Shown: piece after piece, positions 1 through 64,000 of the stretch
How the letters are laid out: the number at the start of each line of letters is the position of its first letter
Position numbering within the stretch: position 1 is the stretch's first letter
Origin: Candidatus Campbellbacteria bacterium
GTDB lineage: Bacteria > Patescibacteriota > Minisyncoccia > Phycocordibacterales > EsbW-18
Assembly: GCA_045863475.1 (NCBI GenBank)
Contig: BTUR01000004.1
Location: 2,628 to 66,627, forward strand
Reading direction: 5' to 3'
Length of the DNA: 64,000 nt
Position numbers and translations under genes: made by a program
The notes under the pieces: model-generated
What the model was told of the DNA's origin: nothing
The model's input: the letters and a program-made list of their open reading frames with translations, nothing else
Databases searched by the model: none

Positions 1-1469
1 GGGCAACCGTACACGCACTCGCACTCTCAAGTGATGGCGGAACGTTGTATCTTGGCGGAGAATTTGGCGCGGTCAACGGAGGTGGTGCCTTGAGGAACTA
101 TGTTGCGGCCGTCGACACGACAACGAGCCTCGCGACTGCGTTTGATCCTGATGCAGACGCACAGGTGCTTGCACTCGCGCTTTTGGAAGGTGACGGTACG
201 CTTTTCATGGCCGGAGATTTTACATCACTTGATGGTGGCGCGACTGTTCGCAACCGCATTGCGGCGTTCGATACGGCTGGCGCTGGTACTGTGACCGCCT
301 TCAACCCTGATGCTGATAATACGGTTCTAGATCTAGAGTTTGGCCCCGGAGAGACCACTATCTATGCCGGTGGGTCTTTCGCCAATATCGGTGGGGGAGC
401 ACGCAATGAATTTGCAGAGCTTGATGTAACGACAGGCTCGTCTACCCCACTTGATGGTCAGGTGATAAGTGGTGGTGGCTCTACTGTGTATGCAGTCGCA
501 CTCTCTTCGGATGAAAATACCATCTACCTCGGCGGCAGTTTCTCGGATGTGGGTGGTCAGTCACAATCTTTTTTCGGGGAGATAGATGCGACAACAGGCG
601 TCGCCACCGATTTCGACCCAGGGTTTAATCTACGGGTTAACGCGATCGCTGTTTCGACTACCACGACGCAGGTGTTTATTGGCGGCAACTTCTGGAACCA
701 CAGCCGCCAGACCGCCCCTGGTGACCCGATTGCAATCGATGTGTCAGACGCCGCTTTCGTTGACGCCTTCGAGGCTACTTTCAATGACGCGTCGATAGCG
801 CTTTCGTTGACATCAGATGACGAACTCTTGTATGTGGGTACCGAGGGAGTCGTCAGTGGACTGGAGACCGCGGACGGTGATGCGACCGCATTTCTGGATG
901 AAGACATATTCTTTGGGTCTGTCCTTGCCCTTAAACCGGACGATTCCGAACTCTATGTCGCGAGCTATGACCAGGACGACACAGGAGAAACGGAACTACT
1001 TGTTTTTGACGCTGGAGACGAAGGAGGAGATGACGAGGAAGAGGAGGAAGAGGAGGGTGGCGGTGGTAGCGGCGGCTCATCAAGTCATAGAAGGCCAGGC
1101 AGTTCCCAAACCAACATCATATTTATTCTCCTCTCCCGTTTGCAGGAATTGCTCAGAGAGATTGTTGCGCTGGGCGGTACGGTTCCGCCGGAGGCACTGC
1201 AGTACCTCAACATGCCGATTTCCAGGACGGACATCTACCTGAGAAATCTCACGGTTGGTGATGATGGTGGCGACGTCTTGGCACTCCAGAACTTTCTTAT
1301 TGCGCAGAACAAGGGGCCTGCGGCCCAAGCTCTTGCTGCCCATGGTGCGACCGGATACTTTGGTCCACTTACTCGCGCTGCGCTTGCTGAGTACCAGGCT
1401 GCGCTTAAAATCGACCCTGCTGTCGGATACTTCGGTCCCATCACCCGAGGGGTCATTGCCGGGCAATAA
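1..1469 (+). CDS. 5'-truncated secreted repeat protein: beta-propeller-like repeats (YxGGxF), acidic/Gly-rich linker, C-terminal peptidoglycan-binding-like domain
   Basis: The frame is open from the window edge; translating from base 3 gives ALALSSDGGTLYLGGEFG, continuing the repeat. Recurring 'TxIYxGGSF...DxTTG' repeats. The C-terminus, '...YFGPLTRAALAEYQAAL...YFGPITRGVIA', resembles PG_binding_1. Confidence 0.55.
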   Translation, partial: ATVHALALSSDGGTLYLGGEFGAVNGGGALRNYVAAVDTTTSLATAFDPDADAQVLALALLEGDGTLFMAGDFTSLDGGATVRNRIAAFDTAGAGTVTAFNPDADNTVLDLEFGPGETTIYAGGSFANIGGGARNEFAELDVTTGSSTPLDGQVISGGGSTVYAVALSSDENTIYLGGSFSDVGGQSQSFFGEIDATTGVATDFDPGFNLRVNAIAVSTTTTQVFIGGNFWNHSRQTAPGDPIAIDVSDAAFVDAFEATFNDASIALSLTSDDELLYVGTEGVVSGLETADGDATAFLDEDIFFGSVLALKPDDSELYVASYDQDDTGETELLVFDAGDEGGDDEEEEEEEGGGGSGGSSSHRRPGSSQTNIIFILLSRLQELLREIVALGGTVPPEALQYLNMPISRTDIYLRNLTVGDDGGDVLALQNFLIAQNKGPAAQALAAHGATGYFGPLTRAALAEYQAALKIDPAVGYFGPITRGVIAGQ

Positions 1470-1480
1470 CAGTTTGAGGA

Positions 1481-1517
1481 AAACAAAACTCCCCGCGCCG
1501 AAGCGCGGGGTTGTTGG
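1481..1517. terminator. GC hairpin (ccccgcgc-cgaa-gcgcgggg) flanked by A/T runs; bidirectional terminator between convergent genes
   Basis: A perfect 8-bp GC stem at 1491-1510 with A-rich 5' and T-containing 3' flanks. Confidence 0.55.
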
Positions 1518-1523
1518 TACGTA

Positions 1524-1979
1524 CTACCGCGCGGTGACAGGAAGTGGTAGGAGGGAATCTGCCACCATATCCACGAACCGCCTGATGAACTCGACGATGG
1601 ACACGTTGTACTCCCGACGGAAGAGGGCTGTGGTCTGAGCAGGGTTGGCAGGTCGTGACCACACCTGTTCCCACAATCCTTGTCCGCAGAAGTAGATTGG
1701 GCAGCCACCGCTCACGTCGCAGAGAAAGACCATCTTGCCGGCGGTTCCAAGAAGTTCTGCCGCCGCCTGGGCTTCTTCCGAGCGAAGAAATGCTTCCAGA
1801 TCTCGGATGTCTTCCTGAACATCCTCAGGCAGGTTGGAGTGGTGAAACAGCGGGCTGTTGGGATGCTGGATGCTATCCCTCCTCCCCTGATTTCCCGCGC
1901 ACCACATCCGCCACCTTTCCTCCACTTTCTTGACCAACTGTGCCTGCTGGGTCGCTTCCCGGACCTTTTCGATGTTCAT
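1524..1979 (-). CDS. hypothetical protein (about 151 aa from the internal Met with a GGAGG RBS)
   Basis: Long minus-strand ORF. A GGAGGCGAC motif precedes the ATG at 1979. No recognisable motifs. Confidence 0.4.
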   Translation of the reverse strand: MNIEKVREATQQAQLVKKVEERWRMWCAGNQGRRDSIQHPNSPLFHHSNLPEDVQEDIRDLEAFLRSEEAQAAAELLGTAGKMVFLCDVSGGCPIYFCGQGLWEQVWSRPANPAQTTALFRREYNVSIVEFIRRFVDMVADSLLPLPVTAR

Positions 1980-2086
1980 GTCGCCTCCTTGGTAGGTTGG
2001 GTCTGTGCCTTGTTTGTATACGCCCATTTGGCGCGGTGTGCAAGCTGTTGCACCGGCCTGTTATGCATGGTATTCTTCCATTCGCT

Positions 2087-2371
2087 ATGAAGGCAGATAC
2101 ACACCCGACATACTTTCCGAAGGCACACGTGAAGTGCGCATGCGGAAACACATTTTCAGTAGGTTCGACGAAGGAGCAGCTCGACGTCGAAGTGTGTTCA
2201 TCGTGCCATCCGTTCTACATCGGCGACGACAGCAAGAAAATTCTTGCCGGACGCCTTGAGAAGTTCAAGACACGCCAGACCGCAGCTTCTGCAAAACGCG
2301 AAGAGGCGAAGAAAGTCGCAACAACCAAAAAGACAAAGAAGGCGACCGCAGAAGAATCTTCGGAAAACTAA
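2087..2371 (+). CDS. rpmE: 50S ribosomal protein L31 (Zn-ribbon type) with a Lys-rich C-terminal tail
   Basis: MKADTHPTYF... with CxC...CSSCHPFY, a canonical L31 signature. The ORF-track start at 1940 is an upstream in-frame extension; ATG at 2087. Confidence 0.85.
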   Translation: MKADTHPTYFPKAHVKCACGNTFSVGSTKEQLDVEVCSSCHPFYIGDDSKKILAGRLEKFKTRQTAASAKREEAKKVATTKKTKKATAEESSEN

Positions 2372-2416
2372 CTACGTTGGAAGCACCCGACCGTTTCCTG
2401 GTCGGGTGCTTCTTCT

Positions 2417-3388
2417 TTGCATATGGAGCTTGACCTCGAACAACTCAAAAAGAATCCACGAACCGCATTCTATGCGGCTGAATTGGAGCGTCTTGCACTT
2501 GAGCGTAAAGATATCGAGCTGACGCTCGCGGCGGACCCGTCACTGCAGGATCTTGCACGGGAGGATTTACAGCAGATAGAAGCGTCAGAGCGTGCACTGA
2601 TTGAGCAGATACAGCATATGACGGCGGAGGAGAAAGCCGAAGAAGAATTCCCAAACGAGATTATTTTGGAAGTACGCGCCGGTGCCGGCGGCGAAGAAGC
2701 GGCGCTGTTTGCTGAAGAACTTGCACATATGTATGAGCGGTACGCCGAGAAGCGCGGCTGGAAGTGGACGATACTTGATGAAAGCCGTGCGGCGATGGAC
2801 GGCTACAAAGACGCGTCGTTTGAGATTCGCGGCAAGGGTGTTTATAAAGAACTTCGTTTTGAAACCGGCGTACACCGCGTGCAGCGTATCCCCGCGACGG
2901 AGAAGTCAGGCCGCGTGCACACCTCAACTGCGTCTGTCGTTATTTTGCCGGTGCGCACAAAACATACGCTTGAAATCAATCCGGCGGATATCGAAATGGA
3001 ATTCTCACGTGCTGGTGGTGCGGGCGGGCAGAACGTGAACAAGGTGGAAACGGCGGTTCGTCTCGTGCACAAACCCACGGGTCTTGCGGTCCGCTCTCAA
3101 GCGGAACGCAGTCAGCAGCGTAACCGTGAAAAGGCGATGGAAATGCTTTTGACGAAACTTGAGGCGCTTGAGGTGCAAAATGCCCAGGCGAGTCTCTCAA
3201 CAGAGCGTCTCTCACAGATAGGTACGGGCGACCGCTCGGAAAAAATCCGCACCTACAACTTTCCCCAGGACCGCGTGACCGACCACCGTATCAAGGAGAG
3301 CTGGTCAAATATCCCGGCAATTATGGAGGGAGGCATCGAGGATATCCTGGAAACCCTCGCACAGGCGTCTGAGAGGGCGGGGGCCTAA
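2417..3388 (+). CDS. prfA: peptide chain release factor 1
   Basis: GGQ motif ([24 protein letters not shown]) and the RF1-type PAT tripeptide ([14 protein letters not shown]). Confidence 0.9.
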
Positions 3389-3394
3389 AACCTT

Positions 3395-3504
3395 GCCCCG
3401 TTAGAGACAAAAAAAAGACAATGACCGTGGCACGTCATCATCACCTTACGCCGAATCAACTCTAAAAATAAGGATATTTCTATAGTCCTGTTCTCTAACG
3501 GGGC
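3395..3504. repeat. MITE-like element, copy 1: roughly 14-bp terminal inverted repeats (gccccgttagagac / gttctctaacggggc) around an 81-bp AT-rich core, upstream of rpsB
   Basis: Inverted repeat read directly in the sequence. The same IR core, cccgttagag / ctctaacggg, recurs at 33565-33683. Confidence 0.45.
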
Positions 3505-3569
3505 TTGCCTGAATCGCGGCTTTTTGCTATTCTCTACGAGGCCCACAAGGGCGCTTTTCTTTCATCAAC

Positions 3570-4364
3570 ATGACGACCACAGAAAACCAGAAATCAGTCG
3601 CAGACCTCTTTGCTGCAGGAGCGCACTATGCGTACCCGAAAGCGCGTCGGCACCCGAGCACGAAGAAGTTCATTTTCGGCACAAAAGGCCCTGTAGAGAT
3701 TTTCGATATTGAAAAAACAGCGGATGCGTTGACACGCGCCGTTGAGGCCGTGCAGAAAGTTGCCATGACAGGGAAGAAGGTGCTCTTCGTCGGCGGAAAG
3801 CGCGAGGCACAGAAGGCGGTTCGCAATCTCGCAACGGTTGCAGGCGCGCCGTTTGTTGCAGGACGCTGGGTTGGCGGAACGCTCTCCAATTTCGATATCA
3901 TCAAAAAGCGCGTCGAAAAACTCCTGACGCTTTCTGAAGAACGCGAGCAGGGAACGCTTACGAAGTACACCAAGAAGGAACGATTGCTTATTGATCGACA
4001 GATTAAGCGTCTTGAAGAAATGTTCGGCGGTATCAAAACGATGTCGCAGACTCCGGGCATGCTCGTTGTTGTTGATCCGAAGCACGAGAAAATCGCAATT
4101 GCAGAAGCGACGATGCTTAAGATTCCCATTGTTGCGCTCGCGAACTCCGACTGTGACATTTCAACCATCACGTACCCGATTCCGGGAAGTGATGCGAATG
4201 TTGCGGCAATTACGTACGTTCTTGAACAGCTCACCGGTGCGTATGCACGCGGTGCAGCAGAAGCCCCGAAGAAAACTATTACCATGGAGCGAAAGCCGCA
4301 GCACGAGGCGCACACAGGTGGACGCCGCCTTCCGCGCTCCCCGCGCCCTGCGTCTCGCGCATAA
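3570..4364 (+). CDS. rpsB: 30S ribosomal protein S2
   Basis: N-terminus LFAAGAHYAYPKARRHP...KKFIFG.KG...IFDIEKT and the central VLFVGGKREAQ region are typical of S2. Confidence 0.9.
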   Translation: MTTTENQKSVADLFAAGAHYAYPKARRHPSTKKFIFGTKGPVEIFDIEKTADALTRAVEAVQKVAMTGKKVLFVGGKREAQKAVRNLATVAGAPFVAGRWVGGTLSNFDIIKKRVEKLLTLSEEREQGTLTKYTKKERLLIDRQIKRLEEMFGGIKTMSQTPGMLVVVDPKHEKIAIAEATMLKIPIVALANSDCDISTITYPIPGSDANVAAITYVLEQLTGAYARGAAEAPKKTITMERKPQHEAHTGGRRLPRSPRPASRA

Positions 4365-4375
4365 TCTTTTTTGTT

Positions 4376-4840
4376 ATGTCAGTCAGTGTTTCTGATATCA
4401 AACAATTGCGCGACCAAACCGGTCTGCCGATGAACCAGTGCAAAGAGGCGCTCGAAGTGTCCGGCGGTGACGTTGAAAAGGCGCTTGAATTTTTGAAAGA
4501 AAAAGGCGCAGTGATTGCATCAAAAAAAGCGGGACGAAGCCTTGGATCAGGTTCAATTCAGGCGTACGTACACGGCCACGGTGGTGTTGCTGCACTCGCG
4601 GAGTTGCTCTGCGAGACGGACTTCGTTGCGCGTAATCCGGAATTCCAGACAGTCGCAAAAGATATCGCAATGCAGATTGCCGCGACCGACGATGCGGTAC
4701 TCGAACAGGGTGCAGATGAAATTCTCAAACAGCCTTTTTTCAAAAATCCTGAAGTGACGATTGCACAGCTTATCGAGAGCGCGGTGCAGAAATTCGGCGA
4801 GCGCACGGAGCTCGGCCGCTTCATTAAGTACACTATCTAA
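4376..4840 (+). CDS. tsf: elongation factor Ts, short form (154 aa)
   Basis: IKQLRDQTGLPMNQCKEALEVSGGDVEKALEFLKEKG (UBA-like N-terminus) and LAELLCETDFVARNPEFQ (EF-Ts core). Immediately downstream of rpsB, the usual rpsB-tsf order. Confidence 0.85.
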   Translation: MSVSVSDIKQLRDQTGLPMNQCKEALEVSGGDVEKALEFLKEKGAVIASKKAGRSLGSGSIQAYVHGHGGVAALAELLCETDFVARNPEFQTVAKDIAMQIAATDDAVLEQGADEILKQPFFKNPEVTIAQLIESAVQKFGERTELGRFIKYTI

Positions 4841-4881
4841 CACGCTGGCGCGGTCCCGCGTCACGTGTCATCATATTTATT

Positions 4882-5361
4882 ATGACCGTACTCGCGAGCA
4901 TGTTCGGTGGCTCCATACTCCTTATCTCCGCTTTTTTTGCATTCAAGGATTGGGAACGGGGACGCGGCAGGGAAACAGCGTTCTCCGCGCTTTTAAACCG
5001 GTATTCACCATCGGTAGAGCGCTTGTATCGCCGTGTTGTCGCCAAAATTGTTTTCTGGTTGATGGTAGCCGTCGCCACCGTCCGTGCGCTGTTTCGTTTT
5101 GGGTTTGTGCGTGCACTGACGCTTACCCGGGCTACGGTTGCGGTGCTCGGTGCGCACATGATTCATGTCGCACGTGGGGAGCATTTGATTGCAGAAGGAA
5201 AGATACCTTCCACATATTTTAAACTTCTCCATCGACACAAAGAGCGAATTAACGGTACGGATATCCCGAAAGGTATTATCCATCAGGGTATACCCCAGCG
5301 GGTGAAAGTGACGGTTGCCGAGGAAACTAGTAGCGCGACCGCTCCTGCGCAGGTAGAATAG
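4882..5361 (+). CDS. hypothetical membrane protein
   Basis: ORF with several hydrophobic helices and no known motif. Confidence 0.45.
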   Translation: MTVLASMFGGSILLISAFFAFKDWERGRGRETAFSALLNRYSPSVERLYRRVVAKIVFWLMVAVATVRALFRFGFVRALTLTRATVAVLGAHMIHVARGEHLIAEGKIPSTYFKLLHRHKERINGTDIPKGIIHQGIPQRVKVTVAEETSSATAPAQVE

Positions 5362-5370
5362 TCCTCGTAC

Positions 5371-5446
5371 GCCGCCTTAGCTCAGTCGGTAGAGCAACAC
5401 TTTTGTAAAGTGAAGGTCCCCAGTTCGAATCTGGGAGGCGGCTCCA
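5371..5446 (+). tRNA. tRNA-Thr (anticodon UGU), CCA encoded
   Basis: Manual cloverleaf. Acceptor gccgcct/aggcggc; D-arm gctc-agtcggta-gagc; anticodon stem cact/agtg with loop tTTGTaa; T-arm cccag-ttcgaat-ctggg; discriminator t; then cca. Confidence 0.85.
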
Positions 5447-5618
5447 AACAAGCCTGTCGGGAGAGAAGTGAGGTGCCGTGGCACGTCACTTCTTTTGTTA
5501 GTGAAGGTCCCCAGTTCGAATCTGGGAGGCGGCTCCAAACAAGCCTGTCGGGAGAGAAGTGAGGTGCCGTGGCACGTCACTTCTTTTGTTAGTGAAGGTC
5601 CCCAGTTCGAATCTGGGA
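5447..5618 (+). repeat. Two extra perfect tandem copies of an 85-bp unit: a 47-bp spacer containing a terminator-like hairpin, then the 38-nt 3' part of tRNA-Thr (anticodon-stem 3' strand to CCA)
   Basis: Unit aacaagcctgtcgggagagaagtgaggtgccgtggcacgtcacttcttttgtt + agtgaaggtccccagttcgaatctgggaggcggctcca is repeated at 5447-5531 and 5532-5618. The last copy ends ctcac. The spacer hairpin is agaagtgaggtgcc/ggcacgtcacttct followed by ttttgtt. Confidence 0.85.
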
Positions 5619-5683
5619 GGCGGCTCACAGAGATTAATTGAACAGCGCGTCCTTAGCTTGCCGGGACGCGTTTTTCTTCCCCT

Positions 5684-6442
5684 GTGCCAAAGACGGCACG
5701 GACAGGTATAATGATTTTTATGCAAGAACGAAAAGAATATCACCACCCGATGACCCAAGCGATACGCGATGCCGTGCGTATCTTCTCTAGTATGGGATTC
5801 TCCGTCGCCTCCGGTCCCGAGATTGAGGATGAGTGGCACAACTTTACCGCACTTAACGTTCCCAAAGATCACCCCGCGCGTGACATGCAGGACACGTTCT
5901 GGCTTCCCGACGGACGCGTATTGCGCACGCACACGTCTCCGGTGCAGGTTCGGTGGATGCAGACGCACGAGCCGCCAATTCGCGTTATTGTTCCGGGCAA
6001 AGTATTTCGCAACGAGGCAACCGACATGACGCACGAGGCGCAGTTCTACCAACTTGAAGGCCTTGTTATTTCAGAGGACACGACGCTCGCGCATCTCAAG
6101 GGAGTGCTCGAAAAGTTTTTTAAAGAATTTTTCCACGGAGAAGTTGAAGTTCGGCTTCGTCCGAGTTTCTTCGGATTCACCGAACCCTCTGTTGAGGTGG
6201 ACATGCGTCTTTCCGGCGAAGGGGCACCAGCGAAACTGCGCGACCGATGGATTGAGGTTATGGGCGCCGGCATGGTGCATCCGCACGTGCTCAATAATGC
6301 CGGTATTGATCCAAAGCGTTTCCAGGGATTTGCATTTGGTGGTGGTATTGAGCGCCTCTGCATGCTCCGCTGGGGGATTGATGATGTCCGCGTGTTCCAC
6401 GGAGGTGATATCAGGTTTCCGATGCAATTTCCCGCTGAATAA
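5684..6442 (+). CDS. pheS: phenylalanine--tRNA ligase alpha subunit, short form lacking the N-terminal extension
   Basis: Class II motifs: FTALNVPKDHPARDMQDTFWL, HTSPVQVRWM, FRNEATDMTHEAQFYQLEGLVI, FRPSFFGFTEPSVEVDM. The true start may be an internal Met (5711, 5720 or 5747). Confidence 0.85.
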   Translation: MPKTARTGIMIFMQERKEYHHPMTQAIRDAVRIFSSMGFSVASGPEIEDEWHNFTALNVPKDHPARDMQDTFWLPDGRVLRTHTSPVQVRWMQTHEPPIRVIVPGKVFRNEATDMTHEAQFYQLEGLVISEDTTLAHLKGVLEKFFKEFFHGEVEVRLRPSFFGFTEPSVEVDMRLSGEGAPAKLRDRWIEVMGAGMVHPHVLNNAGIDPKRFQGFAFGGGIERLCMLRWGIDDVRVFHGGDIRFPMQFPAE

Positions 6443-6444
6443 CT

Positions 6445-6729
6445 ATGAATCCCGATAGTGTAAAAAAGTTTTACTATGTGTATGTGCTCAAGAGTCGGAC
6501 AAATAATCAGTGGTATGTTGGCTATACATCTGATCTTCGAAAGAGATACATCGAGCATAGCCGCGGTAAGAGCACATACACAAAAAAACGCGGTCCGTAC
6601 GAATTAATATATTACGAAGCATACAGAAACGAGCAAGATGCAGTGTCACGAGAACAGCAACTTAAATCTGGGCAAGGGAAAATGTATCTACGCAGGAGAA
6701 TTAAAAGATTTTTAACACTATCGGGATGA
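6445..6729 (+). CDS. stand-alone GIY-YIG nuclease family protein (94 aa)
   Basis: YYVYVLKS...WYVGYTSDLRKRYIEH matches the GIY-YIG (URI domain) signature. Located between pheS and pheT with 4-bp overlaps on both sides. Confidence 0.7.
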   Translation: MNPDSVKKFYYVYVLKSRTNNQWYVGYTSDLRKRYIEHSRGKSTYTKKRGPYELIYYEAYRNEQDAVSREQQLKSGQGKMYLRRRIKRFLTLSG

Positions 6730-9149
6730 AAGTATCTCGCGCATGGCTCCAAACTTTTTTTGAAACACCACTTCCCGACGCGGGTGAACTTGAACGTGTC
6801 CTCACCTTCGGTGCATTTGAAGTTGAAGGTGTCGAGGAGAATGGTGAGGACAGTATTCTGGACGTGAAAGTGTTGCCAAATCGCGCGCATGACTGTTTGT
6901 GTCACCGCGGTATTGCAAAAGAACTCTCGGTACTGCTTGGGCTATCGCTGTCGCGTGATCCGCTTACGGAGGAGGTGCCGGCATTTGATTCTTTCGGTGA
7001 TGTCTCGGTTTCCGTTGAAAACACCTCCGCGTGTCCTGCGTACCATGCCGCACGCGTAAGCGGTGTGCGCGTCGGCCCGTCACCTGTGTGGCTTGTTAAG
7101 CGTCTTGCAAGCATCGGTCAGCGCTCCATCAATAACGTTGTGGATGCGACGAATCTCGTTATGAATGAACTGGGACAGCCACTGCACGCATTTGATGCCT
7201 CAAAGCTTGGTGGTGCAGACGGGAAGAAAATGATTGCGGTGCGCATGGCGCGCCCGGGCGAGTCGATAACCATCCTCGGAGGTGACAGCTACACGCTTGC
7301 GGATACGGTACAGCTTATTACCGATGCGGCGACGGACACACCTATTGCAATGGCGGGTATCAAGGGAGGAAGTGTTGCTGAGGTTGATGAGAATACAACC
7401 GACATTATTCTCGAGTCCGCGAAATTCCATCCGACGCTGACACGAAAAGCATCACAACTCCTGAAGTTGCGAACCGATGCGTCGTATCGTTTTGAAAATG
7501 AGATTCCGGATGAATTGCCGGCGTACGCGCTTTCCGAACTCATCACGCTCATTAAAGACATCGCCGGAGGCGAGCTTTCCGGATATGCGGGCGTTGTGCG
7601 CCCACGCGCCTCACTGCCGTACAAAATCGGCATCTCATCGCGTGAGGCCAACAAACTTCTCGGTACAGACCTTTCAGACAGTGACATGGAAAAGATTCTT
7701 ACTCGGTACGGTTTTGCATATGAAATGATAGAGGACCCGAGAGTGCGGATTGTGGGGCGCGCGAAGAGTGTTATTGGCGCTCCGTACAAACGCCTGGCGC
7801 GCATCCGCTTCGACACTCCCAAGAGTTTCAACTGCTCATCACTGTCGGCATGGTGTGCGATTGAGGCAGGGTGTTCATTTGGCGTTGCACGTATCGCGAT
7901 TGACCAGTTCGCGTATCTTGATCCTGTTGATGAAAAAAAATTGGCACCCGGTGACTTGGTGTTTACAAATACCGGAGAGGTTCGCACGATGGGGGGTGAG
8001 ATGTATTCAAATGTGCTGGACACGATGGTTCAGGATGAGGCAATTCGCACAAAGACATTGGAATTTTTGCCGGGGACAGATATCGGCCACGGTGTTGATC
8101 ACGTCGGCATCTACACAGGCGACGGAAAGGTTATACATACATCTTCAAAAACAGGGACGGTTGCCGAAGAGGTGCTCTCAGAGAGTCCGACGTTTGCACA
8201 CGAGAAATGGTACCGACGCATCGTCACAGAGGACGAGGTGCGGTTTTCAGTAACAGTTCCGTTTTCACGTCTTGATATGCGCTTGCCCGCCGACCTGATT
8301 GAAGAAATCGGCCGCGCGTACGGGTATGAGAATATTGCCGCACGTGAATTGCCCGCTCCTACCACATCGCCTGAACAGAATAATCTCTGGTGTGCCTCTG
8401 AGACGGTTCGCCGTGCGCTTGCTGGTCTCGGATTTATTGAGGTGTACTCGTATACATTGCGGGAAAACGGGGCGGTGAAACTCGTTAATGCACTTGCGGA
8501 AGATAAAGCATTCATTCGCAGCTCGCTTGTTCCCGGTGTCGTCGAGGCTCTTGAAAAAGGAGAATACCACGCGCCATTTTTGGGACTCACTGAGGTGTTG
8601 GTGTTTGAAATCGGCAATGTGTTTGATGAAAAGAATGAGCACCTGCACGTGTGTATCGGTGCCCGGCCGCTTGCGAGTGCAAAACGCAGTGAGAAGGCAA
8701 ATGCAAAACTCCTGGAAGCGAAAGAGACACTGGAGAAGGCGCTTGGTGTTCACCTCGATGAACAGGTGGGTGAAGAGACGCTTGCGTTCAATCTCAGTTC
8801 CGCCATTGAAGGCAAAACATATGCGTGTCCGGAGTTTTCTCCCGTTGTAGAGTCAGCAGCGTATATTCCACCGTCCTCGTACCCGTTTATGTTGCGCGAC
8901 ATCGCCGTGTGGGTTCCTGACGGGGAGGGAAGCGGGGATGACATTGTCTCTGTGGTGCGAGAGCATGCGGGAAATTTGTTTGCTCGCGCTGATGTGTTTG
9001 ATACGTTTTCAAAGGAAGGAAAGACCTCGTATGCGTACCATCTTGTATTTCAATCGCATGAAAAGACACTCACGGATGCGGAGGTAAACGAAATCATGCA
9101 AAAGGTGACGGATAGCCTTAACGGACGCACGGGTTGGCAAGTTCGTTAA
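6726..9149 (+). CDS. pheT: phenylalanine--tRNA ligase beta subunit carrying a roughly 170-aa NlpC/P60-like (papain-fold) insertion within or after the B5 domain
   Basis: The N-terminus MKVSRAWLQTFFETPLPDAGELERVLTFGAFEVEGVE, B3/4 and B5 regions, VTVPFSRLDMRLPADLIEEIGRAYGYENI, and the C-terminal FDX-ACB-like end are all PheT. The insertion (FNCSSLSAWC...PGDLVF...HVGIYTGDGKVIHTSS) has Cys and His motifs in NlpC/P60 order. Confidence 0.9.
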   Translation: MKVSRAWLQTFFETPLPDAGELERVLTFGAFEVEGVEENGEDSILDVKVLPNRAHDCLCHRGIAKELSVLLGLSLSRDPLTEEVPAFDSFGDVSVSVENTSACPAYHAARVSGVRVGPSPVWLVKRLASIGQRSINNVVDATNLVMNELGQPLHAFDASKLGGADGKKMIAVRMARPGESITILGGDSYTLADTVQLITDAATDTPIAMAGIKGGSVAEVDENTTDIILESAKFHPTLTRKASQLLKLRTDASYRFENEIPDELPAYALSELITLIKDIAGGELSGYAGVVRPRASLPYKIGISSREANKLLGTDLSDSDMEKILTRYGFAYEMIEDPRVRIVGRAKSVIGAPYKRLARIRFDTPKSFNCSSLSAWCAIEAGCSFGVARIAIDQFAYLDPVDEKKLAPGDLVFTNTGEVRTMGGEMYSNVLDTMVQDEAIRTKTLEFLPGTDIGHGVDHVGIYTGDGKVIHTSSKTGTVAEEVLSESPTFAHEKWYRRIVTEDEVRFSVTVPFSRLDMRLPADLIEEIGRAYGYENIAARELPAPTTSPEQNNLWCASETVRRALAGLGFIEVYSYTLRENGAVKLVNALAEDKAFIRSSLVPGVVEALEKGEYHAPFLGLTEVLVFEIGNVFDEKNEHLHVCIGARPLASAKRSEKANAKLLEAKETLEKALGVHLDEQVGEETLAFNLSSAIEGKTYACPEFSPVVESAAYIPPSSYPFMLRDIAVWVPDGEGSGDDIVSVVREHAGNLFARADVFDTFSKEGKTSYAYHLVFQSHEKTLTDAEVNEIMQKVTDSLNGRTGWQVR

Positions 9150-9193
9150 ATGCGAAAGCGGCGCAGAGAGGATCTCTGCGCCGCGGGGTTTCT

Positions 9194-16329: not shown

Positions 16330-19300
16330 ATGAAAACAAACTTCGCACACATGCTTTCAACGACAACCGCAAAGGCGCTCTCCATCGGCGTAACGCTTTT
16401 TATCGTTACACTGTCGGTGGTTGCACCTCAGACGATTGCATCGCTTGATGCACAAATCGCAGCTGACACGGACAGTGAAAAGTCCGAGAAGGCGGAGCCC
16501 CAGGAACAGGAACCTCAGGAGCAGGAGCCCACAACGACGGGAGGCGGTTCTTCAACGAAGCCGAACCCGAAAGACGAAAGTCCGGAGGTGTCGTGTGAGA
16601 CACCGACGACTGAGGAAGGATTCCGCGCCATCCGCGACAACATGGGTCGCTGGGATTGGGACCTTGAGAACGGCAGCGTGACAATCCGCAACAACGACGA
16701 GAACTGCTCATGGCCCGTTGGTTTGAAATCATTCAAAATCTACAGTGAACAGAATCCGCAAAACGGCCAAACTCGTTTCGACGAGGATTGGGCGACGCTT
16801 GCTCCCGGTGAGACACGTACGTTTCAGGTAGATGTTCCGTCATGCCGCTACCAGCTCGACGCGCTCATTTTCCCGGCGATGCCGTACACGTCTGCAAAAC
16901 TCATTCGCGGTGAAATTAATTTTGATCTCCCGGTATGTGAGCGTCAGCTGGAGCCCCCGGCGTGTCCGTTTACACCCGAAGATGGCACTGTTGTCGTTTT
17001 CTCTCAGGACAGCGGCACCTACCTCGCATCCACTCCCGCATCGCGTCACTCTATCGGTCCGATGCATGTAACGCTTCCTCCCGGCACGTACACCGTCAAG
17101 ACGTTTTCATGGGACGGCTATGTCGGCCGCGAAAACGTGATGCAGATCCACGAGCAGTGGAACGTCATGCTCCGCGACGGCGCGGGTACAACGACAGGAC
17201 TTGCCGGTCCGACGACCGATCTCGCGGATCAAGTTCGCCAGACATCTCGTATTGATACATTCATCAACGCATTCACGGCGACCGCGACGACAACGCGCAT
17301 TTTCGCGCTGCACGCATTCCCGAACGACACCTCAAGCGCAAACAGCGTCGTACCTGTCTGTGCGGCTTTCAAGCGCACAGCACTGCCGCCCGCTGATCCT
17401 GCAACGCTTACGGTTATAAAGACCGTTATCAACGACGACGGTGGCACGCGACAAGTATCAGACTTTAATCTCTACGTTGGCACACAGAATGTAACGAGTG
17501 GTGCTACAAACGAATTTGCTCCCGGCACGTACACCGTTCGCGAAGACAATCTTCCGGGTTACACAGCATCAAATTGGATGGGGGATTGTTCTGCAACGGG
17601 ACAGGTAACGCTCGCGGCTGGACAGCACAAAATCTGCCGCATCACCAACAACGACAACCCGCCCGTTCCTGCAACCATTACGCTCATCAAGACCGTTCTC
17701 AACGACGATGGTGGTACGGCAGAAGTTTCTGACTTCAATCTCTACATCGGCAACAATGCGGTGCAGAGTGGTGTTCCGATGCAAATCGGCCCCGGCACAT
17801 ACACTGCACGTGAAGACCAGCTCCCTGGCTACACGGCATCAGATTGGATGGGGGACTGTTCGGCAAACGGTTCAGTAACGGTTGCAGCCGGAGAGCACAA
17901 GATTTGCCGCATCACCAACAATGATATTCCGACTGAGCCGCAGCACGCGACACTCACCGTTATCAAGACTGTTCTCAACGATGACGGTGGTACGGCAGAA
18001 GTTTCTGATTTTAATCTGTACGTCGGCACGATGCAGGTTACTTCCGGTGCCACGAACGCGTTTAACCCGGGTACGTATACCGTTCGCGAAGACCAGCTTC
18101 CCGGCTACACGGCGTCAGACTGGATGGGCGACTGTTCAGCTGACGGAGAAGTGACGCTTGTTCTCGGAGAACACAAGATTTGTCGCATCACCAACAATGA
18201 CAATCCGTTTAACCCGGATGACGCAACACTCACGGTCATCAAGACCGTTATCAATGACGACGGTGGCACGGCGCAGGTGGAGGATTTTCACCTCTACGTC
18301 GACGAACTTCAGGTTATAAGCGGTGAAGAAAACCGTTTCGCTCCCGGTACCTATACTGTGCACGAAGCGAACCTCCCGGGGTACGTCGCATCCGCTTGGA
18401 TGGGTGACTGTTCGGCAGACGGACAAGTTACGCTTGCATCAGGACAAAATAAAATCTGCCGCATCACCAACAACGACACACCCATCACTAACGGTGAGAC
18501 AACGATTACGCTTATTAAGACGGTCATCAACGACGATGGCGGCACTGCACAGGTATCTGACTTCAATCTCTACGTCGGGAACACGCAGGTGACGAGCGGT
18601 AACGCACTGTCAGTTACACCTGGCACGTACGCGGTTCGCGAGGATAACCTTTCAGGCTACACCGCATCAGGTTGGACGGGCGACTGTTCATCTGACGGTT
18701 CGGTAACACTTGCATCAGGCGATCACAAAATCTGCCGCATCACCAACAACGACAACGCCGGTGGAGGCGGAGGCGGTGGCGGAGGCGGTGGTGGCGGCGG
18801 TAGCCGACGCCCGCGCGTGACACTCTTCTCCAACCCGGAGATCTTGGGTGCATCCATCTCGCTCTCTCAAGTTCCGTACACCGGTCTTGGCACGAGCATC
18901 CTGCAGATTATCCTCTTCCTTATCGGTCTCGTTGCAATCGCAGGCGGGGTTACCTACATGCTCCTTCGCCGCCGATTCCCGGCAGCGGGAATTGAAATCC
19001 CGATGGAGCACGCGCCGATTCTTAAAGCACAAACACACACAACACCGGCACCGCGTGTTGCATACGACGACCTTGACGTTGCCGTTGCAGACGAAGGACA
19101 AGACGAGCTTGCGGTGTACGGTGAATATGAACACGCATTTGTTGTGGAAGAGACTCCTCGAACATCTATGCAGGTTCCGACGAATCTCCCGGTTGCGCCG
19201 GTAGCGGTTGCCAGTGTGGTACGTCAGTCGCCGGCAGCTCGCATGGTGCAAGAACACCGTGAAGAGAAACGACAGGTAGCGGTATCACTTGGTAAACTCC

Positions 19301-19890
19301 AGAATGCGGCACGCGCATCACAGTCCATTATTTCAGAAGACGGTCTGAAGCTTGTCATTGCATCTGCTGAAGGCAACGAACAGAAAGCGCTTGAACGCCT
19401 CACGGCAGTTATTGAAGTGGCCAAGACGCGCTACCCGCGCGAAGACGGCTGGCTCGTGCTTGATGCAACACGCATCCGCGAATCACTCTTTATCTCGATT
19501 CTCTCAACAGTCCCGCTTTTCATTGAATGGATTGTTCGTGGAGAAGACCGCAACATCTTCAGCTTCCTGCGCATGCTTAAGTCACAGAACCAGCCGGTTG
19601 CAGACTTCATCCGTAAGGTCGTTGCAGAGCTCGACAATGCGCACCGCGCACGCCTCGAAGGGGCAAGCGACGTGACCGTTGACCCGCATGTTGCCGAGGT
19701 AACGTACCATCTCTCAAATCGTGATTTGGAGATGATCGTCTCGGAGCTGCTCTCAGGTGTTGACGAACGATATGACTCCGCCTTTACGTCCGTTCGCCTC
19801 GCTTTGGTTCGCGTGCTCGATATCGTCAAAGCAAACCACATGACGCGTATTGGGGGCACCTACGCCTTCCAGGAGGGCTCGGAGGCCTAA
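16330..19890 (+). CDS. large cell-surface protein (1186 aa): signal peptide, five tandem roughly 93-aa prealbumin/Cna-B-like repeats, a Gly14 linker, a sorting-signal-like segment (VPYTG, TM, RRRF), then a roughly 320-aa C-terminal domain
   Basis: N-terminal hydrophobic signal. Repeats 'TLTVIKTV(I/L)NDDGGTAxVSDFNLYVG...PGTYTVREDxLPGYTASxWMGDCSxDGxVTLxxGxHKICRITNND' occur five times. GGGGGGGGGGGGGG. Then SLSQVPYTGLGTSILQIILFLIGLVAIAGGVTYMLLRRRF. Adjacent to the sortase gene. Confidence 0.75.
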   Translation: MKTNFAHMLSTTTAKALSIGVTLFIVTLSVVAPQTIASLDAQIAADTDSEKSEKAEPQEQEPQEQEPTTTGGGSSTKPNPKDESPEVSCETPTTEEGFRAIRDNMGRWDWDLENGSVTIRNNDENCSWPVGLKSFKIYSEQNPQNGQTRFDEDWATLAPGETRTFQVDVPSCRYQLDALIFPAMPYTSAKLIRGEINFDLPVCERQLEPPACPFTPEDGTVVVFSQDSGTYLASTPASRHSIGPMHVTLPPGTYTVKTFSWDGYVGRENVMQIHEQWNVMLRDGAGTTTGLAGPTTDLADQVRQTSRIDTFINAFTATATTTRIFALHAFPNDTSSANSVVPVCAAFKRTALPPADPATLTVIKTVINDDGGTRQVSDFNLYVGTQNVTSGATNEFAPGTYTVREDNLPGYTASNWMGDCSATGQVTLAAGQHKICRITNNDNPPVPATITLIKTVLNDDGGTAEVSDFNLYIGNNAVQSGVPMQIGPGTYTAREDQLPGYTASDWMGDCSANGSVTVAAGEHKICRITNNDIPTEPQHATLTVIKTVLNDDGGTAEVSDFNLYVGTMQVTSGATNAFNPGTYTVREDQLPGYTASDWMGDCSADGEVTLVLGEHKICRITNNDNPFNPDDATLTVIKTVINDDGGTAQVEDFHLYVDELQVISGEENRFAPGTYTVHEANLPGYVASAWMGDCSADGQVTLASGQNKICRITNNDTPITNGETTITLIKTVINDDGGTAQVSDFNLYVGNTQVTSGNALSVTPGTYAVREDNLSGYTASGWTGDCSSDGSVTLASGDHKICRITNNDNAGGGGGGGGGGGGGGSRRPRVTLFSNPEILGASISLSQVPYTGLGTSILQIILFLIGLVAIAGGVTYMLLRRRFPAAGIEIPMEHAPILKAQTHTTPAPRVAYDDLDVAVADEGQDELAVYGEYEHAFVVEETPRTSMQVPTNLPVAPVAVASVVRQSPAARMVQEHREEKRQVAVSLGKLQNAARASQSIISEDGLKLVIASAEGNEQKALERLTAVIEVAKTRYPREDGWLVLDATRIRESLFISILSTVPLFIEWIVRGEDRNIFSFLRMLKSQNQPVADFIRKVVAELDNAHRARLEGASDVTVDPHVAEVTYHLSNRDLEMIVSELLSGVDERYDSAFTSVRLALVRVLDIVKANHMTRIGGTYAFQEGSEA
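17390..18790 (+). repeat. Five tandem roughly 280-bp coding repeats (the prealbumin-like repeats of the surface protein)
   Basis: Repeats are evident in both protein and nucleotide sequence (recurring acgcttacggt.ataaagaccgtt.tcaacgacgatggtgg..). Confidence 0.7.
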
Positions 19891-19904
19891 ATTGACACAA
19901 TATT

Positions 19905-19945
19905 AAAAAATACGCCCCGCCGGAAACGGCGGGGCGTATTTTGTC
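19905..19945. terminator. rho-independent terminator after the surface-protein gene
   Basis: acgccccgccg-gaaa-cggcggggcgt followed by attttgt. Confidence 0.65.
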
Positions 19946-19956
19946 GCCGGACCTTC

Positions 19957-20295
19957 ATGTGGTATGATACGCCCGTTATTTGGCGTCGTTATGAGGTCGT
20001 AAGACATCAGATGCCGCCCGTTATCAGTGATAATTTCTTGGACATGTTAAACCGACAAAAAGGTGGCGCAGGTGTGACGATTCTCATTATCGTCGTACTC
20101 CTCATCCTTGCTGGCGTTCTCTTCTACACCAACAAGCAGGATGACGCAACTCCGATCGAAGACGCAGTCTCAGGCGACGAAACGGCAACAGACACGCCGG
20201 CAGTCGAGGGAGCAAGCGCAACGATTGAGGTTGGCACGGAAGCTGAAGCTTCTACTGAAGTTGCAGCCGAAGAAGGAACAGAAGCTACCAACTAA
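19957..20295 (+). CDS. small membrane protein with an acidic Thr/Glu/Ala-rich tail (start may be an internal Met near 20046)
   Basis: One TM helix (VTILIIVVLLILAGVLFY) followed by a low-complexity acidic tail. Confidence 0.35.
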   Translation: MWYDTPVIWRRYEVVRHQMPPVISDNFLDMLNRQKGGAGVTILIIVVLLILAGVLFYTNKQDDATPIEDAVSGDETATDTPAVEGASATIEVGTEAEASTEVAAEEGTEATN

Positions 20296-20403
20296 CATCT
20301 CGTGCAGATGTATGAAAATCGTCCCGGTGTAACCGGGACGATTTTCTTTATTACGCGAACGGTTCTGGAAGTGCAGCCGCTTTCCGCGTATACTACGCCT
20401 GCT

Positions 20404-21498
20404 ATGTCACTTTCGCTAGGTATCGTCGGTCTGCCAAACGTGGGGAAATCCACGCTTTTTAACGCACTCACCAAACAATCGGTTCCGGCAGCGAACTATC
20501 CGTTTTGTACGATTGACCCGTCGGTGGGTATCGTGCGCGTTCCTGACGAGAGGCTTGATGCGCTCACAAAACTTTCAAAATCACAGCAAACCATTCCCGC
20601 GGCGGTACAATTTGTCGATATCGCGGGACTGGTCGCGGGTGCATCGGAAGGACAAGGACTCGGCAACCAGTTTCTTTCGCACATTCGTGAAGTGGATGCG
20701 ATTGCGCAGGTCGTCCGCATCTTTGAAGACGCGGACATTCTCCATGTGTCGGGTTCCATTGACCCGGTGCGCGACATTGAGGTTATCAATCTCGAACTCA
20801 TCCTTGCTGACTTACAGGCGGTGACGAAGCGCCTTTCTTCCGTTGAAAAAGAAGTACGCGCGGGTGACAAACACGCAAAGAGTGAACAATCGGGACTGAC
20901 AAAAGTAAAAGAGATGCTTGAGTCGAGCTCGTTTGCGTCGCGCGCGCAGTTGACCGACGAAGAGGCACTTGAAGTGCGGAAACTCACGCTCCTGACAATG
21001 AAAAAAATGCTCTATGTGCTTAACACCAAGTCAGGCGGACAGAACTTGGACGAAATCCGCGACGCACGCTGGGATGCGCTCATGGCGTTTTTTGAGAAAG
21101 AGCAGGCGGAGTACGTTGTGGTGGACGCAAACACGGAAGGGGAGCTCAATGCGCTTGATGTTGCGGAGCGCGCATCACTGCGCGAGGAGTTGCATGTGCG
21201 CGGAGGCATTGATGATCTCATCATTGCCGGCTACCGACTGCTTGATTTGATTACGTTTTTAACGACCGGCGAGAAAGAAACGCGTGCATGGACGACACAT
21301 CGAGGGGCCACTGCGCCCCAGGCAGGTGCGTCCATTCACACGGACTTTGAACATAAATTTATCCGCGCTGAGGTGGTGTTCTGGAAAGACCTCGTTGATG
21401 CGGGCTCGTATGCTGTTGCGCGAGAGAAAGGATTGGTGCGTACTGAAGGGAAAGAATACATCGTGAAAGACGGCGACGTCATTGAATTTAAAATCTAG
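20404..21498 (+). CDS. ychF: ribosome-binding ATPase YchF (Obg-family GTPase)
   Basis: G1 motif GIVGLPNVGKSTLFNAL and ANYPFCTIDP. The length (364 aa) and C-terminal TGS-like domain fit YchF. ATG at 20404; the ORF-track start is upstream. Confidence 0.9.
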   Translation: MSLSLGIVGLPNVGKSTLFNALTKQSVPAANYPFCTIDPSVGIVRVPDERLDALTKLSKSQQTIPAAVQFVDIAGLVAGASEGQGLGNQFLSHIREVDAIAQVVRIFEDADILHVSGSIDPVRDIEVINLELILADLQAVTKRLSSVEKEVRAGDKHAKSEQSGLTKVKEMLESSSFASRAQLTDEEALEVRKLTLLTMKKMLYVLNTKSGGQNLDEIRDARWDALMAFFEKEQAEYVVVDANTEGELNALDVAERASLREELHVRGGIDDLIIAGYRLLDLITFLTTGEKETRAWTTHRGATAPQAGASIHTDFEHKFIRAEVVFWKDLVDAGSYAVAREKGLVRTEGKEYIVKDGDVIEFKI

Positions 21499-21621
21499 GC
21501 ATAAGCGCCTACTCCATCCGAATCTTCAATTTTTTCCGAGAGTTCACAAAACTTTTCTGCAACTCTTGACTCGCCATTGTCTTGTTGTAGTGTGTTAGTG
21601 GACTGGAAAAAGGAGGTAGGT

Positions 21622-22056
21622 ATGAACGACACAATTTCAAGACAGTTTGTGGCTGTGAGAGCCGTCCTTGTTCACGACGGCAAGCTTCTTTTGATTCGAG
21701 AATCTGCAAGGTATGAAGGAGGAACCAACACGGGAAAGTACGATTTCCCGGGAGGTAAGGTTAAGGTCGGGGAATCTTTCACCGATGCTATTCAACGGGA
21801 ATCAGAAGAAGAGATCGGTGTACGTGTCGAAATTGGCCAACCTTTCTATGTTGGTGAGTGGCGGCCGACTATCCGTGGAGAACAGGTTCAAATTGTCGGA
21901 ATCTTTTTCCTGTGTAAGCCCGCTTCCCTTGACGTAAAACTGGGCGCTGATCACGACGAACATGTCTGGGTCACTGTGTCCGAAGCTAAAAGGATGCCCC
22001 TTATCAAAGAGACGGGTGAGGCAATTGATTCACTTTTGCGGCAAAAACTACTGTAG
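21622..22056 (+). CDS. NUDIX hydrolase
   Basis: Nudix box GGKVKVGESFTDAIQRESEEEIGV. AGGAGGT RBS 8 nt upstream of the ATG at 21622. Confidence 0.8.
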   Translation: MNDTISRQFVAVRAVLVHDGKLLLIRESARYEGGTNTGKYDFPGGKVKVGESFTDAIQRESEEEIGVRVEIGQPFYVGEWRPTIRGEQVQIVGIFFLCKPASLDVKLGADHDEHVWVTVSEAKRMPLIKETGEAIDSLLRQKLL

Positions 22057-22079
22057 GGATACAGTAGTTTTTACTTTTT

Positions 22080-22650
22080 ACGTAAAAAATTACAAAGGAA
22101 AGGGGCGCCGACTCGCTTGGAGTAACGGCGCCCGGGTGGGTTACCCGAAGGTCCCGTGGTTAATCGTCGCAGGGGGCAATATGCCTGGTTTCGCGCAGAG
22201 CGCTCAAATCGCAGGGACACTGGCCGCTCGACGAAACCTCCGTACCGAGGGATAGAGCCCGACCGATCTATAGACCGATCTCTGGGTGCTACTTGGTGCA
22301 TCGCTGTTTGTGGGCGGGGGGTAGTGGAAGTTACCCTCGCGCCGTCTTTTCTCTGCCCCGTAGGGCGGGTTACCGAGTACCGCTTCTCGTGCAGACTCTC
22401 ATCTGCAGCGATTCCCTCCAAGGGTCCGGTTTCTCGGTGCGGGAGATGGCATCTCCCACTCTTCTTTTCTCTCTTCCTTCTGTCGTGGGGGTTGGCTGCC
22501 ACGCTTTTTAGGGCGGGGGCCGTGCGAGCATAGCGCTCCTCCGTGGGGATACGAAGATGGGGAGTAGAAGAACAGCGACAAAGAACAATCCCCTGAGAAA
22601 CCCCGTTTTTCAACGGCGTTTTGCAGGTGCTGACGATACTACTCTCCGTT
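22080..22650. ncRNA. GC-rich, roughly 570-nt non-coding region with extensive hairpin potential; probable structured RNA of unassigned class; strand undetermined
   Basis: Both strands are tiled by overlapping Arg/Pro/Gly-rich junk ORFs. GC content is clearly higher than in flanking genes. Hairpins include gggcgccg...cggcgccc. No T-arm (GGTTCGA.TCC) is present, so it is neither tRNA-like nor tmRNA. RNase P RNA is already located elsewhere in the window. Confidence 0.35.
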
Positions 22651-22712
22651 CAAAATACTGTCAAGCATTGTGTGGTGGTATACTGGGTACATACCAATAA
22701 CCTTAATTTCGT

Positions 22713-23645
22713 ATGGAAACTCAACTTGAGAAACCGAAGATGACGCCGAAGGACTTCTTTTTGTACCTCGGCGTTGCTGTGTCGCTCTATGCGTCGGCAG
22801 GTGCACTGCTTGCACTTTTGTTCAGCATCATAAATATTGCACTTCCTGACCCGCTCAATCCGTACTATGCCGCGACATGGGCAAGCAGCGGTATGCGCTT
22901 TGCCATTTCAACACTGCTCGTCGCGTTTCCGGTCTATCTCGCCATCTCATGGCTCATCCGGAAAGATATTGCGGGTAACGTTGCGAAGTACCAACTTTCC
23001 GTGCGTAAGTGGTTCATTTACTTCACGCTCTTTATCGCCGGTGCGGCTATCGCAGGAGACCTCATCGCGTTGGTAAACACGTACCTAAACGGTGAAATTT
23101 CCGCACGCTTCATCTGGAAGATGTTTGCAGTGTTTGGTGTTGCGGGTGTTATCTTTGCCTACTATTTCTACGACATTAAACGTGCGGCAGCGGGAAACAC
23201 GAAGACAAATACAACACTCATTATTGTTGCCGCGGCAGGTGTGCTGGCTGCCGTTATCGCAGGGTTCTCAGTTGCCGGTTCGCCAGGGGAGATTCGCGAA
23301 TTGCGCTTTGATGAGCTGCGCATTGCCGACCTCCAGAGCATTCAGTGGCAGGTAACTGAGTACTATCAGCGTCATAAAACCCTCCCCGCAGATCTCGGCG
23401 CACTCCAAGACGACATCTCAGGCTACCGAGCACCGGTTGATCCTAAAACGGGTGAGGCGTACGAATACGCAGTGAAGAGTCAGCAGACACTGACGTTTGA
23501 GTTGTGCGCGACGTTTGGTGCATCCACCATCGATGCGACGAGCTCATACGCGGAACCGTCAGGAGAGACGTTCCGACACGAAGCCGGTCGCGTGTGCTTT
23601 ACGCGGACCATTGACCCCCTGGCGTATCCGATTCTGAAGCAGTAG
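22713..23645 (+). CDS. membrane protein (N-terminal multi-TM domain, C-terminal soluble domain)
   Basis: Five to six predicted TM helices, then a hydrophilic C-terminal domain. No catalytic motif. Confidence 0.55.
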   Translation: METQLEKPKMTPKDFFLYLGVAVSLYASAGALLALLFSIINIALPDPLNPYYAATWASSGMRFAISTLLVAFPVYLAISWLIRKDIAGNVAKYQLSVRKWFIYFTLFIAGAAIAGDLIALVNTYLNGEISARFIWKMFAVFGVAGVIFAYYFYDIKRAAAGNTKTNTTLIIVAAAGVLAAVIAGFSVAGSPGEIRELRFDELRIADLQSIQWQVTEYYQRHKTLPADLGALQDDISGYRAPVDPKTGEAYEYAVKSQQTLTFELCATFGASTIDATSSYAEPSGETFRHEAGRVCFTRTIDPLAYPILKQ

Positions 23646-23725
23646 CAGAGTATGCGCCGCCCCGTCCTCAAAAAGAGGGCGGGGCGGTTTTCGTATCTGT
23701 GCCGTGTGGTGTAGTATGTCCTCAC

Positions 23726-26119
23726 ATGGAAGGGTATGACCACAAACAGATAGAGCAGAAGTGGCGCGCACAGTGGGAAAAAGACGAACCGTGGCGCGCA
23801 CGGGACAACAGCGAGAAACCGAAATATTACACACTTGTTGAATTCCCGTATCCGTCAGGCAATCTCCACGTCGGACACTGGTACGCGTTTTCGGTACCGG
23901 ACATTTTTGCACGCTACCAGCGCATGAAAGGATTCAATGTGCTGTATCCGATGGGATTTGATGCGTTCGGGTTGCCGGCGGAGAACGCGGCTATCAAGCA
24001 CAAACTCAACCCGAGGGAGTGGACGCTTTCAAATATTGAGTACATGCGCAATCAACTGCGTTCTATGGGTGCGACATTTGATTGGTCGCGCGAAGTCGTT
24101 ACCTGCGACCCGTCGTACTATCGCTGGACGCAGTGGCTCTTCACGCAGTTTTTCAAAAAAGGACTCGCGTATCAGAAAGAAACGGAAGTAAACTGGTGTC
24201 CGTCATGCAAGACGGTGCTGGCGAATGAGCAGGTTGTCGCGGGGAAGTGCGAGCGCTGTAACACCGAGGTAGAGAAGCGCTCCATGCGTCAATGGAACCT
24301 CAAGATTACCGACTACGCGCCGCGGTTGCTGAAAGATCTCGAAACTGTTTCATATCCGGAACCTATCAAAGAAGCGCAACGCAACTGGATAGGAGAGTCG
24401 CACGGCGCGGAGTTGCACTTCAAGATTACAAATGCAGATGAAGTCATCACGGTGTTTACAACACGACCCGATACGCTTTTTGGCGCAACGTATGTAGTGC
24501 TCTCTCCCGAGCATGAGCTTGTCGAGAAACTTTCTTCCCGAATCACCAATATCGACACAGTACGCGCGTATGCGAAAGAAGCGTCTAAGAAAGCTGAGAT
24601 TGACCGTATTGCCGAAGGAAGGGAAAAAACAGGCGTGCGTCTTGAGGGTGTTATGGCACTAAACCCCGGAAACGGCGAGGAGATTCCGATATTCATTGCC
24701 GACTACGTGCTCTCCACATACGGCACTGGTGCCATCATGGCGGTTCCAGCACATGACGAGCGCGACCATGCGTTTGCTACAAAATTTGATTTGCCGATTA
24801 TCGAGGTTGTACACGGCGGCAAGGGAGAATTGTTTGAGGGTGACGGACCACTCACGAACTCAGGTGAGTTCACTGGTATGAACAGTGTTGAGGCGCGCGA
24901 AAAAATTACACAGCACGTCGGTGGTGAAATGAAGACGACATACCGTATGCGTGACTGGATTGTGTCGCGTCAGCGATATTGGGGATGTCCGATTCCCGTT
25001 ATTCACTGCAATACGTGCGGGCCAGTTGTCGTTCCTGAACAAGACCTTCCCGTTGTACTTCCGGAGATTGATGACTATCTGCCGACAGGGGACGGAAAGT
25101 CGCCGCTGGCAAAAGCGTCCGACTGGGTGAAAACAAAATGTCCGAACTGCGGCGGGGACGCATCACGCGAAACCGATACACTCGATACGTTCATCGACTC
25201 GTCGTGGTACTTTCTGCGATACACCGACCCGCACAATGAAAAAGAATTCGCATCAAAGGAAAAACAGGACATGTGGATGCCGGTGGACTTTTACTCCGGC
25301 GGCGCGGAACACACGACGATGCACCTGTTGTACTCGCGGTTCTTCCACAAAGTGCTCTTTGACCTCGGACTTGTATCTGAACCCGAGCCGTATCAACACC
25401 GCATGAACCGCGGGCTTATCCTGGGACCCGACGGCAACAAGATGAGTAAGTCACGCGGTAACGTCGTTGACCCGGATGAATACGTGCGCAACCTCGGTGC
25501 TGACACTGTGCGCATGTATCTTGCGTTCATCGGTCCGTACAACGAGGTCGGTTCGTATCCGTGGAACCCGGATTCCATTGTCGGTGTCCGTCGATTTCTT
25601 GAGCGTATCGTCAAACTTTCAGAGCGTCTTGGAGAAGGCGCGTTATCCGACGACGCGCACCGCGTTTTACACGAGACGGTCAAAAAGGTGGGGGAGGAGA
25701 TTGAAAGCTTCAAATTCAATACCGCGGTGTCGGCGTTTATGATTTGCCTGAATACCCTTGAGAAGGAAAAAAACGTTCCGAAGGGGGCATTTGAGATGCT
25801 TCTGAAGACGCTCGCACCCTTTGTTCCGTTCCTCACCGAGGAGCTCTGGGAACGCCTCGGATACCCGGGGTCTGTCCACCAAGAGGCCTGGCCGGCGTAT
25901 GACCCGCAAGCGCTTGTCAAAAAAGAGATATATGTTATAATCCAAGTCGACGGTAAGGTTCGGGGTAAGGTTTCGACCTACCCGGGGGCTACCCAAGACG
26001 AGATTTTGTCCTTGGTATATAAGGACGAAAAGGTCGTGGGGTACCTCGGAGGCAGGGAGCCGGAACGGGTGGTTTTTGTCCCCGATCGGCTGATAAGCTT
26101 CGTGATGCCGAAATCTTGA
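23726..26119 (+). CDS. leuS: leucine--tRNA ligase
   Basis: HIGH-region context (PYPSGNLHVGHWYAF), KMSKS (KMSKSRGNVVDP), and the LeuS-specific N-terminus (HKQIEQKWRAQWEKDEPW). The ORF-track start at 23699 is a GTG; ATG at 23726. Confidence 0.92.
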   Translation: MEGYDHKQIEQKWRAQWEKDEPWRARDNSEKPKYYTLVEFPYPSGNLHVGHWYAFSVPDIFARYQRMKGFNVLYPMGFDAFGLPAENAAIKHKLNPREWTLSNIEYMRNQLRSMGATFDWSREVVTCDPSYYRWTQWLFTQFFKKGLAYQKETEVNWCPSCKTVLANEQVVAGKCERCNTEVEKRSMRQWNLKITDYAPRLLKDLETVSYPEPIKEAQRNWIGESHGAELHFKITNADEVITVFTTRPDTLFGATYVVLSPEHELVEKLSSRITNIDTVRAYAKEASKKAEIDRIAEGREKTGVRLEGVMALNPGNGEEIPIFIADYVLSTYGTGAIMAVPAHDERDHAFATKFDLPIIEVVHGGKGELFEGDGPLTNSGEFTGMNSVEAREKITQHVGGEMKTTYRMRDWIVSRQRYWGCPIPVIHCNTCGPVVVPEQDLPVVLPEIDDYLPTGDGKSPLAKASDWVKTKCPNCGGDASRETDTLDTFIDSSWYFLRYTDPHNEKEFASKEKQDMWMPVDFYSGGAEHTTMHLLYSRFFHKVLFDLGLVSEPEPYQHRMNRGLILGPDGNKMSKSRGNVVDPDEYVRNLGADTVRMYLAFIGPYNEVGSYPWNPDSIVGVRRFLERIVKLSERLGEGALSDDAHRVLHETVKKVGEEIESFKFNTAVSAFMICLNTLEKEKNVPKGAFEMLLKTLAPFVPFLTEELWERLGYPGSVHQEAWPAYDPQALVKKEIYVIIQVDGKVRGKVSTYPGATQDEILSLVYKDEKVVGYLGGREPERVVFVPDRLISFVMPKS

Positions 26120-26179
26120 CGTTAATTCTATATAGTGATAGACTGATAGCCGAATCAACCTTCTAATACAGCCTCTGGT

Positions 26180-27250
26180 ATGTCAAAAACAACCAAAAAA
26201 GCGACAGGCGCGAAAGGACGGACCGCAACGGTTTCGTTCAACGCAAAACAGGTCAATAAGCGCTTGATGAGCGCTCTTTCTGAGCGTGCACGCGACGTTT
26301 TGACGAAGCGCTACGGTCTCGGAGAGAAAACAAAGCGCATGACGCTTGAGGCAATCGGCGAGCAGTACAGCATTACCCGTGAACGCGTTCGTCAGATTGA
26401 GAATTACGCAATCGCATCCATTCGCAAGTCGGATGTCTACGAAAAAGAAACAAAGGCCTTCTCAGAGTTGAAAGAGACACTCATGTTTTACGGTGGCATC
26501 GCATCTGAGCAACACTTTCTCGAACACCTCTCAGCTGATCCGGGACTGCGCAACCATCTGCACTTCATGCTCGTTGTCGGTCACTTTTTTGAAAAGCGAA
26601 AAGAAGACGAACACTTCCATCACCGCTGGCACACAGACTCCGCAACTGCGCAGAAAGTTGAGGATGCACTCCACAAGCTCTACGGCTCGCTTTCATACGA
26701 AGACCTTGTCTCTGAACAAGACATTATTTCGACGTTCCTCAACCTTTTCAAAGATATTACCGACGAGTACCGCAATGACGAGATTGCGCGCCGCTGGCTC
26801 TCACTCTCGAAGGTCATTGGAGTGAACCCACTGGGTGAGTGGGGACACGCCGCATCACCGAATGTGACGCCGAAGGGTGTCCGCGACTACGCATACCTCG
26901 CTATTCGAAACCACGGATCACCACTGCACTTCTCGGAAGTCAGCAAGCGCATCAACGAGCTGTTTGATAAGAAGGCACACGGTGCAACGGTGCACAACGA
27001 ACTCATCAAAGACAAGCGTTTCGTGCTTGTCGGACGCGGTCTCTACGCGCTTACTGAGTGGGGGTACGTTGAGGGAGTTGTACGCGATGTCATCAAGAAG
27101 ATTCTCAAAGAACACGACGCACTCTCACGCGAGCAAATAATTGATAAGGTGCTCAAAGAACGTTACGTCAAACCCAACACAATTGTCGTCAACCTCCAGG
27201 ATGCGAAGCACTTCGTGCGCAACCAGGACGGTACCTATTCTCTGGTCTAA
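26180..27250 (+). CDS. sigma-70 region-4 HTH domain protein with a C-terminal winged-helix-like domain
   Basis: LTKRYGLGEKTKRMTLEAIGEQYSITRERVRQIENYAIASIRK is a typical sigma-70 region 4 segment. The rest has no assignable domain. Confidence 0.55.
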   Translation: MSKTTKKATGAKGRTATVSFNAKQVNKRLMSALSERARDVLTKRYGLGEKTKRMTLEAIGEQYSITRERVRQIENYAIASIRKSDVYEKETKAFSELKETLMFYGGIASEQHFLEHLSADPGLRNHLHFMLVVGHFFEKRKEDEHFHHRWHTDSATAQKVEDALHKLYGSLSYEDLVSEQDIISTFLNLFKDITDEYRNDEIARRWLSLSKVIGVNPLGEWGHAASPNVTPKGVRDYAYLAIRNHGSPLHFSEVSKRINELFDKKAHGATVHNELIKDKRFVLVGRGLYALTEWGYVEGVVRDVIKKILKEHDALSREQIIDKVLKERYVKPNTIVVNLQDAKHFVRNQDGTYSLV

Positions 27251-27258
27251 CACAACGC

Positions 27259-27290
27259 ACAACAACGCCCCGCTCACGCGGGGCGTTGTG
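27259..27290. terminator. GC hairpin acaacgccccgc-tcac-gcggggcgttgt after the 26180 gene
   Basis: Perfect 12-bp stem read from the sequence; the trailing T-run is weak. Confidence 0.4.
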
Positions 27291-27304
27291 CTATCATACA
27301 AACC

Positions 27305-28600
27305 ATGAGCGAGTTGTTTCGGTCAATCATCGATGCAGTCGGCCCGGTGTGGCGCTTCATAGTCATCGTTTTTACCTACGCGCCTGTCTGGATGCCGGTA
27401 CTCCTGGTATTTGCCGGCTGGAAATCGTGGATGCGGTACCGCCGAACGCTCTTTTTGTCAAAAAAAGAACCGGCGCTTCTGGAAGTGCGTGTTCCGAAAG
27501 AGGTGAACAAATCACCGTTTGCGATGGAGATGGTGCTCAATGCACTCTATGCTCCTGGCGGAGAGGGAACTTGGAAAGAAAAATATTGGCAAGGCGGCGT
27601 CCGTCCGTGGTTTTCACTTGAGCTTGTATCTATTGAGGGGCAGGTGCGTTTTTTCATCTGGACATGGAAGGATAGCGTAAAGTCCATTCAAAACAGCATC
27701 TACGCGCAGTACCCGACGACCGAGGTGTTTGAGGTGCCGGACTATACACTCGCGTTTCTTTACGACCCGGATAAGGCGGATATATCGGCGGCAGAATTTA
27801 TTCTCAGCAAACCCGACCCGTATCCGATTAAAACGTACGTTGACTACAAACTTGATAAAGACCCAAAGGAGGAGTTTAAGGTAGATCCGATTGCGCCAGC
27901 GCTTGAGTATCTCGGTGGCCTCGGGAAAGGTGAGCAAGTGTGGATACAGATTTTGGTGCGTGCGCACAAGAAGGAAGATTCAAAGGGCGGGTCGTTGTTC
28001 GGCATCATCAAGTCGGTGGAAGACCTCTTTGACATCAACAAGAAAGTGAAGGAACACTTTGAAAAGACCGACAAGTGGAAGGATGATGTGAAAACTGAGA
28101 TCGACAGCATCATTAAGAAGCGCAAGATACAAAGCGGTAAGGATGAGGAGTTTGGCATGGTGCAGCTCACAACGCAGGAAAAAGACACAATAGAAGCACT
28201 TGAGCGCAGTGTTACAAAACTGCCGTTTGACGTCGGTATTCGCACGGTCTACCTCGCTGAGAAAGATTATTTCAATAAAGGAAACAAAGGAGCACTTAAC
28301 GGTGTATTTGCGCAGTACAACACCCAGCACCTCAACGGTTTCAAGAAAGTGAACGGTACGAGCTTTGACTACGACATTCAGGATCCGTTTGGCTGGCGTG
28401 TTGCGCGTATGAAGCGCGACATGTTTGAAGCGTACCGTTTGCGCAGTTACTTCCACCCGCCGTTTAAGAAAAAACACTTTGTGCTCAACTCGGAAGAATT
28501 GGCGACGATTTACCACTTCCCGGGAGGATCCGTGGCAACGCCAACCTTCGGACGCATCGAGTCGCAAAAGGCAGAACCTCCGATGAATCTGCCGGTCTAG
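27305..28600 (+). CDS. hypothetical membrane-anchored protein (two N-terminal TM helices, large soluble domain)
   Basis: Long ORF with a hydrophobic N-terminus. No known motif recognised. Confidence 0.5.
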   Translation: MSELFRSIIDAVGPVWRFIVIVFTYAPVWMPVLLVFAGWKSWMRYRRTLFLSKKEPALLEVRVPKEVNKSPFAMEMVLNALYAPGGEGTWKEKYWQGGVRPWFSLELVSIEGQVRFFIWTWKDSVKSIQNSIYAQYPTTEVFEVPDYTLAFLYDPDKADISAAEFILSKPDPYPIKTYVDYKLDKDPKEEFKVDPIAPALEYLGGLGKGEQVWIQILVRAHKKEDSKGGSLFGIIKSVEDLFDINKKVKEHFEKTDKWKDDVKTEIDSIIKKRKIQSGKDEEFGMVQLTTQEKDTIEALERSVTKLPFDVGIRTVYLAEKDYFNKGNKGALNGVFAQYNTQHLNGFKKVNGTSFDYDIQDPFGWRVARMKRDMFEAYRLRSYFHPPFKKKHFVLNSEELATIYHFPGGSVATPTFGRIESQKAEPPMNLPV

Positions 28601-28601
28601 T

Positions 28602-29534
28602 ATGCGCCGTCGGCACCTTCTTTTTGCGGCCCTCTCCGCACTTATACTCTTTATCACACTGCTTCACACGCCGCGTGATTTTGCCTCCCCGACACTTTCA
28701 ACTGTCGCAAAAGGCGCCTCATTTTCTGAGATTGCGCAGCAACTGGAAGTAGAAAATGTTATCACGTCGCCGTTGTTACTACGTGTGCTTGTCACGCTGT
28801 TTGGAGGAACCACGTCAGTGCAAGCTGGCGACTATTTGTTTGAAAAACAACAAGGCACACTGCGTGTCGCATGGCGCCTGACACATGGCGCGTTCGGACT
28901 CGCATCGGTCCGCGTCGTGTTACCGGAGGGGCTCACGGTTGTGCAAATGGGGGAGACGGTGCGGGAGGCGCTGCCGCATTTTGATACGGAAAAATTTGAG
29001 CGGCTTGCATCCGGTCGCGAAGGATACCTTTTCCCCGACACGTATTTCTTTATGGTGAATGCAACGCCTGAGACGGTTGTTGACGTGCTCACGATGCGTT
29101 TTGATGCGGTGTTGGAAGAACTCTCCGGTGAACTCGCATCATCTTCCCGAAGTATTCCTGACGTTGTGACGATGGCGTCAATTCTTGAGGAGGAAGCAAA
29201 AACACCCGAAGACAAACGGATTGTCGCGGGGATCTTGTGGAAGCGCATCGATATCGGCATGGCACTGCAGGTTGATGCGACATTCAAGTACACACTGGGC
29301 AAAGCGTCGCATGAGCTTACTGCCGACGATCTTGCGACCGATACCCCGTACAACACGTACACGCGCACCGGTTTGCCGCCCACGCCGATATCAAATCCCG
29401 GGCTTGAATCACTCCGCGCGGCGCTTGACCCCACTGCAACGGAGTACTTTTACTACCTGACAGGAAACGATGGACGCATGTACTACGCGGAGGATTTTGA
29501 AGGGCATAAGCAAAACAAGGCAAAACATCTCTAG
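28602..29534 (+). CDS. mltG: endolytic murein transglycosylase MltG (YceG family)
   Basis: N-terminal TM helix, then the YceG hallmark ...DTPYNTYTRTGLPPTPISNPGLESLRAALDP...YFYYL. Confidence 0.8.
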   Translation: MRRRHLLFAALSALILFITLLHTPRDFASPTLSTVAKGASFSEIAQQLEVENVITSPLLLRVLVTLFGGTTSVQAGDYLFEKQQGTLRVAWRLTHGAFGLASVRVVLPEGLTVVQMGETVREALPHFDTEKFERLASGREGYLFPDTYFFMVNATPETVVDVLTMRFDAVLEELSGELASSSRSIPDVVTMASILEEEAKTPEDKRIVAGILWKRIDIGMALQVDATFKYTLGKASHELTADDLATDTPYNTYTRTGLPPTPISNPGLESLRAALDPTATEYFYYLTGNDGRMYYAEDFEGHKQNKAKHL

Positions 29535-29537
29535 GTT

Positions 29538-30188
29538 TTGCTGTGCTATAATCGACCTGCTATGGTCATTACCTACAACACGCTTGAGTCGTTTCGGGTG
29601 CAGTTCGGCGATATGACGCTTTCGTTTAACCCCGTTTCTAAAAAGTCAAAACTGTCGGTGTCATCGTTCGGTGCCGATATTGTGCTCTCAACCATCAACC
29701 ACCCCGACTGCAACGGTATGGAAACCGCCGCGCGCGGCGACAAGCAGCCGCTTGCGATCACCGGTCCTGGCGAGTATGAACTCGACGGCGTCGTTATCCG
29801 CGGGTATGCAAGCAAAAGTCTGTACGGAGGGAAAGAGCGTATCAACACGGTGTACGTCGTAACGCTTGAAGACATGAAACTCTGTTTTTGTGGCGCACTA
29901 TCTGATGCAAATCTTTCACCCGAGCTGTTTGAAGCACTCGATGACATTGATATCCTCTTTGTCCCGGTGGGCGGGGACGGCGTCCTAGACGCAAAGGCGG
30001 CGCACAAGCTTTCAGTCTCACTAGAGCCCAATATCGTCATTCCGATGCACTACACTCCCGAGACGCTGAAGGCGTTTTTGAAAGAAGAAGGAGAGGGTTC
30101 CGTGTCGCCGCAAGACAAAGCGACACTGCGCAAAAAAGAAGTGCTTGAAAAGGAGGGAGAGGTCATCGTACTCTCGCCTCAGGCATAA
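29538..30188 (+). CDS. MBL-fold metal-dependent hydrolase (UPF0173-like)
   Basis: Pattern ...ILFVPVGGDGVLDAKAAHKL...IVIPMHY and overall length typical of the small MBL-fold hydrolase family. Confidence 0.6.
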   Translation: MLCYNRPAMVITYNTLESFRVQFGDMTLSFNPVSKKSKLSVSSFGADIVLSTINHPDCNGMETAARGDKQPLAITGPGEYELDGVVIRGYASKSLYGGKERINTVYVVTLEDMKLCFCGALSDANLSPELFEALDDIDILFVPVGGDGVLDAKAAHKLSVSLEPNIVIPMHYTPETLKAFLKEEGEGSVSPQDKATLRKKEVLEKEGEVIVLSPQA

Positions 30189-30194
30189 ACAACA

Positions 30195-30434
30195 ATGTTT
30201 GCACTCATCAACCGGCTGCGACAAAAACCGGAAGCACAACGCAGGGCAATCGCACTGTCGACTGCACTTATAGCAACCGCGTGCATCTTTGTCCTCTGGC
30301 TCGTGTACTTCTTTGTTCGTCTGGACGACGAGGCTGCAACGGCAACAAGACGTGATGTGGAGGAGGTTTCTCCGGTGCAAAGTCTCTCGGAGCTCGTCTC
30401 CTCGTTTTTCAGCGGTTTTAAGGACCGTTTTTGA
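30195..30434 (+). CDS. small membrane protein (79 aa)
   Basis: A single TM helix (IALSTALIATACIFVLWLVYFFV). Confidence 0.35.
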   Translation: MFALINRLRQKPEAQRRAIALSTALIATACIFVLWLVYFFVRLDDEAATATRRDVEEVSPVQSLSELVSSFFSGFKDRF

Positions 30435-30496
30435 CCCCTAAAAGTGGAAAAACGCCTTGATTTACAGGCGTTTTTGGTATATACTGTATCTGAACT

Positions 30497-32959
30497 ATGG
30501 CCGTAAAAACACCATCAGAAGAGCCGAAAAAAGACGTCGAGCGCGTGAGTATCGTACCGCGCAGCGTCACCACGGAGATGAAAGAGTCGTACCTCGACTA
30601 TGCGATGTCCGTTATTACGGCGCGCGCGCTTCCTGATGTTCGTGACGGTCTCAAGCCGGTGCACCGCAGAATTTTGTACGCAATGTACAAGATGCACCTG
30701 TTGCCCACGGCAAAGGCGAAGAAGTCAGCGTCAGTGGTCGGTGAGGTGCTCGGTAAGTACCACCCGCATGGCGATGCGTCCGTGTATGACGCGATGGTAA
30801 ACATGGCACAGCCGTTTTCGTACCGCTATCCGCTTGTACTCGGACAAGGTAACTTCGGTTCCATCGACGGTGACCCGCCGGCGGCGATGCGATACACCGA
30901 GGCCCGCATGTCGCGCGTCGCGTTTGAAATGATGCGTGACCTGGAGAAAGAGACGGTCAGCTGGCGTCCGAACTACGACGGTGCACACAAAGAGCCGACG
31001 GTTCTGCCCGCGCTGCTCCCGAATATTTTACTTAACGGAACACTCGGTATTGCCGTGGGTATGGCGACGAATATTCCGCCGCACAACTTACGTGAAGTTG
31101 TTGCTGCAACGGAACACCTTATTGATAACCCGGATGCGACGACGGACGATCTCCTGGAGTTCATCAAAGGTCCCGACTTTCCGACCGGCGGCATAATTTA
31201 TAATGCAAAAGACATCAAGCACGCGTATGCAACCGGCAAGGGTGGCATTGTCACGCGCGGTGACGCGGAGATTGTTGAAGGGAAGAAGGGACAGTTCCAC
31301 ATCATCATCACCTCCATTCCGTACCGCGTGAACAAGTCGGACCTCATCGTCAAAATTGCCGACTTGGTGCACGAGAAGAAAATTGACGGTATCCGCGACA
31401 TCCGCGACGAGTCGACAAAAGACATCCGCGTCGTTATTGATTTGAAAACCGGCGCGTTCCCGGAAAAAGTTCTTAACTATCTCTACAAACACACACAACT
31501 GGAAGACACATTCCATCTCAATGTGGTGTGCCTCGTTGATGGTGTGCCGCAGACACTGTCGCTGAAGTCAATTCTCGAGGAGTTCGTCAAACACCGCCTC
31601 ACTGTCGTGCGGCTCCGCACGGAATACGATTTGCGCGAAGCACAGGCTCGCGAACACATTTTGCTCGGACTTTCCAAAGCACTCGATCACATCGATGAGG
31701 TCATCAAGGTCATCAAGAAATCCAAGGACACGAATGATGCGAAGACCTCTTTGATGCAGAAATTCAAATTCTCAGAGATACAGGCACTTGCCATTCTGGA
31801 CATGAAGCTCCAGAAGCTTGCAGGACTTGAGCGCAAGAAAATCGAAGATGAACTCAATGAAGTACAAAAGCGCATCGCGGAGTTCCAAACACTCCTTAAG
31901 AGCGAGCGAAAGATGCGCGACGTCATCAAAGGTGAGCTTGTTGAGGCGGGACAGAAACACGGTGATGATCGCAGAACACGTGTCTCACGCGGCGGTATTA
32001 CGGCGTTCTCAGCGGAAGACCTCATTCCGAACGAAGAAAACGTCGTCGTCTTTACACAGGGTGGCTACATCAAGCGCACAAATCCGTCGGAGTATCGGGC
32101 GCAGAAGCGCGGCGGTGTCGGCGTGATTGATCTCAATACCAAAGAAGAAGATTTTGTGACAATGGTTGTTGGTGCACACACGCACGATGACCTGCTGTTC
32201 TTCACGGACCGTGGCAAGGTGTACCAAATCAAGATGTACGAGCTTCCGGAGGGCAAGCGCGCAACGAAGGGTAAGTCCATCATGAACTTCCTCCAGTTGT
32301 CAGACGATGAACACGTGACGTCTATTTTGCCTCTGTCCGCCGAGACGAAGAAATCCGCCTCCGGTGTCATGATGGTGACGCGTCAAGGTGTTGTGAAAAA
32401 AGTGAAGGCGGAAAGCTTCATGGATGTGCGCCGCTCCGGCATCATCGCCATCAAACTTGAAAAGGGCGACGAGCTCATTACCACGAACACCGTGTCTTCA
32501 GGCGACGAGATACTACTTGTCACGAAGAAGGGGCAGTCTATTCGGTTCAAAGAAAGTGATGCGCGTCCTATGGGCCGCGCGGCGGGAGGTGTTCGCGCCA
32601 TCCGATTGGGAGGAAAAGATGTCGTCGTCGGCAGTAATGTTGTGACAAAGAAGGACGAGTCAGCGCTTCTTATCCTGCTTTCCAACGGGTACGGCAAGCG
32701 AACGCAGGTTTCTGAGTACAAAGTGCAGAAGCGCGGTGGTGGCGGCGTTAAAACTGCGAACGTAACGACAAAGACCGGGGATGTCATGGCGTCACAGGTG
32801 GTGACGGATGAAAGCGGCGAGCTCGTCGTCATCTCGCAGAAAGGCCAGGTCATCCGTGTTGCACTCAAGGAAATCCCGATGCTCGGCCGCGTCACACAGG
32901 GCGTGCGCATCATGAAAATGCGGGAAGGCGACTCCATCGCTTCGTTTGTTTGCCTCTAA
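30497..32959 (+). CDS. gyrA: DNA gyrase subunit A
   Basis: [22 protein letters not shown], the active-site Tyr region (AMRYTEARM), and C-terminal beta-pinwheel repeats. Confidence 0.92.
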
Positions 32960-33024
32960 TCGCCGGCTTCGTTGTCCGACAGTCCCTTTGGCACCCGAGA
33001 GCGGGTGCTTTATACTTTTCCTAT

Positions 33025-33555
33025 ATGTTTCTCCGTCCTGAAGATGTCATAGAGCGATTCCAGCTCGGGGAGGGAATGACGGTCGCGGACCTCGGTGTCG
33101 GCACCGGTGTGTATACGCTTGCGGCCGCAGAAGCTGTCGGCGAGCACGGTGTCGTGTACGGCTGCGATATCCAAAAAGAATTGCTCAGCAAAGTGTCTGC
33201 TGAGGCACAAAAACGCGGGCTCAAGAACCTGCATGTTATCTGGGCCGACCTGGAGGAAGAACGCGGCTCAACGCTTGCAGACGCGTCTGTTGATGCGGTC
33301 ACGGCGACAAATATCCTGTTTCAGATAGAGCATAAAGAGCGTTTTATGAAGGAGGTAAGCCGAATTCTGCGTCCGGGCGGCAAGGTGCTCATTGTTGACT
33401 GGAGTGATTCAGTCGGAGGCATGGGTCCGCACGCAGGCTCGGTGGTTCGCAGAAGCGTTGCACAATCGCTTGCGGAAGGTGTCGGTCTGCAGTTCCAGAA
33501 AGACGTGGACGCCGGTTCGCACCACTACGGCATGGTATTTAGAAAACCAAAATAG
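33025..33555 (+). CDS. class I SAM-dependent methyltransferase
   Basis: SAM-binding motif I VADLGVGTGVYTL and motif post-I VYGCDIQ. ATG at 33025; the ORF-track start at 32950 is further upstream. Confidence 0.7.
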   Translation: MFLRPEDVIERFQLGEGMTVADLGVGTGVYTLAAAEAVGEHGVVYGCDIQKELLSKVSAEAQKRGLKNLHVIWADLEEERGSTLADASVDAVTATNILFQIEHKERFMKEVSRILRPGGKVLIVDWSDSVGGMGPHAGSVVRRSVAQSLAEGVGLQFQKDVDAGSHHYGMVFRKPK

Positions 33556-33564
33556 AGAGCATGA

Positions 33565-33683
33565 ATCCCGTTAGAGGCTCTCGGTTGAGAGTGATTTTTT
33601 AATAAGAATGCGTCATACTGTGCGTGATAACCTTACTCATGATAACCACGAAAATGTTCGGCATTTTCTTTCTCTAACGGGAT
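33565..33683. repeat. MITE-like element, copy 2 (atcccgttagag ... ctctaacgggat) immediately upstream of, and overlapping, the 33682 start codon
   Basis: The same 10-12-bp inverted-repeat termini as copy 1 at 3395-3504, with a roughly 95-bp AT-rich core. Confidence 0.45.
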
Positions 33684-34980
33684 GAAAACATTTCAAACGA
33701 TACTACTGGCGGTCTTTGGATTCTTCATTGTTGCGGGCGTCATTGCGATTGCCTCGTTTGGGAAGTTCGGCGGCGGGGATGGCGACACCGTTCCGGCGGA
33801 AGGCGTTGTGTGGGGGACGCTTGATCAAAATCTTTTTCTGAACGCGGTTAACTTGTATAACGAAGACCACGACAACACGCTGAAAATTTTATACAAACAA
33901 TTTTCAGAAGACACATTCGACGAAGAACTCACGAGCGCACTTGCGGAGGGACGCGGACCGGACATGGTGATTATCACGAATGAGCGTTTGCTCCAGCACC
34001 AACAGAAACTGTACCCGGTGCCGTACGAATCACTCCCTGAACGGGGCTTTCGTGATACCTACGCACAGGGCGCGGAAATTTTCCTCGGGGCGCAGGGTGT
34101 ATATGCACTGCCGCTGTTTGCCGATCCGATGGTCATGTACTGGAATCGGATACTGTTTAACGCGGAAGGTATCGCACGTCCGCCGAAGCTTTGGGAAGAG
34201 GTGACGGCACTTGTTCCGCAGCTTACGAAGTCAGACTCGGCGTTTAACATCACACAGAGTGCAATTGCACTCGGTGAGCATCGCAATGTGACTCACGCAA
34301 AAGAAATTCTTGCGACGATGATTATGCAGGCAGGCAATCCGATTGTCGTGCGCGATGGGGACAAGTATCAAAGCATTCTCTCGGATCGGCTTGATCTTCC
34401 GGAGACGCCGGCGGACGCCGCGACGCGTTTCTTCACGGAGTTTGCGAACCCGGTGAAACCGTCGTACTCATGGAACCGCGCGCTGCCGGACGCAAAGGAA
34501 TCATTCATTCGCGGCGATGTTGCGATGTACCTCGGGTTTGCCAGCGAGTTGTTTGATATCCAGGATCAAAATCCGAACCTCAATTTTGACGTAACCCGCA
34601 TGCCGCAGGTTCGTGATGCGGTTGATAAGACCACCTTCGGCAAAATCTACGGCGTCGCCATTCTCAACCAGTCCCGTATAAAGCCCAACGCGTTTTCTGC
34701 TGCGGTACTGCTCTCAGGGGCTGATATGGCACCTCTGTGGGTGAATGCATTCTCGCTCCCGCCGGTTCGCCGCTCCATGCTCGCTCAGCTGCCGACGGAC
34801 CCGTATATGGCGGTGTTCTACCAGGATTCGCTTATTGCGCGTGGTTTCTATGATGCCGACCCGGGTCAAACGGATGAGGTATTCCGCCAGCTTATAGAGG
34901 ATGTGACGTCAGGGCGTCTTTCTACCTCACTGGCAATATTGCAGGCGGACGGCCGTATGGACGCCTTACTGGCGAGGTAG
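33682..34980 (+). CDS. membrane-anchored extracellular solute-binding protein (ABC transporter substrate-binding-like)
   Basis: N-terminal TM anchor. Size and composition resemble family-1 SBPs. No catalytic motif. Confidence 0.5.
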   Translation: MKTFQTILLAVFGFFIVAGVIAIASFGKFGGGDGDTVPAEGVVWGTLDQNLFLNAVNLYNEDHDNTLKILYKQFSEDTFDEELTSALAEGRGPDMVIITNERLLQHQQKLYPVPYESLPERGFRDTYAQGAEIFLGAQGVYALPLFADPMVMYWNRILFNAEGIARPPKLWEEVTALVPQLTKSDSAFNITQSAIALGEHRNVTHAKEILATMIMQAGNPIVVRDGDKYQSILSDRLDLPETPADAATRFFTEFANPVKPSYSWNRALPDAKESFIRGDVAMYLGFASELFDIQDQNPNLNFDVTRMPQVRDAVDKTTFGKIYGVAILNQSRIKPNAFSAAVLLSGADMAPLWVNAFSLPPVRRSMLAQLPTDPYMAVFYQDSLIARGFYDADPGQTDEVFRQLIEDVTSGRLSTSLAILQADGRMDALLAR

Positions 34981-35021
34981 GTGGGGATAACTTTTCCTCT
35001 CTGCGGGCGTACAATAGGCGC

Positions 35022-35408
35022 ATGGATTGGAATCTGGTCAAGCGTGTAAGCGCGTATACATTGGTTTTTTTGATTATGGCATCACCGCTCTTAGTGCTTG
35101 CTCAAGGCGGCGGGCTGGTGCCATGCGGTGAAAAGGGGGACCCGTGTACATTCAATGACATCATCGCCCTCGTTAACACGATCATTAACTTTCTCATCAA
35201 GTTTGTTGCGATTCCCATCTCAACAATACTCTTTGCCTGGGCTGGTTTTTTGTATCTGACAGCTGCAGGGAACCCGACTCAGATAGGAAAAGCGACGACT
35301 ATCTTCACAGATGTGTTTATCGGCCTTGCCTTAGCACTTTCTGCATGGTTGGTGGTAAACCTAGTTACGAACGTTCTTACCGGCAAAAATCTCAATGAAT
35401 TCTTTTAA
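35022..35408 (+). CDS. TrbC/VirB2-like pilin family protein, paralog 1 of 6
   Basis: Signal peptide, Gly-rich GGGLVPCG segment, then two hydrophobic helices separated by AGNPTQIGK, as in VirB2 pilins. Confidence 0.55.
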   Translation: MDWNLVKRVSAYTLVFLIMASPLLVLAQGGGLVPCGEKGDPCTFNDIIALVNTIINFLIKFVAIPISTILFAWAGFLYLTAAGNPTQIGKATTIFTDVFIGLALALSAWLVVNLVTNVLTGKNLNEFF

Positions 35409-35805
35409 TTTAACTTTCATGAAAAAAAACTGCTTTAAAAACCTGCTTGCGTATCTGTTTACGTTTTTTCTACCAATCGTCTCACTTGCACAAAATCCCA
35501 GTACTATCAAAAATCCTCTTGAGGGAAAAGGGATCGATGATATCCCGGCGCTCATTACTGTTATCGTCGGTGCGGTGATGACCATCGGTTACTATATCGT
35601 CGTTGTTTTTATTATCTATGCCGGGTTTTTGTTTGTAACTGCGAGAGGAGACGAAAAAAAGTTGGGAGACGCAAAGAAAACGTTTCTCTACACAGTCATC
35701 GGCGCAACGATTCTTTTGGGCGCATCCATCCTTTCCACTGTTATTAAAAACACGGTAACCCAAGTCGGCGGACAACAGTCGTCCATCGTCGAATATCACG
35801 TATGA
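35395..35805 (+). CDS. TrbC/VirB2-like pilin family protein, paralog 2 of 6
   Basis: Shares the helix / xAxGDxxKxxxxK / helix architecture with the neighbouring paralogs. Confidence 0.55.
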   Translation: MNSFNLTFMKKNCFKNLLAYLFTFFLPIVSLAQNPSTIKNPLEGKGIDDIPALITVIVGAVMTIGYYIVVVFIIYAGFLFVTARGDEKKLGDAKKTFLYTVIGATILLGASILSTVIKNTVTQVGGQQSSIVEYHV

Positions 35806-36110
35806 AAAAATATCTAGGTATCCTATCCGCAATGCTCGCCACGCCACTTGTTATGTTTGCGGCAGCCCCGAAGAATCTCGGTGAGCTCATCGGCATCGCA
35901 ACAAGTCTCATCAATCCCATTCTAAGTTTACTGACGGGACTCGCCGTACTTTACTTCGTTTGGGGCATTGTGAAGTACATCAAGAGCGCGGGAGATGCAA
36001 AAGCCGCTGCTGAAGGGAAGAGCATCATGCTGTACGGAATTCTGGGGCTCTTCGTCTTATTTTCGTTCTGGGGTATCGTGCAATTCATTTACACCGATAT
36101 TTTCGGATAA
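35802..36110 (+). CDS. TrbC/VirB2-like pilin family protein, paralog 3 of 6
   Basis: LYFVWGIVKYIKSAGDAKAAAEGKSIMLYGILGLFVLF, the conserved family motif. Confidence 0.55.
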   Translation: MKKYLGILSAMLATPLVMFAAAPKNLGELIGIATSLINPILSLLTGLAVLYFVWGIVKYIKSAGDAKAAAEGKSIMLYGILGLFVLFSFWGIVQFIYTDIFG

Positions 36111-36132
36111 TTAACAATAACTAGTAATACTA

Positions 36133-36510
36133 ATGATTATGAAAAAAGGTCCATGGTTGATTTCAACGGGAACACTTACCCTTTTTACACTTCCGTTTAT
36201 TGCGGCTGCACAGGTGTTGCCTAAAACGAATGTGCTGCTTGGGAGCTTCGGCACGCTTGTTAACATGGCGCTTGGTATAACAGCGACCATCGCGCTTCTC
36301 GTGTTCTTCTGGGGTATCGTGAAGTACATTTCAGCGGCAGGGGACGCGGACAAGGCAAAAGACGGTAAGAGCATTATGCTCTACGGCGCCATTGCACTGT
36401 TTGTGCTGTTCTCAATCTTTGGCATCATCAGGTGGCTGCGCGGTGAATTCGGTGTCCTGGATAACCGCGATATGGGAAGTCCGCAGGTCAATCCGTACGT
36501 GCAACCCTAG
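36133..36510 (+). CDS. TrbC/VirB2-like pilin family protein, paralog 4 of 6
   Basis: LVFFWGIVKYISAAGDADKAKDGKSIMLYGAIALFVLF. Confidence 0.55.
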   Translation: MIMKKGPWLISTGTLTLFTLPFIAAAQVLPKTNVLLGSFGTLVNMALGITATIALLVFFWGIVKYISAAGDADKAKDGKSIMLYGAIALFVLFSIFGIIRWLRGEFGVLDNRDMGSPQVNPYVQP

Positions 36511-36624
36511 TCTTTGGGTTTCCACTCGGATTCTGTTGTGGAAGGGCGAATATTGGTATTATGGATATATGTCCGTACAGGACAGCACTTATTTAGAAAT
36601 TAAACGTTAACACAAGCTAATCGT

Positions 36625-36972
36625 ATGAAAAATTCTTGGAAAGCGCTCGTGGTGCTCGCGGCAGTAACGCCGGCATTCGCGTTCGCACAGCTCGGCAACA
36701 TCGAGAACATCGTTGAAGCCATTGGTAATCTCGTGCGCCTCGCAACACCTATTGTTGTGGGTCTCGCACTCCTCGCGTTCTTCTGGGGGCTGGTCAAGTT
36801 TATCTTCTCTGCAGGTGATGAGGATGCGCGTAAAGACGCAAAGCACCTCATGATCTGGAGCGTTGTTGCGCTGTTCGTCATGATTTCAATTGTCGGTATC
36901 ATCGGCTTCATCGGCAACGCACTTGATATTGACCAGGGAGGTACACTTCCGGTTCCTGAGGTTGAGGACTAA
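36625..36972 (+). CDS. TrbC/VirB2-like pilin family protein, paralog 5 of 6
   Basis: LAFFWGLVKFIFSAGDEDARKDAKHLMIWSVVALFVMI. Confidence 0.55.
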   Translation: MKNSWKALVVLAAVTPAFAFAQLGNIENIVEAIGNLVRLATPIVVGLALLAFFWGLVKFIFSAGDEDARKDAKHLMIWSVVALFVMISIVGIIGFIGNALDIDQGGTLPVPEVED

Positions 36973-36977
36973 GACAC

Positions 36978-37283
36978 ATGACGCTTGATGCATTCCTTCA
37001 AAACGTCGTTAGTACGATACTTGAGCCGGGGTTATTTCTTCTGTTTGGTATCGCATTCGTGATATTTGTGTGGGGAATCGTCACATTCATCCGTGACGCG
37101 GATGACGCGGGCGGACGTGAGACGGGGAAGAAGAATATCATCTGGGGCATCGTCGGTATGGTGATTATGGTGTCGGTGTACGGCATCATCCGGATTGCCT
37201 ACGGAACAATCGGAGGAAATCCGAACGACATACCTAACGAAGGTCCCTTCCTTCCTGAAAACACGGTGGAAAATCCGCTCTAG
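36978..37283 (+). CDS. TrbC/VirB2-like pilin family protein, paralog 6 of 6
   Basis: FVIFVWGIVTFIRDADDAGGRETGKKNIIWGIVGMVIMV. Confidence 0.55.
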   Translation: MTLDAFLQNVVSTILEPGLFLLFGIAFVIFVWGIVTFIRDADDAGGRETGKKNIIWGIVGMVIMVSVYGIIRIAYGTIGGNPNDIPNEGPFLPENTVENPL

Positions 37284-37292
37284 GAAAAACAA

Positions 37293-37378
37293 GACAAAAG
37301 AAAAAAACCGGGCCTCGCGCGCAATGCGCGGGGCCCGGTTCGGTTGTGGCTGCGTTTCAGGCAGCCTAGGTTACGGAC
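37293..37378. repeat. Duplicated 3'-end module, copy A: last codons plus stop of the 37371 gene, a ggctgc...gcagcc hairpin, and a bidirectional terminator hairpin ccgggcctcgcgcgcaatgcgcggggcccgg
   Basis: About 90 bp near-identical to 38727-38812; the single difference is ttacgGactt versus ttacgAactt. Confidence 0.7.
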
Positions 37379-38627
37379 TTGGAATCAACGTTGAGAGGTT
37401 CGGACACGAAAACGACATCGGCCGCTTAGTGCTGGGGCTCGAGGAACTCCACGAGAACCCGTTGAGCGTCTGTGTGGTGAAGTCCGGGTTGGTGAACTCG
37501 AATGCACCACGGTCCTTCGGGTACGTTTGTTCCCAGGTTCCCATCTCTGCCGTGACGAGCATGAATTGCGTGTTGCTCCGCCGGCGTTCAGAAACCACCT
37601 CGAACCTTCCCGGACCGACGATTCTGGCTGAGTAGGTTGTTCCTTCGATGAAGAAGGAGCACGGGTACTTCTCAGTAAACCTTGATGCCGGTCTCGCTAC
37701 CGAATCTGAGTCGGTCTGTGCGACACCTGTGATGTAGAAGGGAATCCACGCGTTGTCGCGACCGGTGTCGCGGAATTGTCCGAGGATTCTCATGCCGGAT
37801 CCTGGGGCGACCGGTTGTTCGAACCAATCACCACCAGTCCCGCCGAGATCGCCGTTGTTCTTCCAGTGTCCTTTGCCGCTGACGCGATCAAGGAAAAAGG
37901 AAGATGACTCCATTTCGCCGCCGTTCCGATGAAACACCGTGAACGACAGGACACTTTGCGTGTCCGTGTCGATACGGACGTCCAGGCAGGTCGCCCGAAG
38001 ACCGGGTTTATAGCCCTTTACTCCGGGAGGCTTGCTCCAGCACCACTGCATCTTGGTGGGAATGGTGCCTGCTGTCGCAGATGCCGCCGGCCCCGACCTC
38101 TGCTCCACCGCCCTCTTCTTGGCTTCCAACAATCCCCACTGGTCGATACCCGAAAGGGCACCAACGCAGATTAGGATTAGTCCAACAACGGAGAGTGGTT
38201 TGATTGCTCGGAAGGTTCCGAAAATCAAGGTCATGAAGGTGCTCACCACCACGGTAGCAAAACCGATTCGCATGATGGTTGTCCACGTTGGTCCGGCTGT
38301 TGGTATGAGACTTGTGAGTCTAAACAGGATACCAGCCAGGACAGTGATGCCGATGAGACCAATCCACTTGAGTCTGGCATCTTGGATGCCGGACACCTTG
38401 AGAATGGCCGCACCAACCAGAACCAACCCGAACAGAACTCCTACAATTGTGATGGTCCAGAAGAGATCCCAACTCCAGTCGCCGCCAGCAGCTACGAAAA
38501 GCAAACCAAGGCTAAGCGCAAGGAGTGTGGTAGTGATCACCATGGTGACAACAACCATCATTGCCACGCGAGGCGAGTACCGTGCAGCCTTTTCCAAGAG
38601 GTTGGACAGACGGTCAAAAATGTTCAT
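37371..38627 (-). CDS. membrane protein (five N-terminal TM helices, large C-terminal extracellular domain)
   Basis: The C-terminal domain (ARIVGPGRFEV...TAEMGTWEQTYPKDRGAFEFTNPDF...PSP*) is paralogous to the C-terminus of the 38801 gene. Confidence 0.65.
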   Translation of the reverse strand: MNIFDRLSNLLEKAARYSPRVAMMVVVTMVITTTLLALSLGLLFVAAGGDWSWDLFWTITIVGVLFGLVLVGAAILKVSGIQDARLKWIGLIGITVLAGILFRLTSLIPTAGPTWTTIMRIGFATVVVSTFMTLIFGTFRAIKPLSVVGLILICVGALSGIDQWGLLEAKKRAVEQRSGPAASATAGTIPTKMQWCWSKPPGVKGYKPGLRATCLDVRIDTDTQSVLSFTVFHRNGGEMESSSFFLDRVSGKGHWKNNGDLGGTGGDWFEQPVAPGSGMRILGQFRDTGRDNAWIPFYITGVAQTDSDSVARPASRFTEKYPCSFFIEGTTYSARIVGPGRFEVVSERRRSNTQFMLVTAEMGTWEQTYPKDRGAFEFTNPDFTTQTLNGFSWSSSSPSTKRPMSFSCPNLSTLIPSP

Positions 38628-38726
38628 TTAGCGCATCCTCCTATTTTCCAGTTTTGTTTTTTATGAACATCCTCTGCCAATGTAGCACGAAAAAGCTATA
38701 AAGTCAAATTATTGGAACTGCGGACA

Positions 38727-38812
38727 AAAGAAAAAAACCGGGCCTCGCGCGCAATGCGCGGGGCCCGGTTCGGTTGTGGCTGCGTTTCAGGCAGCCTAGG
38801 TTACGAACTTGG
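38727..38812. repeat. Duplicated 3'-end module, copy B (after the 38801 gene)
   Basis: See copy A; it includes the stop codon and the last codons (..PSS*). Confidence 0.7.
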
Positions 38813-39631
38813 ATGAGGAACGGCTCCCTCGCAGGTAAGTGTGATGATGCGCTCACCCCGGTACGGATACCGGTCGCTCTTGGACACACCCTTGAAGACG
38901 CCGTCGACGTAGTCGGCGCTGCTCCACTCGAAGGTTCCGTAGTCAGATTCGAATTCCTCAGACCAGGTACCTTTGTTGTAGAGGTTCCAGTAGAGGTCAG
39001 CGGTTACATGTCTGCCAGGGCGAATCTTGGCATGTCCCGGTCCGACGATGATTGCATCATGTCGGAACGCACACTCATTTCTTGGTGTGCCGAAGCAGTA
39101 AGAGCAACGTATGCTATCTTCCAGTGGTTTTCTGGATGACCCCGATTCACTGTGTGACACCGAGGCCGAGTTTGACTTCTGGCTGTCCTTGAGTTTCTTG
39201 AGTTTCTCGAGAAGCTCAAGGGTCATGGGAACGGTCTTACAGCCCGTGTCTGGGTCAAACTCATGCTCCGACAGCGCCTTTCCGACGACCTTGCCGTTAC
39301 AGATGACGGCTCTCGCGTTCGGCTGACCACTTTTCGGGTCGAAGTTGTCCTGCGGCAACCGCTCCTCGAACTGACGTGACAGCCACTTCATGGAAGCAGC
39401 AGTCGGTGACCATGCAGAGAGGAACAGCCAGGCGACGACGGCGGAGAGGCCGACAGTCAGCATCTTGTACAGCTTGTGCTCGCGCCCGGTCCACAGCATC
39501 GTGATTGCCATGGCGATGAGGCCGATGGCGACCCATGTGCTTCCTTCAGGCAGAGCTGAACGAACGGCTGCCAAGAGGAACAGTACGATGGCGACGGTTC
39601 CGAAGATCCGCCACTGCGTAGCTCTGGTCAT
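38801..39631 (-). CDS. membrane-anchored protein paralogous to 37371-38627 in its C-terminal domain
   Basis: Start at MTRATQWRIF... (ATG 39631), overlapping the upstream stop (ATGA). C-terminal IIVGPGHAKIRPG...GTWSEEFESDYGTFEWSSADY...PSS*. Confidence 0.6.
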   Translation of the reverse strand: MTRATQWRIFGTVAIVLFLLAAVRSALPEGSTWVAIGLIAMAITMLWTGREHKLYKMLTVGLSAVVAWLFLSAWSPTAASMKWLSRQFEERLPQDNFDPKSGQPNARAVICNGKVVGKALSEHEFDPDTGCKTVPMTLELLEKLKKLKDSQKSNSASVSHSESGSSRKPLEDSIRCSYCFGTPRNECAFRHDAIIVGPGHAKIRPGRHVTADLYWNLYNKGTWSEEFESDYGTFEWSSADYVDGVFKGVSKSDRYPYRGERIITLTCEGAVPHPSS

Positions 39632-40389
39632 TTCGTTTCTCCTGGAACAAGCCGGAAGATGTTGAAGGACGCGGTGAGGAGCGCTGATGTCGCGAGGGCG
39701 ACAATGAGTTTCCCTGCGCCCGGCGACACCACGAACCACCACCAGAACACGATGGACAGAACGAGCAGGGCGAGCATCATGATTGCGTAGGCCTTAGCGG
39801 ACCACGTGAGGATCTTGCCTGCCTTGTCAGCCGCTTCTTTGGCCGTCGCTTTCGCAGCCTCCAAAGCGGTATTCTTCTCGCGAACCTCTCGAAGCAGAAG
39901 CGACACCATCATGTCTGCCGCCTCCGGACTGCGAGTCGAGCTTCTGAGAAATCCGATGATGAGCGACTCCGGCTCAAATCCCGCCGGATATGCCTCGCGC
40001 TGAACCGGTTCCTCGATGACCTCCGTGACGCCTCCCTTGCGCTGTCGCGTCGTCTTCTTGATGAAGGTGAGCATGCGCGGGGGAAGGTAGCCGTCTTTCG
40101 CCTGCGTGAACATCTCAGCAATCGCTTGCTCGACGGCATCACGTTCGTCAGGCGTCTTGAGGCGGTTGATTGCATCAACGAGAATCTTGCGTCTCTTGAA
40201 GGGGAGAAACTTGTCGTTGTTCACGACCGTGTTGAAGTCCAGTTTCTCCTTCTTCTGATCGTCGGGCTTCTTGCTGTCCGTTGTGGTTGCGACCGTCTTC
40301 ACCGCCTCCTTCCCGAGTTTACCGAGAAGCGCCGCGATGGAATCGCGAATTGCGTGGGCGATCAAGTCGTCCCAGATGTTTTTGAACAT
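39628..40389 (-). CDS. hypothetical protein with a C-terminal TM hairpin (about 254 aa)
   Basis: RBS GGAGAA precedes ATG (MFKNIWDD...). Lys/Glu-rich and coiled-coil-like, with two C-terminal TM helices. Confidence 0.55.
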   Translation of the reverse strand: MFKNIWDDLIAHAIRDSIAALLGKLGKEAVKTVATTTDSKKPDDQKKEKLDFNTVVNNDKFLPFKRRKILVDAINRLKTPDERDAVEQAIAEMFTQAKDGYLPPRMLTFIKKTTRQRKGGVTEVIEEPVQREAYPAGFEPESLIIGFLRSSTRSPEAADMMVSLLLREVREKNTALEAAKATAKEAADKAGKILTWSAKAYAIMMLALLVLSIVFWWWFVVSPGAGKLIVALATSALLTASFNIFRLVPGETK

Positions 40390-40778
40390 CTTCGTTCTCC
40401 TTTGGAGAGTGAGGGGTAAAGACGATTGTATGTACAAGCTCTACGAGAGAGCGTTATTTTCCAAGTTCGTTGTTAGAGAGCTTCTGTTGAGAATATAGCA
40501 CAAACAGGCCAAAAAGTCAAGTTATGAAAAGACAAATCACGGCTCTACAGAGCCGTGGTTTAAGCAAAACAAAATCACCGAACGCGGTGCGCTCGGTTCT
40601 TTGTTTTGTGGGCGGGAGAGTCGGCCAAGCGCTCGCTTGTTGCCGTCGCTCCTCGCTCCGCTCAGCCCTGCTCTTGCGACCCCGTCTGCCACCGGGGTGC
40701 CCGCAATTCGCCTTCGAGTCCTCTCTCGCTGACAAACAAAATCGCCCAAGGACTCGCCCTGGACTCATTTGTTTGTTG

Positions 40779-40860
40779 TGGGCGGGAGAGGACTCGAACC
40801 TCCATGTCTTGCGACACCAGCTCCTAAGGCTGGCGCGTCTACCAATTTCGCCACCCGCCC
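40779..40860 (-). tRNA. tRNA-Leu (anticodon UAG), long variable arm, no encoded CCA
   Basis: Minus-sense gggcggg-tg-gcg-aaattggtaga-cgc-g-ccagc-cTTAGga-gctgg-tgtcgcaagacat-ggagg-ttcgagt-cctct-cccgccc-a. Confidence 0.8.
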
Positions 40861-40889
40861 ATCCATCATGCGAACCAAAACATAATAAT

Positions 40890-40962
40890 GTCCACCCAGT
40901 AGGAGTCGAACCTACAACCAACTCCTTAAGAGGGAGCTGCTCTGCCAGTTGAGCTATGGGTG
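40890..40962 (-). tRNA. tRNA-Lys (anticodon CUU), unusual C1-G72 acceptor pair, no encoded CCA
   Basis: Minus-sense ccaccca-ta-gctc-aactggca-gagc-a-gctcc-cTCTTaa-ggagt-tggtt-gtagg-ttcgact-cctac-tgggtgg-a. Confidence 0.7.
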
Positions 40963-41139
40963 GTAACCAGAGCTATTCTAGCAACAACAAAAAGGTTTTT
41001 CTAGGTGGGCCAGGTGGGAATCGGTCACGAGTATTTTTCTGCTGAAAAACCTCGCGACCCGTGAAAAGGTATTTGTATACCTTTTCACCGCGCCGTCGCG
41101 CTCCGGCTTTCGATTCCCACAACAAAAGTTTGTTTTTTG

Positions 41140-41221
41140 TGGGCCAGGTGGGAATCGAACCCACATCTCTTACGAGACACGATCTTAAGTCGTGCGCGTA
41201 TACCAGTTCCGCCACTGGCCC
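41140..41221 (-). tRNA. tRNA-Leu (anticodon UAA), long variable arm, no encoded CCA
   Basis: Minus-sense gggccag-tg-gcg-gaactggtata-cgc-g-cacga-cTTAAga-tcgtg-tctcgtaagagat-gtggg-ttcgatt-cccac-ctggccc-a. Confidence 0.8.
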
Positions 41222-41367
41222 AAAAAGGGAAGTGCGAACAGGAATCGGTCACGAGTTTCTAATTCGCTGCGCTCACAAGAACTCTTGACCTCGCCTCGTC
41301 GCCGCCGAAGGCGGCACACTGCGGCCTTCGATTCCCGACGAAAGCAAAGCAGTTTGCTTTCTTTCGT

Positions 41368-41439
41368 GAGGCACGAACGGGAATCGAACCCGTGCATAAC
41401 GGTTTTGCAGACCGTCGCGTTACCACTTCGCCATCGTGC
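41368..41439 (-). tRNA. tRNA-Cys (anticodon GCA), discriminator U73, no encoded CCA
   Basis: Minus-sense ggcacga-tg-gcg-aagtggtaa-cgc-ga-cggt-cTGCAaa-accg-ttatgc-acggg-ttcgatt-cccgt-tcgtgcc-t. Confidence 0.75.
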
Positions 41440-41454
41440 CGCTACATCCCCATT

Positions 41455-41775
41455 TTAATCGCGAATCGAAAGCGTGTCGATGTCCTGACGATTCTTCTCA
41501 CCGTAGTCAATTTCAAAATCAAAGAAGGGGATGACGCGCACGCGGGTCTTCTTCTTTACGTAGGTGCGCAGTTCGGGACGCTTTCGTTTTAGGAAATCCA
41601 GTGCGTGTTGCTCGTAACTCTCCGGCAGAACGCTGATGTAGATTGTCGCCTGTTTTTCATCAGTTGAAAGTGCCGCGCGTGTCACGGTGATAAGGGACTC
41701 ACGGTTTGATTCGAAGTTTACGAATTCCGCAGCTGTGTGTGCGAGCAACTCTTCCTTTTGTTCTTTGTGCGACAT
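41455..41775 (-). CDS. rbfA: ribosome-binding factor A
   Basis: ...SLITVTRAALSTDEKQATIYISVLPE... KH-like RbfA core, directly downstream of infB. Confidence 0.8.
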   Translation of the reverse strand: MSHKEQKEELLAHTAAEFVNFESNRESLITVTRAALSTDEKQATIYISVLPESYEQHALDFLKRKRPELRTYVKKKTRVRVIPFFDFEIDYGEKNRQDIDTLSIRD

Positions 41776-41776
41776 A

Positions 41777-43279
41777 TTATTTCTCGACGATAGTGAACGC
41801 GTTTATGTAGTCACCGACGACAAGTGTCACGGATGAGTCGATACGGGCACCGAATTCAACGCCTGCTTCCGCTGTCTTTATTTCATCACGCTGTTTTTGG
41901 AGCCCTAATATTTTTCCCGTACCAATTTCTTCGGTCTTGCGAACGATAGCGACGGTGTCTCCGACGTGCAGCGTTCCGTCCTCAACTTTTCCGCCGACAA
42001 CCTGCTTCGTTTTGACCGCAGAGAAGCAGCGTAATATTCGCGCGCTCCCGTGCACCTCCTGTACGTCATGCTTCGGGCGGCGCGTTACGACGATGTCTTG
42101 AAGCCACTCAGAGATGCGATAGATGATACTCTCCGTGTGTATGCTCATACCGGCACGCTCCGCCGCTATTCGGGCTTCCGATTCAACTGCGGTGTTGAAT
42201 CCAATGAGGACGGTTCGCGCATCACCGCCGCCGATTTTGACATCATTTTCCGTGATGGGACCGACGCCGGTGTGCAGAATCTTGAGAACGACACCGTCGT
42301 CGTGAATTTTTGCGATTTCATGTGCGATTGCATCAATGGAGCCGACGGCATCTGCTTTGATGACGACCGGTATGAGCGCACGCTCGTCGTCCTCTGAAAG
42401 TTCAATCATTGATTTTGTTGTCGGAGTATCATGGACAATTTGTGCGCAATAGCTTTCGGCATCCTTCTTTTTTGAGAATGCTTTGACCGTATCGCCGACA
42501 CTTGGCACGTCGTTCCATCCATTGATGGTCACCGGGGAAGAGAATGTTGCAGTCTCCACTGGTGCTCCGGTGAAGTCGAAGATAGCGCGTACCGGTGCAC
42601 ACGCAGCCCCTGCGGCAACGGCCGTGCCTTTTGCGAGCGTTCCGTTTTGAATGATAAATGTTGCAGAGATGCCGCGCTTTGCGTCGCGGTGCGCCTCGAT
42701 GACGAATCCTTCCGCGTCAGTATCCGGGTCAGCCTGGAGTTCCTGGAGTTCGGCGAGGAGCAAAAGCATCTCCAGAAGTTCTCCGATACCGTCGCCGCGC
42801 TTCGCCGAAACCGGGATGCAGGGGATTGAACCACCGTAGCCTTCAGGGTAGATGCCGTTTTCAATCAAACTTGAAATGGTGTGATTTTGATCGGCATTCG
42901 GTGAGTCGATTTTGTTAAGCGCAATGCAAAATGGAATACCTGCATCTTGGATGGCTTGGTAGGCTTCTTTTGTTTGCGCTTTAACACCGTCTTCGGCGGA
43001 CACAACGAGGATCGCAATATCGGCAACAGATGCGCCGCGAGCGCGTTGCGCCTTAAACGCCTCGTGTCCGGGTGTGTCGATGAACGTTATCTTTTTCGGG
43101 TTTCCGTTTTTGTCCGCGTGCGTAACTTCGTATGCTGCGGTGTGCTGGGTTATGCCGCCCGCTTCACCGGCGACAACGTTGGCCTTGCGAATGTAGTCAA
43201 GCAGGCTGGATTTGCCGTGGTCGACATGTCCGAGCACGACAATAATAGGGGGTCGTTCTGTTGTGCGTTTGTCGTGCAT
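41777..43279 (-). CDS. infB: translation initiation factor IF-2, short form (500 aa; G domain to C-terminus only)
   Basis: [47 protein letters not shown]-domain motifs and the IF2 C-terminal beta-barrels. Confidence 0.9.
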
Positions 43280-43392
43280 AGAGGTGTGTTGTGTGCCATG
43301 AGGGCGACCATGAGGCCTTTAATATACAACATTTTTCCCCGTTGTGAAAGTGCGCGTTTGTGTCGTGCTGACGTATCATTTTATGTATACAT

Positions 43393-44583
43393 ATGATGTC
43401 TTCTGCTCCTCCATCAAAACCGATACGCGTCTACCTTGATTACGCGGCAACAACACCGCTCTCACGGCGCGTTGCAGAACGTATGCGGCCGTTTGAAAGC
43501 GAGTCGTTTGCAAACCCGCGTTCACAGCACGCGTTTGGGAAGGTCGCGCGCGAGGCATTTGATGACGCGCGCTTTACCGTTGGAAAAATCTTAGGTGCTA
43601 CCGCTGACGAAGTGCACTTTGTAGACGGAGGAACCGATGGAAATCAGAAGGCAATACTCGGTGTTGTGAATGGACTGCAGGACGACGGAGTACGGCTGGA
43701 AGATATGCATATCATCGTCTCTGCAATCGAACACTCCTCAATTCGCTCGTGCGCGGAGATGCTTTCTCGTCGCGGCGTGTCGGTTTCCTATGCTCCGGTG
43801 AATCGAGAAGGACTTATTGATGTGGATGCGTTCGCAAAGCTCGTTAAAGATTCAACGGTGTTTGTGTCAATCATGCTTACGAACAATGAAATCGGGACGA
43901 TCCAGCCGCTGCGGGAGATCTCGCGTGTTTTGGAAGAGAAATCAAAAGGGAAGAAGTACCCGATTGCGCTGCATACAGACGCGAGCCAGTCTCCATTGTG
44001 GATGTCGGTACGTCCGCGCGACCTTGGTGTGCAGCTTATGACGCTCGATGGCCACAAAATGTACGGCCCGAAAGGCTCAGGGGCGCTTATCGTTTTGCAC
44101 GGTGTTCCGTACGCGGGTCTTTGCGGCGCACTTCATGAGAAGCACGGAAGCGATGATGGCGTTGATGGTACGCCAAATATGCCCGGCATTATCGGATTTA
44201 CCGAGGCGCTTTCCATGTGTGAAGAGAAAAGAGACACGGCCGTTCCTGCAGTCCGGGAGCTCCAAAAGTACTTTTTAGAGCGTCTAGAGGAGCGTTTTCC
44301 CGATGCACGCATTCACGGAAGCCGCAGTGAGCGCGTTGCCAACAACATTAACGTGTCGTTTCCGAATATTGAGGGAGAATTTCTTGTCGCACAACTCTCG
44401 GCTCAGGGCGTTGCCGCGTCGGCTAAAAGCGCATGTCTCTCATCCGGCGAGGAGGGTTCATACGTCATTGCGGCGCTTGACTCGGAGCGCCGGAACAACG
44501 CGGTACGTTTCACGCTTGGGTACGAGACGACCCAAGATGATATTGATTACGTTATCTCCGTGCTTGTTGATGCCGTTGCGTAA
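43393..44583 (+). CDS. cysteine desulfurase (class V aminotransferase, IscS/NifS-like)
   Basis: VYLDYAATTPL N-terminus, the PLP lysine in HKMYGPKGSGALIV, and the catalytic Cys loop SAKSACLSSGEEGS. Confidence 0.85.
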   Translation: MMSSAPPSKPIRVYLDYAATTPLSRRVAERMRPFESESFANPRSQHAFGKVAREAFDDARFTVGKILGATADEVHFVDGGTDGNQKAILGVVNGLQDDGVRLEDMHIIVSAIEHSSIRSCAEMLSRRGVSVSYAPVNREGLIDVDAFAKLVKDSTVFVSIMLTNNEIGTIQPLREISRVLEEKSKGKKYPIALHTDASQSPLWMSVRPRDLGVQLMTLDGHKMYGPKGSGALIVLHGVPYAGLCGALHEKHGSDDGVDGTPNMPGIIGFTEALSMCEEKRDTAVPAVRELQKYFLERLEERFPDARIHGSRSERVANNINVSFPNIEGEFLVAQLSAQGVAASAKSACLSSGEEGSYVIAALDSERRNNAVRFTLGYETTQDDIDYVISVLVDAVA

Positions 44584-44654
44584 CGAATTCTTTTGTTTTT
44601 CACATGTTTCCTCTATACTTGTAGGAGCACTAGCAGACTATCTCGCACCACCTT

Positions 44655-45410
44655 ATGGATATCGAACACCTTAATAAAACGCAGATGATACTCCTCGCGC
44701 TGCTCGTATCATTCGTGACGTCAATTGCCACGGGTATTGCAACCGTTTCACTCATTGAGAAAGCGCCGGCTGATGTCACACGCGTCATTTCGCGCATTGT
44801 AGAGCAGCCGATTGAAACGATTCTTCCGGGAGAAAAAGAGGTGGTGACGCAAACGGTCGTTGTACAGGAAAGCGATCTCATCGCACAGGCGATAGTCGCG
44901 ATTCGCCCGAGCATTGTGCGTATTTATCAGGGCGAGCGCTCCGACAAAACATTTCTCGCATTCGGCGTTATCCTTGATGAAAAAGGAACGGTATTGGCCG
45001 ACGCAACAGTGGTGAAAGAGAAGAAGCCGTACGTTGTTGTTTTAGATGACGGTATTGAATTTGAAGCAATAGCAGATGATGCGGTAAACGGAGTTGTTCT
45101 CCTTACTCCGAATAATGCACCTGAACGCGCGACGTTTATTCCGGCGGCGCAGGAGGCGTTCTCTGAGCTCGCCCTCGGACAGACGGTTGTGGCACTCGGC
45201 AACAGCAACGGCTCGTACACAGTTTCGCCCGGCATCATCTCAGAGATTGTCAGTCCGTCTGCGGAAGAGGGTAGCCGCGGTTTCGTACGAACAACCATCA
45301 CATCAAACAACATTGCCTCTGGTTCGCCTCTGGTGACCGTGGAAGGGAAGATTGTGGGTATTGCGTATCCGGTGGAAACAGGGCTGTTTCGAGGGTTTCC
45401 GCCCAGGTAA
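44655..45410 (+). CDS. membrane-anchored trypsin-like (S1C/HtrA-type) protease-domain protein, possibly degenerate
   Basis: N-terminal TM helix. VVALGNSNGSYTVSPGIISE and NNIASGSPLVTVEGKIVGIAY parallel the HtrA GNSGGPL.N..G.VIGI region. Confidence 0.5.
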   Translation: MDIEHLNKTQMILLALLVSFVTSIATGIATVSLIEKAPADVTRVISRIVEQPIETILPGEKEVVTQTVVVQESDLIAQAIVAIRPSIVRIYQGERSDKTFLAFGVILDEKGTVLADATVVKEKKPYVVVLDDGIEFEAIADDAVNGVVLLTPNNAPERATFIPAAQEAFSELALGQTVVALGNSNGSYTVSPGIISEIVSPSAEEGSRGFVRTTITSNNIASGSPLVTVEGKIVGIAYPVETGLFRGFPPR

Positions 45411-45460
45411 GCGGTCAAGAGTGTTGACCAAAGGTCAATTTTGAGTTACAATTTTTTCGT

Positions 45461-48172
45461 ATGCCTCCATTCGGCAAATTCACCACAAAAGCAAAAGAAG
45501 CCATCAAACGGGCTCATGAGCTTGCCATTGAGCGTGGCCAGAGCAGCGTGAACGTCATGCACCTGCTCTCGGCACTTATCCTGCAGGAAGAGAGTATGGT
45601 CGCGTCCATCCTCGACCGGCTTGAAATCGACACCGTAGCGCTCACGGACGAACTCCTGGATGCACTGGAACCTGCCGACAGCGGCACGGTGTCGCCGTCG
45701 TACCAGATGTTTCTCTCACCTGAGCTTGCAAAGACCTTGGAACAATCCATGCAGATTGCGGTATCACTCGGTGACCAATTTGTTTCAACCGAACACCTTT
45801 TCATTGCGGCGCTTGATACGCAAGGTGAACACCAGGATATCCTCGGTGATTTTAAGATTGAGCGAGACACTGTGTTTCGCGTACTGAAAGAGTTGCGTGA
45901 GCGCAGTGAGACGGATGAAACCAATGTGCAGAAAAAACCTCGCGCTATCGCACGCTACGCACGTTCACTGACGCAGATGGCTCGCGAAAACAAACTCGAT
46001 CCGGTTATCGGTCGCGACCGTGAAATCAACCGCATCATCCAAATTCTTTCCCGTCGCACGAAGAACAACCCGATGCTCATCGGTGATGCTGGTGTCGGCA
46101 AGACCGCGGTTGTTGAGGGTTTGGCTCAGCGCATCGCGGGAGGTGATGTACCGGAGTCACTCAAAGACAAAGATCTCGTTTCACTGGACCTCGGCTCGCT
46201 CATTGCCGGTACAAAGTACCGCGGTGAATTCGAAGAGCGCTTGAAAGCAATCGTCAAAGAGGTGGAGAAATCCAACGGCAACATCATCATGTTTATTGAT
46301 GAGATTCACACCATCGTCGGTGCCGGTGCCGCAGACGGTTCACTCGATGCGTCCAACATGCTCAAACCCGCACTCGCACGCGGCGAGCTTCGCGCCATCG
46401 GCGCAACGACCCTGAAGGAATACCAGCGCCACATCGAAAAAGATCCGGCACTGACACGTCGTTTCCAGCCGGTACACATCAACGAACCGTCCGTGGACGA
46501 CGCGATCGCCATCATGCGGGGACTTAAAGAGCGTTATGAGTTGTACCACGGTGTCAAAGTTACCGACGATGCCATCATCGCGGCAGTACAGCTTTCAAGC
46601 CGATACATCACCGACCGATTCTTGCCCGACAAAGCGGTCGACCTTATTGATGAGGCATCGTCAGCACTTCGGATTTCACTTGAAAACAAGCCGCCGATTT
46701 TGGAGGAGACACATCGTAAGATTTTGATGCTTGAAATTGAGAAAGAAGCGCTCAAAGGGGAAGCGGCGGGCAAGAGCGCGGCATCCGCGAAGGTGAAGGG
46801 ACGCATGAAGAAAATTGACACGGAAATTGCCGACCTGAAAGAAAAGGTGTCGGAGATTGATCTGAAGTGGAAGAACGAGAAAGAAACCATCGGGGAGATT
46901 AAAGAAATCAAAAAACAACTTGAGCAGGCGCGTCTTGATGCAGAAGCTGCGGAAGCGACAGCCGACCTTGCGCGTGCCGCGGAGATTCGCTACGGCAAGA
47001 TTCCGGCGCTTGAGAAGGACCTTGAGATGCGTAATACGCGTCTGAAGCGACTGCAGAAATCACGACGTATCCTGAAAGAGGAGGTCACGGAAGCGGACAT
47101 CGCGGAAATTGTGTCGCGATGGACCGGCGTGCCGATTTCCCGCATGCTTGAAAGCGAAGTGCAGAAACTCTCCCGTATGGAGGAAGGGCTCAAGGAGCGC
47201 GTTGTCGGACAGGAAGAGGCGGTACAGAAGGTGTCTGACGCGGTGAAGCGTTCACGTGCAGGCATCGCCGACCCAAATCGCCCTATCGGCTCATTTATAT
47301 TCCTCGGACCCACCGGTGTCGGAAAGACCGAACTTGCCAAAGCGCTCGCGGAATTTATGTTTGATGACGAGAAGGCGCTCATTCGCGTGGACATGTCTGA
47401 ATACATGGAGAAACACTCGGTGTCCAAGATTATCGGTGCACCTCCGGGATATGTCGGTCACGAAGAAGGTGGCGGACTTTCTGAGCGCGTTCGACATCGT
47501 CCGTACAGTGTCATTCTCTTCGATGAAATCGAGAAGGCACATCCGGAAGTGTTTAACATTCTTCTGCAGGTGCTTGATGATGGTCGTCTTACCGATGCCA
47601 AGGGCAGAACGGTAAACTTTAAGAACACTATCGTCATCATGACGTCCAATATCGGCGCGCAGTATCTCGACCGCATGCACGGCGTCGGCTTCGGCTCAAA
47701 TGACGAACAGGAGCAGTCAAACCAAAATATCCGCGAGAAAGTGATGGACGCACTCCGTGATCAGTTCCGTCCCGAATTCCTCAACCGACTCGACGAAATC
47801 GTGGTGTTTAACGTGCTCTCACGTGACGCGATTGCACAGATTGTCTCCATCCAGTTGGACATCGTACAGAAGCGTCTCTCTGAGAAAGAGATTACGCTTG
47901 TCGTATCAAAAGAGGCAATCGACTACCTTGCCCAGAAGGGATACAACCCGACGTACGGTGCACGCCCGCTCAAACGACTCATTCAAGACAAGATTCTCAC
48001 GAAGGTCGCACAACTCATGGTATCCCGTGGCATCCTTGAAGGTGGAGAGGTAACCATCGGTGTCGGCCAGAATGAAAAGGGAGAAGAGGACATTACCTTT
48101 TCGATGACGAAAAAAGGGAAGGCCCCGAGACAGCGCCGCACCCGCGGGAAAAAGGAGGAAGTGGCGGCGTAA
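45461..48172 (+). CDS. clpB: ClpB/ClpC-family AAA+ chaperone (Clp_N domain, two AAA+ modules, long coiled-coil middle domain)
   Basis: Clp_N repeat ([27 protein letters not shown]). Walker [16 protein letters not shown] and [16 protein letters not shown] long coiled-coil between the NBDs. Confidence 0.85.
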
Positions 48173-48193
48173 AACGAAACTATAATAAAAAAC

Positions 48194-48220
48194 AAAAAAC
48201 CGGCATGTCGCCGGTTTTTT
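48194..48220. terminator. bidirectional rho-independent terminator (aaaaaaccggc-atgt-cgccggtttttt) between clpB and tRNA-Tyr
   Basis: GC stem flanked by an A-run and a T-run. Confidence 0.7.
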
Positions 48221-48227
48221 GATCGGG

Positions 48228-48310
48228 TGCGCCGGGGAGGATTCGAACCTCCGTAGCCCGAAGGCGCTAGATTTACAGTCTAGTGCGATTGACCGCTCCG
48301 CCACCGACGC
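48228..48310 (-). tRNA. tRNA-Tyr (anticodon GUA), long variable arm, no CCA (CCC follows)
   Basis: Minus-sense gcgtcgg-tg-gcgg-agcggtcaat-cgc-a-ctaga-cTGTAaa-tctag-cgccttcgggctac-ggagg-ttcgaat-cctcc-ccggcgc-a. Confidence 0.8.
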
Positions 48311-48409
48311 ATCTAAAGACGCTCTATAAACTACATCAAAAAGCCCAAAAAAACAACGAAAAAGGCTTTTATTGCGCACTCTTTCCGGCTATGGTAGTAT
48401 CTCAGAGCT

Positions 48410-48577
48410 ATGTCACAGGACGCATTGGTAAAAATGAAATCAACGAAATCCGGGCACGTGTATTACACGCGCCGGAACAAGAAGAGCAAGGGCGTGCAGA
48501 ACAAGGAAAAGCTCGAGTTCAAGAAATTCGACCCCACACTTCGGGAGCGAGTGGTCTACAAGCAGGCCAAAAAATAA
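48410..48577 (+). CDS. rpmG: 50S ribosomal protein L33 (55 aa; below the ORF-track length cutoff)
   Basis: MSQDALVKMKSTKSGHVYYTRRNKKSKGVQNKEKLEFKKFDPTLRERVVYKQAKK, an L33-like pattern (short basic protein ...KKYDP..R.HV.YKE.K), followed by a strong terminator. Confidence 0.75.
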   Translation: MSQDALVKMKSTKSGHVYYTRRNKKSKGVQNKEKLEFKKFDPTLRERVVYKQAKK

Positions 48578-48584
48578 CGACATC

Positions 48585-48611
48585 AAACGACCCCTTCGGG
48601 GGTCGTTTTAC
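48585..48611. terminator. rho-independent terminator (acgacccc-ttcg-ggggtcgt-ttta) after rpmG
   Basis: Perfect 8-bp stem, UUCG loop, and T-run. Confidence 0.7.
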
Positions 48612-48646
48612 TAACCACCCGTTGTACTGGTACAATTCTCCAGAAC

Positions 48647-48717
48647 GGGCGATTAGTTAAATGGTATAACAGTGGTCTCCAAAACCACTATTGGGGGTTC
48701 GATTCCCTCATCGCCCG
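48647..48717 (+). tRNA. tRNA-Trp (anticodon CCA), no encoded 3' CCA
   Basis: gggcgat-ta-gtta-aatggta-taac-a-gtggt-cTCCAaa-accac-tattg-ggggg-ttcgatt-ccctc-atcgccc-g. Confidence 0.8.
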
Positions 48718-48893
48718 CAACGACCGGTGAAGACAGCCGGGGGCTGTCGGAGTCGGACGTCGGCGGATGCGAGAAGGGAATCGAACGGCGGAGTTCCGGT
48801 TTACCGGAACGAGCCGCGTCCAGCAGTACTTAGGAGCGAAGCGACTTAGTAACTGCGGGACGATTCCCTCAGGAATTCTGTTACACCAGAACC

Positions 48894-49349
48894 ATGAACA
48901 ACAAGCGCACAATCCTTGAAATAACCCTTGCGGTACTCGTTATTGTCGGCCTGGCGTGTTTGGTACGTTGGTATTTTCCGAAAGTTCCAAGCAAACTTCA
49001 GATACAGGGCGCGGCGATTACTCTTGAGGTCGCCGACTCTTCAGATGAACGACGCGTGGGCTTGAGCGGTCGCAGGAGCCTAGAGCGAGGAACCGGAATG
49101 TTATTTGTTTTCAGGAATCTCGGGTACCACTCGTTCTGGATGCCGAATATGTTTTTTCCGATAGATATAATTTGGATGGACCGTGATTTCACAATTGTTG
49201 ATGTAGAAACCAACGTTATACCCGACTCATACCCGACCTTGTACCGGCCATCAACGGAAGCATTGTACGTTCTTGAGTTGAACGCCGGTGAATCTGAAAC
49301 GTTCGGTATACGCACAGGCGCGACGTTTACTCCTGTGTACGGCAACTAA
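48894..49349 (+). CDS. DUF192 (COG1430) domain protein
   Basis: N-terminal TM helix. ...ERRVGLSGRRSLERGTGMLFVF...FWMPNMFFPIDIIWMD...YVLELNAG fits the DUF192 pattern. Confidence 0.7.
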   Translation: MNNKRTILEITLAVLVIVGLACLVRWYFPKVPSKLQIQGAAITLEVADSSDERRVGLSGRRSLERGTGMLFVFRNLGYHSFWMPNMFFPIDIIWMDRDFTIVDVETNVIPDSYPTLYRPSTEALYVLELNAGESETFGIRTGATFTPVYGN

Positions 49350-49360
49350 TAACAAGACGC

Positions 49361-49390
49361 ATAAAATCCGCCGGTGAGGGCGGATTTTAT
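49361..49390. terminator. bidirectional terminator (aaaatccgcc-ggtgag-ggcggatttt) between the DUF192 gene and rnpB
   Basis: Perfect 10-bp stem flanked by A-runs and T-runs. Confidence 0.65.
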
Positions 49391-49392
49391 GA

Positions 49393-49830
49393 TGTCGCTT
49401 GTACTGGTAAGCCGAATTCTGTATCCCGCCCTCTATGCTCCCTGAATAACGTTTTTAGTTACTCCGAAAGCTTAGAGGGCGGGACGACGATTATTTCTCT
49501 TGCCCGTACGTTACCGTACGGATCTTTGCGGCACTCCGCACTTCCAAAAGAAAGCGCGGCACGGCCTTGCATGTAGGTAAGGATTTTGCCGTTTCACCCC
49601 TCGACTTCGCTCGGGGCAAGCCCCAAACTATTTCGAAGGTTATCCCGTTACCGGGACCCGAAGTTCTTTCGAACTGCGGCGTCACTGCTCGCACCTCTGC
49701 CGGAGCTCTCTGTGAAGAGAGCTCGGCGGTGGGCGTTACCCACTACCGTCCTCCTGTTTTGCAACAGGACATGTTCGGACTTTCCTCACTCTGTGAAAGA
49801 TCACAGGCGCAATCGCCTTATACAAGCGGT
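49393..49830 (-). ncRNA. rnpB: RNase P RNA (bacterial type-A-like)
   Basis: Minus-sense contains the P4 5' strand GAGGAAAGUCCGAACA, GGUAACGCCCACC, GGUGAAACGGCAAAAUCCUUACC and the 3' P4 strand ACAGAAUUCGGCUUACC. P1 pairs gcttgta (49822-49828) with tacaagc (49396-49402). The ORF track reports only spurious ORFs here. Confidence 0.8.
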
Positions 49831-50005
49831 CCGTAGTATACATCCGCAGTACCTGAACGCAAGTGCTCTTTTTGAAAAATACTGATACCATAAGGGTTAT
49901 TAGCGACGTAGAGCGAGAGAAATGGGAACAAAGAGTCCCATTTCCAAGCCGAGGAGCTAATATAGTCCTTCACTGCCTTGAGGGACTATATTCGGGACGT
50001 ATCGT

Positions 50006-51685
50006 ATGATGCAGAGAATCTTTTCCTTTTTTTCCAGGACCGTTAACGGCCTCCACGAGGCGGCCTATATCATTGCTTTTTTTGCGTTTCTTTCGCAGCT
50101 TTTGGGGCTGGTACGTGACCGCATTCTTGCGCACATGTTCGGCGCCAGCGGGACATTGGACGTGTACTATGCGGCGTTCCGCATTCCGGACGTTATCTTC
50201 GCGTCCATCGCCTCATTTGTTTCATTGTTCGTTCTCATTCCGTTTTTGACGAAACGCATAGAGGAGAACGGGGGAGAAGCACGTCGGTTTCTCTCTGAAA
50301 TCACGACGGTCTTTACCGTCTTTATGATTGCTGTGAGCGGGGTTCTGTATTTCTTCGTGCCACAGCTTTCGCGTTTTCTGTACCCAGGTTTTTCAAGCGA
50401 GCAAGTCGAGATGCTCTCACAACTGACGAGGATACTGTTGCTGTCCCCGATATTTCTTGGTCTCTCCAATATCGTTGCATCCATAACGCAAATTAAAAAG
50501 AAGTTTTTCATCTACGCACTCTCTCCCATTCTCTACAACCTCGGTATCATCGCCGGCGTACTCGCGCTGTATCCTCTGTGGGGTATGCGGGGGCTGGCGT
50601 ACGGTGTTGTGCTCGGTTCGTTTTTACACCTCGCTATTCAGATACCGACGATTATACGTGAACGCCTCATGCCGAAATTGACGCTTGCTATCTCTTGGAG
50701 CGACATTTTCTCCGTTATTCACGTTTCCATTCCTCGCACCATGACACTCGCGTTCAATCAGATTGTGCTGCTCGCACTTCTCGGTATTGCCTCGAAACTA
50801 TCCGAGGGATCCATCGCTGTTTTTACATTCGCGATGAACATTAATCTCGCGCCGCTGACCATCATCGGCGTCTCGTATTCGGTTGCCGCGTTCCCGACGC
50901 TCTCGAAACTATTCTCCAACGGGGACCGCGAAGTGTTTGTGTCGCACTTACTCACCGCCATTCGCCACATCCTGTTTTGGTCGCTGCCGGCAATTGCGCT
51001 GTTTATAGTCCTGCGCGCCCACATCGTCCGCGTGCTCTTGGGTTCAGGCGCCTTTGACTGGACGGCAACTCGACTTACGGCGGCCACGATGGGAATTCTC
51101 ATGCTCTCGCTCGCTGCGCACGGTCTGATGTTGCTGTTTGTGCGCGGCTACTATGCTGCGGGCAAGACGGCCCGGCCGTTTTGGATCAATATTATGTCGT
51201 CAGTGGTGACGCTGTGCGCCGTGTATGCCGGTATCGCGCTGTTCCGCGGGAATGAAACCTTCAGGTTGTTCGTTGAGGCGCTGTTTCGTGTGGAAGACGT
51301 TCCGGGCACGGTCGTGCTCATGGTCTCCTTGGGGTATACCGTCGGTATGATTGCTAACGCCGCCGCGTTCTGGCTTTTGTTCCGACGCGACTTCGGCGGC
51401 CACGTACCAAGAGGTATCTATACGTCTGCCTGGCAGGGTTTTGCGGCATCCGTTCTTGCAGGAGCGGCCGCATATGCTGTCCTGGCGGTGACTCAAGGAT
51501 TTGTCGACCTCGACTCGTTCTGGGGCGTCTTTTCGCACGGGTTTGTCGCGGGAATCGCGGGCATCGTCACAGGTATCGGTGTTTTGTTACTGCTGAAGAA
51601 CACCGAAATGAAGGAAATTTGGTCCGCTACCCACGCACGATTCTGGGCCTCAAAGCCGATTGCGCCGTCACCTGAGGAAATCTAG
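50006..51685 (+). CDS. murJ: lipid II flippase MurJ (MviN family)
   Basis: About 14 predicted TM helices and the typical MurJ N-terminus (...AAYIIAFFAFLSQLLGLVRDRILAHMFGAS...YYAAFRIPD). Confidence 0.85.
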   Translation: MMQRIFSFFSRTVNGLHEAAYIIAFFAFLSQLLGLVRDRILAHMFGASGTLDVYYAAFRIPDVIFASIASFVSLFVLIPFLTKRIEENGGEARRFLSEITTVFTVFMIAVSGVLYFFVPQLSRFLYPGFSSEQVEMLSQLTRILLLSPIFLGLSNIVASITQIKKKFFIYALSPILYNLGIIAGVLALYPLWGMRGLAYGVVLGSFLHLAIQIPTIIRERLMPKLTLAISWSDIFSVIHVSIPRTMTLAFNQIVLLALLGIASKLSEGSIAVFTFAMNINLAPLTIIGVSYSVAAFPTLSKLFSNGDREVFVSHLLTAIRHILFWSLPAIALFIVLRAHIVRVLLGSGAFDWTATRLTAATMGILMLSLAAHGLMLLFVRGYYAAGKTARPFWINIMSSVVTLCAVYAGIALFRGNETFRLFVEALFRVEDVPGTVVLMVSLGYTVGMIANAAAFWLLFRRDFGGHVPRGIYTSAWQGFAASVLAGAAAYAVLAVTQGFVDLDSFWGVFSHGFVAGIAGIVTGIGVLLLLKNTEMKEIWSATHARFWASKPIAPSPEEI

Positions 51686-51723
51686 GTATCCGCGGCTTTT
51701 CAATGTAGGATAGTGGCTCCCTT

Positions 51724-53511
51724 ATGAAACCCAAACTCATACGAAACTTCTCGATTATCGCGCACATCGACCACGGCAAGTCAACGCTGGCTGACCGCAT
51801 GCTGGAGGTGACACACACCATTGAAAACCGCCTTATGCGCGAGCAGGTGCTGGATTCCATGGATTTGGAGCGCGAACGTGGCATTACCATCAAAATGGCG
51901 CCGGTGCGCATGCAGTTTGGTCATGAGGGAGAAACGTTTACGCTCAACCTCATCGATACTCCCGGTCACATCGATTTCTCGTATGAGGTATCCCGTGCGC
52001 TCAAGGCCGTGGAAGGAGCAATCCTGCTTGTTGATGCAACGCAGGGTGTGCAGGCGCAGACGCTCACGACGCTTTCCATGGCGCACGAGCAAGGTCTCAC
52101 GATTATTCCTGTTGTTTCAAAGATTGACTCTCCGCTTGCTCGCGTTGACGACGTGAAGATGGAGATTGTGGATATTCTGGCGTGCGACCCGGATGAAATT
52201 TTGTCGGTGTCGGGTAAGACGGGCGAAGGCGTTGAAGCACTCCTCCGTGCGGTCATACAACGTATTCCGCCGCCGGAAATTGTTGCGGGTGACCACTTGC
52301 AAGCGCTTGTCTTTGACTACACCTACAGCAACCACCGCGGCATCATCGTGCATGCAAGAGTTTTTGGTGGGGAAGTCCGCGAGAAAGACCGGCTTCGATT
52401 CATCGCGGCACATGAAGAATTTATTACCGGAGAAGTCGGTGCCTTCGTGCCGAAAGAAAAACCGCTACCCGAACTTACTGCAGGGCAAATCGGCTACATC
52501 GTGACCGGCATCAAAAAACCGGGCATCGTCTCCGTTGGTGACACGCTGACGCAGGTAAAAAATCCGGGCGCCGCACTTCCCGGATATCAGCAGCCGAAAC
52601 CTGTGGTGTGGGCGAGTGTGTTTCCTGAGAGCCAAGATGACCTGCACATGTTGCGCCAAGCGCTTGAAAAACTCCGACTCTCCGACTCGTCACTGTCATA
52701 TGAAGAGGAATCGTCGGGAACACTCGGGCGCGGGTTCCGGTGCGGGTTCCTCGGGATGCTCCACCTTGAGATTGTCACTGAACGTCTCAAGCGTGAATCC
52801 AACATGGCGATTATCGTGACGACACCGTCGATTACGTACGAAGTTACCTACCACGACGGACGCACCGAGACCGTCTACTCTCCGTCACTGTTTCCCGAGC
52901 ATGGGCTTACAAAACTTATACGAGAACCGTGGGTAGACGTACACCTCATCACACCGAGCTCGTATCTCAACAATCTTATGCAGCTTTTGTTTGAGCACGA
53001 ATCGTCCATTTCAGATTCCAAAACACTTCGCGACGGACGTGTGTCACTCCATCTCTCTATGCCGTTGCGCGAGCTTATGCGCGGATTCTTTGACGCAGTG
53101 AAGAGTGCGACATCCGGTTACGGTTCGCTTTCATACGAAATAGGGGGAATGCGCGACGCGGACGTCGTGCGACTTGATCTGCTTGTTGCTGAGGAACCGG
53201 TGCCCGCATTCTCGCGTGTTATTTCAGAGCGTGTTATGGAAACTGAAGCTCGAAAGGCCGTTGAAAAACTGAAAGGACTTCTTCCACGCCAATTGTTTGT
53301 TACAAAGATTCAGGCACGCGCAAAGGGACGCATCGTCGCATCCGAGACACTCTCCGCGTTGCGTAAGGATGTTACCGGGTATCTCTACGGTGGAGACATC
53401 ACGAGAAAAATGAAACTGCTTGAAAAGCAAAAACGCGGCAAGAAAAAGATGCTTGCCAACGCAAAGGTGAATATCCCGCACGACGTCTTCTTGAAAATGG
53501 TGAAGAGTTAG
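51724..53511 (+). CDS. lepA: elongation factor 4 (LepA)
   Basis: IRNFSIIAHIDHGKSTLADRMLE, DTPGHIDF, the LepA-specific C-terminal domain, and a length of 595 aa. Confidence 0.92.
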   Translation: MKPKLIRNFSIIAHIDHGKSTLADRMLEVTHTIENRLMREQVLDSMDLERERGITIKMAPVRMQFGHEGETFTLNLIDTPGHIDFSYEVSRALKAVEGAILLVDATQGVQAQTLTTLSMAHEQGLTIIPVVSKIDSPLARVDDVKMEIVDILACDPDEILSVSGKTGEGVEALLRAVIQRIPPPEIVAGDHLQALVFDYTYSNHRGIIVHARVFGGEVREKDRLRFIAAHEEFITGEVGAFVPKEKPLPELTAGQIGYIVTGIKKPGIVSVGDTLTQVKNPGAALPGYQQPKPVVWASVFPESQDDLHMLRQALEKLRLSDSSLSYEEESSGTLGRGFRCGFLGMLHLEIVTERLKRESNMAIIVTTPSITYEVTYHDGRTETVYSPSLFPEHGLTKLIREPWVDVHLITPSSYLNNLMQLLFEHESSISDSKTLRDGRVSLHLSMPLRELMRGFFDAVKSATSGYGSLSYEIGGMRDADVVRLDLLVAEEPVPAFSRVISERVMETEARKAVEKLKGLLPRQLFVTKIQARAKGRIVASETLSALRKDVTGYLYGGDITRKMKLLEKQKRGKKKMLANAKVNIPHDVFLKMVKS

Positions 53512-53627
53512 AAGATTCCCAGGCGGAAAGCCGGAACGTAGAACGCCACCATCGAAACGATGACGAGCACGGCAACGATAATCCAAAGGACCTTGACGAC
53601 CTTCTGTGTTTTCTTGTTGAATAACAT
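53508..53627 (-). CDS. possible 39-aa hydrophobic peptide (MLFNKKTQKVVKVLWIIVAVLVIVSMVAFYVPAFRLGIF) overlapping the lepA stop
   Basis: Open frame with a single TM-like helix. No RBS recognised. Below the ORF-track cutoff. Confidence 0.2.
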   Translation of the reverse strand: MLFNKKTQKVVKVLWIIVAVLVIVSMVAFYVPAFRLGIF

Positions 53628-53719
53628 ATCGATTACTCAGAGTGTAGCACAAGGGAACGTGCTATATCCAGAGACGATTTCTGGCTGTACGGTCGCCTTA
53701 GATATACAATGAAGGCCGT

Positions 53720-54091
53720 ATGCTCGAATTCAGATTACGTCAAAAGAGGCGCCGGTTGCTGTCGTCCAATCTGACGATACTCGTACTGTGCATCGTTATC
53801 ATTATTCTCGGCAAGGAAGTGTGGGACGTGTATCAGCGGGAGCGTCTTGCGCGCGAGTCGCTTTCGCAGGCGCAGGTTCAGAAGGAGAGCTTGGATAAGC
53901 GAGAACAGTTCTTACGGTCGGAAATTGACCTTCTTGAAAATCAGGAGGGGGTTGAGAGCGAGCTTCGTGAACGGTACGGTATCGCCAAGCCGGGCGAAAA
54001 GGTTATTGTGCTTGTTGATGCGGAGGCAACAACAACGCTCCGCCAGGAAAACACGAGTTGGTGGAAAAAAATATTTTTCTGGCTACGCTGA
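53720..54091 (+). CDS. septum formation initiator (FtsB/DivIC-like) protein
   Basis: N-terminal TM helix followed by a coiled-coil (LARESLSQAQVQKESLDKREQFLRSEIDLLEN), the FtsB/DivIC architecture. Confidence 0.55.
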   Translation: MLEFRLRQKRRRLLSSNLTILVLCIVIIILGKEVWDVYQRERLARESLSQAQVQKESLDKREQFLRSEIDLLENQEGVESELRERYGIAKPGEKVIVLVDAEATTTLRQENTSWWKKIFFWLR

Positions 54092-54119
54092 CGACTTCTC
54101 TTGTATACTAAAACGTGCG

Positions 54120-54193
54120 CGGGATTAGTTTAGTGGCAGGACGCGACCTTCCCAAGGTTGAGGCGCGAGTTCGATTCTCGCATCCCGCACCAT
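54120..54193 (+). tRNA. tRNA-Gly (anticodon CCC), CCA encoded
   Basis: gcgggat-ta-gttt-agtggcagg-acg?-cgacc-tTCCCaa-ggttg-aggc-gcgag-ttcgatt-ctcgc-atcccgc-a-cca. Confidence 0.8.
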
Positions 54194-54194
54194 G

Positions 54195-54265
54195 CCCCTG
54201 TAGTTCAACGGATAGAACAACTCCGTCCTAAGGAGTGGATCTGGGTTCAATTCCTGGCGGGGGCA
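54195..54265 (+). tRNA. tRNA-Arg (anticodon CCU), no encoded CCA; begins 2 nt after tRNA-Gly
   Basis: gcccctg-ta-gttc-aacggata-gaac-a-actcc-gTCCTaa-ggagt-ggat-ctggg-ttcaatt-cctgg-cgggggc-a. Position 32 is G, which is unusual. Confidence 0.7.
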
Positions 54266-54336
54266 CAAAATCTACGTTAACTAATTGAATGGGGGTTCAA
54301 TTCGGGGTGGGGGCACTGGAGTGATATACTGTTTTC

Positions 54337-54579
54337 ATGAATCCTGACGAAAAGAAACTTCTCGAAGAGACGGCAACACTTGCGCGAGAGACCAGTGTGC
54401 TCGTCAAAAAAATACACCGCCACGTGATGGTGAATAGCGTAATGCGTTTCGTGTATTGGGTGATTATTATCGGTGCCTCACTTGGTGCGTTCTGGCTCAT
54501 TCAGCCGTACATCGATTCAGTACGCTCTCTTACGGGTGGCGGAGAGGGCCAGGAAAGCCTCATGGATCTCTTTTTTTAG
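54337..54579 (+). CDS. small membrane protein (80 aa)
   Basis: One TM helix (FVYWVIIIGASLGAFWLI). Confidence 0.4.
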   Translation: MNPDEKKLLEETATLARETSVLVKKIHRHVMVNSVMRFVYWVIIIGASLGAFWLIQPYIDSVRSLTGGGEGQESLMDLFF

Positions 54580-54628
54580 GCTGGAAAGAGGCCAAAAGAC
54601 GTGGTAGCATCTTCTCTGTTCCGTACAT

Positions 54629-54705
54629 GCCGAGGTAGCTCAGTTGGTTAGAGCATCTGCCTGAAGAGCAGAGGGTCGGCGGTTCGAGTCCGCCCCTCGG
54701 CACCA
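54629..54705 (+). tRNA. tRNA-Phe (anticodon GAA), CCA encoded
   Basis: gccgagg-ta-gctc-agttggtta-gagc-a-tctgc-cTGAAga-gcaga-gggtc-ggcgg-ttcgagt-ccgcc-cctcggc-a-cca. Confidence 0.85.
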
Positions 54706-54707
54706 AA

Positions 54708-54745
54708 TCAAAACAAGACAGCTTCGGCTGTCTTGTTTTGATTTC
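54708..54745. terminator. rho-independent terminator after tRNA-Phe (aaaacaagacagc-ttcg-gctgtcttgtttt)
   Basis: Perfect 13-bp stem with flanking A-runs and T-runs. Confidence 0.7.
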
Positions 54746-54987
54746 TGCGTTGTATCGCGGCGGACTCGAAGGCCGCAGGAACGAGGCGGGGTCGAGAACA
54801 CTTAGGATTTTGGAGCCCATAGGGCGAACAAAATACTTAGTGATTCGTGACCGAGTCCGCCCCTCGGCACATAACAAGAAAAAGACAGCATGTGCTGTTT
54901 TTTTCTTGTTACTGCATGGTTGTTTTTGGTTTCTGTCTTGGTATCGTCCCTAAGGGACGCGTGCGTCCCTTAGGGACGACCGGTGTG

Positions 54988-55452
54988 TTAGATAGTTCGG
55001 ATGCGAAGTTTCGTCTGTTTCTGCTTATCAATCTTTGGCAGACGAATGGTGAGTAGCCCGTGTTTGATTTCAGCGACGGCGTCCTCAGCTTTTACTTCTG
55101 AGGGCAGGAGAATGGTGCGTGCAAATGAGCCCCAGTAGAGCTCGCGGTGGAAATAGTCATCATCGTCCGCTTCGTATGACTCTTGGCGCGAACCGCGAAT
55201 AATAACCATTTCTTGTGAAATGGAAACGTCGAGGTCTTCAGGAGCAACACCTGCGACCATGGTTTTTATGATGATTTCTGTCGGTGTTTGTTTGACGTCA
55301 ACGGCAAGCTCGGCTTCCTGTTCGCGTTCCTCAAGCGGTTCGGTTATGGAACCTCGTTTCAGAGAACGTGTTGCTATCGGTTCGTCTTCAAACATCTCCT
55401 CATCGGTATTGATGGCGCCGGTGAGTCGTTGAAAGAATGATTGTTTTCCCAT
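54988..55452 (-). CDS. Hsp20/alpha-crystallin family small heat-shock protein
   Basis: Alpha-crystallin domain signatures (...VKAEDAVAEIKHGLLTIRLPKIDKQ...). Start taken at the internal Met (MGKQSFFQRL). Confidence 0.8.
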   Translation of the reverse strand: MGKQSFFQRLTGAINTDEEMFEDEPIATRSLKRGSITEPLEEREQEAELAVDVKQTPTEIIIKTMVAGVAPEDLDVSISQEMVIIRGSRQESYEADDDDYFHRELYWGSFARTILLPSEVKAEDAVAEIKHGLLTIRLPKIDKQKQTKLRIRTI

Positions 55453-55521
55453 ACGAATGAAGATGCGTGCTATGTGTGTTGCTAAAGTTGCTTTGTATTG
55501 TAGCACTCCGAATGCGGCGCG

Positions 55522-56214
55522 CTAGAGAACAAGTGGACGCACCCGCTTTACCCGCTCAAAGAGGAGCATGAGGCCGATGACGCATACCCACAAGATGATA
55601 AGGACAATGAACAAACCGTTGCTATCTGATTGCAAGATGAAGTGGTTAAACGTGGCGTGTATCCATACCGCAACCGCCAACCCGACCCAGAAGTACTCGT
55701 GACGCACCTTTCTGCTCTTGTAGAAGGAAAGGGCGATAGCGGCGCCGATGATTGATGATGATATGACGTGCAAAAGCGATGTGCCGATAAAACGGATATT
55801 GCCGGTGATGATACCAACGAATACGTCGCCCTCAATAAGGGGATTAAGGATAAACAACATGTTTTCCGCTGCCGCAAAACCTAACGCTGCGGTTAACAAA
55901 TAGACCATGGCGTCTATCGGCTCGTTTTCCGCATGCGTGTGCATACCACCGGTGTAGGCGGCAACGTATTTCAAAAGTTCTTCTACGAGCGCCCAGATGA
56001 CGATGACAGCAAGGGACACCGGAATGAAATATTCCGCGAGTTTTTCAAACGGAATGGCCAGTGGAACGCCGAGCATGCCGAGCAGGAATGTTGCGACGAG
56101 CAATCGGCGCGGCTCGGGGTGCAATCGATCTTCACGAAGCCAGAACCACAACCAGAAGAAGGCGGGCAAGACGCCGCCGAGGAATGCAATGGTTACTGAG
56201 TGGATGACGGGCAT
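55522..56214 (-). CDS. PrsW-family intramembrane metalloprotease
   Basis: Multi-TM protein with the EExxK motif (ALVEELLKYVAAY) and FxxxHxxxN (WIHATFNHF), both characteristic of PrsW. Confidence 0.7.
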   Translation of the reverse strand: MPVIHSVTIAFLGGVLPAFFWLWFWLREDRLHPEPRRLLVATFLLGMLGVPLAIPFEKLAEYFIPVSLAVIVIWALVEELLKYVAAYTGGMHTHAENEPIDAMVYLLTAALGFAAAENMLFILNPLIEGDVFVGIITGNIRFIGTSLLHVISSSIIGAAIALSFYKSRKVRHEYFWVGLAVAVWIHATFNHFILQSDSNGLFIVLIILWVCVIGLMLLFERVKRVRPLVL

Positions 56215-56215
56215 G

Positions 56216-58405
56216 TTAGTTGGAGGGCCACGGTGACACCATGAGCATCGGGTGTCGGCGGTTGGGAAGTGACTGCCAGATTTCTTCGGTTATAAACGGC
56301 ATGAACGGATGGAGAAGTGAAAGCGACGTTTCGAGTATGTGCATGAGCGTCCATTGTGCGGAGTGTTTTGCCGCCGCGTCGTCACCGGAGAGCACTGCTT
56401 TGCGTTCCTCCAGAATAACATCGGCAAGCGTGTGCCAAACGTAGTGGTACAGCTTCTCTGCGGCGAGGTAGAAACGGTATGCCTCCATGTCATCTGTAAT
56501 TTCTTGTGTGAGCGCTGAGAGTTCTTTGACGCATGTCGAGTCCTGAGCCGTGAGTTCAGGTTGCTCGGTCGGCGCTCCCTCACATTGTTCCAGGACGAAA
56601 CGCGTGATGTTCCAGATTTTATTTGAAAACTTTTTGTATGCGCGCACTTTGTCTTCGGTAAAGTTGCTGTCGTTGCCCGGTCCGATACCGACGATGAGCG
56701 CCATGCGCAGAGCATCCGCGCCGTACGTGGCGATGATATCAAGCGGGTCGATACCATTGCCCATGGACTTGCTGAACTTCTTTCCATGCGCGTCACGCAA
56801 AATGCCGTGGATATACACCGTTTTGAAAGGAATGGAGCCGAGCAAGTAGCCGCTCATGAGAATCATGCGTGCAACCCAGAAGAAGAGGATTTCGTACCCC
56901 GGCGCCATGACGGAATTGGGGAAAAATGTCTTCATATCTGCCGTTTCCTCTGGCCAGCCCAGTGTTGAAAACGGCCATAGGGCTGATGAAAACCAGGTAT
57001 CCAGAGTGTCGGGATCCTGTGTCCAGCCATCTCCTTCAGGCGCCTCCATGCCGACAAACGTCTCGTCGCCGCGATACCACACGGGAATCTGGTGTCCGTA
57101 CCAAATTTGGCGTGAGATACACCAGTCGCGCAAGTTGTCTATCCAGTGGAAATAAATTTTCTCAAATCGTTCAGGGAGAATAGAGATTGCACTGTTCTCA
57201 ACTCCTTTGCGCATAATCTCTTTAAGCGTCGTCTCAGAACCTGATGCGATGCCGGGAATAGTAGAGTGGGGGAGCGTGAAGCGCTTGTTGACGTCTACAA
57301 ACCACTGCGTCTTAGGAAGCGGCTCAATGATGCCGCCGGAGCGCTCTGCTTTTGCGATGTTTTGCTTGATGTCCTCCTCTTTCTCAAGCAGTCCTTCCTC
57401 GCGCAGCCATGCCACAACCGCCTCGCGCGCCTCAGCGACTTTCTTACCCTTAAGGTTCTCTCCGCCGACGGTGATGCGGCCGAACTCATCAATGACCTGA
57501 ACGGTTTTGAGATTGTGTCGTGTGGCCATTTCCGCGTCGATGTGTGAGTGTGCCGGTGTGACACCGAGTGCGCCTGTACCGAACTCCGGATCGACAGCTT
57601 CATCTGCAATAACAGTGACTGCAATTGGCACGCCGCAAAATTCCATTTCATACGTTTTGCCGATGTACTCTTTGTAGCGAGCGTCGTCGGGATGCACTGC
57701 AACACCGGTGTCGCCGAGTTTTGTTTCGGGGCGTGTTGTTGCAATGGGGAAGGGAAACTCTTTTCCGTAACGGAACGTGTAGAATTTTGCGTCACGTTCC
57801 TCATACACGACTTCATCGTCGGAGATTACTGTCTGACCCTTCGGGTCCCAGTTGACGATTTTATGTCCGCGATAAATGAGTCCGTCATCGTACATCCGCT
57901 TGAATGTCGTGCGGACCGCGAAGTTGCGCTGCTCATCCAGCGTGAATGCCTCGCGTGACCAGTCGAGTGAGGCACCGGTTGCCCGCACCTGCGAGACGAT
58001 GGTGTCGTGGGACTCTTGTGCGAATTTCCGGACGCGCTCCAAAAAGGCCTCGCGCCCCAAATCACTGCGGCGCAGACCGTCTTTCTCAAGGAGTTTTTCT
58101 ACCTTCGTTTGTGTGGCAATGGCGGCGTGGTCGGTACCGGGCACCCAGAGTGTTCTTTTGCCTCGCATGCGCGCAAAACGAACCATGGCGTCCTGCAGGG
58201 AATCCTCAAGCGCGTGGCCGAGATGGAGTGTTCCGGTGACGTTAGGTGGCGGGAGCACAATGCAGAACGCCTCTGCGTCCGGCGAGGTCACTTCTTTTTC
58301 TACACACACGTCAGGACTGAAAAAACCGCTTTCCTCCCATTTTTTGTAGGTGGCGGTTTCGGTTGCTTTCGGATCGTACGGTTTCAGGAATTTATCAGGA
58401 ATCAT
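56216..58405 (-). CDS. valS: valine--tRNA ligase, short form (729 aa; no C-terminal coiled-coil)
   Basis: PPPNVTGTLHLGHAL (HIGH), TLWVPGTDHAAIATQ, and KMSKS (KKFSKSMGNGIDP). Confidence 0.9.
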   Translation of the reverse strand: MIPDKFLKPYDPKATETATYKKWEESGFFSPDVCVEKEVTSPDAEAFCIVLPPPNVTGTLHLGHALEDSLQDAMVRFARMRGKRTLWVPGTDHAAIATQTKVEKLLEKDGLRRSDLGREAFLERVRKFAQESHDTIVSQVRATGASLDWSREAFTLDEQRNFAVRTTFKRMYDDGLIYRGHKIVNWDPKGQTVISDDEVVYEERDAKFYTFRYGKEFPFPIATTRPETKLGDTGVAVHPDDARYKEYIGKTYEMEFCGVPIAVTVIADEAVDPEFGTGALGVTPAHSHIDAEMATRHNLKTVQVIDEFGRITVGGENLKGKKVAEAREAVVAWLREEGLLEKEEDIKQNIAKAERSGGIIEPLPKTQWFVDVNKRFTLPHSTIPGIASGSETTLKEIMRKGVENSAISILPERFEKIYFHWIDNLRDWCISRQIWYGHQIPVWYRGDETFVGMEAPEGDGWTQDPDTLDTWFSSALWPFSTLGWPEETADMKTFFPNSVMAPGYEILFFWVARMILMSGYLLGSIPFKTVYIHGILRDAHGKKFSKSMGNGIDPLDIIATYGADALRMALIVGIGPGNDSNFTEDKVRAYKKFSNKIWNITRFVLEQCEGAPTEQPELTAQDSTCVKELSALTQEITDDMEAYRFYLAAEKLYHYVWHTLADVILEERKAVLSGDDAAAKHSAQWTLMHILETSLSLLHPFMPFITEEIWQSLPNRRHPMLMVSPWPSN

Positions 58406-58467
58406 AAAGCCATTCTAGCAACAGATGGGGAAAATACGAATATGCGTTTGTTTTTCTTGCGTACATC

Positions 58468-58513
58468 TATAAAAGACATGGATGTCCTTTATAAAGGACA
58501 TCATAAAGGACAT
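58468..58513. promoter_or_regulatory. Four copies of an 11-bp motif (ATAAAGGACAT) in the valS / surface-protein divergent intergenic region, including a perfect 22-bp palindrome gatgtcctttataaaggacatc
   Basis: Read directly: ataaaagacat, gatgtcctttat/ataaaggacatc, ataaaggacat. Confidence 0.45.
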
Positions 58514-58890
58514 TTATTTCAAACCCAGAAGCGGTGTTTCGAAGCACCACCGCCCATTGAAGAAAATATTCCTGTGGATAACTTTCATTTTGTAATCATG
58601 TGATATCTGAACCGTCATCGAACATCAGACAGTCGTTGTGGACCGGTGGGGTATTTACAAAAACTATAAATGACTTCTGGTTTTATCCCCTCATTACACA
58701 CAAAATTAAAATTTAATGAAGTTGACACAGATATTGACGAGAGTAGAGTAGTACTGTGTTTTGGGGAATGCCGCGAGCGGTAGCAAAGAGCTCGAGGCGT
58801 TTTGGCTATCTTTAAAAATCAAAAATTTGACACTCGTTTCGTTCTTATTTAGTTAGTTTCGCCTAGTGCGGATAACATTACGTATTACTT

Positions 58891-61800
58891 ATGAATACTC
58901 TTACGTATATTGCGTCTAAGTTGTACCGAAGCCTCGGTGTGACTCTCTCGGTTTCTTTGGTATTGGGTACACTTCTCGTTGCAGGTGTTTTTGTGGGTGA
59001 TGTTTTTGCTCAAGAAGGTGACCCGGACACTCAAACAATAGATGAGTCACAACCAGCAAGTCCTGAAGTAGGAGAGGGGAATGGAGAAGATATACCCTCT
59101 GGAGTCGACGCTGGAGGAGACACTCCTTCGGACACCAATCCTGACGAACAAGGAGAGGAAAACGGCGGTCACGTTCCTCTGGACAGCGACTCTGACGGTA
59201 TTGTGGATGAAGATGATAACTGTCCCAACGAGGCAAATGCCGGACAAGAAGATACGGATGGTGATGGGATAGGTGATTTCTGCGACGACGTAGACGATTC
59301 AGCTCCTGTTGTAGAAGGTCTGGCGGTCCCTGCGGGGAAGGGATCTTCTGGAGATGATGAAGAAAACACGGGTGGGGAAGACTGGGACGAGGACGGCATT
59401 TCAAACGAAAGTGACAACTGTCCTATCACACAAAACCCCGGTCAGGAAGATGAAGACAAAAACGACATCGGAGACGTCTGTGAAGATTTGGCAGTTGGGC
59501 CACAACAAGACGAGTCAATGATGCGATCGTTCTTTGTCCCGCAAATCGAATTTCCCAAAAAAGTAGACATCTGTCACGCGAATAACGGCAACGGATACAC
59601 GTCAAACAACGTCTCTATAAGTTCGATTCTTGGATTCCACGGACATCATTCGCACGGTGGAGATATTATTCCTCCATTTTGGTACAAGGTTGTAATTATT
59701 CCCTTCTACTACTCTGGAAAAAATTGGGACACCGAGGGGCAGGCAATCTGGAACAATGGTTGTGAACCACTTCCTGTTGAAAACTTCTGTCGTGTTGAAG
59801 TTGTGAGTGACACAACAAACGAGGTTGTCGAAACGGGCAACGATGCTGTCGCAACGTGGGACGACCACACCGCATGGACGGCAAACATCCCAGGTGCAAC
59901 GTGGATCTGGAAGTCACCGTTTGTGGAGAATCCGACAGCGAACGAGACGTATACCTTCAAGAAAACGTTCCTGGTTGAGGATGTTGACACCGCGGTGCTT
60001 GATATTGCTGCCGACAATAGCTATGAAGTATTCATCAACGGAAACAATGTAGCCATTCCTACACAAGGTGATGAAGACAACTTCCGTTCCACAACCCAAG
60101 ACAACAACGTAGACATAGCGGTAACGGGTTTTCTCAATGAAAATGCACCCAACTCAATTGAGGTGCGTGTTCGAAACTGGGCACAGGGCGGCGGCACCGC
60201 ACAGTCAAACCCTGCAGGTGCGCTCTACAAACTTACCGTAAACGAAGAGTCGGAAGAGGACTTTTGTCCGCAACCGCCTCCACAAGGACCCGATACACTG
60301 CTCACCATCATTAAGAAGGTGCTTGGTGAGGGGCTCCTTTCGTCGGGCGATTTCACGCTCGGATTGAGCTGGTACACAGGAGACAACGACAACGAATCAT
60401 TCCCCGGCGAAGACGAACCAGGAACGACGTTTGAGGTGAATCCGGGGACATTTATTGTTGGGGAGAATCTTACCCCGGGCTACTCCATGCTCCGCGACAA
60501 CATCTGTGTCGGTGGACAGATAGACGAAGGCGAGACGGTTACCTGCACAATAACGAACAAATATCTTCCGCAGGGTGGTGATGATTATATGTGTGAAGAT
60601 TTCCCGCAGCTCTCGGGTTGGTACGGGCAGTACTACAACTATCCGAAGAGCCGCGATGACATGTACGATGTGTACAACGGCGATCCGGTTCCCGGTAATG
60701 ATGGCCTTGGTAGCTCGATACACGGCGAGCCTGTACTCCTCGGCGACGACGCATACGAGTGGTACAACACGGAAGATTACTTCCGTTTCAGTCGCGTTGA
60801 TGCGGACCTCGAATTCGGCGAGATGTTCTTCCCGTTCTACGGCTCGTCCGTTGAAGAGGTGGTGTACTACCCTGACGTTGACTATCATTTTGGTGTCCAC
60901 TGGTCGGGAGAAGTCACGGTTCCGGTTGATGGCGCAAGCTATAACTTTACCGGCAAGGTTGATGATGATCTCTGGATTTACGTCAATGGAAACTTACACA
61001 ACTTCCCAGCACCGGCACCAACGGGTGTTCACGGACCGGTTGCGATAAGTGGCGCACTCACACTCTCTTCGGGCGACATCATTGATATCTACTATGCAGA
61101 GCGCGCACCGAGTGAGGCGGCTATGCGCTTCGCATTTACAGATGAAGGTGTCTCGGTTCAGCCACACTCCGCGTCGTGCGGGCAGTGTGTTGAAGGACCG
61201 ACATGGGCCGCGTACGTTGTTGATTCCGAGCAAGGCACGAACAAGGGTGGTAATCCTATTGCTCCCTCACGTTCCATTCCTGGAAACGTACTTGGCACAC
61301 CGGATGGAAGTGGCACTGCTCCGGGAACCGGATTCTTCGCACTCGGTGTTGAAGGAACCATTACCGTTGAGTTCGATCACTTTGTTGAGAACGTTCAAGG
61401 TGACGACCTCTCATTCCACGAAATCACGAATGGGCGCTCGACGTACCCCGAAGAAAACGCTGTCGTCGAGGTGAGCCAAGATGGAGATGATTGGGAAGAA
61501 ATCGGAGAAGTGTCGAGTTTGGTTGCCGTTGATTATCTCGACTTCGATTCAACAGGGTGGTCATGGATTAAGTTCGTCCGCGTTACTGACTCAACGAACT
61601 ATGGACCGCACACAGACGATGCCGACGGCTACGACATTGACGCAATTGATGCTACCAATGGGCTCTGCAAAGAGCCGGATGGCGGGGGAAACGGTGACGA
61701 AGAGCAGATTATCGTTGTCAAACAAAGCAATCTACAAGGATGGGTTCATGGACCCGAAGGCGGTGATGATGCCGCTGGAGCATTCATCGACGGCCCCCTT

Positions 61801-62874
61801 ACCGCGCCCCGCGGCGATGGTAGCTTCCAGATGGTTCTCGATGATGGGTCGGATTCATACGTTCTCGCGCTCGCGTCGTACCTCGGTGTTCGCCTCGCGG
61901 ACATTCAGGAGCTTGGGTACAAAACCTTTGTCGACGTGGCATCACCTGGGACTGTCCAGACCATCGCGTTCCAGTTCAACATTGATGATAACGTTACTGA
62001 TTTAGACAATGGCTGGAAGGGCCGACTTGTCTATGAACCGTATCAGTCAGGAGAGACCATCACGAAGGGTGTGTGGCAGGAGTGGTCACCACTGGGAGGA
62101 GAGTGGTGGGCTACTGGTGCTCCATTGAACGCGCTTTGTCCTCAGGCAGATCCTTGTACGCTCTCTGAAATATTGACCGCATATCCAGACGCGGGTATCC
62201 ACCCAACACTCGGTGCGGTGCTCTTCAAGGCAGGAAGTGGCTGGGCACCAGGGTTCACCGGCTCGGTTGATGACTTTGTCATCAAGACCGGTGGCATGAG
62301 AACCATTTACGACTTCGAACCGGAACAGGGTACACCAACATTCGCATGTAGTGATGATGTGGATAACGACCAGGATGGATTGACGGATTATCCCGCGGAC
62401 CCCGGCTGTGGTTCTCTTGAGGATGATGATGAGACCAACCAGACCACAGTGACTACCAATGGCGGAGACAACAGCCCAAAGAGCCAGAGTAGACGACAAG
62501 GATTTAGCCGCAGCAGGGGATCGGTTTTGGGTGCATCAACAGGCTCCCTCTGTCCTTTCCTTAGCGACTATCTCCACATCAGCTTCCAGAATGATCCGAC
62601 TGAGGTCAACAAGGTGAAGATTTTCTTCAACGCGTACCTCAACAAGAACCTTGTGCTCGACGGAGTGTTCGACCAGGCAATGTTTGATGCCGTTGTCGAA
62701 TTCCAGAGCATGTTCAAACCGGACGTTCTTGATTCGTGGGTTCAGCACTACAGCTTCTTGGATGAAAACCCGACAGGATATATTTATCAGACCACAAAAT
62801 GGAAAATAAATAGCATTTTGTGTCCTGGGTATGAAGCGTTTCCTGACACGCTTATCATCGATCCTCGTGCATAA
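58891..62874 (+). CDS. giant secreted surface protein (1327 aa): signal peptide, thrombospondin-type-3-like Ca-binding repeats, a prealbumin-like repeat, a PA14-like domain, and a C-terminal peptidoglycan-binding-like domain
   Basis: N-terminal hydrophobic signal. DSDSDGIVDEDDNCPNEANAGQEDTDGDGIGDFCD and DEDGISNESDNCPITQNPGQED (TSP3-like). LTIIKKVLGEG...LTPGYS (the same fold as the 16330 repeats). GWYGQYYNY...FRFSRVDADLEF...HFGVHWSGEV (PA14-like). C-terminus FFNAYLNKNLVLDGVFDQAMFDAVVEFQ. Confidence 0.75.
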   Translation: MNTLTYIASKLYRSLGVTLSVSLVLGTLLVAGVFVGDVFAQEGDPDTQTIDESQPASPEVGEGNGEDIPSGVDAGGDTPSDTNPDEQGEENGGHVPLDSDSDGIVDEDDNCPNEANAGQEDTDGDGIGDFCDDVDDSAPVVEGLAVPAGKGSSGDDEENTGGEDWDEDGISNESDNCPITQNPGQEDEDKNDIGDVCEDLAVGPQQDESMMRSFFVPQIEFPKKVDICHANNGNGYTSNNVSISSILGFHGHHSHGGDIIPPFWYKVVIIPFYYSGKNWDTEGQAIWNNGCEPLPVENFCRVEVVSDTTNEVVETGNDAVATWDDHTAWTANIPGATWIWKSPFVENPTANETYTFKKTFLVEDVDTAVLDIAADNSYEVFINGNNVAIPTQGDEDNFRSTTQDNNVDIAVTGFLNENAPNSIEVRVRNWAQGGGTAQSNPAGALYKLTVNEESEEDFCPQPPPQGPDTLLTIIKKVLGEGLLSSGDFTLGLSWYTGDNDNESFPGEDEPGTTFEVNPGTFIVGENLTPGYSMLRDNICVGGQIDEGETVTCTITNKYLPQGGDDYMCEDFPQLSGWYGQYYNYPKSRDDMYDVYNGDPVPGNDGLGSSIHGEPVLLGDDAYEWYNTEDYFRFSRVDADLEFGEMFFPFYGSSVEEVVYYPDVDYHFGVHWSGEVTVPVDGASYNFTGKVDDDLWIYVNGNLHNFPAPAPTGVHGPVAISGALTLSSGDIIDIYYAERAPSEAAMRFAFTDEGVSVQPHSASCGQCVEGPTWAAYVVDSEQGTNKGGNPIAPSRSIPGNVLGTPDGSGTAPGTGFFALGVEGTITVEFDHFVENVQGDDLSFHEITNGRSTYPEENAVVEVSQDGDDWEEIGEVSSLVAVDYLDFDSTGWSWIKFVRVTDSTNYGPHTDDADGYDIDAIDATNGLCKEPDGGGNGDEEQIIVVKQSNLQGWVHGPEGGDDAAGAFIDGPLTAPRGDGSFQMVLDDGSDSYVLALASYLGVRLADIQELGYKTFVDVASPGTVQTIAFQFNIDDNVTDLDNGWKGRLVYEPYQSGETITKGVWQEWSPLGGEWWATGAPLNALCPQADPCTLSEILTAYPDAGIHPTLGAVLFKAGSGWAPGFTGSVDDFVIKTGGMRTIYDFEPEQGTPTFACSDDVDNDQDGLTDYPADPGCGSLEDDDETNQTTVTTNGGDNSPKSQSRRQGFSRSRGSVLGASTGSLCPFLSDYLHISFQNDPTEVNKVKIFFNAYLNKNLVLDGVFDQAMFDAVVEFQSMFKPDVLDSWVQHYSFLDENPTGYIYQTTKWKINSILCPGYEAFPDTLIIDPRA

Positions 62875-63028
62875 CAGTGGGGCAGAGGATATACAAAAAC
62901 CGTTCCGGAGAACCGGAACGGTTTTTGTTTTTTGGAGTATTGTGGAGATATTGCCTTTTTTATAAAACGTGTTATTATGAACATACGAAAAATCAGGTTT
63001 GTTACAATAAACATTGATGTTTGAAGCC

Positions 63029-64000
63029 ATGAGACGACACCTCACTGACTACTTCATACCGCACGGTGGCAACGACCACAAGCCGCACATGGTTCGCGAT
63101 GCGTCCATTGTCGTGCTGTTGCTCGTGGTTGTGCTGACCTTCGGTTTCTCCGTGTTCCAGTCGCTCCTTATCCGCACATCAACGGAGTTTACCGCGGCCG
63201 TGCTGCCATCAGTTCTCGTGGATCTGGCCAACGAAGACCGGGAGGATGAGGGGCTGTCACAGCTTACCGTCAATCCTGTTTTGGCAGAGGCTGCGCGCAT
63301 GAAGGCGGAGGATATGGCCGAATACGAATACTTTGCACACACGTCACCTGCGGGCATCAACCCGTGGTACTGGTTTTACCGTGCAGGCTACGAATTTGTG
63401 CACGCCGGTGAGAACTTGGCGGTGAACTTTGTGGATTCAGAAGATGTTGAGCAGGCGTGGATGGATTCTCCCGGACACCGTGCAAACATTCTCAACGGAG
63501 ATTTCACTGAAATCGGCATTGCAGCAATTCCGGGAACCTACAAAGGAAAGAAGACGATTTTCGTCGTGCAGTTGTTCGGTACGCCTGCCGCGGCAAGCAT
63601 CACAGGTACCGTTGAACGAACACCGGTTGTTCAAGCAACGGAGAATCCACAGGTTGCGGGCGAGCAGGTTGAAAATGTTCCCGCACCTGATATGTACCGC
63701 GAGGTGACGCTGACACAAGAGTTTGTTCCGAGTGGACCAGCCCAAGACGTCGTCGGAGCCGCGGCCCAGGAAACGCAGGTAGCGCTCTCAGATGCCCCCC
63801 AGAACGTCGAAAACGAGCCGGCGACGGCTCCTGTGGAGAAAGTCTCGCAGGCGTCTGTGTGGCAGAAATTCCTCACCCAGCCGCGCTCTCTCGTCAAAGG
63901 TGTCTACTTCTTTATCGGCGCACTTTTACTGCTCGTTATTGTGCTCATGGTGTGGTATCAGGTGCACTACCGCCACGCGCGTGAATTCTTACATGCGGTT
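63029..64000 (+). CDS. CAP (SCP/PR-1-like, YkwD-type) domain protein, 3'-truncated at the window edge
   Basis: Frame open from the ATG at 63029 to the window end. TM helix, then LAEAARMKAEDMAEYEYFAHTSP...GENLA...AWMDSPGHRANIL...FTEIGIA, the CAP-domain signature. The ORF track lacks it because there is no stop codon in the window. Confidence 0.65.
   Translation, partial: MRRHLTDYFIPHGGNDHKPHMVRDASIVVLLLVVVLTFGFSVFQSLLIRTSTEFTAAVLPSVLVDLANEDREDEGLSQLTVNPVLAEAARMKAEDMAEYEYFAHTSPAGINPWYWFYRAGYEFVHAGENLAVNFVDSEDVEQAWMDSPGHRANILNGDFTEIGIAAIPGTYKGKKTIFVVQLFGTPAAASITGTVERTPVVQATENPQVAGEQVENVPAPDMYREVTLTQEFVPSGPAQDVVGAAAQETQVALSDAPQNVENEPATAPVEKVSQASVWQKFLTQPRSLVKGVYFFIGALLLLVIVLMVWYQVHYRHAREFLHAV

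Follow-up and report, generated by a model that had tools for sequence, protein, structure and literature searches.

Introduction

Integrases that use tRNA genes as att sites leave behind an intact tRNA gene and, downstream of it, 3′ fragments of that gene in the same orientation, which constitutes the Islander signature (PMC4383910). The edge of the anticodon loop is a known subsite of the att crossover and is used by about half of the mapped islands (PMC4383910; PMC1635311). Arrays of another kind, TIGR-Tas, are composed of 36-nt units with two alternating repeats of 8–12 nt and variable spacers of 9 nt, and they adjoin a Tas gene with a Nop domain (PMC12045711). In the locus described here, a tRNA-Thr gene is followed by two further copies of its own 3′ part, which are separated by a repeated spacer. 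The locus lies in the window (the whole stretch of DNA analysed, 64 kb), a core-genome stretch of a Patescibacteria (CPR) bacterium with genes for a peptide chain release factor with PCRF/RF-1 domains, rpsB, a short tsf, tRNA-Thr, a short pheS, pheT and gyrB. As best relatives, MAGs of the Paceibacteria type were found, with GyrB identity of up to about 75%. Ten tRNA genes are found in the window; seven of them have no encoded CCA, most being of the form discriminator-CA-N, and those which encode CCA are the genes for Thr, Gly and Phe.

The gene next to the array is pheS (5720–6442, + strand; Pfam tRNA-synt_2d, E = 8e-90), as a preliminary description of this DNA had stated. A promoter-like site, GTGCCA-17-TATAAT, is located at 5684–5712 on the + strand, just 5′ of pheS, and pheS is probably leaderless. 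Between pheS and pheT there is a free-standing gene for a GIY-YIG domain of 94 aa (6445–6729), which overlaps the start of pheT by 4 nt and which may be a homing-endonuclease-like insertion; a copy with 56% identity occurs elsewhere in a relative, locus L022, on the opposite strand. PheT (6726–9149) contains an extra segment of about 170 aa (residues about 334–506), which gives a weak NlpC/P60 match (E = 2.5e-7) and is missing from many relatives, in which the tblastn matches of PheT are split into 1–333 and 507–807. Farther along the window, a surface protein of 1186 aa (ORF 16330–19890) has a 276-bp tandem repeat at 17410–18755 (4.9 copies, 70% matches) encoding SpaA_2/prealbumin-like domains, and a sortase gene (15610–16281) adjoins it.

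Structure of the tRNA-Thr Array

The tRNA-Thr(UGU) gene occupies 5371–5446 on the + strand (ARAGORN; Rfam tRNA, 68.3 bits) with its CCA encoded at 5444–5446, and its last 36–38 nt, as read from the sequence, are referred to as X1 (5409–5444/5446). The first spacer copy, 53 nt long, follows directly at 5447–5499 on the same strand; it begins with AACAAGCC, contains hairpin arms at 5464–5477 and 5480–5493, and ends in the T-rich tail CTTTTGTT (5492–5499). Next comes X2 (5500–5537, +), a perfect copy of tRNA positions 39–76 (100% over 38 nt, E = 6e-17), which comprises the 3′ strand of the anticodon stem, the variable loop, the T arm, the 3′ strand of the acceptor, the discriminator and CCA. The second spacer copy (5538–5590, +; hairpin arms 5555–5568 and 5571–5584) is identical to 5447–5499, and it is followed by X3 (5591–5626, +), which the repeat search gave as a perfect copy of tRNA positions 39–74 and which continues into ACAG with no CCA. 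The layout is accordingly X-Y-X-Y-X, in which X denotes tRNA positions 39–74 (the 3′ part, 36 nt) and Y, 55 nt long, denotes CA plus the 53-nt spacer of hairpin and T-run. Tandem Repeats Finder reported the array at 5400–5626 with a period of 91, 2.5 copies and 98% matches, and the repeat search gave 100% identity both between 5409–5499 and 5500–5590 and among the 36-nt copies at 5409–5444, 5500–5535 and 5591–5626. Exactly two occurrences of the 53-nt spacer are present in the window, against an expectation of 0 by chance.

These results alter the dimensions given in the preliminary description while leaving its main features in place. It had put the spacer at 47 bp, the unit at 85 bp and the end of the array at 5618; the repeat search yields a spacer of 53 nt, a unit of 91 bp (Tandem Repeats Finder and repeat search) and an end at 5626. 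Its statement that the last 38 nt of the tRNA recur twice is right for X2, which has 38 nt including CCA, but not for X3, which has 36 nt and then ACAG. The perfect identity of the units, on the other hand, was borne out (5409–5499 equals 5500–5590 at 100%), and so was the hairpin with a 14-bp stem and T-run in the spacer: the arms are 14 nt long and 93% complementary, the loop is 2 nt, and TTTTGTT follows. The folding energy of this hairpin is −22.7 kcal/mol (z = −2.85).

Past the repeat, X3 reads TCAC where the proximal copies read TCCA, and the trailer and the hairpin differ too. The second terminator-like hairpin, GAACAGCGCGTCC ... GGACGCGTTTTTC plus a T-run (5640–5681, +; 13-nt arms, 85% complementary), is unrelated in sequence to the hairpin of the spacer. 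Neither of the two hairpins was flagged by a simple terminator scan; that at 5640–5681 was probably missed since its loop exceeds the loop limit of the scan, and for the spacer hairpin the label “terminator” is therefore by inference only. Up to three hairpin/T-run signals would thus lie between tRNA-Thr and the promoter of pheS. In an Rfam search of 4500–6500 only the tRNA scored, everything else being below the gathering threshold, and neither a riboswitch nor a T-box was found upstream of pheS.

Assembly Evidence for the Repeat

Perfect tandem repeats are error-prone in short-read assemblies, so the array might be an artefact in which a repeat was collapsed, expanded or misassembled from a single tRNA gene, and for an analogous array, described below, two assemblies differ, with 3.6 and 2.6 copies. 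An exact-protein look-up of PheS from the ATG at 5720 returned no record, and the flanking genes were used instead. Two Logan contigs of run DRR491768 carry the genes which flank the array, with identical proteins; one contig ends at window position 5438 and the other begins at 5597. Logan assemblies are built on a k = 31 graph, and in the array the last 31-mer with unique left context is 5408–5438 and the first with unique right context is 5597–5627. The contigs therefore stop exactly at the k = 31 branch points of X, that is, X must have two left and two right neighbours, and at least X-Y-X is present in an independent assembly. Consequently the repeat is not an invention of the assembly, which makes the artefact very improbable. 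The k = 31 contigs do not give the copy number; the assembly has two units, but there may be one, or more than two.

Origin of the Array

The best explanation, in which moderate confidence is placed, is that the array is a DNA-level recombination scar, namely a displaced 3′ fragment of tRNA-Thr with att-like geometry which was recently amplified by unequal crossover. In the first of two proposed steps, a tRNA 3′ part of 38 nt (with CCA) and a 53-nt trailer with hairpin and T-run would have arrived at the 3′ edge of the anticodon loop; the gene would thereby have been regenerated, and its original 3′ part (X3, with no CCA and with its own hairpin at 5640–5681) pushed downstream to give X-Y-X. 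This may have taken place by site-specific recombination of the att type or by microhomology-mediated deletion between two tandem tRNA-Thr paralogues, for which the T-run of the trailer, CACTTCTTTTGT, matching the U-rich anticodon arm CACTTTTGT, could have served as the guide. In the second step, the 91-bp unit would have been doubled when the 36-nt X repeats underwent a single unequal crossover or when replication slipped between them, as the perfect identity of the units and the X-Y-X-Y-X layout lead us to infer. The copy number should therefore be unstable. The extra X copies would need no function of their own.

The order of the steps follows from the arrangement itself, since tandem duplication gives L-S-S-R and never a third X with a new flank; X-Y-X therefore came first. 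X3 is a candidate for the original gene end, now displaced, because seven of the ten tRNA genes in the window are without CCA, because the functional tRNA-Thr genes of the related loci L010 and L022 end in GGCTCACAG as X3 does, and because tRNA-Phe shows the same pattern: for tRNA-Thr and tRNA-Phe alike, CCA is found on the proximal gene and a copy without CCA is displaced downstream. The first base of the X fragment is tRNA position 39, which adjoins the anticodon loop on its 3′ side. The preliminary description had regarded the duplicated 3′ segments as the footprint of integrase att sites, and as far as geometry goes this holds, whereas the integrase, the island and a donor bearing the spacer were not found. 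Its suggestion that such arrays arise by repeated integration and excision is implausible for a circle of 91 bp, one unequal crossover or slippage between the X repeats being simpler. A very recent tandem duplication, which it had also proposed, is supported by the perfect unit identity for the amplification step. The analogous perfect array in L079 and L093, which differs between assemblies (3.6 and 2.6 copies, respectively), is in keeping with such an amplification.

The tRNA-Thr locus was compared with those of relatives, as had been recommended at the outset. A 27-mer from the T arm and acceptor strand of the tRNA, when matched exactly, found 56 Patescibacteria loci, in which the order release factor-rpsB-tsf-tRNA-Thr ... 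pheS-pheT-gyrB is widely kept and the distance from tRNA-Thr to pheS varies from 66 bp to 5.7 kb. Degenerate copies of tRNA-Thr in these relatives were sought by blastn-short, and partial copies adjoin the gene in 8 of the 56 loci (L010, L020, L022, L042, L047, L049, L054 and L056). In L010 (5352–5678, oriented) a 5′ fragment of tRNA-Thr lies upstream and a 3′ fragment downstream; L054 (3692–3822) has a 5′ fragment and a hairpin upstream of the gene; L020 (1–200) has a 75-nt array of 2.7 near-full-length degenerate copies; and L022, L042, L047 and L056 have degenerate 3′ halves 20–45 nt downstream, and in those of L022 and L042 the T loop is interrupted by a hairpin, CCCCGTAG ... CTACTGGGG, which is conserved. 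The tRNA-Thr locus is thus a recurrent site of partial duplication. The comparison with orthologous loci was fruitful in that partial tRNA-Thr copies recur and the interval between the tRNA and pheS varies, both of which support the reading as a scar, but the spacer of the array was found in none of the relatives with partial tRNA-Thr copies.

Likeness to the tRNA also reaches 5′ of the perfect block. The last 13 nt of the spacer, CACTTCTTTTGTT, resemble CACTTTTGTAA of the tRNA (5′ strand of the anticodon stem plus loop), and a weak collinear similarity exists between the spacer and the 5′ half of the tRNA (p about 0.02–0.05). It might accordingly be supposed that the array is a remnant of tandem whole-gene duplicates of tRNA-Thr, the 5′ halves having decayed into spacer while the 3′ parts were kept identical by gene conversion. 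Spacer and tRNA 5′ half can be aligned collinearly as GCC(T) ... GTCGGGAGAG ... CACTT.TTTGT (local alignment, p about 0.02; the 5′ part alone, p about 0.045), and the array of L020, with its tRNA-length period of 75 nt and 2.7 copies, has 5′ parts that are degenerate and 3′ parts that are conserved. In statistical terms, however, the similarity is weak, and heavy indel decay of the 5′ halves beside no mismatch in three 36-nt 3′ parts is not neutral decay; moreover, the junction CCAAACAA derives from neither native flank, and the identity of the two spacers means that a recent duplication was in any event the last step, if not more. Decay of whole-gene duplicates is therefore considered unlikely, and the recombination scar is preferred. 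Against the scar, in turn, are the lack of an integrase in the 64 kb, a spacer with no relative in the collections searched, a best relative (about 75% GyrB identity) too distant to show an empty or single-copy site, a unit count taken from the assembly, and the frequency of structured tRNA 3′-end copies behind other tRNAs, described below.

Mobile Genes in the Window and Search for a Donor

Domains of integrases, TnpB and reverse transcriptases (RT) were not detected by Pfam in any ORF of at least 150 aa in the 64 kb, which agrees with the earlier statement that no integrase lies nearby. No Pfam match even at E ≤ 1 was obtained for the ORFs 27305–28600, 37371–38627, 38801–39742, 39628–40437 and 22071–22613, nor for an ORF of 159 aa at 4882–5361. 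The sole genes of mobile type in the window are an IS110-like transposase gene (12512–13612) and the GIY-YIG gene between pheS and pheT. The former, which is the only recombinase gene in the 64 kb and is 7 kb from the array, encodes an IS110/IS116-family transposase-like protein (Pfam PF02371, E = 5e-5). Direct repeats flank this ORF (12178–12355 and 13989–14165; 12409–12463 and 13884–13938), with repeated segments of 55–86 nt that are 85–100% identical and contain hairpin-forming sequence, and they may be the ends of the element or its non-coding RNAs. A link of this gene or its flanking repeats to the tRNA elements described in the next section was rejected, the model matches being at chance level (E 0.2–0.5).

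The preliminary description had proposed a search for elements which carry the spacer. A 22–24-mer of the spacer was absent from IMG/VR viral contigs and JGI metagenome contigs, bases 5440–5600 gave no blastn match in INPHARED phages or PLSDB plasmids, and a 30-mer of X had no match in IMG/VR viral contigs. The proposed search thus found no such element in viral, metagenome, phage or plasmid collections, and since the spacer has no relative in the collections searched, no donor element is known.

tRNA-Copying Elements behind Other tRNA Genes

When the tRNA genes of the window were subjected to self-blast, those for Phe, Leu(UAA), Leu(UAG), Cys, Trp and Arg were found to have a copy of their own 3′ end 27–170 nt downstream. 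In five of these six, the copy belongs to a conserved, structured element (about 110–140 nt), of which it makes up the 3′ strand and which is here called the shadow element. It lies after tRNA-Phe at 54748–54876 (+), after tRNA-Cys at 41223–41349 (−), after tRNA-Leu-UAA at 40999–41131 (−), after tRNA-Trp at 48763–48885 (+) and after tRNA-Leu-UAG at 40599–40735 (−). Behind tRNA-Arg(CCU), a degenerate copy (21/24) of its T arm and acceptor 3′ strand lies 27 nt downstream, at 54293–54316, with no structured core. The tRNAs which directly precede another tRNA (Lys and Gly) have no shadow element.

Five parts make up the shadow element, in this order: the T loop and T stem in inverted copy, with TCGAA at the end; (A/G)GCCGSAG with a variable hairpin; CGAGGCGGGGTCGMGAG with a second variable hairpin; CTCGTGAC; and the tRNA from C56 to the discriminator in direct copy. 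Its core is TCGAARGCCGSAG ... GGGGTCGMGAG ... CTCGTGACC, and the element forms a three-way junction on folding, the lowest z being −7.6. A degenerate pattern of the element found 71 metagenome loci and no viral contig. About 50 of the pattern matches sit 27–85 nt downstream of tRNAs of about 17 isotypes, and 18–20 nt of the copy match that very tRNA. In roughly one third of them the T-stem copy is preceded by an inverted copy of the acceptor 3′ strand and by a conserved hairpin with a CUGC loop; these elements are then tRNA-like overall, their acceptor and T stems being those of the tRNA beside them. A covariance model of the element, R1, matched 5 copies in the window, 75 in the metagenome loci (L059–L129) and 1 in the 56 tRNA-Thr loci. 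In an alignment of 67 distinct sequences, which was itself fitted to the model, 94% of the cells are paired and 23 of the 27 pairs have changed on both sides; none of 500 shuffles was as high and no slid control came near. A G.U pair is conserved in 61 of the 67 sequences and points to structure on the tRNA-sense strand. The element is absent from Rfam 15, and a literature search gave no description of tRNA-adjacent tRNA-like elements in Patescibacteria.

Shadow elements also occur in tandem, as in L116 (2941–3264), L126 (3986–4271), L074 (4228–4531), L068 and L079. A perfect 70-nt array has 3.6 copies in L079 (7265–7513) and 2.6 in L093 (1240–1418), the same locus from a different sample. In L074, two different core subtypes stand behind one tRNA-Arg. 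One possible reading is that the shadow element is a structured RNA, for example a processing substrate or decoy of the RNase P/Z type; another is that it is a miniature mobile element which lacks an integrase and mimics its target through its folded stem.

These elements raise the question of whether the Y-X units of the tRNA-Thr array are themselves functional tRNA-like modules, that is, core-less kin of the shadow elements which are co-transcribed with the tRNA and act at the RNA level, possibly as RNase P or RNase Z substrates that define tRNA 3′ ends or as decoys made of acceptor/T minihelices. The fold of each unit (−38 kcal/mol, z = −3.1) combines a short acceptor-like AGCC/GGCU pairing with a long hairpin and with a T arm that is intact and carries CCA, although any half-tRNA copy would fold alike and the acceptor-like pairing is just 3–4 bp. 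Five other tRNAs of the window and about 50 metagenome tRNA loci precede a covarying element which copies the tRNA, its conserved G.U pair suggests a sense-strand structure, it occurs in tandem pairs and arrays, and tRNAs that directly precede another tRNA are without it, all of which favours such modules; the covariance model, however, does not match the Thr array, and its single match in the 56 related loci is not at tRNA-Thr. Furthermore, two identical units offer no covariation, and the strong hairpin and T-run which precede every extra X would limit transcription. A function of the units at the RNA level is thus doubtful, though it is the chief alternative, and the recombination scar remains the preferred account of the Thr array.

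Most tRNA transcription units, both here and in related genomes, have a copy of the 3′ part of their own tRNA at their end, and in many of them this copy is part of the conserved, covarying structure. The pervasiveness of structured tRNA 3′-end copies at other tRNAs suggests that the process may be systematic and possibly selected, rather than accidental. It is conceivable, though we put it forward tentatively, that the Thr array is the simplest product of a lineage-wide, Paceibacteria-type system which installs copies of tRNA 3′ parts directly downstream of the tRNA. If so, this system would copy either the acceptor 3′ strand and the T stem or everything from the anticodon arm onward, would often wrap the copy around a structured core and would sometimes build tandem arrays of variable copy number, and its products would be either tRNA-templated, integrase-less mini mobile elements or tRNA-like RNAs which work with the tRNA they shadow. 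On its own, the Thr array is a small recombination scar, probably an unstable one, in a streamlined genome, and it would serve chiefly to mark strains and to warn of pitfalls in assembly and in the annotation of tRNAs. The shadow-element family is of more interest than the array itself: if it acts as RNA, it would be a new tRNA-linked RNA family in bacteria without much of the usual RNA-processing toolkit, and if it acts as DNA, an element of a new kind, which targets tRNA genes and has no integrase.

Comparison with Known Systems

With CRISPR and TIGR arrays the Thr array shares a regular periodicity of repeat and spacer, but the likeness ends there. Its spacers are identical and not unique, unlike those of CRISPR, and no cas domains are found in the 64 kb, which upholds the earlier view that the periodicity is not that of a CRISPR. 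From TIGR-Tas it differs by its identical units of 91 nt and by the absence of any Nop-domain match in the window. A CRISPR or TIGR array was thus ruled out by the identical spacers, the unit size and the lack of cas and Tas genes, and the array is neither CRISPR-like nor a guide-RNA system.

The islands of tyrosine integrases share more with the array. In both there is an intact tDNA with 3′ fragments downstream in the same orientation (here 5500–5537 and 5591–5626, + strand), a block of identity from the edge of the anticodon loop to the 3′ end, and a regenerated end that is unlike the displaced end; tandem arrays with several fragments are also known among such islands (PMC4383910). However, only 53 bp lie between the copies here, with neither integrase nor cargo, and the “island” would measure 91 bp as against a minimum of 2 kb; in addition, the units are identical and no donor bearing an attP was found.

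Duplication by unequal crossover or slippage would account for other traits of the array, namely perfect units arranged head to tail, a partial terminal copy and flanking repeats of 36 nt. The array differs from a product of this process in that it requires a pre-existing X-Y-X, which slippage alone does not explain.

Finally, the shadow elements resemble the Thr units in being located downstream of a tRNA in the same orientation, in having a hairpin followed by a direct copy of the tRNA 3′ part, and in their sometimes tandem occurrence. Membership of the Thr array in this family was rejected, as a model search with the filters off gives five copies in the window and none in 5371–5626. Shadow elements possess the core with the three-way junction and their tRNA copy starts in the T loop, at C56, whereas the Thr units have no such core, begin their copy after the anticodon loop and keep a normal T arm.

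Follow-up and report, generated by a model that had tools for sequence, protein, structure and literature searches.

Why does the beta subunit of a phenylalanyl-tRNA synthetase (PheRS) in a Candidatus Campbellbacteria bacterium contain what looks like a cysteine hydrolase, and does that domain work on its own account or on the products of the synthetase that houses it? The question arises at the pheT gene of the 64,000-nucleotide stretch of DNA analysed here (the window), where a preliminary description, made from the sequence alone, had placed an NlpC/P60-like domain in the B5 region of PheT. The features that bear on it are given below in window coordinates.

5684..6442, + strand: pheS, the PheRS alpha subunit, a short form without the N-terminal coiled coil (PF01409 tRNA-synt_2d, 301 bits)
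6445..6729, + strand: small stand-alone GIY-YIG nuclease-family ORF of 94 aa between pheS and pheT (PF01541, 50.5 bits)
6726..9149, + strand: pheT, the PheRS beta subunit, 807 aa (B1, B3/B4, split B5, NlpC/P60, B6/B7 and B8; without B2)
7608..7724, + strand: N-terminal half of B5, aa 295-333 (aligns with Thermus thermophilus PheT to residue 436; strand-helix-helix-strand in the AlphaFold model)
7725..8240, + strand: NlpC/P60 (C40) cysteine hydrolase domain, aa 334-505, inside the B5 hairpin (PF00877, Foldseek, phmmer)
7833..7835, + strand: Cys370 (TGC) of the FNCSS motif, predicted catalytic (codon checked)
7974..8093, + strand: family-specific sub-insertion within NlpC/P60, aa 417-456, from PGDLVF to DHVGIY
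8100..8102, + strand: His459 (CAC) of the DHVGIY motif, predicted catalytic (codon checked)
8136..8138, + strand: His471 (CAT) of the VIHTS motif, third triad residue (codon checked)
8241..8345, + strand: C-terminal half of B5, aa 506-540, with acidic D517, D523, E526 and E527 (aligns with T. thermophilus PheT from residue 441)
9153..9196, no strand assigned: GC-rich hairpin followed by a T-run, directly 3' of the pheT stop codon (read from the sequence)

The pheT gene is one intact open reading frame, and its product matches the Pfam domains B3_4 (aa 102-281), B5 (in two pieces), tRNA_synthFbeta (aa 543-673) and FDX-ACB (aa 717-807). The true start of pheS is probably the ATG at 5711 or 5720; the pheS products of relatives are 239-266 aa long. 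The hairpin and T-run behind pheT look like a bidirectional terminator. Pfam has no match for the ORF at 4882-5361 or for either of the two ORFs that separate pheT from gyrB, and an Rfam scan of positions 4000-10500 found tRNA-Thr alone.

The limits of the insertion can be drawn closely. Alignment to T. thermophilus PheT (1b70_B) stops at query residue 333 (Thermus 436) and restarts at query residue 506 (Thermus 441), and the inserted segment is therefore bounded at aa 334-505: 172 residues that take the place of about four in the turn of the B5 hairpin, with the junctions YEM/IEDPRV and TEDEV/RFSV. The B5 profile (PF03484) matches in two stretches, one on either side, and relatives without the insert read GFAYT-PG-FTVVAPFERLD across the site, so that Thermus and these relatives together delimit the insertion, as the multiple alignment proposed at the outset was meant to do. 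The span first given, 7760-8240, was exact at its end and began about 35 nt too late, and the motifs named with it are all in frame (FNCSSLSAWC at aa 368-377, PGDLVF at aa 408-413, HVGIYTGDGKVIHTSS at aa 459-474). An internal start at Met334 was considered and rejected, position 334 being Lys, Ile, Val or Arg in homologues. No solved PheT structure among those matched (Thermus, Staphylococcus, Pseudomonas, Acinetobacter, E. coli, Salmonella and Mycobacterium) aligns across the segment, in keeping with the earlier statement that canonical bacterial PheT has no such domain here.

Several lines of evidence identify the inserted domain. The NLPC_P60 profile (PF00877) scores 37.0 bits (E = 3.6e-9) on the excised segment and 31.1 bits in full-length PheT, both above its gathering cutoff of 23 bits and far outside what chance would give; phmmer aligns the insert with 7cfl at E = 2.6e-7, and NCBIfam adds weak matches to RipC, p60 and MepS. 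The AlphaFold model of aa 295-540 (pLDDT 95.2, pTM 0.91) has a papain-like alpha+beta fold, in which the Cys lies on an N-terminal helix and the beta-sheet that follows bears the His residues. All of its top 50 PDB matches in Foldseek are NlpC/P60 domains, mostly peptidoglycan hydrolases and led by 7cfl (TM 0.83-0.89, the upper value normalised to the target), MepS, CwlO, LytE, SagA and RipA/B, so that DL-endopeptidases are the best fold matches. Weak matches to LRAT-family profiles also occur around the His-His segment (E = 0.001-0.05). Profile, AlphaFold, Foldseek and alignment thus agree with the preliminary description of a papain-fold domain with a Cys...His...His triad in B5, and the insert is almost certainly a true NlpC/P60 (PF00877, MEROPS C40) domain, which we show here to be nested at the tip of the B5 beta-hairpin, or "wing", of PheRS beta.

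The PheT around the insert keeps the residues of a working PheRS and looks functional. Against TIGR00472, the PheRS beta equivalog, it scores 366.6 bits (E = 2.7e-109) in four separate stretches, an E value that leaves no doubt of homology; the cutoff of 402.65 is not reached because B2 is missing and B5 is split. In Foldseek, the full-length AlphaFold model (pLDDT 93.8, pTM 0.77) comes closest to beta chains of bacterial PheRS (E = 1e-47), with CtdA (9mkl), a protein related to B3/B4 domains that stands alone, among the weaker matches. In the alignment to 1b70_B, PheT is identical at all four equivalents of Thermus H261, E334, T354 and A356, which we take to be editing-site positions. The acidic B5 residues D517, D523, E526 and E527, each kept in 116-119 of 120 homologues, align with Thermus D452, D458, E461 and E462, presumably the Mg2+ site common to the beta and alpha subunits, at the alpha interface. 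The window PheT shares B1, B3/B4, B5, B6/B7, B8 and an upstream pheS with canonical PheRS beta (T. thermophilus 1pys/2iy5, E. coli 3pco), and differs from it in lacking B2 and carrying the 172-aa NlpC/P60 insertion. Mukai et al. 2017 (PMC5370408) reported that B2 is missing from PheRS beta in many members of the CPR.

The catalytic residues of the insert are strongly conserved. Cys370 and His459 are each kept in 118 of 118 close homologues and in 244 of 246 diverse ones, and His471 in 116 of 118 and 234 of 246. Of the 12 sequences without His at the third position, seven have Q, N or D and five have Y or G, so that 241 of 246 carry His, Gln, Asn or Asp there. The order of the triad, Cys-His-His, is non-permuted, as in NlpC/P60 families. 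Mean identity among homologues is 39% for the insert, as against 34.5% for B6/7 and 54.7% for B3/4, and the insert evolves at a rate similar to that of other PheT domains. The sub-insertion at aa 417-456, where canonical NlpC/P60 domains have about six residues (7cfl 86-93 versus query 83-123 of the aligned segments), is variable in length with a conserved C-terminal part (motif [ST]-x-E-[FY]-x-P-G-T), and is modelled as beta strands with pLDDT 77-87. Lying next to the catalytic His, it could have reshaped the substrate groove. That the insert is an active thiol hydrolase with a competent triad is predicted with good confidence.

At a larger scale, PF00877 is carried by 118 of the 120 best PheT homologues (41-72% identical), and sources name the insert-bearing ones as Campbellbacteria, Kaiserbacteria, Pacebacteria and Paceibacterota. 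At E <= 1e-10, some 140 clusters (50% identity) match; their proteins are mostly 770-820 aa long, the matched part lying at residues ~330-500, and the insert occupies the same site in more than 200 Parcubacteria/Paceibacteria PheT among the 246 sequences examined. We show here that the combined architecture, PheT::NlpC/P60, is an ancient, lineage-wide trait of the Parcubacteria/Paceibacteria. The domain acquisition within an essential aminoacyl-tRNA synthetase (aaRS) that had been suggested for this locus is accordingly real as an NlpC/P60 insertion, and with 118 of 120 homologues and ~140 clusters it is not a recent or genome-specific event. A scan of the genome collection with the window sequence as single query returned one true relative (L002); a match in P0144 was spurious (a Calx-beta-like repeat protein), and those in P0163 and P0265 come from ordinary tandem arrays of NlpC/P60 in which only one copy bears the Cys.

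The domain is also found outside PheT. Stand-alone B5::NlpC/P60 proteins form 14 clusters of 198-241 aa, mutually 25-56% identical, all with Cys and His kept. Stand-alone relatives score 41-77 bits against PF00877. Wherever both neighbours are visible (in contexts L011 and L012 the upstream side is missing on the contig), their genes adjoin a gene for a 382-389-aa PheS+FDX-ACB protein, with start/stop overlap with pheS on contigs L001, L010 and L011 and on those of P0278. Their synteny, pheS-X-(C39_2)-gyrB, is as in the window; of the conserved neighbour Peptidase_C39_2 itself, tblastn found none in the 64 kb. The adjoining PheRS is monomeric and lacks the B3/B4 editing domain. With a PheS core of ~380 aa followed by FDX-ACB (B8), it resembles the mitochondrial-type enzyme (TIGR00469; human FARS2, 3cmq), from which it is set apart by being bacterial (Parcubacteria) and by the pheS-pheT synteny of its genes; the window genome has PheRS in its two-subunit form. 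The B5 remnant of the stand-alone proteins is trimmed and still comprises B5 strands and a helix, and the acidic residues of the alpha interface are not conserved. We infer that lineages with a monomeric PheS+B8 deleted B1, B3/B4 and B6/B7, and kept a trimmed B5 together with NlpC/P60. In a neighbour-joining tree of the B5::NlpC/P60 region, which is unresolved, stand-alone forms fall in several groups among the embedded ones. Conversely, two PheT without the insert (P0058 and P0137) group among insert-bearing PheT, P0058 ranking 11th of 119 by identity outside the insert. One lineage, its PheT otherwise normal, thus seems to have shed the insert cleanly, a reading of secondary loss that depends on a crude, unrooted neighbour-joining tree.

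The conserved triad, the survival of the domain as a stand-alone protein and the existence of a lineage without the insert together argue for a function of its own under selection: the role of the insert is probably separable from tRNA charging and selected for itself. Lasting nesting in PheT and adjacency to pheS could mean a functional link to PheRS, which speaks against such separability. The segment at 7725-8240 encodes a complete papain-fold cysteine hydrolase domain with an intact triad in the B5 wing. It would work in the cytoplasm, because it has no signal peptide and is placed inside a cytosolic enzyme. The N-terminus of PheT is the B1 domain (MKVSRAWLQTFFETPLPD...), without a hydrophobic leader, and Pfam finds no SH3b, LysM, SPOR, PG_binding or other wall-binding module in the protein, whereas unrelated NlpC/P60 homologues carry LysM, SH3 or SPOR. 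B5 may serve mainly as a structural socket that grips both ends of the hydrolase. Judged by homology, the Cys thiolate would attack a gamma-D-glutamyl-diamino-acid-type amide of a soluble substrate, for which muropeptides, free stem peptides and peptidoglycan precursors are candidates, and the reaction would pass through an acyl-thioester intermediate, as in cytoplasmic recycling peptidases of the YkfC type. A peptidoglycan-peptide substrate is a tentative assignment. The cytoplasm contains no sacculus for a hydrolase to act on and the protein lacks a wall-binding module, both of which weigh against a peptidoglycan role, and NlpC/P60 domains and their papain-fold relatives (CHAP, LRAT) include amidases, acyltransferases and phospholipases, which weighs against naming any substrate from homology. 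Taken jointly, the explanation that we prefer is a nested, active cytoplasmic C40 hydrolase with a separable function, most likely a gamma-D-glutamyl-type amidase, and we give it a probability of roughly 0.55.

The insert shares with the NlpC/P60 DL-endopeptidases (C. difficile Acd24020, 7cfl; E. coli MepS/Spr; B. subtilis CwlO/LytE; E. faecium SagA) the fold (TM 0.75-0.89, normalised to the target), the Cys-His-His order and the motifs G-x-PY, FDCS, PR-S-x-Q, PGDL-F, HVGIY and IHA. Unlike them, it lies inside a cytosolic aaRS and is without signal peptide, lipobox or wall-binding domain; it has an extra beta-hairpin sub-insertion of 12-40 residues beside the catalytic His, and it reads YK-GAS-x-x-DAP where they read Y-WGG-x-P-G. 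Cytoplasmic recycling peptidases (B. subtilis YkfC; dipeptidyl-peptidase VI type, 3h41, 3npf and 4r0k), likewise NlpC/P60 hydrolases, stand at Foldseek ranks 11, 23 and 43 for the insert; their presumed substrates are soluble stem peptides and not the sacculus. YkfC-type enzymes recognise the stem peptide by its free L-Ala end through N-terminal SH3b domains. Where those enzymes have SH3b as partner domain, the insert has PheT B5, and Pfam detects SH3-type domains neither in PheT nor in the stand-alone proteins.

The alternative that survives best is that the insert acts on the products of PheRS, whether as a deacylase that adds to editing, in cis or in trans, by hydrolysis of the aminoacyl ester of mis-acylated or unwanted aminoacyl-tRNA(Phe) or of the aminoacyl-adenylate, or as an LRAT-like acyltransferase; we regard it as unlikely. 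Its appeal lies in the physical residence of the domain inside PheT throughout a large radiation and, after the dismantling of PheT, in the position of its gene beside a monomeric pheS, often with translational coupling, where the synthetase has no B3/B4 editing domain and the stand-alone protein retains B5 strands and a helix. The weak LRAT-family matches fit as well. Glutathionylspermidine synthetase/amidase, whose CHAP amidase shares a polypeptide with the ligase producing the amidase substrate, offers a partial analogy. In the acyltransferase variant, Phe would be loaded onto Cys370 as a thioester and then passed to an acceptor amine, for example that of a peptidoglycan stem peptide. Other hydrolytic domains are likewise built into aaRSs and have free-standing homologues elsewhere (PheRS B3/B4, ProRS INS/YbaK, AlaRS/ThrRS AlaX-type, archaeal ThrRS DTD-like); however, no known aaRS editing domain has a papain fold, and the insert, which in Foldseek matches NlpC/P60 structures only, is unlike B3/B4-CtdA, YbaK/INS, AlaX and DTD. 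Moreover, the window PheT has the full set of B3/B4 editing residues, so that a second editing site is not obviously needed; the motifs (PYK-GAS, FDCSS, PR-S-DQ, PGDLVF, DHVGIY, IHA) and closest folds are those of DL-endopeptidases and not of acyltransferases; alpha-facing B5 residues are not conserved in stand-alone forms; and the lineage that seems to have dropped the insert has no replacement for it nearby. That the insert is a papain-fold thiol module acting on aminoacyl-tRNA(Phe) or Phe-adenylate, representing a new class of editing deacylase or an aminoacyl-transferase with the stand-alone forms as trans-acting partners of monomeric PheRS, is accordingly rather doubtful.

A second alternative holds that the module is non-hydrolytic, being structural, regulatory or binding in nature (a ligand or redox sensor acting through the reactive Cys, or a docking surface for another protein), with the triad kept for binding. 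It sits on an exposed hairpin of a domain without known catalytic role, and pseudo-enzymatic NlpC/P60 copies are common, as in the tandem arrays mentioned above. Such non-catalytic copies, however, normally lose the Cys, whereas here Cys and first His persist in 244 of 246 sequences, and the triad is kept even among the widely divergent stand-alone proteins; we consider this reading very unlikely.

The remaining alternative, a selfish or artefactual insert (an intein-like or mobile element, a recent GIY-YIG-linked horizontal insertion or an assembly chimera), to which a GIY-YIG ORF 1 kb upstream and an 11-nt near-repeat (GGTRCGGTTTT, at 7705 and 8237) flanking the insert might point, is effectively refuted: more than 200 sequences from independent assemblies, some as little as 41% identical, share the architecture, the insert has the GC content of the rest of pheT, no Hint/intein Pfam match or Cys/Ser ... 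His-Asn-Cys/Ser/Thr junction residues are found and the fold is NlpC/P60, the two copies of the repeat lie 532 nt apart, out of frame, and, like all the short repeats seen in the search for target-site duplications around the insert, are no longer than chance would give, and relatives with the insert lack the GIY-YIG ORF. Intein, recent GIY-YIG-tied insertion and assembly chimera were each rejected. The GIY-YIG gene does lie between pheS and pheT as first described, but the view of the operon as an insertion hotspot is not supported: with a GC content of 0.42 against 0.51-0.57 in the flanks (about 0.53), and missing from this position in the insert-bearing relatives L002, L015 and L016, the ORF is a strain-specific, low-GC addition with no relation to the insert, the two events being far apart in time.

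Among open-access papers and bioRxiv preprints, we found none linking NlpC/P60 or C40 with PheRS, PheT or B5. Source databases name insert-bearing PheT "hypothetical", "beta subunit-related" or "C40 family peptidase" because they score below the TIGR00472 equivalog cutoff, and such misnaming can distort estimates of CPR genome completeness as well as metabolic reconstructions. aaRSs are among the most conserved enzymes, and for a foreign hydrolase, intact by its triad, to be kept inside one across a major radiation is unusual and asks for an account of what it does. The Parcubacteria with monomeric PheRS amount to a natural deletion experiment, in which only B5::NlpC/P60 has been kept of PheT. 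This retention points to a core function in ultra-small, host-dependent bacteria, for which the salvage or remodelling of peptidoglycan peptides, or a step coupled to Phe-tRNA, are the candidate roles.

Window positions 6726-9149 (+) form a single uninterrupted open reading frame of 807 aa that encodes PheT, the beta subunit of phenylalanyl-tRNA synthetase (PheRS). Its alignment to Thermus thermophilus PheT (Tth; 1b70_B) breaks at query residue 333 (Tth 436) and picks up again at query residue 506 (Tth 441), which places the insertion at aa 334-505 (window 7725-8240): its 172 residues replace the 4-residue hairpin turn of domain B5. Across the same point two close relatives lacking the insert read GFAYT-PG-FTVVAPFERLD, and multiple alignment with Tth and with such relatives fixes these limits. 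The preliminary description had placed the segment at 7760-8240, with an exact end and a start about 35 nt too late; the motifs it quoted all lie in frame in PheT (FNCSSLSAWC, aa 368-377; PGDLVF, aa 408-413; HVGIYTGDGKVIHTSS, aa 459-474), as does its Cys...His...His order, present as the near-invariant Cys370-His459-His471. The features of the subunit are as follows.

PheT aa 102-281 (+): B3_4 (Pfam)
PheT, two separate stretches with NLPC_P60 between them (+): B5 (Pfam)
PheT aa 543-673 (+): tRNA_synthFbeta (Pfam)
PheT aa 717-807 (+): FDX-ACB (Pfam)
Window 7833-7835 (+): Cys370, catalytic
Window 8100-8102 (+): His459, catalytic
Window 8136-8138 (+): His471, catalytic
Window 7974-8093 (+), PheT aa 417-456: sub-insertion within NlpC/P60, adjoining the catalytic His

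The inserted segment, on the B5 wing of a cytosolic enzyme, folds as a full NlpC/P60 domain, and its triad is conserved. Pfam assigns it to NLPC_P60 with 31 bits in the full-length protein and 37 bits (E = 3.6e-9) when excised, above the gathering cutoff of 23 bits. An AlphaFold model of aa 295-540, built from 122 aligned sequences, is confident (pLDDT 95.2, pTM 0.91) and shows the B5 halves meeting around a compact alpha+beta domain; the papain-like fold anticipated from the motifs is borne out by a Foldseek search of the PDB, in which the top matches of the modelled B5 and insert are solely NlpC/P60 domains. Among them are the Clostridioides difficile autolysin Acd24020 (7cfl; TM 0.83-0.89 normalised to target), Trichomonas NlpC, MepS/Spr, CwlO, LytE, SagA and RipA/RipB, with YkfC-like dipeptidyl-peptidase VI proteins also among the matches; a PDB sequence search with the insert concurs (7cfl, E = 2.6e-7). 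Aligned with 7cfl, the window PheT has additional sequence separating PGDLVF from DHVGIY: the spacer is about 40 residues long, where the autolysin has 6. This sub-insertion (aa 417-456) is longest in the Campbellbacteria group and in the database homologues P0001-P0004 and P0139, is shorter in most other relatives, keeps an [ST]-x-E-[FY]-x-P-G-T motif across them, and might shape the substrate groove. An intein was rejected (no Hint match, no splice-junction residues), the known editing folds were excluded for the insert, and the recurrence of the architecture in hundreds of independent assemblies rules out an assembly artefact.

PF00877 occupies the same PheT position in 118 of the best 120 PheT homologues (41-72% identity), whose source names include Campbellbacteria, Kaiserbacteria, Pacebacteria and Paceibacterota; a Candidatus Campbellbacteria MAG encodes a protein identical with the window PheT, and NCBI places Candidatus Campbellbacteria within the Parcubacteria group of Patescibacteria. 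An exhaustive search with the insert alone against 1.8 billion cluster representatives returned 140 clusters at E <= 1e-10, most of them proteins of 770-820 aa matched at residues ~330-500. Cys370 and His459 are each conserved in 244 of 246 diverse sequences and in all 118 of the close set; His471 is kept in 234 of 246 (the rest have Q, N, D, Y or G) and in 116 of 118. Compared with the window PheT, homologues average 39% identity in the insert, 34.5% in B6/7 and 54.7% in B3/4, so the insert diverges at roughly the pace of other PheT domains, and its GC content equals that of the remainder of pheT. The insert is an old trait and is under purifying selection. The proposal of a domain acquisition within PheT holds as regards a foreign NlpC/P60 domain, but the acquisition was neither recent nor peculiar to this genome: 118 of the best 120 homologues share it.

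By its sequence and its predicted structure the host PheT still looks like a working PheRS subunit. It lies downstream of pheS (PF01409, 301 bits), and in the alignment the positions matching the Tth editing-site residues H261, E334, T354 and A356 are all unchanged. The acidic residues D517, D523, E526 and E527 of the C-terminal half of B5, retained in 116-119 of 120 homologues, align with Tth D452, D458, E461 and E462, which we take to be the Mg2+ site that the beta and alpha subunits share. A model of full-length PheT (pLDDT 93.8, pTM 0.77) resembles bacterial PheRS beta chains, matched at E = 1e-47, and has a separate match to 7cfl. The window PheRS is nevertheless a reduced form: PheT is without the B2 OB-fold domain (region 6726-7030), a lack that Mukai et al. 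(2017, PMC5370408) noted in many beta subunits of CPR PheRS, and PheS (5684-6442) is short, at ~240-252 aa, without its N-terminal coiled coil. An insert-bearing relative of 901 aa (P0112) retains B2. With B2 missing and B5 split, the window PheT for that reason scores 366.6 bits against TIGR00472, below the cutoff of 402.65, which probably explains source names such as 'hypothetical', 'beta subunit-related' and 'C40 family peptidase'.

In two further groups of relatives, PheT and the insert occur one without the other. P0058 (relative's locus L006:5001-6932) and P0137 are PheTs of 639-643 aa without the insert; in a crude unrooted neighbour-joining tree from which the insert columns were excluded they fall among insert-bearing PheTs, and P0058 ranks 11 of 119 homologues in identity to the window PheT outside the insert. 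This placement, with no NlpC/P60 gene in the flanks of those loci, suggests a clean secondary loss. Conversely, the nearest relatives of the insert outside PheT are proteins of 198-241 aa (14 clusters, mutual identity 25-56%) laid out as a short B5 N-terminal piece, NlpC/P60 and a short B5 C-terminal piece; one of them, P0201, has two stretches above the Pfam B5 cutoff. Every one retains the Cys and the first His, with His or Gln as third residue. Wherever both neighbours are visible (loci L001, L010, L013/L014 and two P0278 contigs), the stand-alone gene lies beside a PheRS of 382-389 aa in which the class II core is fused to FDX-ACB (B8), a monomeric, mitochondria-like architecture without PheT, encoded at the following positions.

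L001:108-1256: monomeric PheRS
L010:3853-5001: monomeric PheRS
L013:2794-3963 (-): monomeric PheRS

The order pheS-X-(Peptidase_C39_2)-gyrB at these loci parallels pheS-pheT-gyrB in the window, and L011 and L012 have the same downstream order in contexts that end before the upstream neighbour. Since the stand-alone genes adjoin PheS+B8 genes in matching gene order, PheT would have been dismantled: B8 passed to PheS, B1, B3/B4 and B6/B7 were lost, and B5::NlpC/P60 remained as a separate gene. What is left of B5 there is trimmed, and conservation of its acidic alpha-interface residues has gone, which argues that B5 survives there mainly as a structural socket for the hydrolase. Monomeric PheRS is common in Parcubacteria (>120 matches at 65-100% identity, named as Zambryskibacteria, Minisyncoccia, Paceibacterota and 'Parcubacteria bacterium C7867-005'); no paper describing a bacterial monomeric PheRS was found in the literature searched.

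We infer that the insert is an active thiol hydrolase whose function is under selection in its own right, apart from the scaffold for tRNA charging. By homology, the likeliest substrates, at a probability of roughly 0.35 for the class, are soluble muropeptides, stem peptides or peptidoglycan precursors; an amide of gamma-D-glutamyl-diamino-acid type would be cleaved through an acyl-thioester on Cys370, as cytoplasmic YkfC-type enzymes do. The chief rival reading, a less likely one, gives the insert a new editing or transfer activity directed at Phe-tRNA or Phe-AMP: NlpC/P60 has been physically and genomically tied to PheRS over a long time, the monomeric PheRS is without B3/B4, and there are weak LRAT-like profile matches, but the B3/B4 site is intact in the window PheT, the insert motifs are endopeptidase-like, the alpha-interface residues have decayed in the stand-alone forms, and P0058 and P0137 have apparently lost the insert. 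A purely structural or sensor role is improbable, fitting poorly with the near-perfect retention of the triad, and truly non-catalytic NlpC/P60 copies lose their Cys. Two database proteins (P0163, P0265) made up of 3-10 NlpC/P60 domains in tandem are a useful contrast in showing such decay, with the catalytic Cys (FDCSS or FDCSG) only in the last or second-to-last copy and FNGSG or FDSSG in the others.

A papain-like Peptidase_C39_2 protein of 156-192 aa, without signal peptide, is a conserved neighbour downstream of both pheT(NlpC) and stand-alone B5::NlpC/P60, and may be a functional partner.

L015:7426-7929: Peptidase_C39_2
L016:8577-9119: Peptidase_C39_2
L001:2031-2609: Peptidase_C39_2
L010:5707-6285: Peptidase_C39_2
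L011:1470-2048: Peptidase_C39_2
L012:1560-2030: Peptidase_C39_2

The gene is missing in the window and in L002. In its place, the 700-nt pheT-gyrB gap of the window holds two overlapping ORFs of 75 and 88 aa (9194-9684 (-)) with no Pfam match, perhaps a small cassette of two acquired genes; a GC-rich hairpin (9153-9196) followed by a T-run lies directly 3' of the pheT stop codon. Between pheS and pheT, the GIY-YIG gene reported earlier is real (6445-6729 (+), a stand-alone family member of 94 aa, GC 0.42 against ~0.53 in the surroundings, its last 4 nt overlapping the start of pheT). L002, L015 and L016 lack it at that position, and it is a strain-specific addition; a related copy, probably frameshifted, lies at ~442-670 of L013/L014. 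An operon 'hotspot' does not account for the NlpC/P60 insert. Further downstream, 14537-19890 (+) is a Gram-positive-style pilus cluster (a CARDB protein, a sortase and a 1186-aa SpaA-type pilin with five SpaA_2 domains), syntenic with the Campbellbacteria locus L015; between it and gyrB lies a 366-aa ORF (12512-13612 (+)), a probable IS110-family transposase (IS110/IS116/IS902; a weak match, scoring 24 bits where the cutoff is 21.3), missing here in L015. In the tsf position after rpsB, 4376-4840 (+) is a 154-aa ORF whose syntenic L015 counterpart of equal length carries PF00889 EF_TS.

Precomputed Pfam annotations and automatic protein names reveal the insert architecture. Full-text searches of open-access papers and bioRxiv found none linking NlpC/P60 or C40 with PheRS, PheT or B5, and the CPR papers discussing PheRS found in the same search do not mention the insert. 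In these genomes a canonical subunit of a synthetase has a foreign hydrolase nested within it, conserved and apparently active.

Follow-up and report, generated by a model that had tools for sequence, protein, structure and literature searches.

The locus described here raises the question of what, if anything, is encoded in a 656-nt gap between two protein genes of a Candidatus Campbellbacteria bacterium, within an analysed stretch of 64,000 nucleotides (the window). Patescibacteria (CPR) genomes measure ~0.6-1 Mb, leave little DNA to spare and encode few regulators that can be recognised; almost nothing, to our knowledge, has been learnt of their non-coding RNAs. A preliminary description had placed a GC-rich structured-RNA candidate at 22080-22650, between a NUDIX gene and a membrane-protein gene; such a gap is indeed present and slightly wider (22057-22712), with the NUDIX stop at 22056 and the DUF5671 ATG at 22713, and its GC content does exceed that of its surroundings (0.575-0.62 over 22100-22599 vs 0.43-0.50 in the adjoining 200-nt windows). 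Pfam supports the NUDIX, DUF5671 and YchF identities and indicates that the genes flanking the gap are intact, and the source annotations of the homologous loci call no gene inside it. By eye, the DUF5671 membrane protein has a pilin-like look.

Promoter, transcript and terminator

The RNA gene, whose strand the preliminary description had not determined, runs on the minus strand, with the genes on either side in the other orientation; features below lie on this strand unless stated otherwise. Promoter search and homologue comparison locate a -35 hexamer TTGACA at 22659-22664 and a -10 hexamer TAGTAT at 22636-22641 (TTGACA-17-TAGTAT, 10/12 matches). The homologues, which fall into two sequence types, A (that of the window) and B (in other genomes, with A and B in tandem in one), have in common the arrangement TTGACA-N16-18-TAnnnT. 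A perfect TTGACA occupies the equivalent site in all type A and type B homologues, with TTGACT in the short form L174-L177, and GTAGTAT is invariant across most type A genes, being replaced by TAATAT in L179 and by TATACT or TATAAT in type B.

The predicted transcript of ~536 nt (22093-22628, from the positions of promoter and terminator) would start at ~22628 with the 5' end ACCU... and finish within the U tract that follows the terminator. The latter is a stem-loop at 22103-22133, in which GGGCGCCG (22103-22110) pairs with CGGCGCCC (22126-22133) over 8 bp, followed by the U tract UUUCCUUUG (22101-22093). It corresponds to the previously noticed hairpin (ggggcgccg...cggcgcccc), which is real, although its stem comprises 8 bp and not 9, and which is the RNA gene's terminator and does not belong to a functional core. 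Most homologous units end in an equivalent GC-rich hairpin and U-rich tract; in L172, which has a type A unit with type B behind it, the sequence following the type A hairpin is not rich in U.

A plus-strand RNA or UTR was rejected on the polarity of promoter and terminator, on folding z-scores (-3.44 for the minus strand vs -2.06 for the plus strand) and on G.U pairs, 91.1% of cells in the tested domain being paired on the minus strand vs 86.0% if a plus-strand RNA is assumed. The neighbouring genes carry signals of their own: the inserted NUDIX gene, which is missing from relatives that retain the RNA, has a bidirectional terminator (22043-22072, 13-bp stem) that lies outside the RNA gene itself and is a possible backstop for it, and the DUF5671 gene has its own -10 (GGTATACT) ~25 nt upstream of the ATG, so that its 5' UTR is short. 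A role as antisense regulator of the DUF5671 mRNA was rejected, as the 9-nt complement (22594-22602 vs 22727-22735) is confined to the window and L161 and lacks conservation.

Known families, conservation and the history of the locus

The window, the region and nine homologous loci were searched with cmscan against 4227 Rfam 15 families, at gathering and E-value thresholds. Even with the cut-off relaxed to E<=10 the region matched no family, and the nine homologous loci gave no credible match. The earlier opinion that the element is not a tRNA, tmRNA, SRP RNA or 6S RNA is upheld by the lack of any such match in the region (Rfam E<=10; ARAGORN): ARAGORN finds no tmRNA anywhere in the window, neither tmRNA nor SRP RNA is matched in the region by Rfam at E<=10, and 6S RNA, likewise without an Rfam match, is a ~180-nt end-paired rod with a central bubble, vs a ~536-nt chain of hairpins here. 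RNase P RNA gives no Rfam match in the gap and lies elsewhere, as had been stated (49392-49828, minus strand, 83 bits, E=1e-23). OLE, GOLLD, ROOL, HEARO and raiA, all of which are families in Rfam, gave no credible cmscan match in the region or the nine homologous loci. Of the alternatives offered previously, a ribozyme or intron remnant gains no support, as no Rfam model for group I or II introns or small ribozymes matches and the flanking genes are intact, and neither does a degenerate element, the consensus promoter being intact in relatives and the terminator in most of them. In the literature on CPR non-coding RNAs, Shine-Dalgarno (SD)-decoy RNAs and CsrA in CPR we found no description of the RNA.

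A protein-coding gene or pseudogene was also rejected. Pfam is null on the three long overlapping ORFs of the gap (180 aa on the minus strand; 125 aa and 97 aa on the plus strand), and the longest ORFs are not conserved. Nor does any frameshift-corrected protein emerge: among the 6-17 indels of each sequence pair, only 1-6 have a length divisible by 3, and substitutions are flat across codon positions, with no codon periodicity, although substitution statistics are weakened by the small number of distinct type A sequences (only 6-8) and by the recombinant nature of the locus. The earlier statement that no credible protein is coded thus holds for the long ORFs and needs qualifying in one respect, since two mini-ORFs of 7 and 10 codons, each preceded by an SD site, are conserved.

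Conservation itself is readily seen. With nhmmer, homologues are found at the syntenic site in related CPR genomes (L161, L164, L162, L169, L170 and L003; E=1e-23 to 1e-138), and in all close Candidatus Campbellbacteria relatives that were retrieved the promoter-RNA-terminator layout separates ychF from DUF5671, with the RNA gene always back-to-back with the DUF5671 gene. The RNA is restricted to one Candidatus Campbellbacteria clade: the layout was not found in more distant Patescibacteria, in which gaps at this junction are mostly <150 nt and distant DUF5671 loci have short upstream gaps. Homologues are 398-559 nt long, and shortened forms of 170-400 nt also occur. Neither nhmmer profiles of types A and B run against 179 loci nor a covariance model of helices Pa-Pb-Pc (described below) run against 27 sources retrieved new homologues. 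Between the two types no homology is detectable by sequence, and the layout alone is common to them, i.e. a 5' ACCU hairpin, GUUCUU, an SD, a mini-ORF and a terminator.

The RNA gene lies in a recombination-mosaic locus, and the junction of ychF with DUF5671 stands out as a hotspot of recombination that varies among strains and breaks metagenome assemblies. The RNA shows ~60% identity between genomes whose DUF5671 proteins are 74% identical (amino acids). In the 5' domain the window and L161 differ by 0 substitutions in ~178 nt; 'ultra-conservation' of this domain was rejected, and the identity is not counted as selection, because the identical tract runs into the DUF5671 gene and so represents a recent recombination tract. 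A mobile-element origin was rejected, phage and plasmid collections showing no similarity to the RNA, as was a DGR template or other repeat in the window, where nhmmer matches the region only to itself.

Helices, Shine-Dalgarno sites and mini-ORFs

In both the MFE and the consensus folds, the RNA forms a chain of local hairpins and its 5' and 3' ends do not pair with each other. Several of these hairpins keep their pairing via compensatory changes. Paired cells amount to 91%, vs 25-58% when partners are slid, and 17 both-sided changes are observed vs 4.5 in shuffles, with 0/500 shuffles reaching the observed value.

At the 5' end, RNAalifold places hairpin P1 (CCUGCAAAAC...GUUUCUCAGG, 22592-22627), which would sequester the end itself; a comparable 5' hairpin, ACCU...AGG(G/U), is predicted for type B. 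Next comes a conserved, anti-SD-like GUUCUUU element (22577-22586), which fold prediction pairs with the first SD site, SD1. GUUCUU is kept in type B too, where its predicted partner is the SD of a GUG mini-ORF; changes in the GUUCUU:SD pairing are only one-sided or wobble, with no compensatory pairs. A further predicted helix, GGCCNCC/GGCAGCC (22494-22521), overlaps the Arg-Pro-Pro codons of mini-ORF1 and is invariant, its pairs never varying. Hairpin Pa (GGGAG...AUCUC, 22443-22457) has both-sided changes in 3/5 pairs. The mostly invariant helix Pb (ACCGAG/CUCGGU, 22372-22438; 92.7% of cells paired) closes a junction with SD2 and hairpin Pc (22385-22411), the latter presenting the mini-ORF2 start codon at its tip and containing four pairs that change in a compensatory manner on both sides (GC/AU/UA/UG, CG/AU, AU/CG/GC and GC/AU). 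Alignment and pairing analysis also identify a hairpin Pe (GCGCGAGGG...CCCGCCC, 22312-22342) inside a hypervariable patch. The direct repeat gaccgatct reported previously is present at 22261-22269 and 22273-22281, and reads on the minus strand as an 8-bp hairpin, Ha (GAUCGGUC-UAUA-GAUCGGUC, 22262-22280), with two G.U pairs. Its pairs show both-sided changes, relatives have at this position a hairpin of other sequence (e.g. CCGAUCC-UCC-GGAUCGG), and it is kept in the short forms L174 and L179.

The RNA gene comprises a consensus sigma-70-type promoter, a 5'-end hairpin, a chain of GC-rich hairpins, several of them covarying, and an intrinsic terminator. With a promoter and terminator of its own, no conserved long ORF, and both conservation and covariation as marks of an independent non-coding RNA gene, we are highly confident that the gap holds a real, independently transcribed minus-strand gene for a structured RNA. 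The earlier suggestion of a lineage-specific large structured RNA is in this way borne out, by same-locus homologues in related CPR genomes, covarying helices and the lack of a frameshift-tolerant protein signal.

The SD sites of the RNA are of a type shared by the local genes, e.g. AAAGGAGGU ahead of NUDIX. SD1 (GGAGGAG, 22536-22542) is conserved across type A as (A)AAGGAGG, SD2 (GGAGGG, 22414-22419) is conserved in 7/7 sequences of alignment A6, and SD3 (GGAGG within ACGGAGGU, 22237-22241) has no conserved start codon downstream. Sense-strand GGAGG/AGGAG cores number 61 in 14 RNAs vs ~16 expected (~4-fold), with 11 on the antisense strand; each RNA has 2-7 full cores, with a predicted accessibility ~2x that of other G-rich 5-mers. 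The bare GGA triplet shows no enrichment (123 observed vs 118.6 expected in 15 RNAs), on which ground a CsrB-like sponge was rejected. Potential CCUCC/CUCCU partners are not enriched either (11 vs ~16 expected), so most SD cores lack a Watson-Crick partner.

SD1 precedes mini-ORF1 (AUG CUC GCA CGG CCC CCG CCC UAA, MLARPPP*, 22508-22531), whose start and stop occupy identical alignment columns in 6/6 core type A sequences (consensus M-x-x-R-P-P-P-stop), with codon variants CGG/AGG, CCC/CCG, GCA/GCC and UAA/UAG. The start and stop columns of mini-ORF2 (MRVCTRSGTR*, 22370-22402; consensus M-x-x-x-x-R-S-G-T-R-stop) are likewise conserved 6/6, the start being AUG, or GUG in L169. Among six sequences these are the only ORFs with conserved start and stop columns; both lie on the RNA strand, and no ORF is conserved on the antisense strand. 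Within the conserved 3' parts of the mini-ORFs, 7/9 substitutions are synonymous or stop-preserving (hand count), and L179 keeps the mini-ORF2 frame, with its stop one codon earlier, although helix Pb is lost. Mini-ORF1 is missing in L172A, L179 and the short forms, and L172A and L174 lack the peptide ORFs. Those of type B are unrelated: here a conserved SD+GUG mini-ORF of 3-5 codons encodes short, variable peptides (MRDRK, MRDR, MATR, MRD), and L001 and L172B have SD+AUG-N-stop. Constraint at the RNA level could explain the conservation of the mini-ORFs, since mini-ORF2 lies largely in Pb/Pc, where its AUG supplies a conserved closing A-U pair and a loop G, and a predicted helix takes in the Pro codons of mini-ORF1.

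SD1 followed by AUG...RPPP-stop has the character of a leader peptide, i.e. a short ORF with a stall-prone motif, RPPP-stop being the strongest EF-P-dependent polyproline (XPPP) stall context measured in E. coli (PMC4176338). Downstream there is no same-strand gene to be regulated, NUDIX and ychF being on the opposite strand, and classical leader-peptide logic is consequently left without a visible output.

Possible functions and likeness to known systems

The ribosome-binding-like sites and two tiny reading frames suggest that the RNA probably interacts with ribosomes. Our preferred reading, drawn from sequence comparison and held tentatively, is that this minus-strand structured RNA gene of ~536 nt may act through engagement of the translation machinery, and not by coding for protein. 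The RNA would display several strong SD cores, the first of them predicted to be masked by the upstream anti-SD-like GUUCUU(U) element, with two SDs at proper spacing from conserved start codons and their mini-ORFs. Exposed SDs would be bound by 30S subunits or ribosomes, and a ribosome translating and pausing on mini-ORF1 would melt the GGCCNCC/GGCAGCC helix, thereby changing the fold and/or lifetime of the downstream domains. Because the melted helix would alter these domains, the level or conformation of the RNA might report translation status. Altogether more doubtful is the extension of this reading to a new CPR class of stand-alone translation-gated RNAs, in which masked SDs and an R-P-P-P-stop stall would create a trans-acting sensor of EF-P, prolyl-tRNA or translation capacity; ribosomes loading on the masked SDs would determine how it folds, how stable it is or how active, and it would sit in, and diversify alongside, the strain-variable DUF5671 membrane-protein locus.

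Possible too, if on balance unlikely, is that the structured RNA acts as a protein-binding scaffold or mimic, whose SD-like strands are structural (e.g. an internal mimic of an SD:anti-SD duplex, to which a ribosomal protein or some other RNA-binding protein would attach) and whose mini-ORFs are never translated. In its favour, helices covary, separate predictions for types A and B both give GUUCUU:AAGGAG pairing, and mini-ORF1 is dispensable in several homologues; the RNA also adjoins a membrane-protein gene, as does OLE RNA, the P6 of which contains an ASD:SD mimic bound by bS21 (PMC12054373). However, GUUCUU is weak as an anti-SD mimic (G.U pairs, not CCUCC), the lack of enrichment of CCUCC/CUCCU leaves most SD cores without a Watson-Crick partner, and the locus has no identifiable partner protein, its small neighbouring ORFs being membrane or acidic proteins. 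Start and stop conservation and the synonymous-type changes would, moreover, be left without explanation.

We consider it improbable that the RNA has no function, the gap being a decayed gene or spacer, or a cis-only unit (divergent promoter, insulator or terminator) between ychF and DUF5671. Fast evolution relative to DUF5671, gain and loss of modules and a recombinogenic locus would fit such an explanation, but homologues retain a perfect -35 and a good -10, with terminators, hairpins are preserved by compensatory changes, and residual protein similarity is absent. An idle spacer of 0.5 kb would also be unlikely to last in a streamlined genome, and the corresponding gaps in distant Patescibacteria are, as noted, mostly short. 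Less credible again is a small polycistronic mRNA whose peptides, of 7 aa and 10 aa, are the functional molecules: the SD, start and stop all show conservation, and C-terminal RPPP and R(S/N)GTR are kept through synonymous changes, yet the peptides cover 57 of ~536 nt, the remaining RNA is conserved and structured, and the peptide ORFs are not constant among homologues. Such peptides would, in addition, be cytoplasmic and lack a processing or export context, for which we know of little precedent at 7-10 aa. Least credible of all is a highly divergent known family (6S, SRP, tmRNA, OLE-like or intron) missed by Rfam, or a UTR element of NUDIX or DUF5671 on the plus strand: divergence is common among CPR RNAs, and the RNase P of the window itself scores under the Rfam gathering threshold, but that divergent RNase P still reaches E=1e-23 where the RNA has no match at E<=10 (region) or E<=1 (nine homologous loci), ARAGORN finds no tmRNA, the fold is not a 6S-like rod, and the UTR reading is opposed by NUDIX having its own terminator and being absent from relatives keeping the RNA, and by the -10 and short 5' UTR of DUF5671.

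Given its clade-wide occurrence and consensus promoter, this 0.5-kb RNA gene probably yields an abundant product that matters to the cell. The RNA would add a family to Rfam whatever its function, and provides a specific object for metatranscriptomic and in-vitro translation work.

Among known systems, CsrB and RsmY/Z resemble the RNA in that each has a strong promoter and a terminator of its own, length varies widely, paralogous types exist and may lie in tandem, and purine-rich SD-like motifs are repeated. CsrB carries roughly 20 GGA sites, whereas in the RNA GGA is not enriched and the SD cores, at 2-7 per RNA, are far sparser. SgrS/SgrT, RNAIII/hld and SR1/SR1P are likewise structured RNAs carrying a small ORF, which is translated in those sRNAs; the ORFs of the RNA are much shorter (7 and 10 codons), and, in contrast to dual-function sRNAs, no base-pairing target was found for it, the complementarity to the DUF5671 mRNA not being conserved. 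STAB-SD elements, in the 5' UTRs of Bacillus mRNAs, are strong, GAAAGGAGG-like SDs that are unproductive and can bind 30S subunits, protecting an RNA against 5'-to-3' decay. The likeness here is a strong SD not used in productive translation, although in the RNA the SDs are distributed over a non-coding transcript, and a hairpin already shields the 5' end of that transcript. OLE RNA, which forms an RNP in Bacillota, is also a structured non-coding RNA (~540-600 nt) beside a membrane-protein gene, with an intramolecular SD:anti-SD-like duplex that is bound by bS21 (PMC12054373). The RNA differs from it in phylum, in giving no Rfam OLE match, in having a neighbour gene that is divergent and not co-transcribed, in its anti-SD-like strand (GUUCUU, not CCUCCU), and in being modular and much less conserved.

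Finally, ErmCL, TnaC, SecM and EF-P-dependent polyproline stalls share with the RNA a short ORF with a strong SD, an SD and start codon embedded in alternative helices (in this case predicted) and, in mini-ORF1, a C-terminus (R-P-P-P-stop) that corresponds to the strongest XPPP stall context (PMC4176338). Unlike these arrest and leader-peptide regulators, the RNA has no same-strand downstream gene to regulate, and its mini-ORF lies inside a stand-alone transcript of ~536 nt with its own terminator. If the RNA is indeed gated by ribosomes via its mini-ORFs, it would represent an undescribed regulatory design, in which a leader-peptide sensor is detached from downstream genes.

A predicted minus-strand transcription unit between NUDIX and DUF5671

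The gap between the NUDIX stop codon (22056) and the ATG of the DUF5671 membrane-protein gene (22713) measures 656 nt (22057-22712), with YchF encoded further upstream, LeuRS downstream and all four genes on the plus strand. It is GC-rich, as the preliminary description of a structured-RNA candidate had stated (0.575-0.62, versus 0.43-0.50 in adjoining windows), and its long ORFs, which overlap on both strands, lack any Pfam match, in keeping with the absence of a credible protein reported there. The RNA gene is real and no Rfam 15 family matches it; Rfam searches relaxed to E<=10 gave no credible match here, and ARAGORN gave only 10 tRNAs, all elsewhere in the window, in line with the lack of a match by eye to tmRNA or tRNA-like RNAs. 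RNase P RNA had likewise been correctly placed elsewhere, and lies at 49392-49828 on the minus strand (bacterial class A, 83.3 bits, and E=1e-23 across the entire model); as this score is below the Rfam gathering score of 100, scans run at the default gathering threshold do not report it.

The single strong promoter in a consensus scan is on the minus strand (TTGACA-17 nt-TAGTAT, 22664..22636), and ACCUG starts eight bases downstream of it, at 22628. At the far end, 22133..22126 and 22110..22103 form a GC-rich hairpin; the sequence after it is UUUCCUUUG on the minus strand and GGGUGGG on the plus strand, and the hairpin is therefore assigned as a minus-strand intrinsic terminator, which the terminator scan missed because the loop is 15 nt. 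Together, promoter and terminator positions predict a minus-strand RNA of roughly 536 nt, from ~22628 to ~22093. Folding z-scores relative to shuffled sequences are -3.44 for the minus strand and -2.06 for the plus strand. The 9-nt direct repeat noticed earlier was found, and on the minus strand forms an 8-bp hairpin, GAUCGGUC-UAUA-GAUCGGUC (helix Ha), whose two G.U pairs become A.C mismatches on the plus strand; the hairpin quoted with it is also present, being the terminator hairpin, with a stem of 8 bp rather than 9.

A protein gene was rejected, since only 1-6 of the 6-17 indels per sequence pair (type A, the window's sequence type) are divisible by three, substitutions are flat over the three phases (e.g. 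64/67/67 for the window versus the relative L164) and the longest ORF shifts frame and strand between genomes. None of the source annotations calls a gene in the gap.

Compared with relatives, in which the RNA terminator directly abuts the ychF stop, NUDIX is an insertion between ychF and the RNA unit; it spans 21577-22072 with its own 13-bp bidirectional terminator (22043-22072), and the LeuRS gene product of two relatives (L172 and L173) is reported to contain a NUDIX domain instead. Elsewhere in the window, a plus-strand ORF of 1186 aa (16330-19890) contains a ~90-aa unit repeated in tandem about six times (TVIKTVxNDDGGTxxVSDFNLYVG...GDCS...KICRITNND), a run of ~14 glycines and a C-terminal TM segment, and probably encodes a large surface protein.

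Relatives, covariation and recombination

The DUF5671 protein of the window has a 100% match (P0001) that assigns the source to a Candidatus Campbellbacteria MAG. Loci of relatives were retrieved through this protein from species-representative genomes, JGI metagenomes and a large assembly index. Every relative retrieved with a DUF5671 at least ~62% identical has the same layout, i.e. ychF stop, a GC-rich hairpin serving as terminator, a 170-560-nt stretch in which no gene is called, a promoter on the minus strand (TTGAC(A/T)-N16-18-TAnnnT) and the DUF5671 promoter. The clade is narrow; in more distant Patescibacteria (DUF5671 at or below 50% identity) no such unit was found, and upstream gaps are mostly under 150 nt. 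The units are divided by nhmmer into type A (the window, L161, L164, L162/L163, L003, L169/L170, the first unit of L172 and L179, with a short form of ~170 nt comprising the 3' domain only in L174-L177) and type B (L002, L171, L173 and L178), between which no sequence similarity is detectable. The type B layout, with a weak or absent sequence match, is also seen in the second L172 unit and in the 175-nt form of L001. L172 (1520-2400, minus strand) has a type A unit followed in tandem by a type B unit, both equipped with a TTGACA promoter and a terminator of their own. Common to both types are a 5' ACCU... hairpin, a conserved GUUCUU, at least one strong Shine-Dalgarno (SD) core, a tiny ORF and the terminator.

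RNAalifold folds the type A alignments into a chain of hairpins. In the middle domain an explicit pair count found standard pairs in 91.1% of cells, versus 25-58% with partners slid by 1-3 columns, and both-sided changes in 17 cells, versus 4.5 +/- 1.8 after shuffling (reached in 0/500 shuffles). Four pairs of helix Pc (22411-22385) switch among GC, AU, UA, CG and UG, and both-sided changes are also present in Pa and Ha. Read as plus-strand RNA, the same pairs score 86.0% versus 91.1% on the minus strand, a modest difference, and one biased by the way in which the structure was obtained. Type B gives a consistent multi-hairpin consensus with 11 compensatory pairs from four sequences only, and with 6-8 distinct type A sequences the covariation is supporting evidence rather than R-scape-grade proof. 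The conserved unit at the same locus in relatives and the covarying hairpins agree with the earlier suggestion of a lineage-specific structured RNA, and we are confident that this is an independently transcribed, lineage-specific structured RNA gene on the minus strand.

The locus from the RNA through DUF5671 (window 22250-23700; L003 4330-5950) is a recombination mosaic. Between L003 and L162, ychF and leuS are 97-100% identical, whereas the 5' and middle parts of the RNA and the DUF5671 gene are only 49-79% identical, interrupted by a near-identical island where the promoter region is shared. Between the window and L161, leuS differs by ~15%, whilst a tract from 22433 to ~23230, which takes in the 5' domain of the RNA and the DUF5671 N-terminal half, is 95-100% identical, the RNA middle patch (Pd, Pe) 64-74% and the DUF5671 C-terminal half 64-82%. 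Variation is greatest in this C-terminal half, pilin-like by eye, and in hairpins Pd and Pe. As the identical tract runs into DUF5671, the apparent ultra-conservation of the 5' domain was withdrawn as evidence for selection. Metagenome contigs repeatedly break at or inside the RNA gene (L165-L168, which end ~85 nt upstream of DUF5671, and the ends of L161 and L170), and L003 carries a 100-N gap (4457-4556) flanked by a duplicated 55-nt overlap, collapsed for analysis as an assembly artefact. That these interruptions fall exactly at the RNA locus is probably due to its mosaic nature, strain-level heterogeneity being the likely cause of the breaks.

Shine-Dalgarno sites and mini-ORFs

Scanning for an SD with a start codon, and mapping ORFs onto the six-sequence type A alignment, identified exactly two ORFs with start and stop columns kept in 6/6 sequences, each lying on the RNA strand with a normally spaced GGAGG ahead of it; the antisense strand of this alignment has no conserved ORF. 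Mini-ORF1 (22531..22508, minus strand) reads MLARPPP, MHARPPP or MHIRPPP before its stop, with variation between CGG/AGG (Arg), CCC/CCG (Pro), GCA/GCC (Ala) and UAA/UAG; L179, the short forms and the first L172 unit lack it. Among the XPPP contexts measured in E. coli, R-P-P-P stalls most strongly, and EF-P relieves the stall (PMC4176338). Mini-ORF2 (22402..22370, minus strand) reads M-x-(I/V)-x-(A/T)-R-(S/N)-G-T-R-stop, varying between CGA/AGA/CGU (Arg), GGU/GGC (Gly) and UAA/UAG; L179 has lost helix Pb, but an in-frame UAG lies one codon earlier. By hand count, 7/9 substitutions in the conserved 3' parts of the mini-ORFs are synonymous or stop-preserving, which is suggestive only, given shared ancestry and recombination. 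Type B has its own conserved SD and GUG ORF of 3-5 codons (MRDRK, MRDR, MATR or MRD, then stop), and an SD with AUG-N-stop after it occurs in L001 and in the second (type B) unit of L172; in the latter the SD is extended, GAGAAAGGAGGU, and the ORF is AUG-GAG-UAA.

Across 14 RNAs, GGAGG/AGGAG cores number 61 on the sense strand, versus ~16 expected from shuffles and 11 antisense. GGA alone is not enriched (123 versus 119 expected), which argues against a CsrB-like sponge. The SD cores are predicted to be about twofold more accessible than other G-rich 5-mers (0.38 versus 0.16-0.25), SD1, which precedes mini-ORF1, being usually masked and SD2 (before mini-ORF2) and SD3 more open. RNAalifold arrives independently in type A and in type B at a pairing between the conserved GUUCUU and a mini-ORF SD, a helix that is predicted only, as its changes are all wobble. 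The NUDIX leader carries the SD AAAGGAGGT, whilst the DUF5671 ATG (22713) has no recognisable SD (upstream sequence ..CCTTAATTTCGTATG), such that the neighbourhood has its strongest SDs within the non-coding RNA and the NUDIX leader.

Possible function and relation to known systems

We tentatively propose, as a possibility short of probable, that the SD sites allow the RNA to engage 30S subunits or ribosomes. These would load there, with the GUUCUU element gating access to SD1; a ribosome that translates mini-ORF1 and pauses at PPP-stop would open up the GGCCNCC/GGCAGCC helix (22521-22494), altering the folding or decay of downstream domains, and the state of the RNA would thereby be tied to translation capacity. 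Weak points of this reading are the lack of a downstream gene that a leader peptide could control and the absence of mini-ORF1 from some type A units. Moreover, both mini-ORFs overlap helices, which alone could explain their conservation. The main rival, which we consider somewhat less likely still, is a protein-binding scaffold with incidental mini-ORFs, its SD:anti-SD-like duplex acting as a mimic, with an analogy in the report of bS21 on OLE RNA (PMC12054373). A perfect 9-nt complement between the 3' arm of hairpin P1 (22594-22602) and codons 5-8 of the DUF5671 mRNA (22727-22735) is probably due to chance, as among the relatives it is shared with L161 only.

No description of this RNA was found in the literature searched, and membership tests failed for tmRNA, RNase P, 6S, SRP, introns, large Rfam ncRNAs and Csr/Rsm sponges. 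Its size, membrane-protein neighbour and predicted SD:ASD-like duplex recall OLE RNA, but it is not a member, having no match to the OLE model, a different phylum and a different motif. Although the RNA is detached from any regulated gene, and so fails a defining feature of the leader-peptide class, it is the ribosome-arrest leader peptide unit that comes closest to it in proposed working.

Follow-up and report, generated by a model that had tools for sequence, protein, structure and literature searches.

A tandem array of six VirB2-type pilin paralogs in a Campbellbacteria genome, distant from any T4SS ATPase gene

Patescibacteria account for a substantial part of bacterial diversity and are host-dependent, and a T4SS with its pilin series is essential in the one species tested. 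In this species, Southlakia epibionticum ML1, the essential pilin series belongs to the T4SS cluster SEML1_0006-0019, and ML1 is the only case where essentiality for epibiotic growth has been established by Tn-seq (PMC10633639, PMC12857230). A survey reported 441 VirB2 arrays of 2 to 11 genes in 383 Patescibacteria assemblies (PMC12102498), no pilus has yet been observed for any Patescibacteria T4SS (PMC12857230), and the function of the T4SS and of its pilin series has been called completely unknown (PMC11665869). The 64-kb stretch of DNA analyzed here (hereafter the window) harbors six such genes in tandem, which raises the question of whether they code for interchangeable pilins or for different parts of one structure. 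We lean slightly towards the latter, with six anciently diverged VirB2-type (PF18895/TrbC-like) T4SS pilin subunits that would co-assemble via a VirB4-type machine encoded elsewhere. Family membership, array structure, fixed order, purifying selection and the distance from any T4SS ATPase gene are directly established. The phenomenon itself was already published in 2023-2025 and the locus is an ordinary further example, with nothing categorically new; what is added here is the positional orthology of the paralogs, a class-wide block containing a solute-binding protein (SBP) gene, and the existence of poly-pilin fusions.

Structure of the array

The preliminary description of this DNA had reported six tandem plus-strand genes and had mentioned that CPR and other reduced genomes often carry T4SS-like pilus systems. 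Six co-directional ORFs are indeed present in the ORF list on the + strand at 35022-37283, and the names of homologs and the titles of related loci place the organism, an ultrasmall member of the Patescibacteria (CPR), close to Campbellbacteria, in the class Paceibacteria. CP064977.1 (GCA_016699465.1) is the closest complete genome, and an identical contig is present in samples DRR491768/9. Pilin type 1 (35022..35408, +, 128 aa) has a signal peptide (predicted cleavage between ..VLA and Q), a two-Cys segment and a two-helix hairpin, and belongs to a TrbC-like subgroup. Type 2 (35419..35805, +, 128 aa) has a signal peptide (..SLA before Q), an NPL motif and the hairpin, and is the most VirB2/TrbC-like member; its longest ORF (35395-35805) would give 136 aa, whereas on an identical contig the public annotation starts this gene at the ATG at 35419. 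Type 3 (35802..36110, +, 102 aa; signal peptide, hairpin with an FVWGIVKYI..SAGD loop) shares the letters ATGA with type 2, its ATG overlapping the stop codon of that gene. An exact-sequence look-up of this 102-aa protein gave no match, because the public gene calls take a later start (92 aa). Type 4 (36133..36510, +, 125 aa) combines a signal peptide (..AAA before Q) and the hairpin with an acidic C-terminal tail, type 5 (36625..36972, +, 115 aa; ..AFAFA before QLGN) is the best-conserved member, and type 6 (36978..37283, +, 101 aa) has the hairpin, no signal peptide and an acidic, Pro/Asn-rich C-terminal tail. Over the whole 64 kb, an HMM derived from 37 orthologs detects precisely the six ORFs and no others. 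Moreover, the array is 100% identical at the nucleotide level to an independent public contig, with no evident cassette shuffling between the two independent samples. Since it is identical in this way and its orthologs are conserved with pN well below pS, we consider that the six genes are real.

Successive genes overlap by 4 nt or lie up to 22 nt apart, with the exception of one gap of 114 nt. On its layout the array is an operon, in support of which we count the close junctions and the strong predicted terminator after gene 6. The long gap before pilin 5 (36511..36624, +) is of conserved length, 71-114 nt in an alignment of the six loci from six genomes. Given its -10-like TATAAT/TATTAT element and its A-rich leader, an internal promoter ahead of pilin 5 may lie here. 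No significant RNA structure was found in the 114 nt of this gap (fold z-score -0.24). A scan for promoters and terminators inside the array gave nothing above shuffled expectation, a weak terminator-like hairpin at 36570-36584 included. Finally, a GC-rich 14-bp hairpin (37307..37339, no strand assigned) lies between the pilin operon and a convergent - strand gene (37371-38627); on the - strand a U-tract comes after it. When the 87-nt stretch 37284-37370 was folded, the MFE of the + strand was -46.9 kcal/mol, with a z of -5.9, and that of the - strand -41.5 kcal/mol, with a z of -4.9. The hairpin is likely a bidirectional terminator.

Pilin family and protein architecture

The earlier assignment of the six proteins to TrbC/VirB2-like pilins is supported by Pfam. 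All six score above the gathering threshold of PF18895 T4SS_pilin (26.6 bits), with 28.5, 30.2, 43.4, 34.5, 42.8 and 31.7 bits for paralogs 1 to 6. For PF04956 TrbC/VirB2 (gathering threshold 27.9 bits, whole-protein score), paralog 2 also passes with 34.7 bits, paralog 1 remains below with 21.0 bits, and no match was found in paralogs 3-6. In addition, 38 close homologs of paralog 3 all carry PF18895, and the NCBI name for those of Campbellbacteria is 'pilin'. Pairwise identity among the six paralogs is low (mean 29%, range 17-47%), as in the published Patescibacteria arrays (25% on average and 54% at most, PMC12102498). From profile comparisons, the six are mutually homologous, types 1-2 aligning with types 3-6 over 96 columns with an hhalign probability of 97.4% (E 9e-12). 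Types 1-2 also align over 64 columns, including both helices, with six annotated VirB2/TrbC proteins (E 2.2e-4, probability 45%), which are database records located with a VirB2 query that does not itself enter the alignment; for types 3-6 the comparison with this authentic VirB2 alignment is not significant (probability 5%). Searches of PDB profiles with two alignments of the family yielded no solved relative and chance matches only (E >= 0.03), and tblastn of paralog 2 against 72,556 plasmids gave no match.

The two-helix pilin architecture proposed earlier is observed throughout: by hydropathy, the proteins have two hydrophobic helices, K/R confined to the loop between them, and acidic tails. 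A shared signal/TM segment had also been described, and this is the case for paralogs 1-5, which have three hydrophobic segments, the N-terminal one of Sec type with an AxA-type site usually followed by Q (cleavage sites were predicted by eye). Paralog 6, in which only two hydrophobic segments are seen, lacks the leader. Its orthologs likewise lack a signal peptide in all related genomes, and the leaderless gene is the last one in nearly all complete arrays of 38 genomes. The helix motif FxWG(I/L)V(K/T)(Y/F)I, attributed to the whole set, is present in paralogs 3-6 only, paralogs 1-2 reading A(W/Y)AGFL(Y/F)(L/V)TA. The Gly-rich segment noticed in paralog 1 is real (GGGLVPCG), and the alignment shows a conserved core GGLVPC...C(T/N)F with two Cys, kept in the six closest genomes and not class-wide. 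An AF2 model of type 3 (pLDDT 87.6) places helices at 2-20, 26-61 and 66-101, forming a helical hairpin, and a model of mature type 2 places them at 15-50 and 55-92. Foldseek with the two models gave no match in the PDB at E <= 0.001, a helical hairpin being too simple to discriminate. As for a resemblance to solved conjugative pilins such as F TraA, T-pilus VirB2 and archaeal CedA1, the only conjugative pilus among the matches listed is 8dfu (rank 16, E 5.6), in a fold search that does not discriminate.

These proteins resemble the TrbC/VirB2 pilins of the diderm MPF_T class (Agrobacterium VirB2, TrbC; PF04956) by their Sec signal peptide, two-helix hairpin and short loop. They differ in that only paralog 2 passes PF04956 and types 3-6 match neither this family nor the VirB2 alignment. 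Furthermore, the host is a monoderm, six paralogs replace a single major pilin, and the array has no adjacent virB1 or virB3 and no VirB5.

The small two-TM hairpins are also reminiscent of monoderm MPF_FATA proteins, namely PrgF of pCF10 and the Mbov_0395 pilin-like proteins of ICEs. This leads to an alternative in which the six proteins are VirB2/PrgF-like components of a membrane- or cell-wall-spanning channel of a monoderm-type T4SS, with no extended extracellular pilus. It differs from the reading that we prefer solely in the length of the assembly. The Patescibacteria T4SS is related to the pilus-less MPF_FATA class (PMC12102498). Tandem small genes of Campbellbacteria bear the label FATA_PrgF in the available part of the survey data, and the corresponding portion of Table S3 labels virB4-distant tandem genes piecemeal, as T_virB2 plus FATA_PrgF (PMC12102498). 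All six paralogs match NCBIfam NF045849 ('Mbov_0395 family pilin-like conjugal transfer protein', of Mycoplasma ICEs), five of them with E of 2e-7 to 2e-3 and paralog 1 weakly (E 0.76), but their 9.5-30.3 bits all remain below the cutoff of 40. Likewise, PrgF itself is not significantly related to the family profile (hhalign E 0.024, probability 2%), neither PrgF nor PrgG of pCF10 matches PF18895, and PrgF, as a further difference, has no signal peptide and is single-copy inside a T4SS operon. There are also natural poly-pilins, in which 2-8 tandem hairpins of the same subgroups as the array paralogs are fused in one polypeptide; one of these recurs unchanged in two independent assemblies, from JGI and ENA, and a pilin-PKD fusion comes after it. 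With up to 16 predicted TM helices, the poly-pilins resemble integral membrane proteins, as a channel would suggest, whereas the pilin-PKD fusion and the acidic, Pro-rich exposed tails suggest surface display. We regard a channel without a pilus as unlikely, although it is the alternative that survives best.

Positional orthology and selection

In five other genomes, the best match of every paralog occupies the corresponding position of the array, with 44-86% identity on the diagonal of this comparison versus 13-50% off it. Positional orthologs are 46-57% identical for type 1, 46-58% for type 4 and 56-86% for type 5, which also shows the lowest pN of the six against L002 (0.088); GyrA identity among the genomes that keep each paralog in place is 75-91%. 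Among 38 species representatives, most arrays of at least four genes follow the order type 1, type 2, types 3/4/5-like, type 6. Over all ortholog pairs pN is lower than pS throughout (0.09-0.36 versus 0.52-0.82), and only this inequality is used, since the saturation of dS, which for the majority of pairs is NaN or above 1, makes dN/dS too rough to be taken as a number. On this substitution pattern each paralog is under purifying selection.

The six tandem paralogs had been interpreted as a sign of antigenic or functional diversification. An antigenic or host-matching role has indeed been suggested for Patescibacteria arrays (PMC12102498) and proposed for the VirB2 paralogs of Bartonella and Anaplasma, where VirB2-type genes, amplified in tandem as here and likewise in bacteria that depend on a host, are read as a source of antigenic or host-range variants (cited in PMC12102498). 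The six paralogs would then be alternative, interchangeable pilins used for antigenic variation or for matching host strains. Their mean identity of 29%, a copy number of 4 to 8 depending on the genome (L002/L003 have one more type 3/4-like copy), and a non-synonymous divergence 3-7 times that of GyrA are in line with such a role, and the latter makes some diversifying pressure on exposed parts conceivable. Against it stand the positional ortholog of each paralog in every related genome examined and the class-wide order of types, the excess of pS over pN for all, the identity of the array in two independent samples and the fusion of same-subgroup hairpins in a single polypeptide, while the member always found without a signal peptide argues for a distinct role. 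Positional orthology and pN below pS favor fixed, non-redundant subunits over antigenic variants, in contrast to the reading of the Bartonella and Anaplasma arrays, so that the functional part of the earlier interpretation is favored and the antigenic part is not. We hold interchangeable pilins to be rather improbable.

The co-assembly of six different subunits, which we prefer, is hinted at by the fixed gene order across species, and the poly-pilins support it. In this scenario, paralogs 1-5 would be inserted by Sec and then lose their signal peptides, whereas paralog 6 would insert without one, and each pilin would then be a membrane-resident helical hairpin, N-out/C-out, whose Lys/Arg-bearing loop lies on the cytoplasmic side. 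The VirB4-type ATPase machine, presumed to be encoded elsewhere on the chromosome, would extract the hairpins, and these would assemble jointly into a single heteromeric filament or conduit at the surface instead of acting as interchangeable variants. If major and minor pilins are taken as an analogy, different structural roles would fall to types 1-2 (TrbC-like, with longer exposed N-termini), types 3-5 (core) and the leaderless type 6. Ordered operons of diverged paralogs that are thought to co-assemble with distinct roles are known from type IV pili and T2SS pseudopili, and the likeness, by analogy, extends to each small-subunit paralog forming its own conserved orthologous group. No homology is claimed, as type IV pilins have one N-terminal helix and a globular domain and depend on a prepilin peptidase and the PilB ATPase. 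By a further analogy, with the pilin series of S. epibionticum, the structure may serve a contact-dependent (epibiotic) lifestyle, in export to or uptake from the host cell.

Genomic neighborhood and the missing T4SS genes

The window holds housekeeping genes. As the preliminary description had stated, no VirB4, VirB6 or VirB11 is present, no T4SS family, VirD4 included, being found among the window ORFs scanned. Phmmer with 12 pCF10 proteins (PrgD to PcfC, a set that includes homologs of VirB1, 3, 4, 6, 8 and D4) gave nothing at E <= 1 in the window or in five syntenic loci; in 38 loci, no match with E <= 1e-5 lay closer than 10 kb to the array. Since no T4SS component occurs in the 64 kb or at up to 10 kb from the array in these 5 + 38 related loci, a dependence on VirB4 is inferred. 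In the available portions of the published tables, Campbellbacteria genomes have VirB4, T4CP and VirB1, small pilin-like genes are marked 'VirB4 proximity: No', and LiPW_30 (our L025), which carries the same gyrA-methyltransferase-SBP-array block as the window, is VirB4-positive. The array falls within the survey definition of at least two VirB2/PF18895 genes, in tandem or one gene apart, with low paralog identity (PMC12102498), and resembles that of S. epibionticum ML1 in phylum, PF18895 membership, tandem arrangement and its six copies. The ML1 array, in contrast, lies in a T4SS cluster, whereas VirB4, VirB3, VirB6, VirB8 and VirD4 are all absent from the 64 kb, where the array sits in a class-wide gyrA-methyltransferase-SBP block that is absent from the main text of PMC12102498.

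The gene directly upstream, 41 nt before pilin 1, codes for an orphan membrane-anchored solute-binding protein (SBP_bac_1/MalE-like; 33682..34980, +, 432 aa), with Pfam matches to SBP_bac_1 (9.2e-16) and SBP_bac_8 (1.1e-14) and, in NCBIfam, a remote match to MalE. Among the window ORFs scanned, neither an ABC permease nor an ABC ATPase was identified that could be its partner. The order gyrA, methyltransferase, orphan SBP, array is found in most of 38 species-representative loci, and the SBP gene is directly upstream of the array in 35 of them. The adjacency persists where gyrA is absent or split off by an insertion (L034, L035, L014). One could imagine that the Paceibacteria pilins form an obligately heteromeric, ordered assembly, uncoupled from virB4 and permanently coupled to the SBP, and maybe a conduit ring or layer. 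It would capture host-derived molecules for uptake instead of working as a secretion or conjugation pilus, with the poly-pilins (2-8 hairpins) and the pilin-PKD fusions as variants. Such a device seems to us quite improbable; if it were true, type 1, type 2, the core types 3-5 and the leaderless type 6 would be comparable to a major/minor pilin set.

The array and the adjacent SBP gene might also constitute an uptake or surface module independent of VirB4, in which the resemblance to T4SS pilins reflects shared ancestry only. The adjacency itself, maintained even without gyrA, the lack of an ABC partner in the window and the lack of T4SS genes up to 10 kb away in any locus examined would all fit such a module. 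However, we know of no transporter that uses such hairpins, and the conservation of gyrA and the methyltransferase in the same block means that the linkage may simply reflect synteny in small genomes that rearrange slowly. Elsewhere in the phylum, moreover, PF18895 genes adjoin virB4 in 1135 of 1948 assemblies (PMC12102498), and we judge an independent module very improbable. Finally, unrelated small membrane proteins (class II bacteriocins, immunity proteins or holins), which the small size and two hydrophobic helices could have suggested, are effectively refuted by the match of all six to PF18895 above its curated threshold, by the absence of any such family in Pfam (E <= 1), NCBIfam or PHROGs, and by the conserved housekeeping position, in whose vicinity neither phage genes nor a bacteriocin ABC exporter were found.

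If the co-assembly of the six pilins that we prefer is true, all six subunits would have to be purified and modelled together, and the published antigenic-variation hypothesis would be weakened. The pilin paralogs of Paceibacteria form a fixed, ordered and conserved set, more akin to a multi-subunit machine than to a variation cassette, and such a set can reside far from virB4, beside an orphan SBP.

Six pilin genes in an operon-like unit

Six consecutive plus-strand genes lie at positions 35022-37283 of the window, exactly where the preliminary description had placed them: pilin 1 (35022-35408), pilin 2 (35395-35805 as the longest ORF), pilin 3 (35802-36110), pilin 4 (36133-36510), pilin 5 (36625-36972) and pilin 6 (36978-37283). 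In the public gene calls of a nucleotide-identical contig, gene 2 starts from an ATG at 35419 and codes for 128 aa. Genes 2 and 3 overlap by 4 nt (ATGA), the remaining junctions are gaps of 5-22 nt except for 114 nt before gene 5, and a strong hairpin terminator closes the operon-like unit. An HMM built from 37 orthologous proteins matched these six ORFs and no others in the whole 64 kb. The gap at 36511-36624 is the one sizeable intergenic space of the array, and a gap of 71-114 nt always precedes the type 5 gene in the window and in five related loci (L001, L002, L006, L008 and L009). A TATAAT-like element, present in three of these six loci, and an A-rich leader make it a candidate internal promoter, which may divide the array into genes 1-4 and 5-6.

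All six proteins exceed the Pfam gathering score of PF18895 (T4SS_pilin) and paralog 2 also that of PF04956 (TrbC/VirB2), which paralog 1 matches below threshold, in line with their initial description as TrbC/VirB2-like pilins. NCBIfam gives sub-threshold matches only, to the "Mbov_0395 family pilin-like conjugal transfer protein" of Mycoplasma ICEs. The bacteriocin immunity or holin-like identity that the preliminary description had named as its possible undoing is refuted: Pfam, NCBIfam and PHROGs returned neither a bacteriocin nor an immunity or holin family for the pilins. Homologs of paralog 3 are found in Patescibacteria, one being named "pilin [Candidatus Campbellbacteria bacterium]"; the family already has a Pfam model, and the name pilin is already in use at NCBI.

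Pairwise identity between the window paralogs averages only 29% (17-47%), but they are clearly homologous at the profile level, types 1-2 aligning with types 3-6 in hhalign with a probability of 97.4% (E 9e-12). Two features first attributed to the whole set are restricted to part of it. The FxWG motif holds for types 3-6 ("F(V/F)WG(I/L)V(K/T)(Y/F)I..(A/D)(G/D)D"), whereas types 1-2 carry "AGFL(Y/F)(L/V)TA(A/R)G(N/D)" instead. Similarly, paralogs 1-5 have three hydrophobic segments, a predicted signal peptide with an AxA-type site (mostly followed by Gln) and two helices, whereas hydrophobic-segment analysis of paralog 6 gives the two helices alone, without a leader. Across a set of 38 loci, type 1 often, though not always, carries its two-Cys motif. 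Six annotated VirB2/TrbC genes, taken from Ti plasmids and other plasmids of alphaproteobacteria, served as an independent comparison: types 1-2 align with them over both helices (E 2.2e-4, probability 45%), whereas types 3-6 do not, so that types 1-2 link classical VirB2/TrbC to the PF18895 core.

AlphaFold2 predicts with confidence that paralog 3 folds as a helical hairpin (pLDDT 87.6; helices 2-20, the signal, 26-61 and 66-101) and gives a hairpin at lower confidence for mature paralog 2. Foldseek searches of both models against the PDB returned nothing significant, the conjugative pilus 8dfu being listed only at E 5.6, and PDB sequence-profile searches with the family gave no solved relative. 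The predicted fold is compatible with a T4SS pilin, without proving one.

Conserved order and genomic neighborhood

Homolog look-ups provided loci from several genomes, including the complete 811-kb Campbellbacteria chromosome CP064977.1, all with the order gyrA, methyltransferase, SBP (a gene for an orphan, MalE-like solute-binding protein, in the window at 33682-34980, 41 nt upstream of pilin 1), 6-7 pilin genes, variable convergent genes and rbfA-infB. A one-genome-per-species scan returned 38 loci, spanning Campbellbacteria-like genomes and others titled Zambryskibacteria, Taylorbacteria and other Parcubacteria/Paceibacteria; the SBP gene immediately precedes an array of 3-8 pilin genes in 35 of them, with the methyltransferase and gyrA further upstream in most. 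In the window (32950-34980) and in L011-L047, the pair ahead of the array in most of the 38 comprises a UbiE/ArsM-like SAM methyltransferase of class I and an SBP anchored in the membrane by its N-terminus, with neither an ABC permease nor an ABC ATPase nearby. Many loci with the Paceibacteria-type block (L011, L012, L014, L016, L017 and others) belong to TPA assemblies titled "uncultured Candidatus Saccharibacteria bacterium", which looks like a generic or wrong assignment because synteny and GyrA identity point to Campbellbacteria-like genomes.

In every genome compared, the best match of each window paralog occupies the same array position, with identities of 44-86% on the diagonal and 13-50% off it (GyrA, 75-91%). 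The pilin genes carry the signature of purifying selection (pN 0.09-0.36 against pS 0.52-0.82 in all ortholog pairs), dN/dS ratios being indicative only because dS is saturated, and at non-synonymous sites they diverge 3-7 times as much as gyrA, about like the adjoining SBP gene. According to type-specific HMMs, most arrays of at least four genes read type 1, type 2, two to five type 3/4/5-like genes and type 6, the complete 1-2-3-4-5-6 order being found in the ten closest loci with a full array. Almost every complete array ends in a gene without a conventional signal peptide. In more distant Paceibacteria (L031-L036, L039, L042, L045, L047 and L048), this leaderless pilin opens with a 10-13-residue peptide ending in A-x-A (for example, MNFDIIPKAEA followed by S, and MSLLSFVPSALA followed by A), which may be a short propeptide, as a normal Sec signal peptide would be longer. 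Elsewhere, L006 type 2 has a Gly/Pro-rich insert past the signal peptide, and in two distant Parcubacteria (L043 7730-10816, L046 4463-8076) pilin-like matches lie inside stop-to-stop ORFs of 280-530 codons, suggesting long N-terminal extensions or insertions.

Directly past the array are three convergent minus-strand genes (37371-38627, 38801-39742 and 39628-40437) without Pfam or NCBIfam match. Two of them combine a multi-TM N-terminus with Cys-containing C-terminal modules, "CWSKP..." and "C(S/T)(F/Y)(C/F)..(I/V)(V/I)GPGRFE", both present in the 418-aa protein and shuffled among the syntenic loci of relatives; they look like a family of membrane or surface proteins with a mosaic structure and rapid change.

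Secretion machinery and published arrays

The window is housekeeping DNA (prfB, rpsB, pheST, gyrB, leuS, a sigma factor, yceG, gyrA, infB, clpB, murJ, lepA, ten tRNAs and others). None of its ORFs matches T4SS families, and phmmer with pCF10 PrgD to PcfC, including homologs of VirB1, 3, 4, 6, 8 and D4, gave no hit with E ≤ 1 either in the window or in the five syntenic loci of 20 kb searched, in agreement with the initial view that the machinery is not in the window. Nor is any pCF10-type VirB4, VirD4 or VirB6 found within 10 kb of the array in the 38 species-representative loci. All six PF18895 hairpin proteins of the array are homologous; their genes form one operon-like unit in fixed order, under purifying selection and with no T4SS ATPase gene nearby.

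Such arrays, even a six-gene example, are already published, and this one is a further instance of a known phenomenon. Quinonero-Coronel et al. 2025 (PMC12102498), searching with PF18895 and PF04956, reported 441 arrays of 2-11 pilin genes (mean identity 25%) in 383 assemblies and proposed antigenic or host-range versatility; the main text does not mention the SBP/gyrA context. In the supplementary tables of that survey, Campbellbacteria genomes and LiPW_30 (L025, which has the block) are VirB4-positive (Table S1), Campbellbacteria VirB4, T4CP and VirB1 lie at scattered positions, and tandem small genes distant from virB4 are called "T_virB2" and/or "FATA_PrgF" (Table S3); in the part of Table S3 covered here, PF18895 is entered only for genes flagged near virB4. 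A pilus serving as a conduit is speculation in Wang et al., and PMC11665869 describes the function of the system as completely unknown.

Other features of the window include an IS110/IS116/IS902-family transposase-like ORF (12512-13612, 366 aa, weak Transposase_20 match) between gyrB and a sortase cluster, mobile elements being uncommon in genomes this small. The cluster itself (14537-19890) encodes a 223-aa sortase alongside a CARDB-domain protein of 347 aa and a protein of 1186 aa that has five SpaA_2 prealbumin-like domains and matches Cna_B; although in a CPR genome, it looks like a locus for sortase-dependent surface fibres or adhesins of the Gram-positive type. A 1327-aa protein (58891-62874) matching thrombospondin type 3 repeat and PA14 is probably a giant surface adhesin. 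In addition, a 431-aa protein with an N-terminal TM segment and no match in the Pfam version searched (27305-28600), whose orthologs are tagged PF26449 DUF8128 in precomputed annotations, is conserved in all syntenic loci, flanked by the sigma-factor gene and yceG. Residues 445-487 of the PheRS beta subunit (6726-9149, 807 aa) match NlpC/P60 weakly and partially (E 2.5e-7, no single stretch passing), which is possibly noise.

Poly-pilins and a possible shared assembly

Among 1.84 billion representatives, the family profile reached E ≤ 1e-3 for 54,372 clusters (50% identity). Many top matches are single polypeptides with 2-8 tandem hairpins ("poly-pilins"), for example two in P0058, three in P0041, six in P0039 and eight in P0054. 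The last (820 aa) has the same sequence in two assemblies, from JGI and ENA, that are independent of each other (L049 9925-16481; L050 230-6786). Its surroundings are CPR-like housekeeping DNA, and after it come a pilin of 155 aa, a pilin-PKD fusion of 383 aa and a PKD-repeat protein of 718 aa. Fusion would keep the topology because each hairpin begins and ends outside the cell; by a Rosetta-stone argument, these proteins imply that paralogous hairpins act in one assembly. No description of poly-pilins was found in the part of the published Patescibacteria pilin literature covered. These fusions, the gyrA-methyltransferase-SBP-array block detached from virB4, and the class-wide positional orthology with its leaderless terminal subunit look modestly new, as leads rather than findings.

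That the proteins are PrgF-like channel components and not pilus subunits is rather doubtful, and would differ mainly in assembly length. It is unlikely that the paralogs are alternative pilins for variant or antigenic use; low paralog identity and varying copy number would fit, but positional orthology and fixed order, purifying selection, hairpin fusions and a dedicated leaderless member contradict it, and of the antigenic or functional diversification first proposed the functional kind is favored. A VirB4-independent module of array and SBP is very improbable, since the synteny that alone suggests it equally takes in gyrA and may be plain inheritance.

We favor co-assembly of the pilins. 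Established T4SS biology is the source of the proposed Sec insertion, hairpin topology, VirB4 extraction and polymerisation. Paralogs 1-5 would be inserted by Sec and their signal peptides cleaved, leaving N-out/C-out hairpins whose loop, which bears K/R, would be cytoplasmic; the hairpins would then be extracted by an ATPase of VirB4 type, with its gene elsewhere, and would polymerise with their loops toward the lumen. From the positional orthology and the poly-pilin fusions, we infer that the six are not alternatives but build one structure together, each with its own role, in the manner of major and minor pilins, and the product may be a long pilus or a short envelope-spanning conduit.
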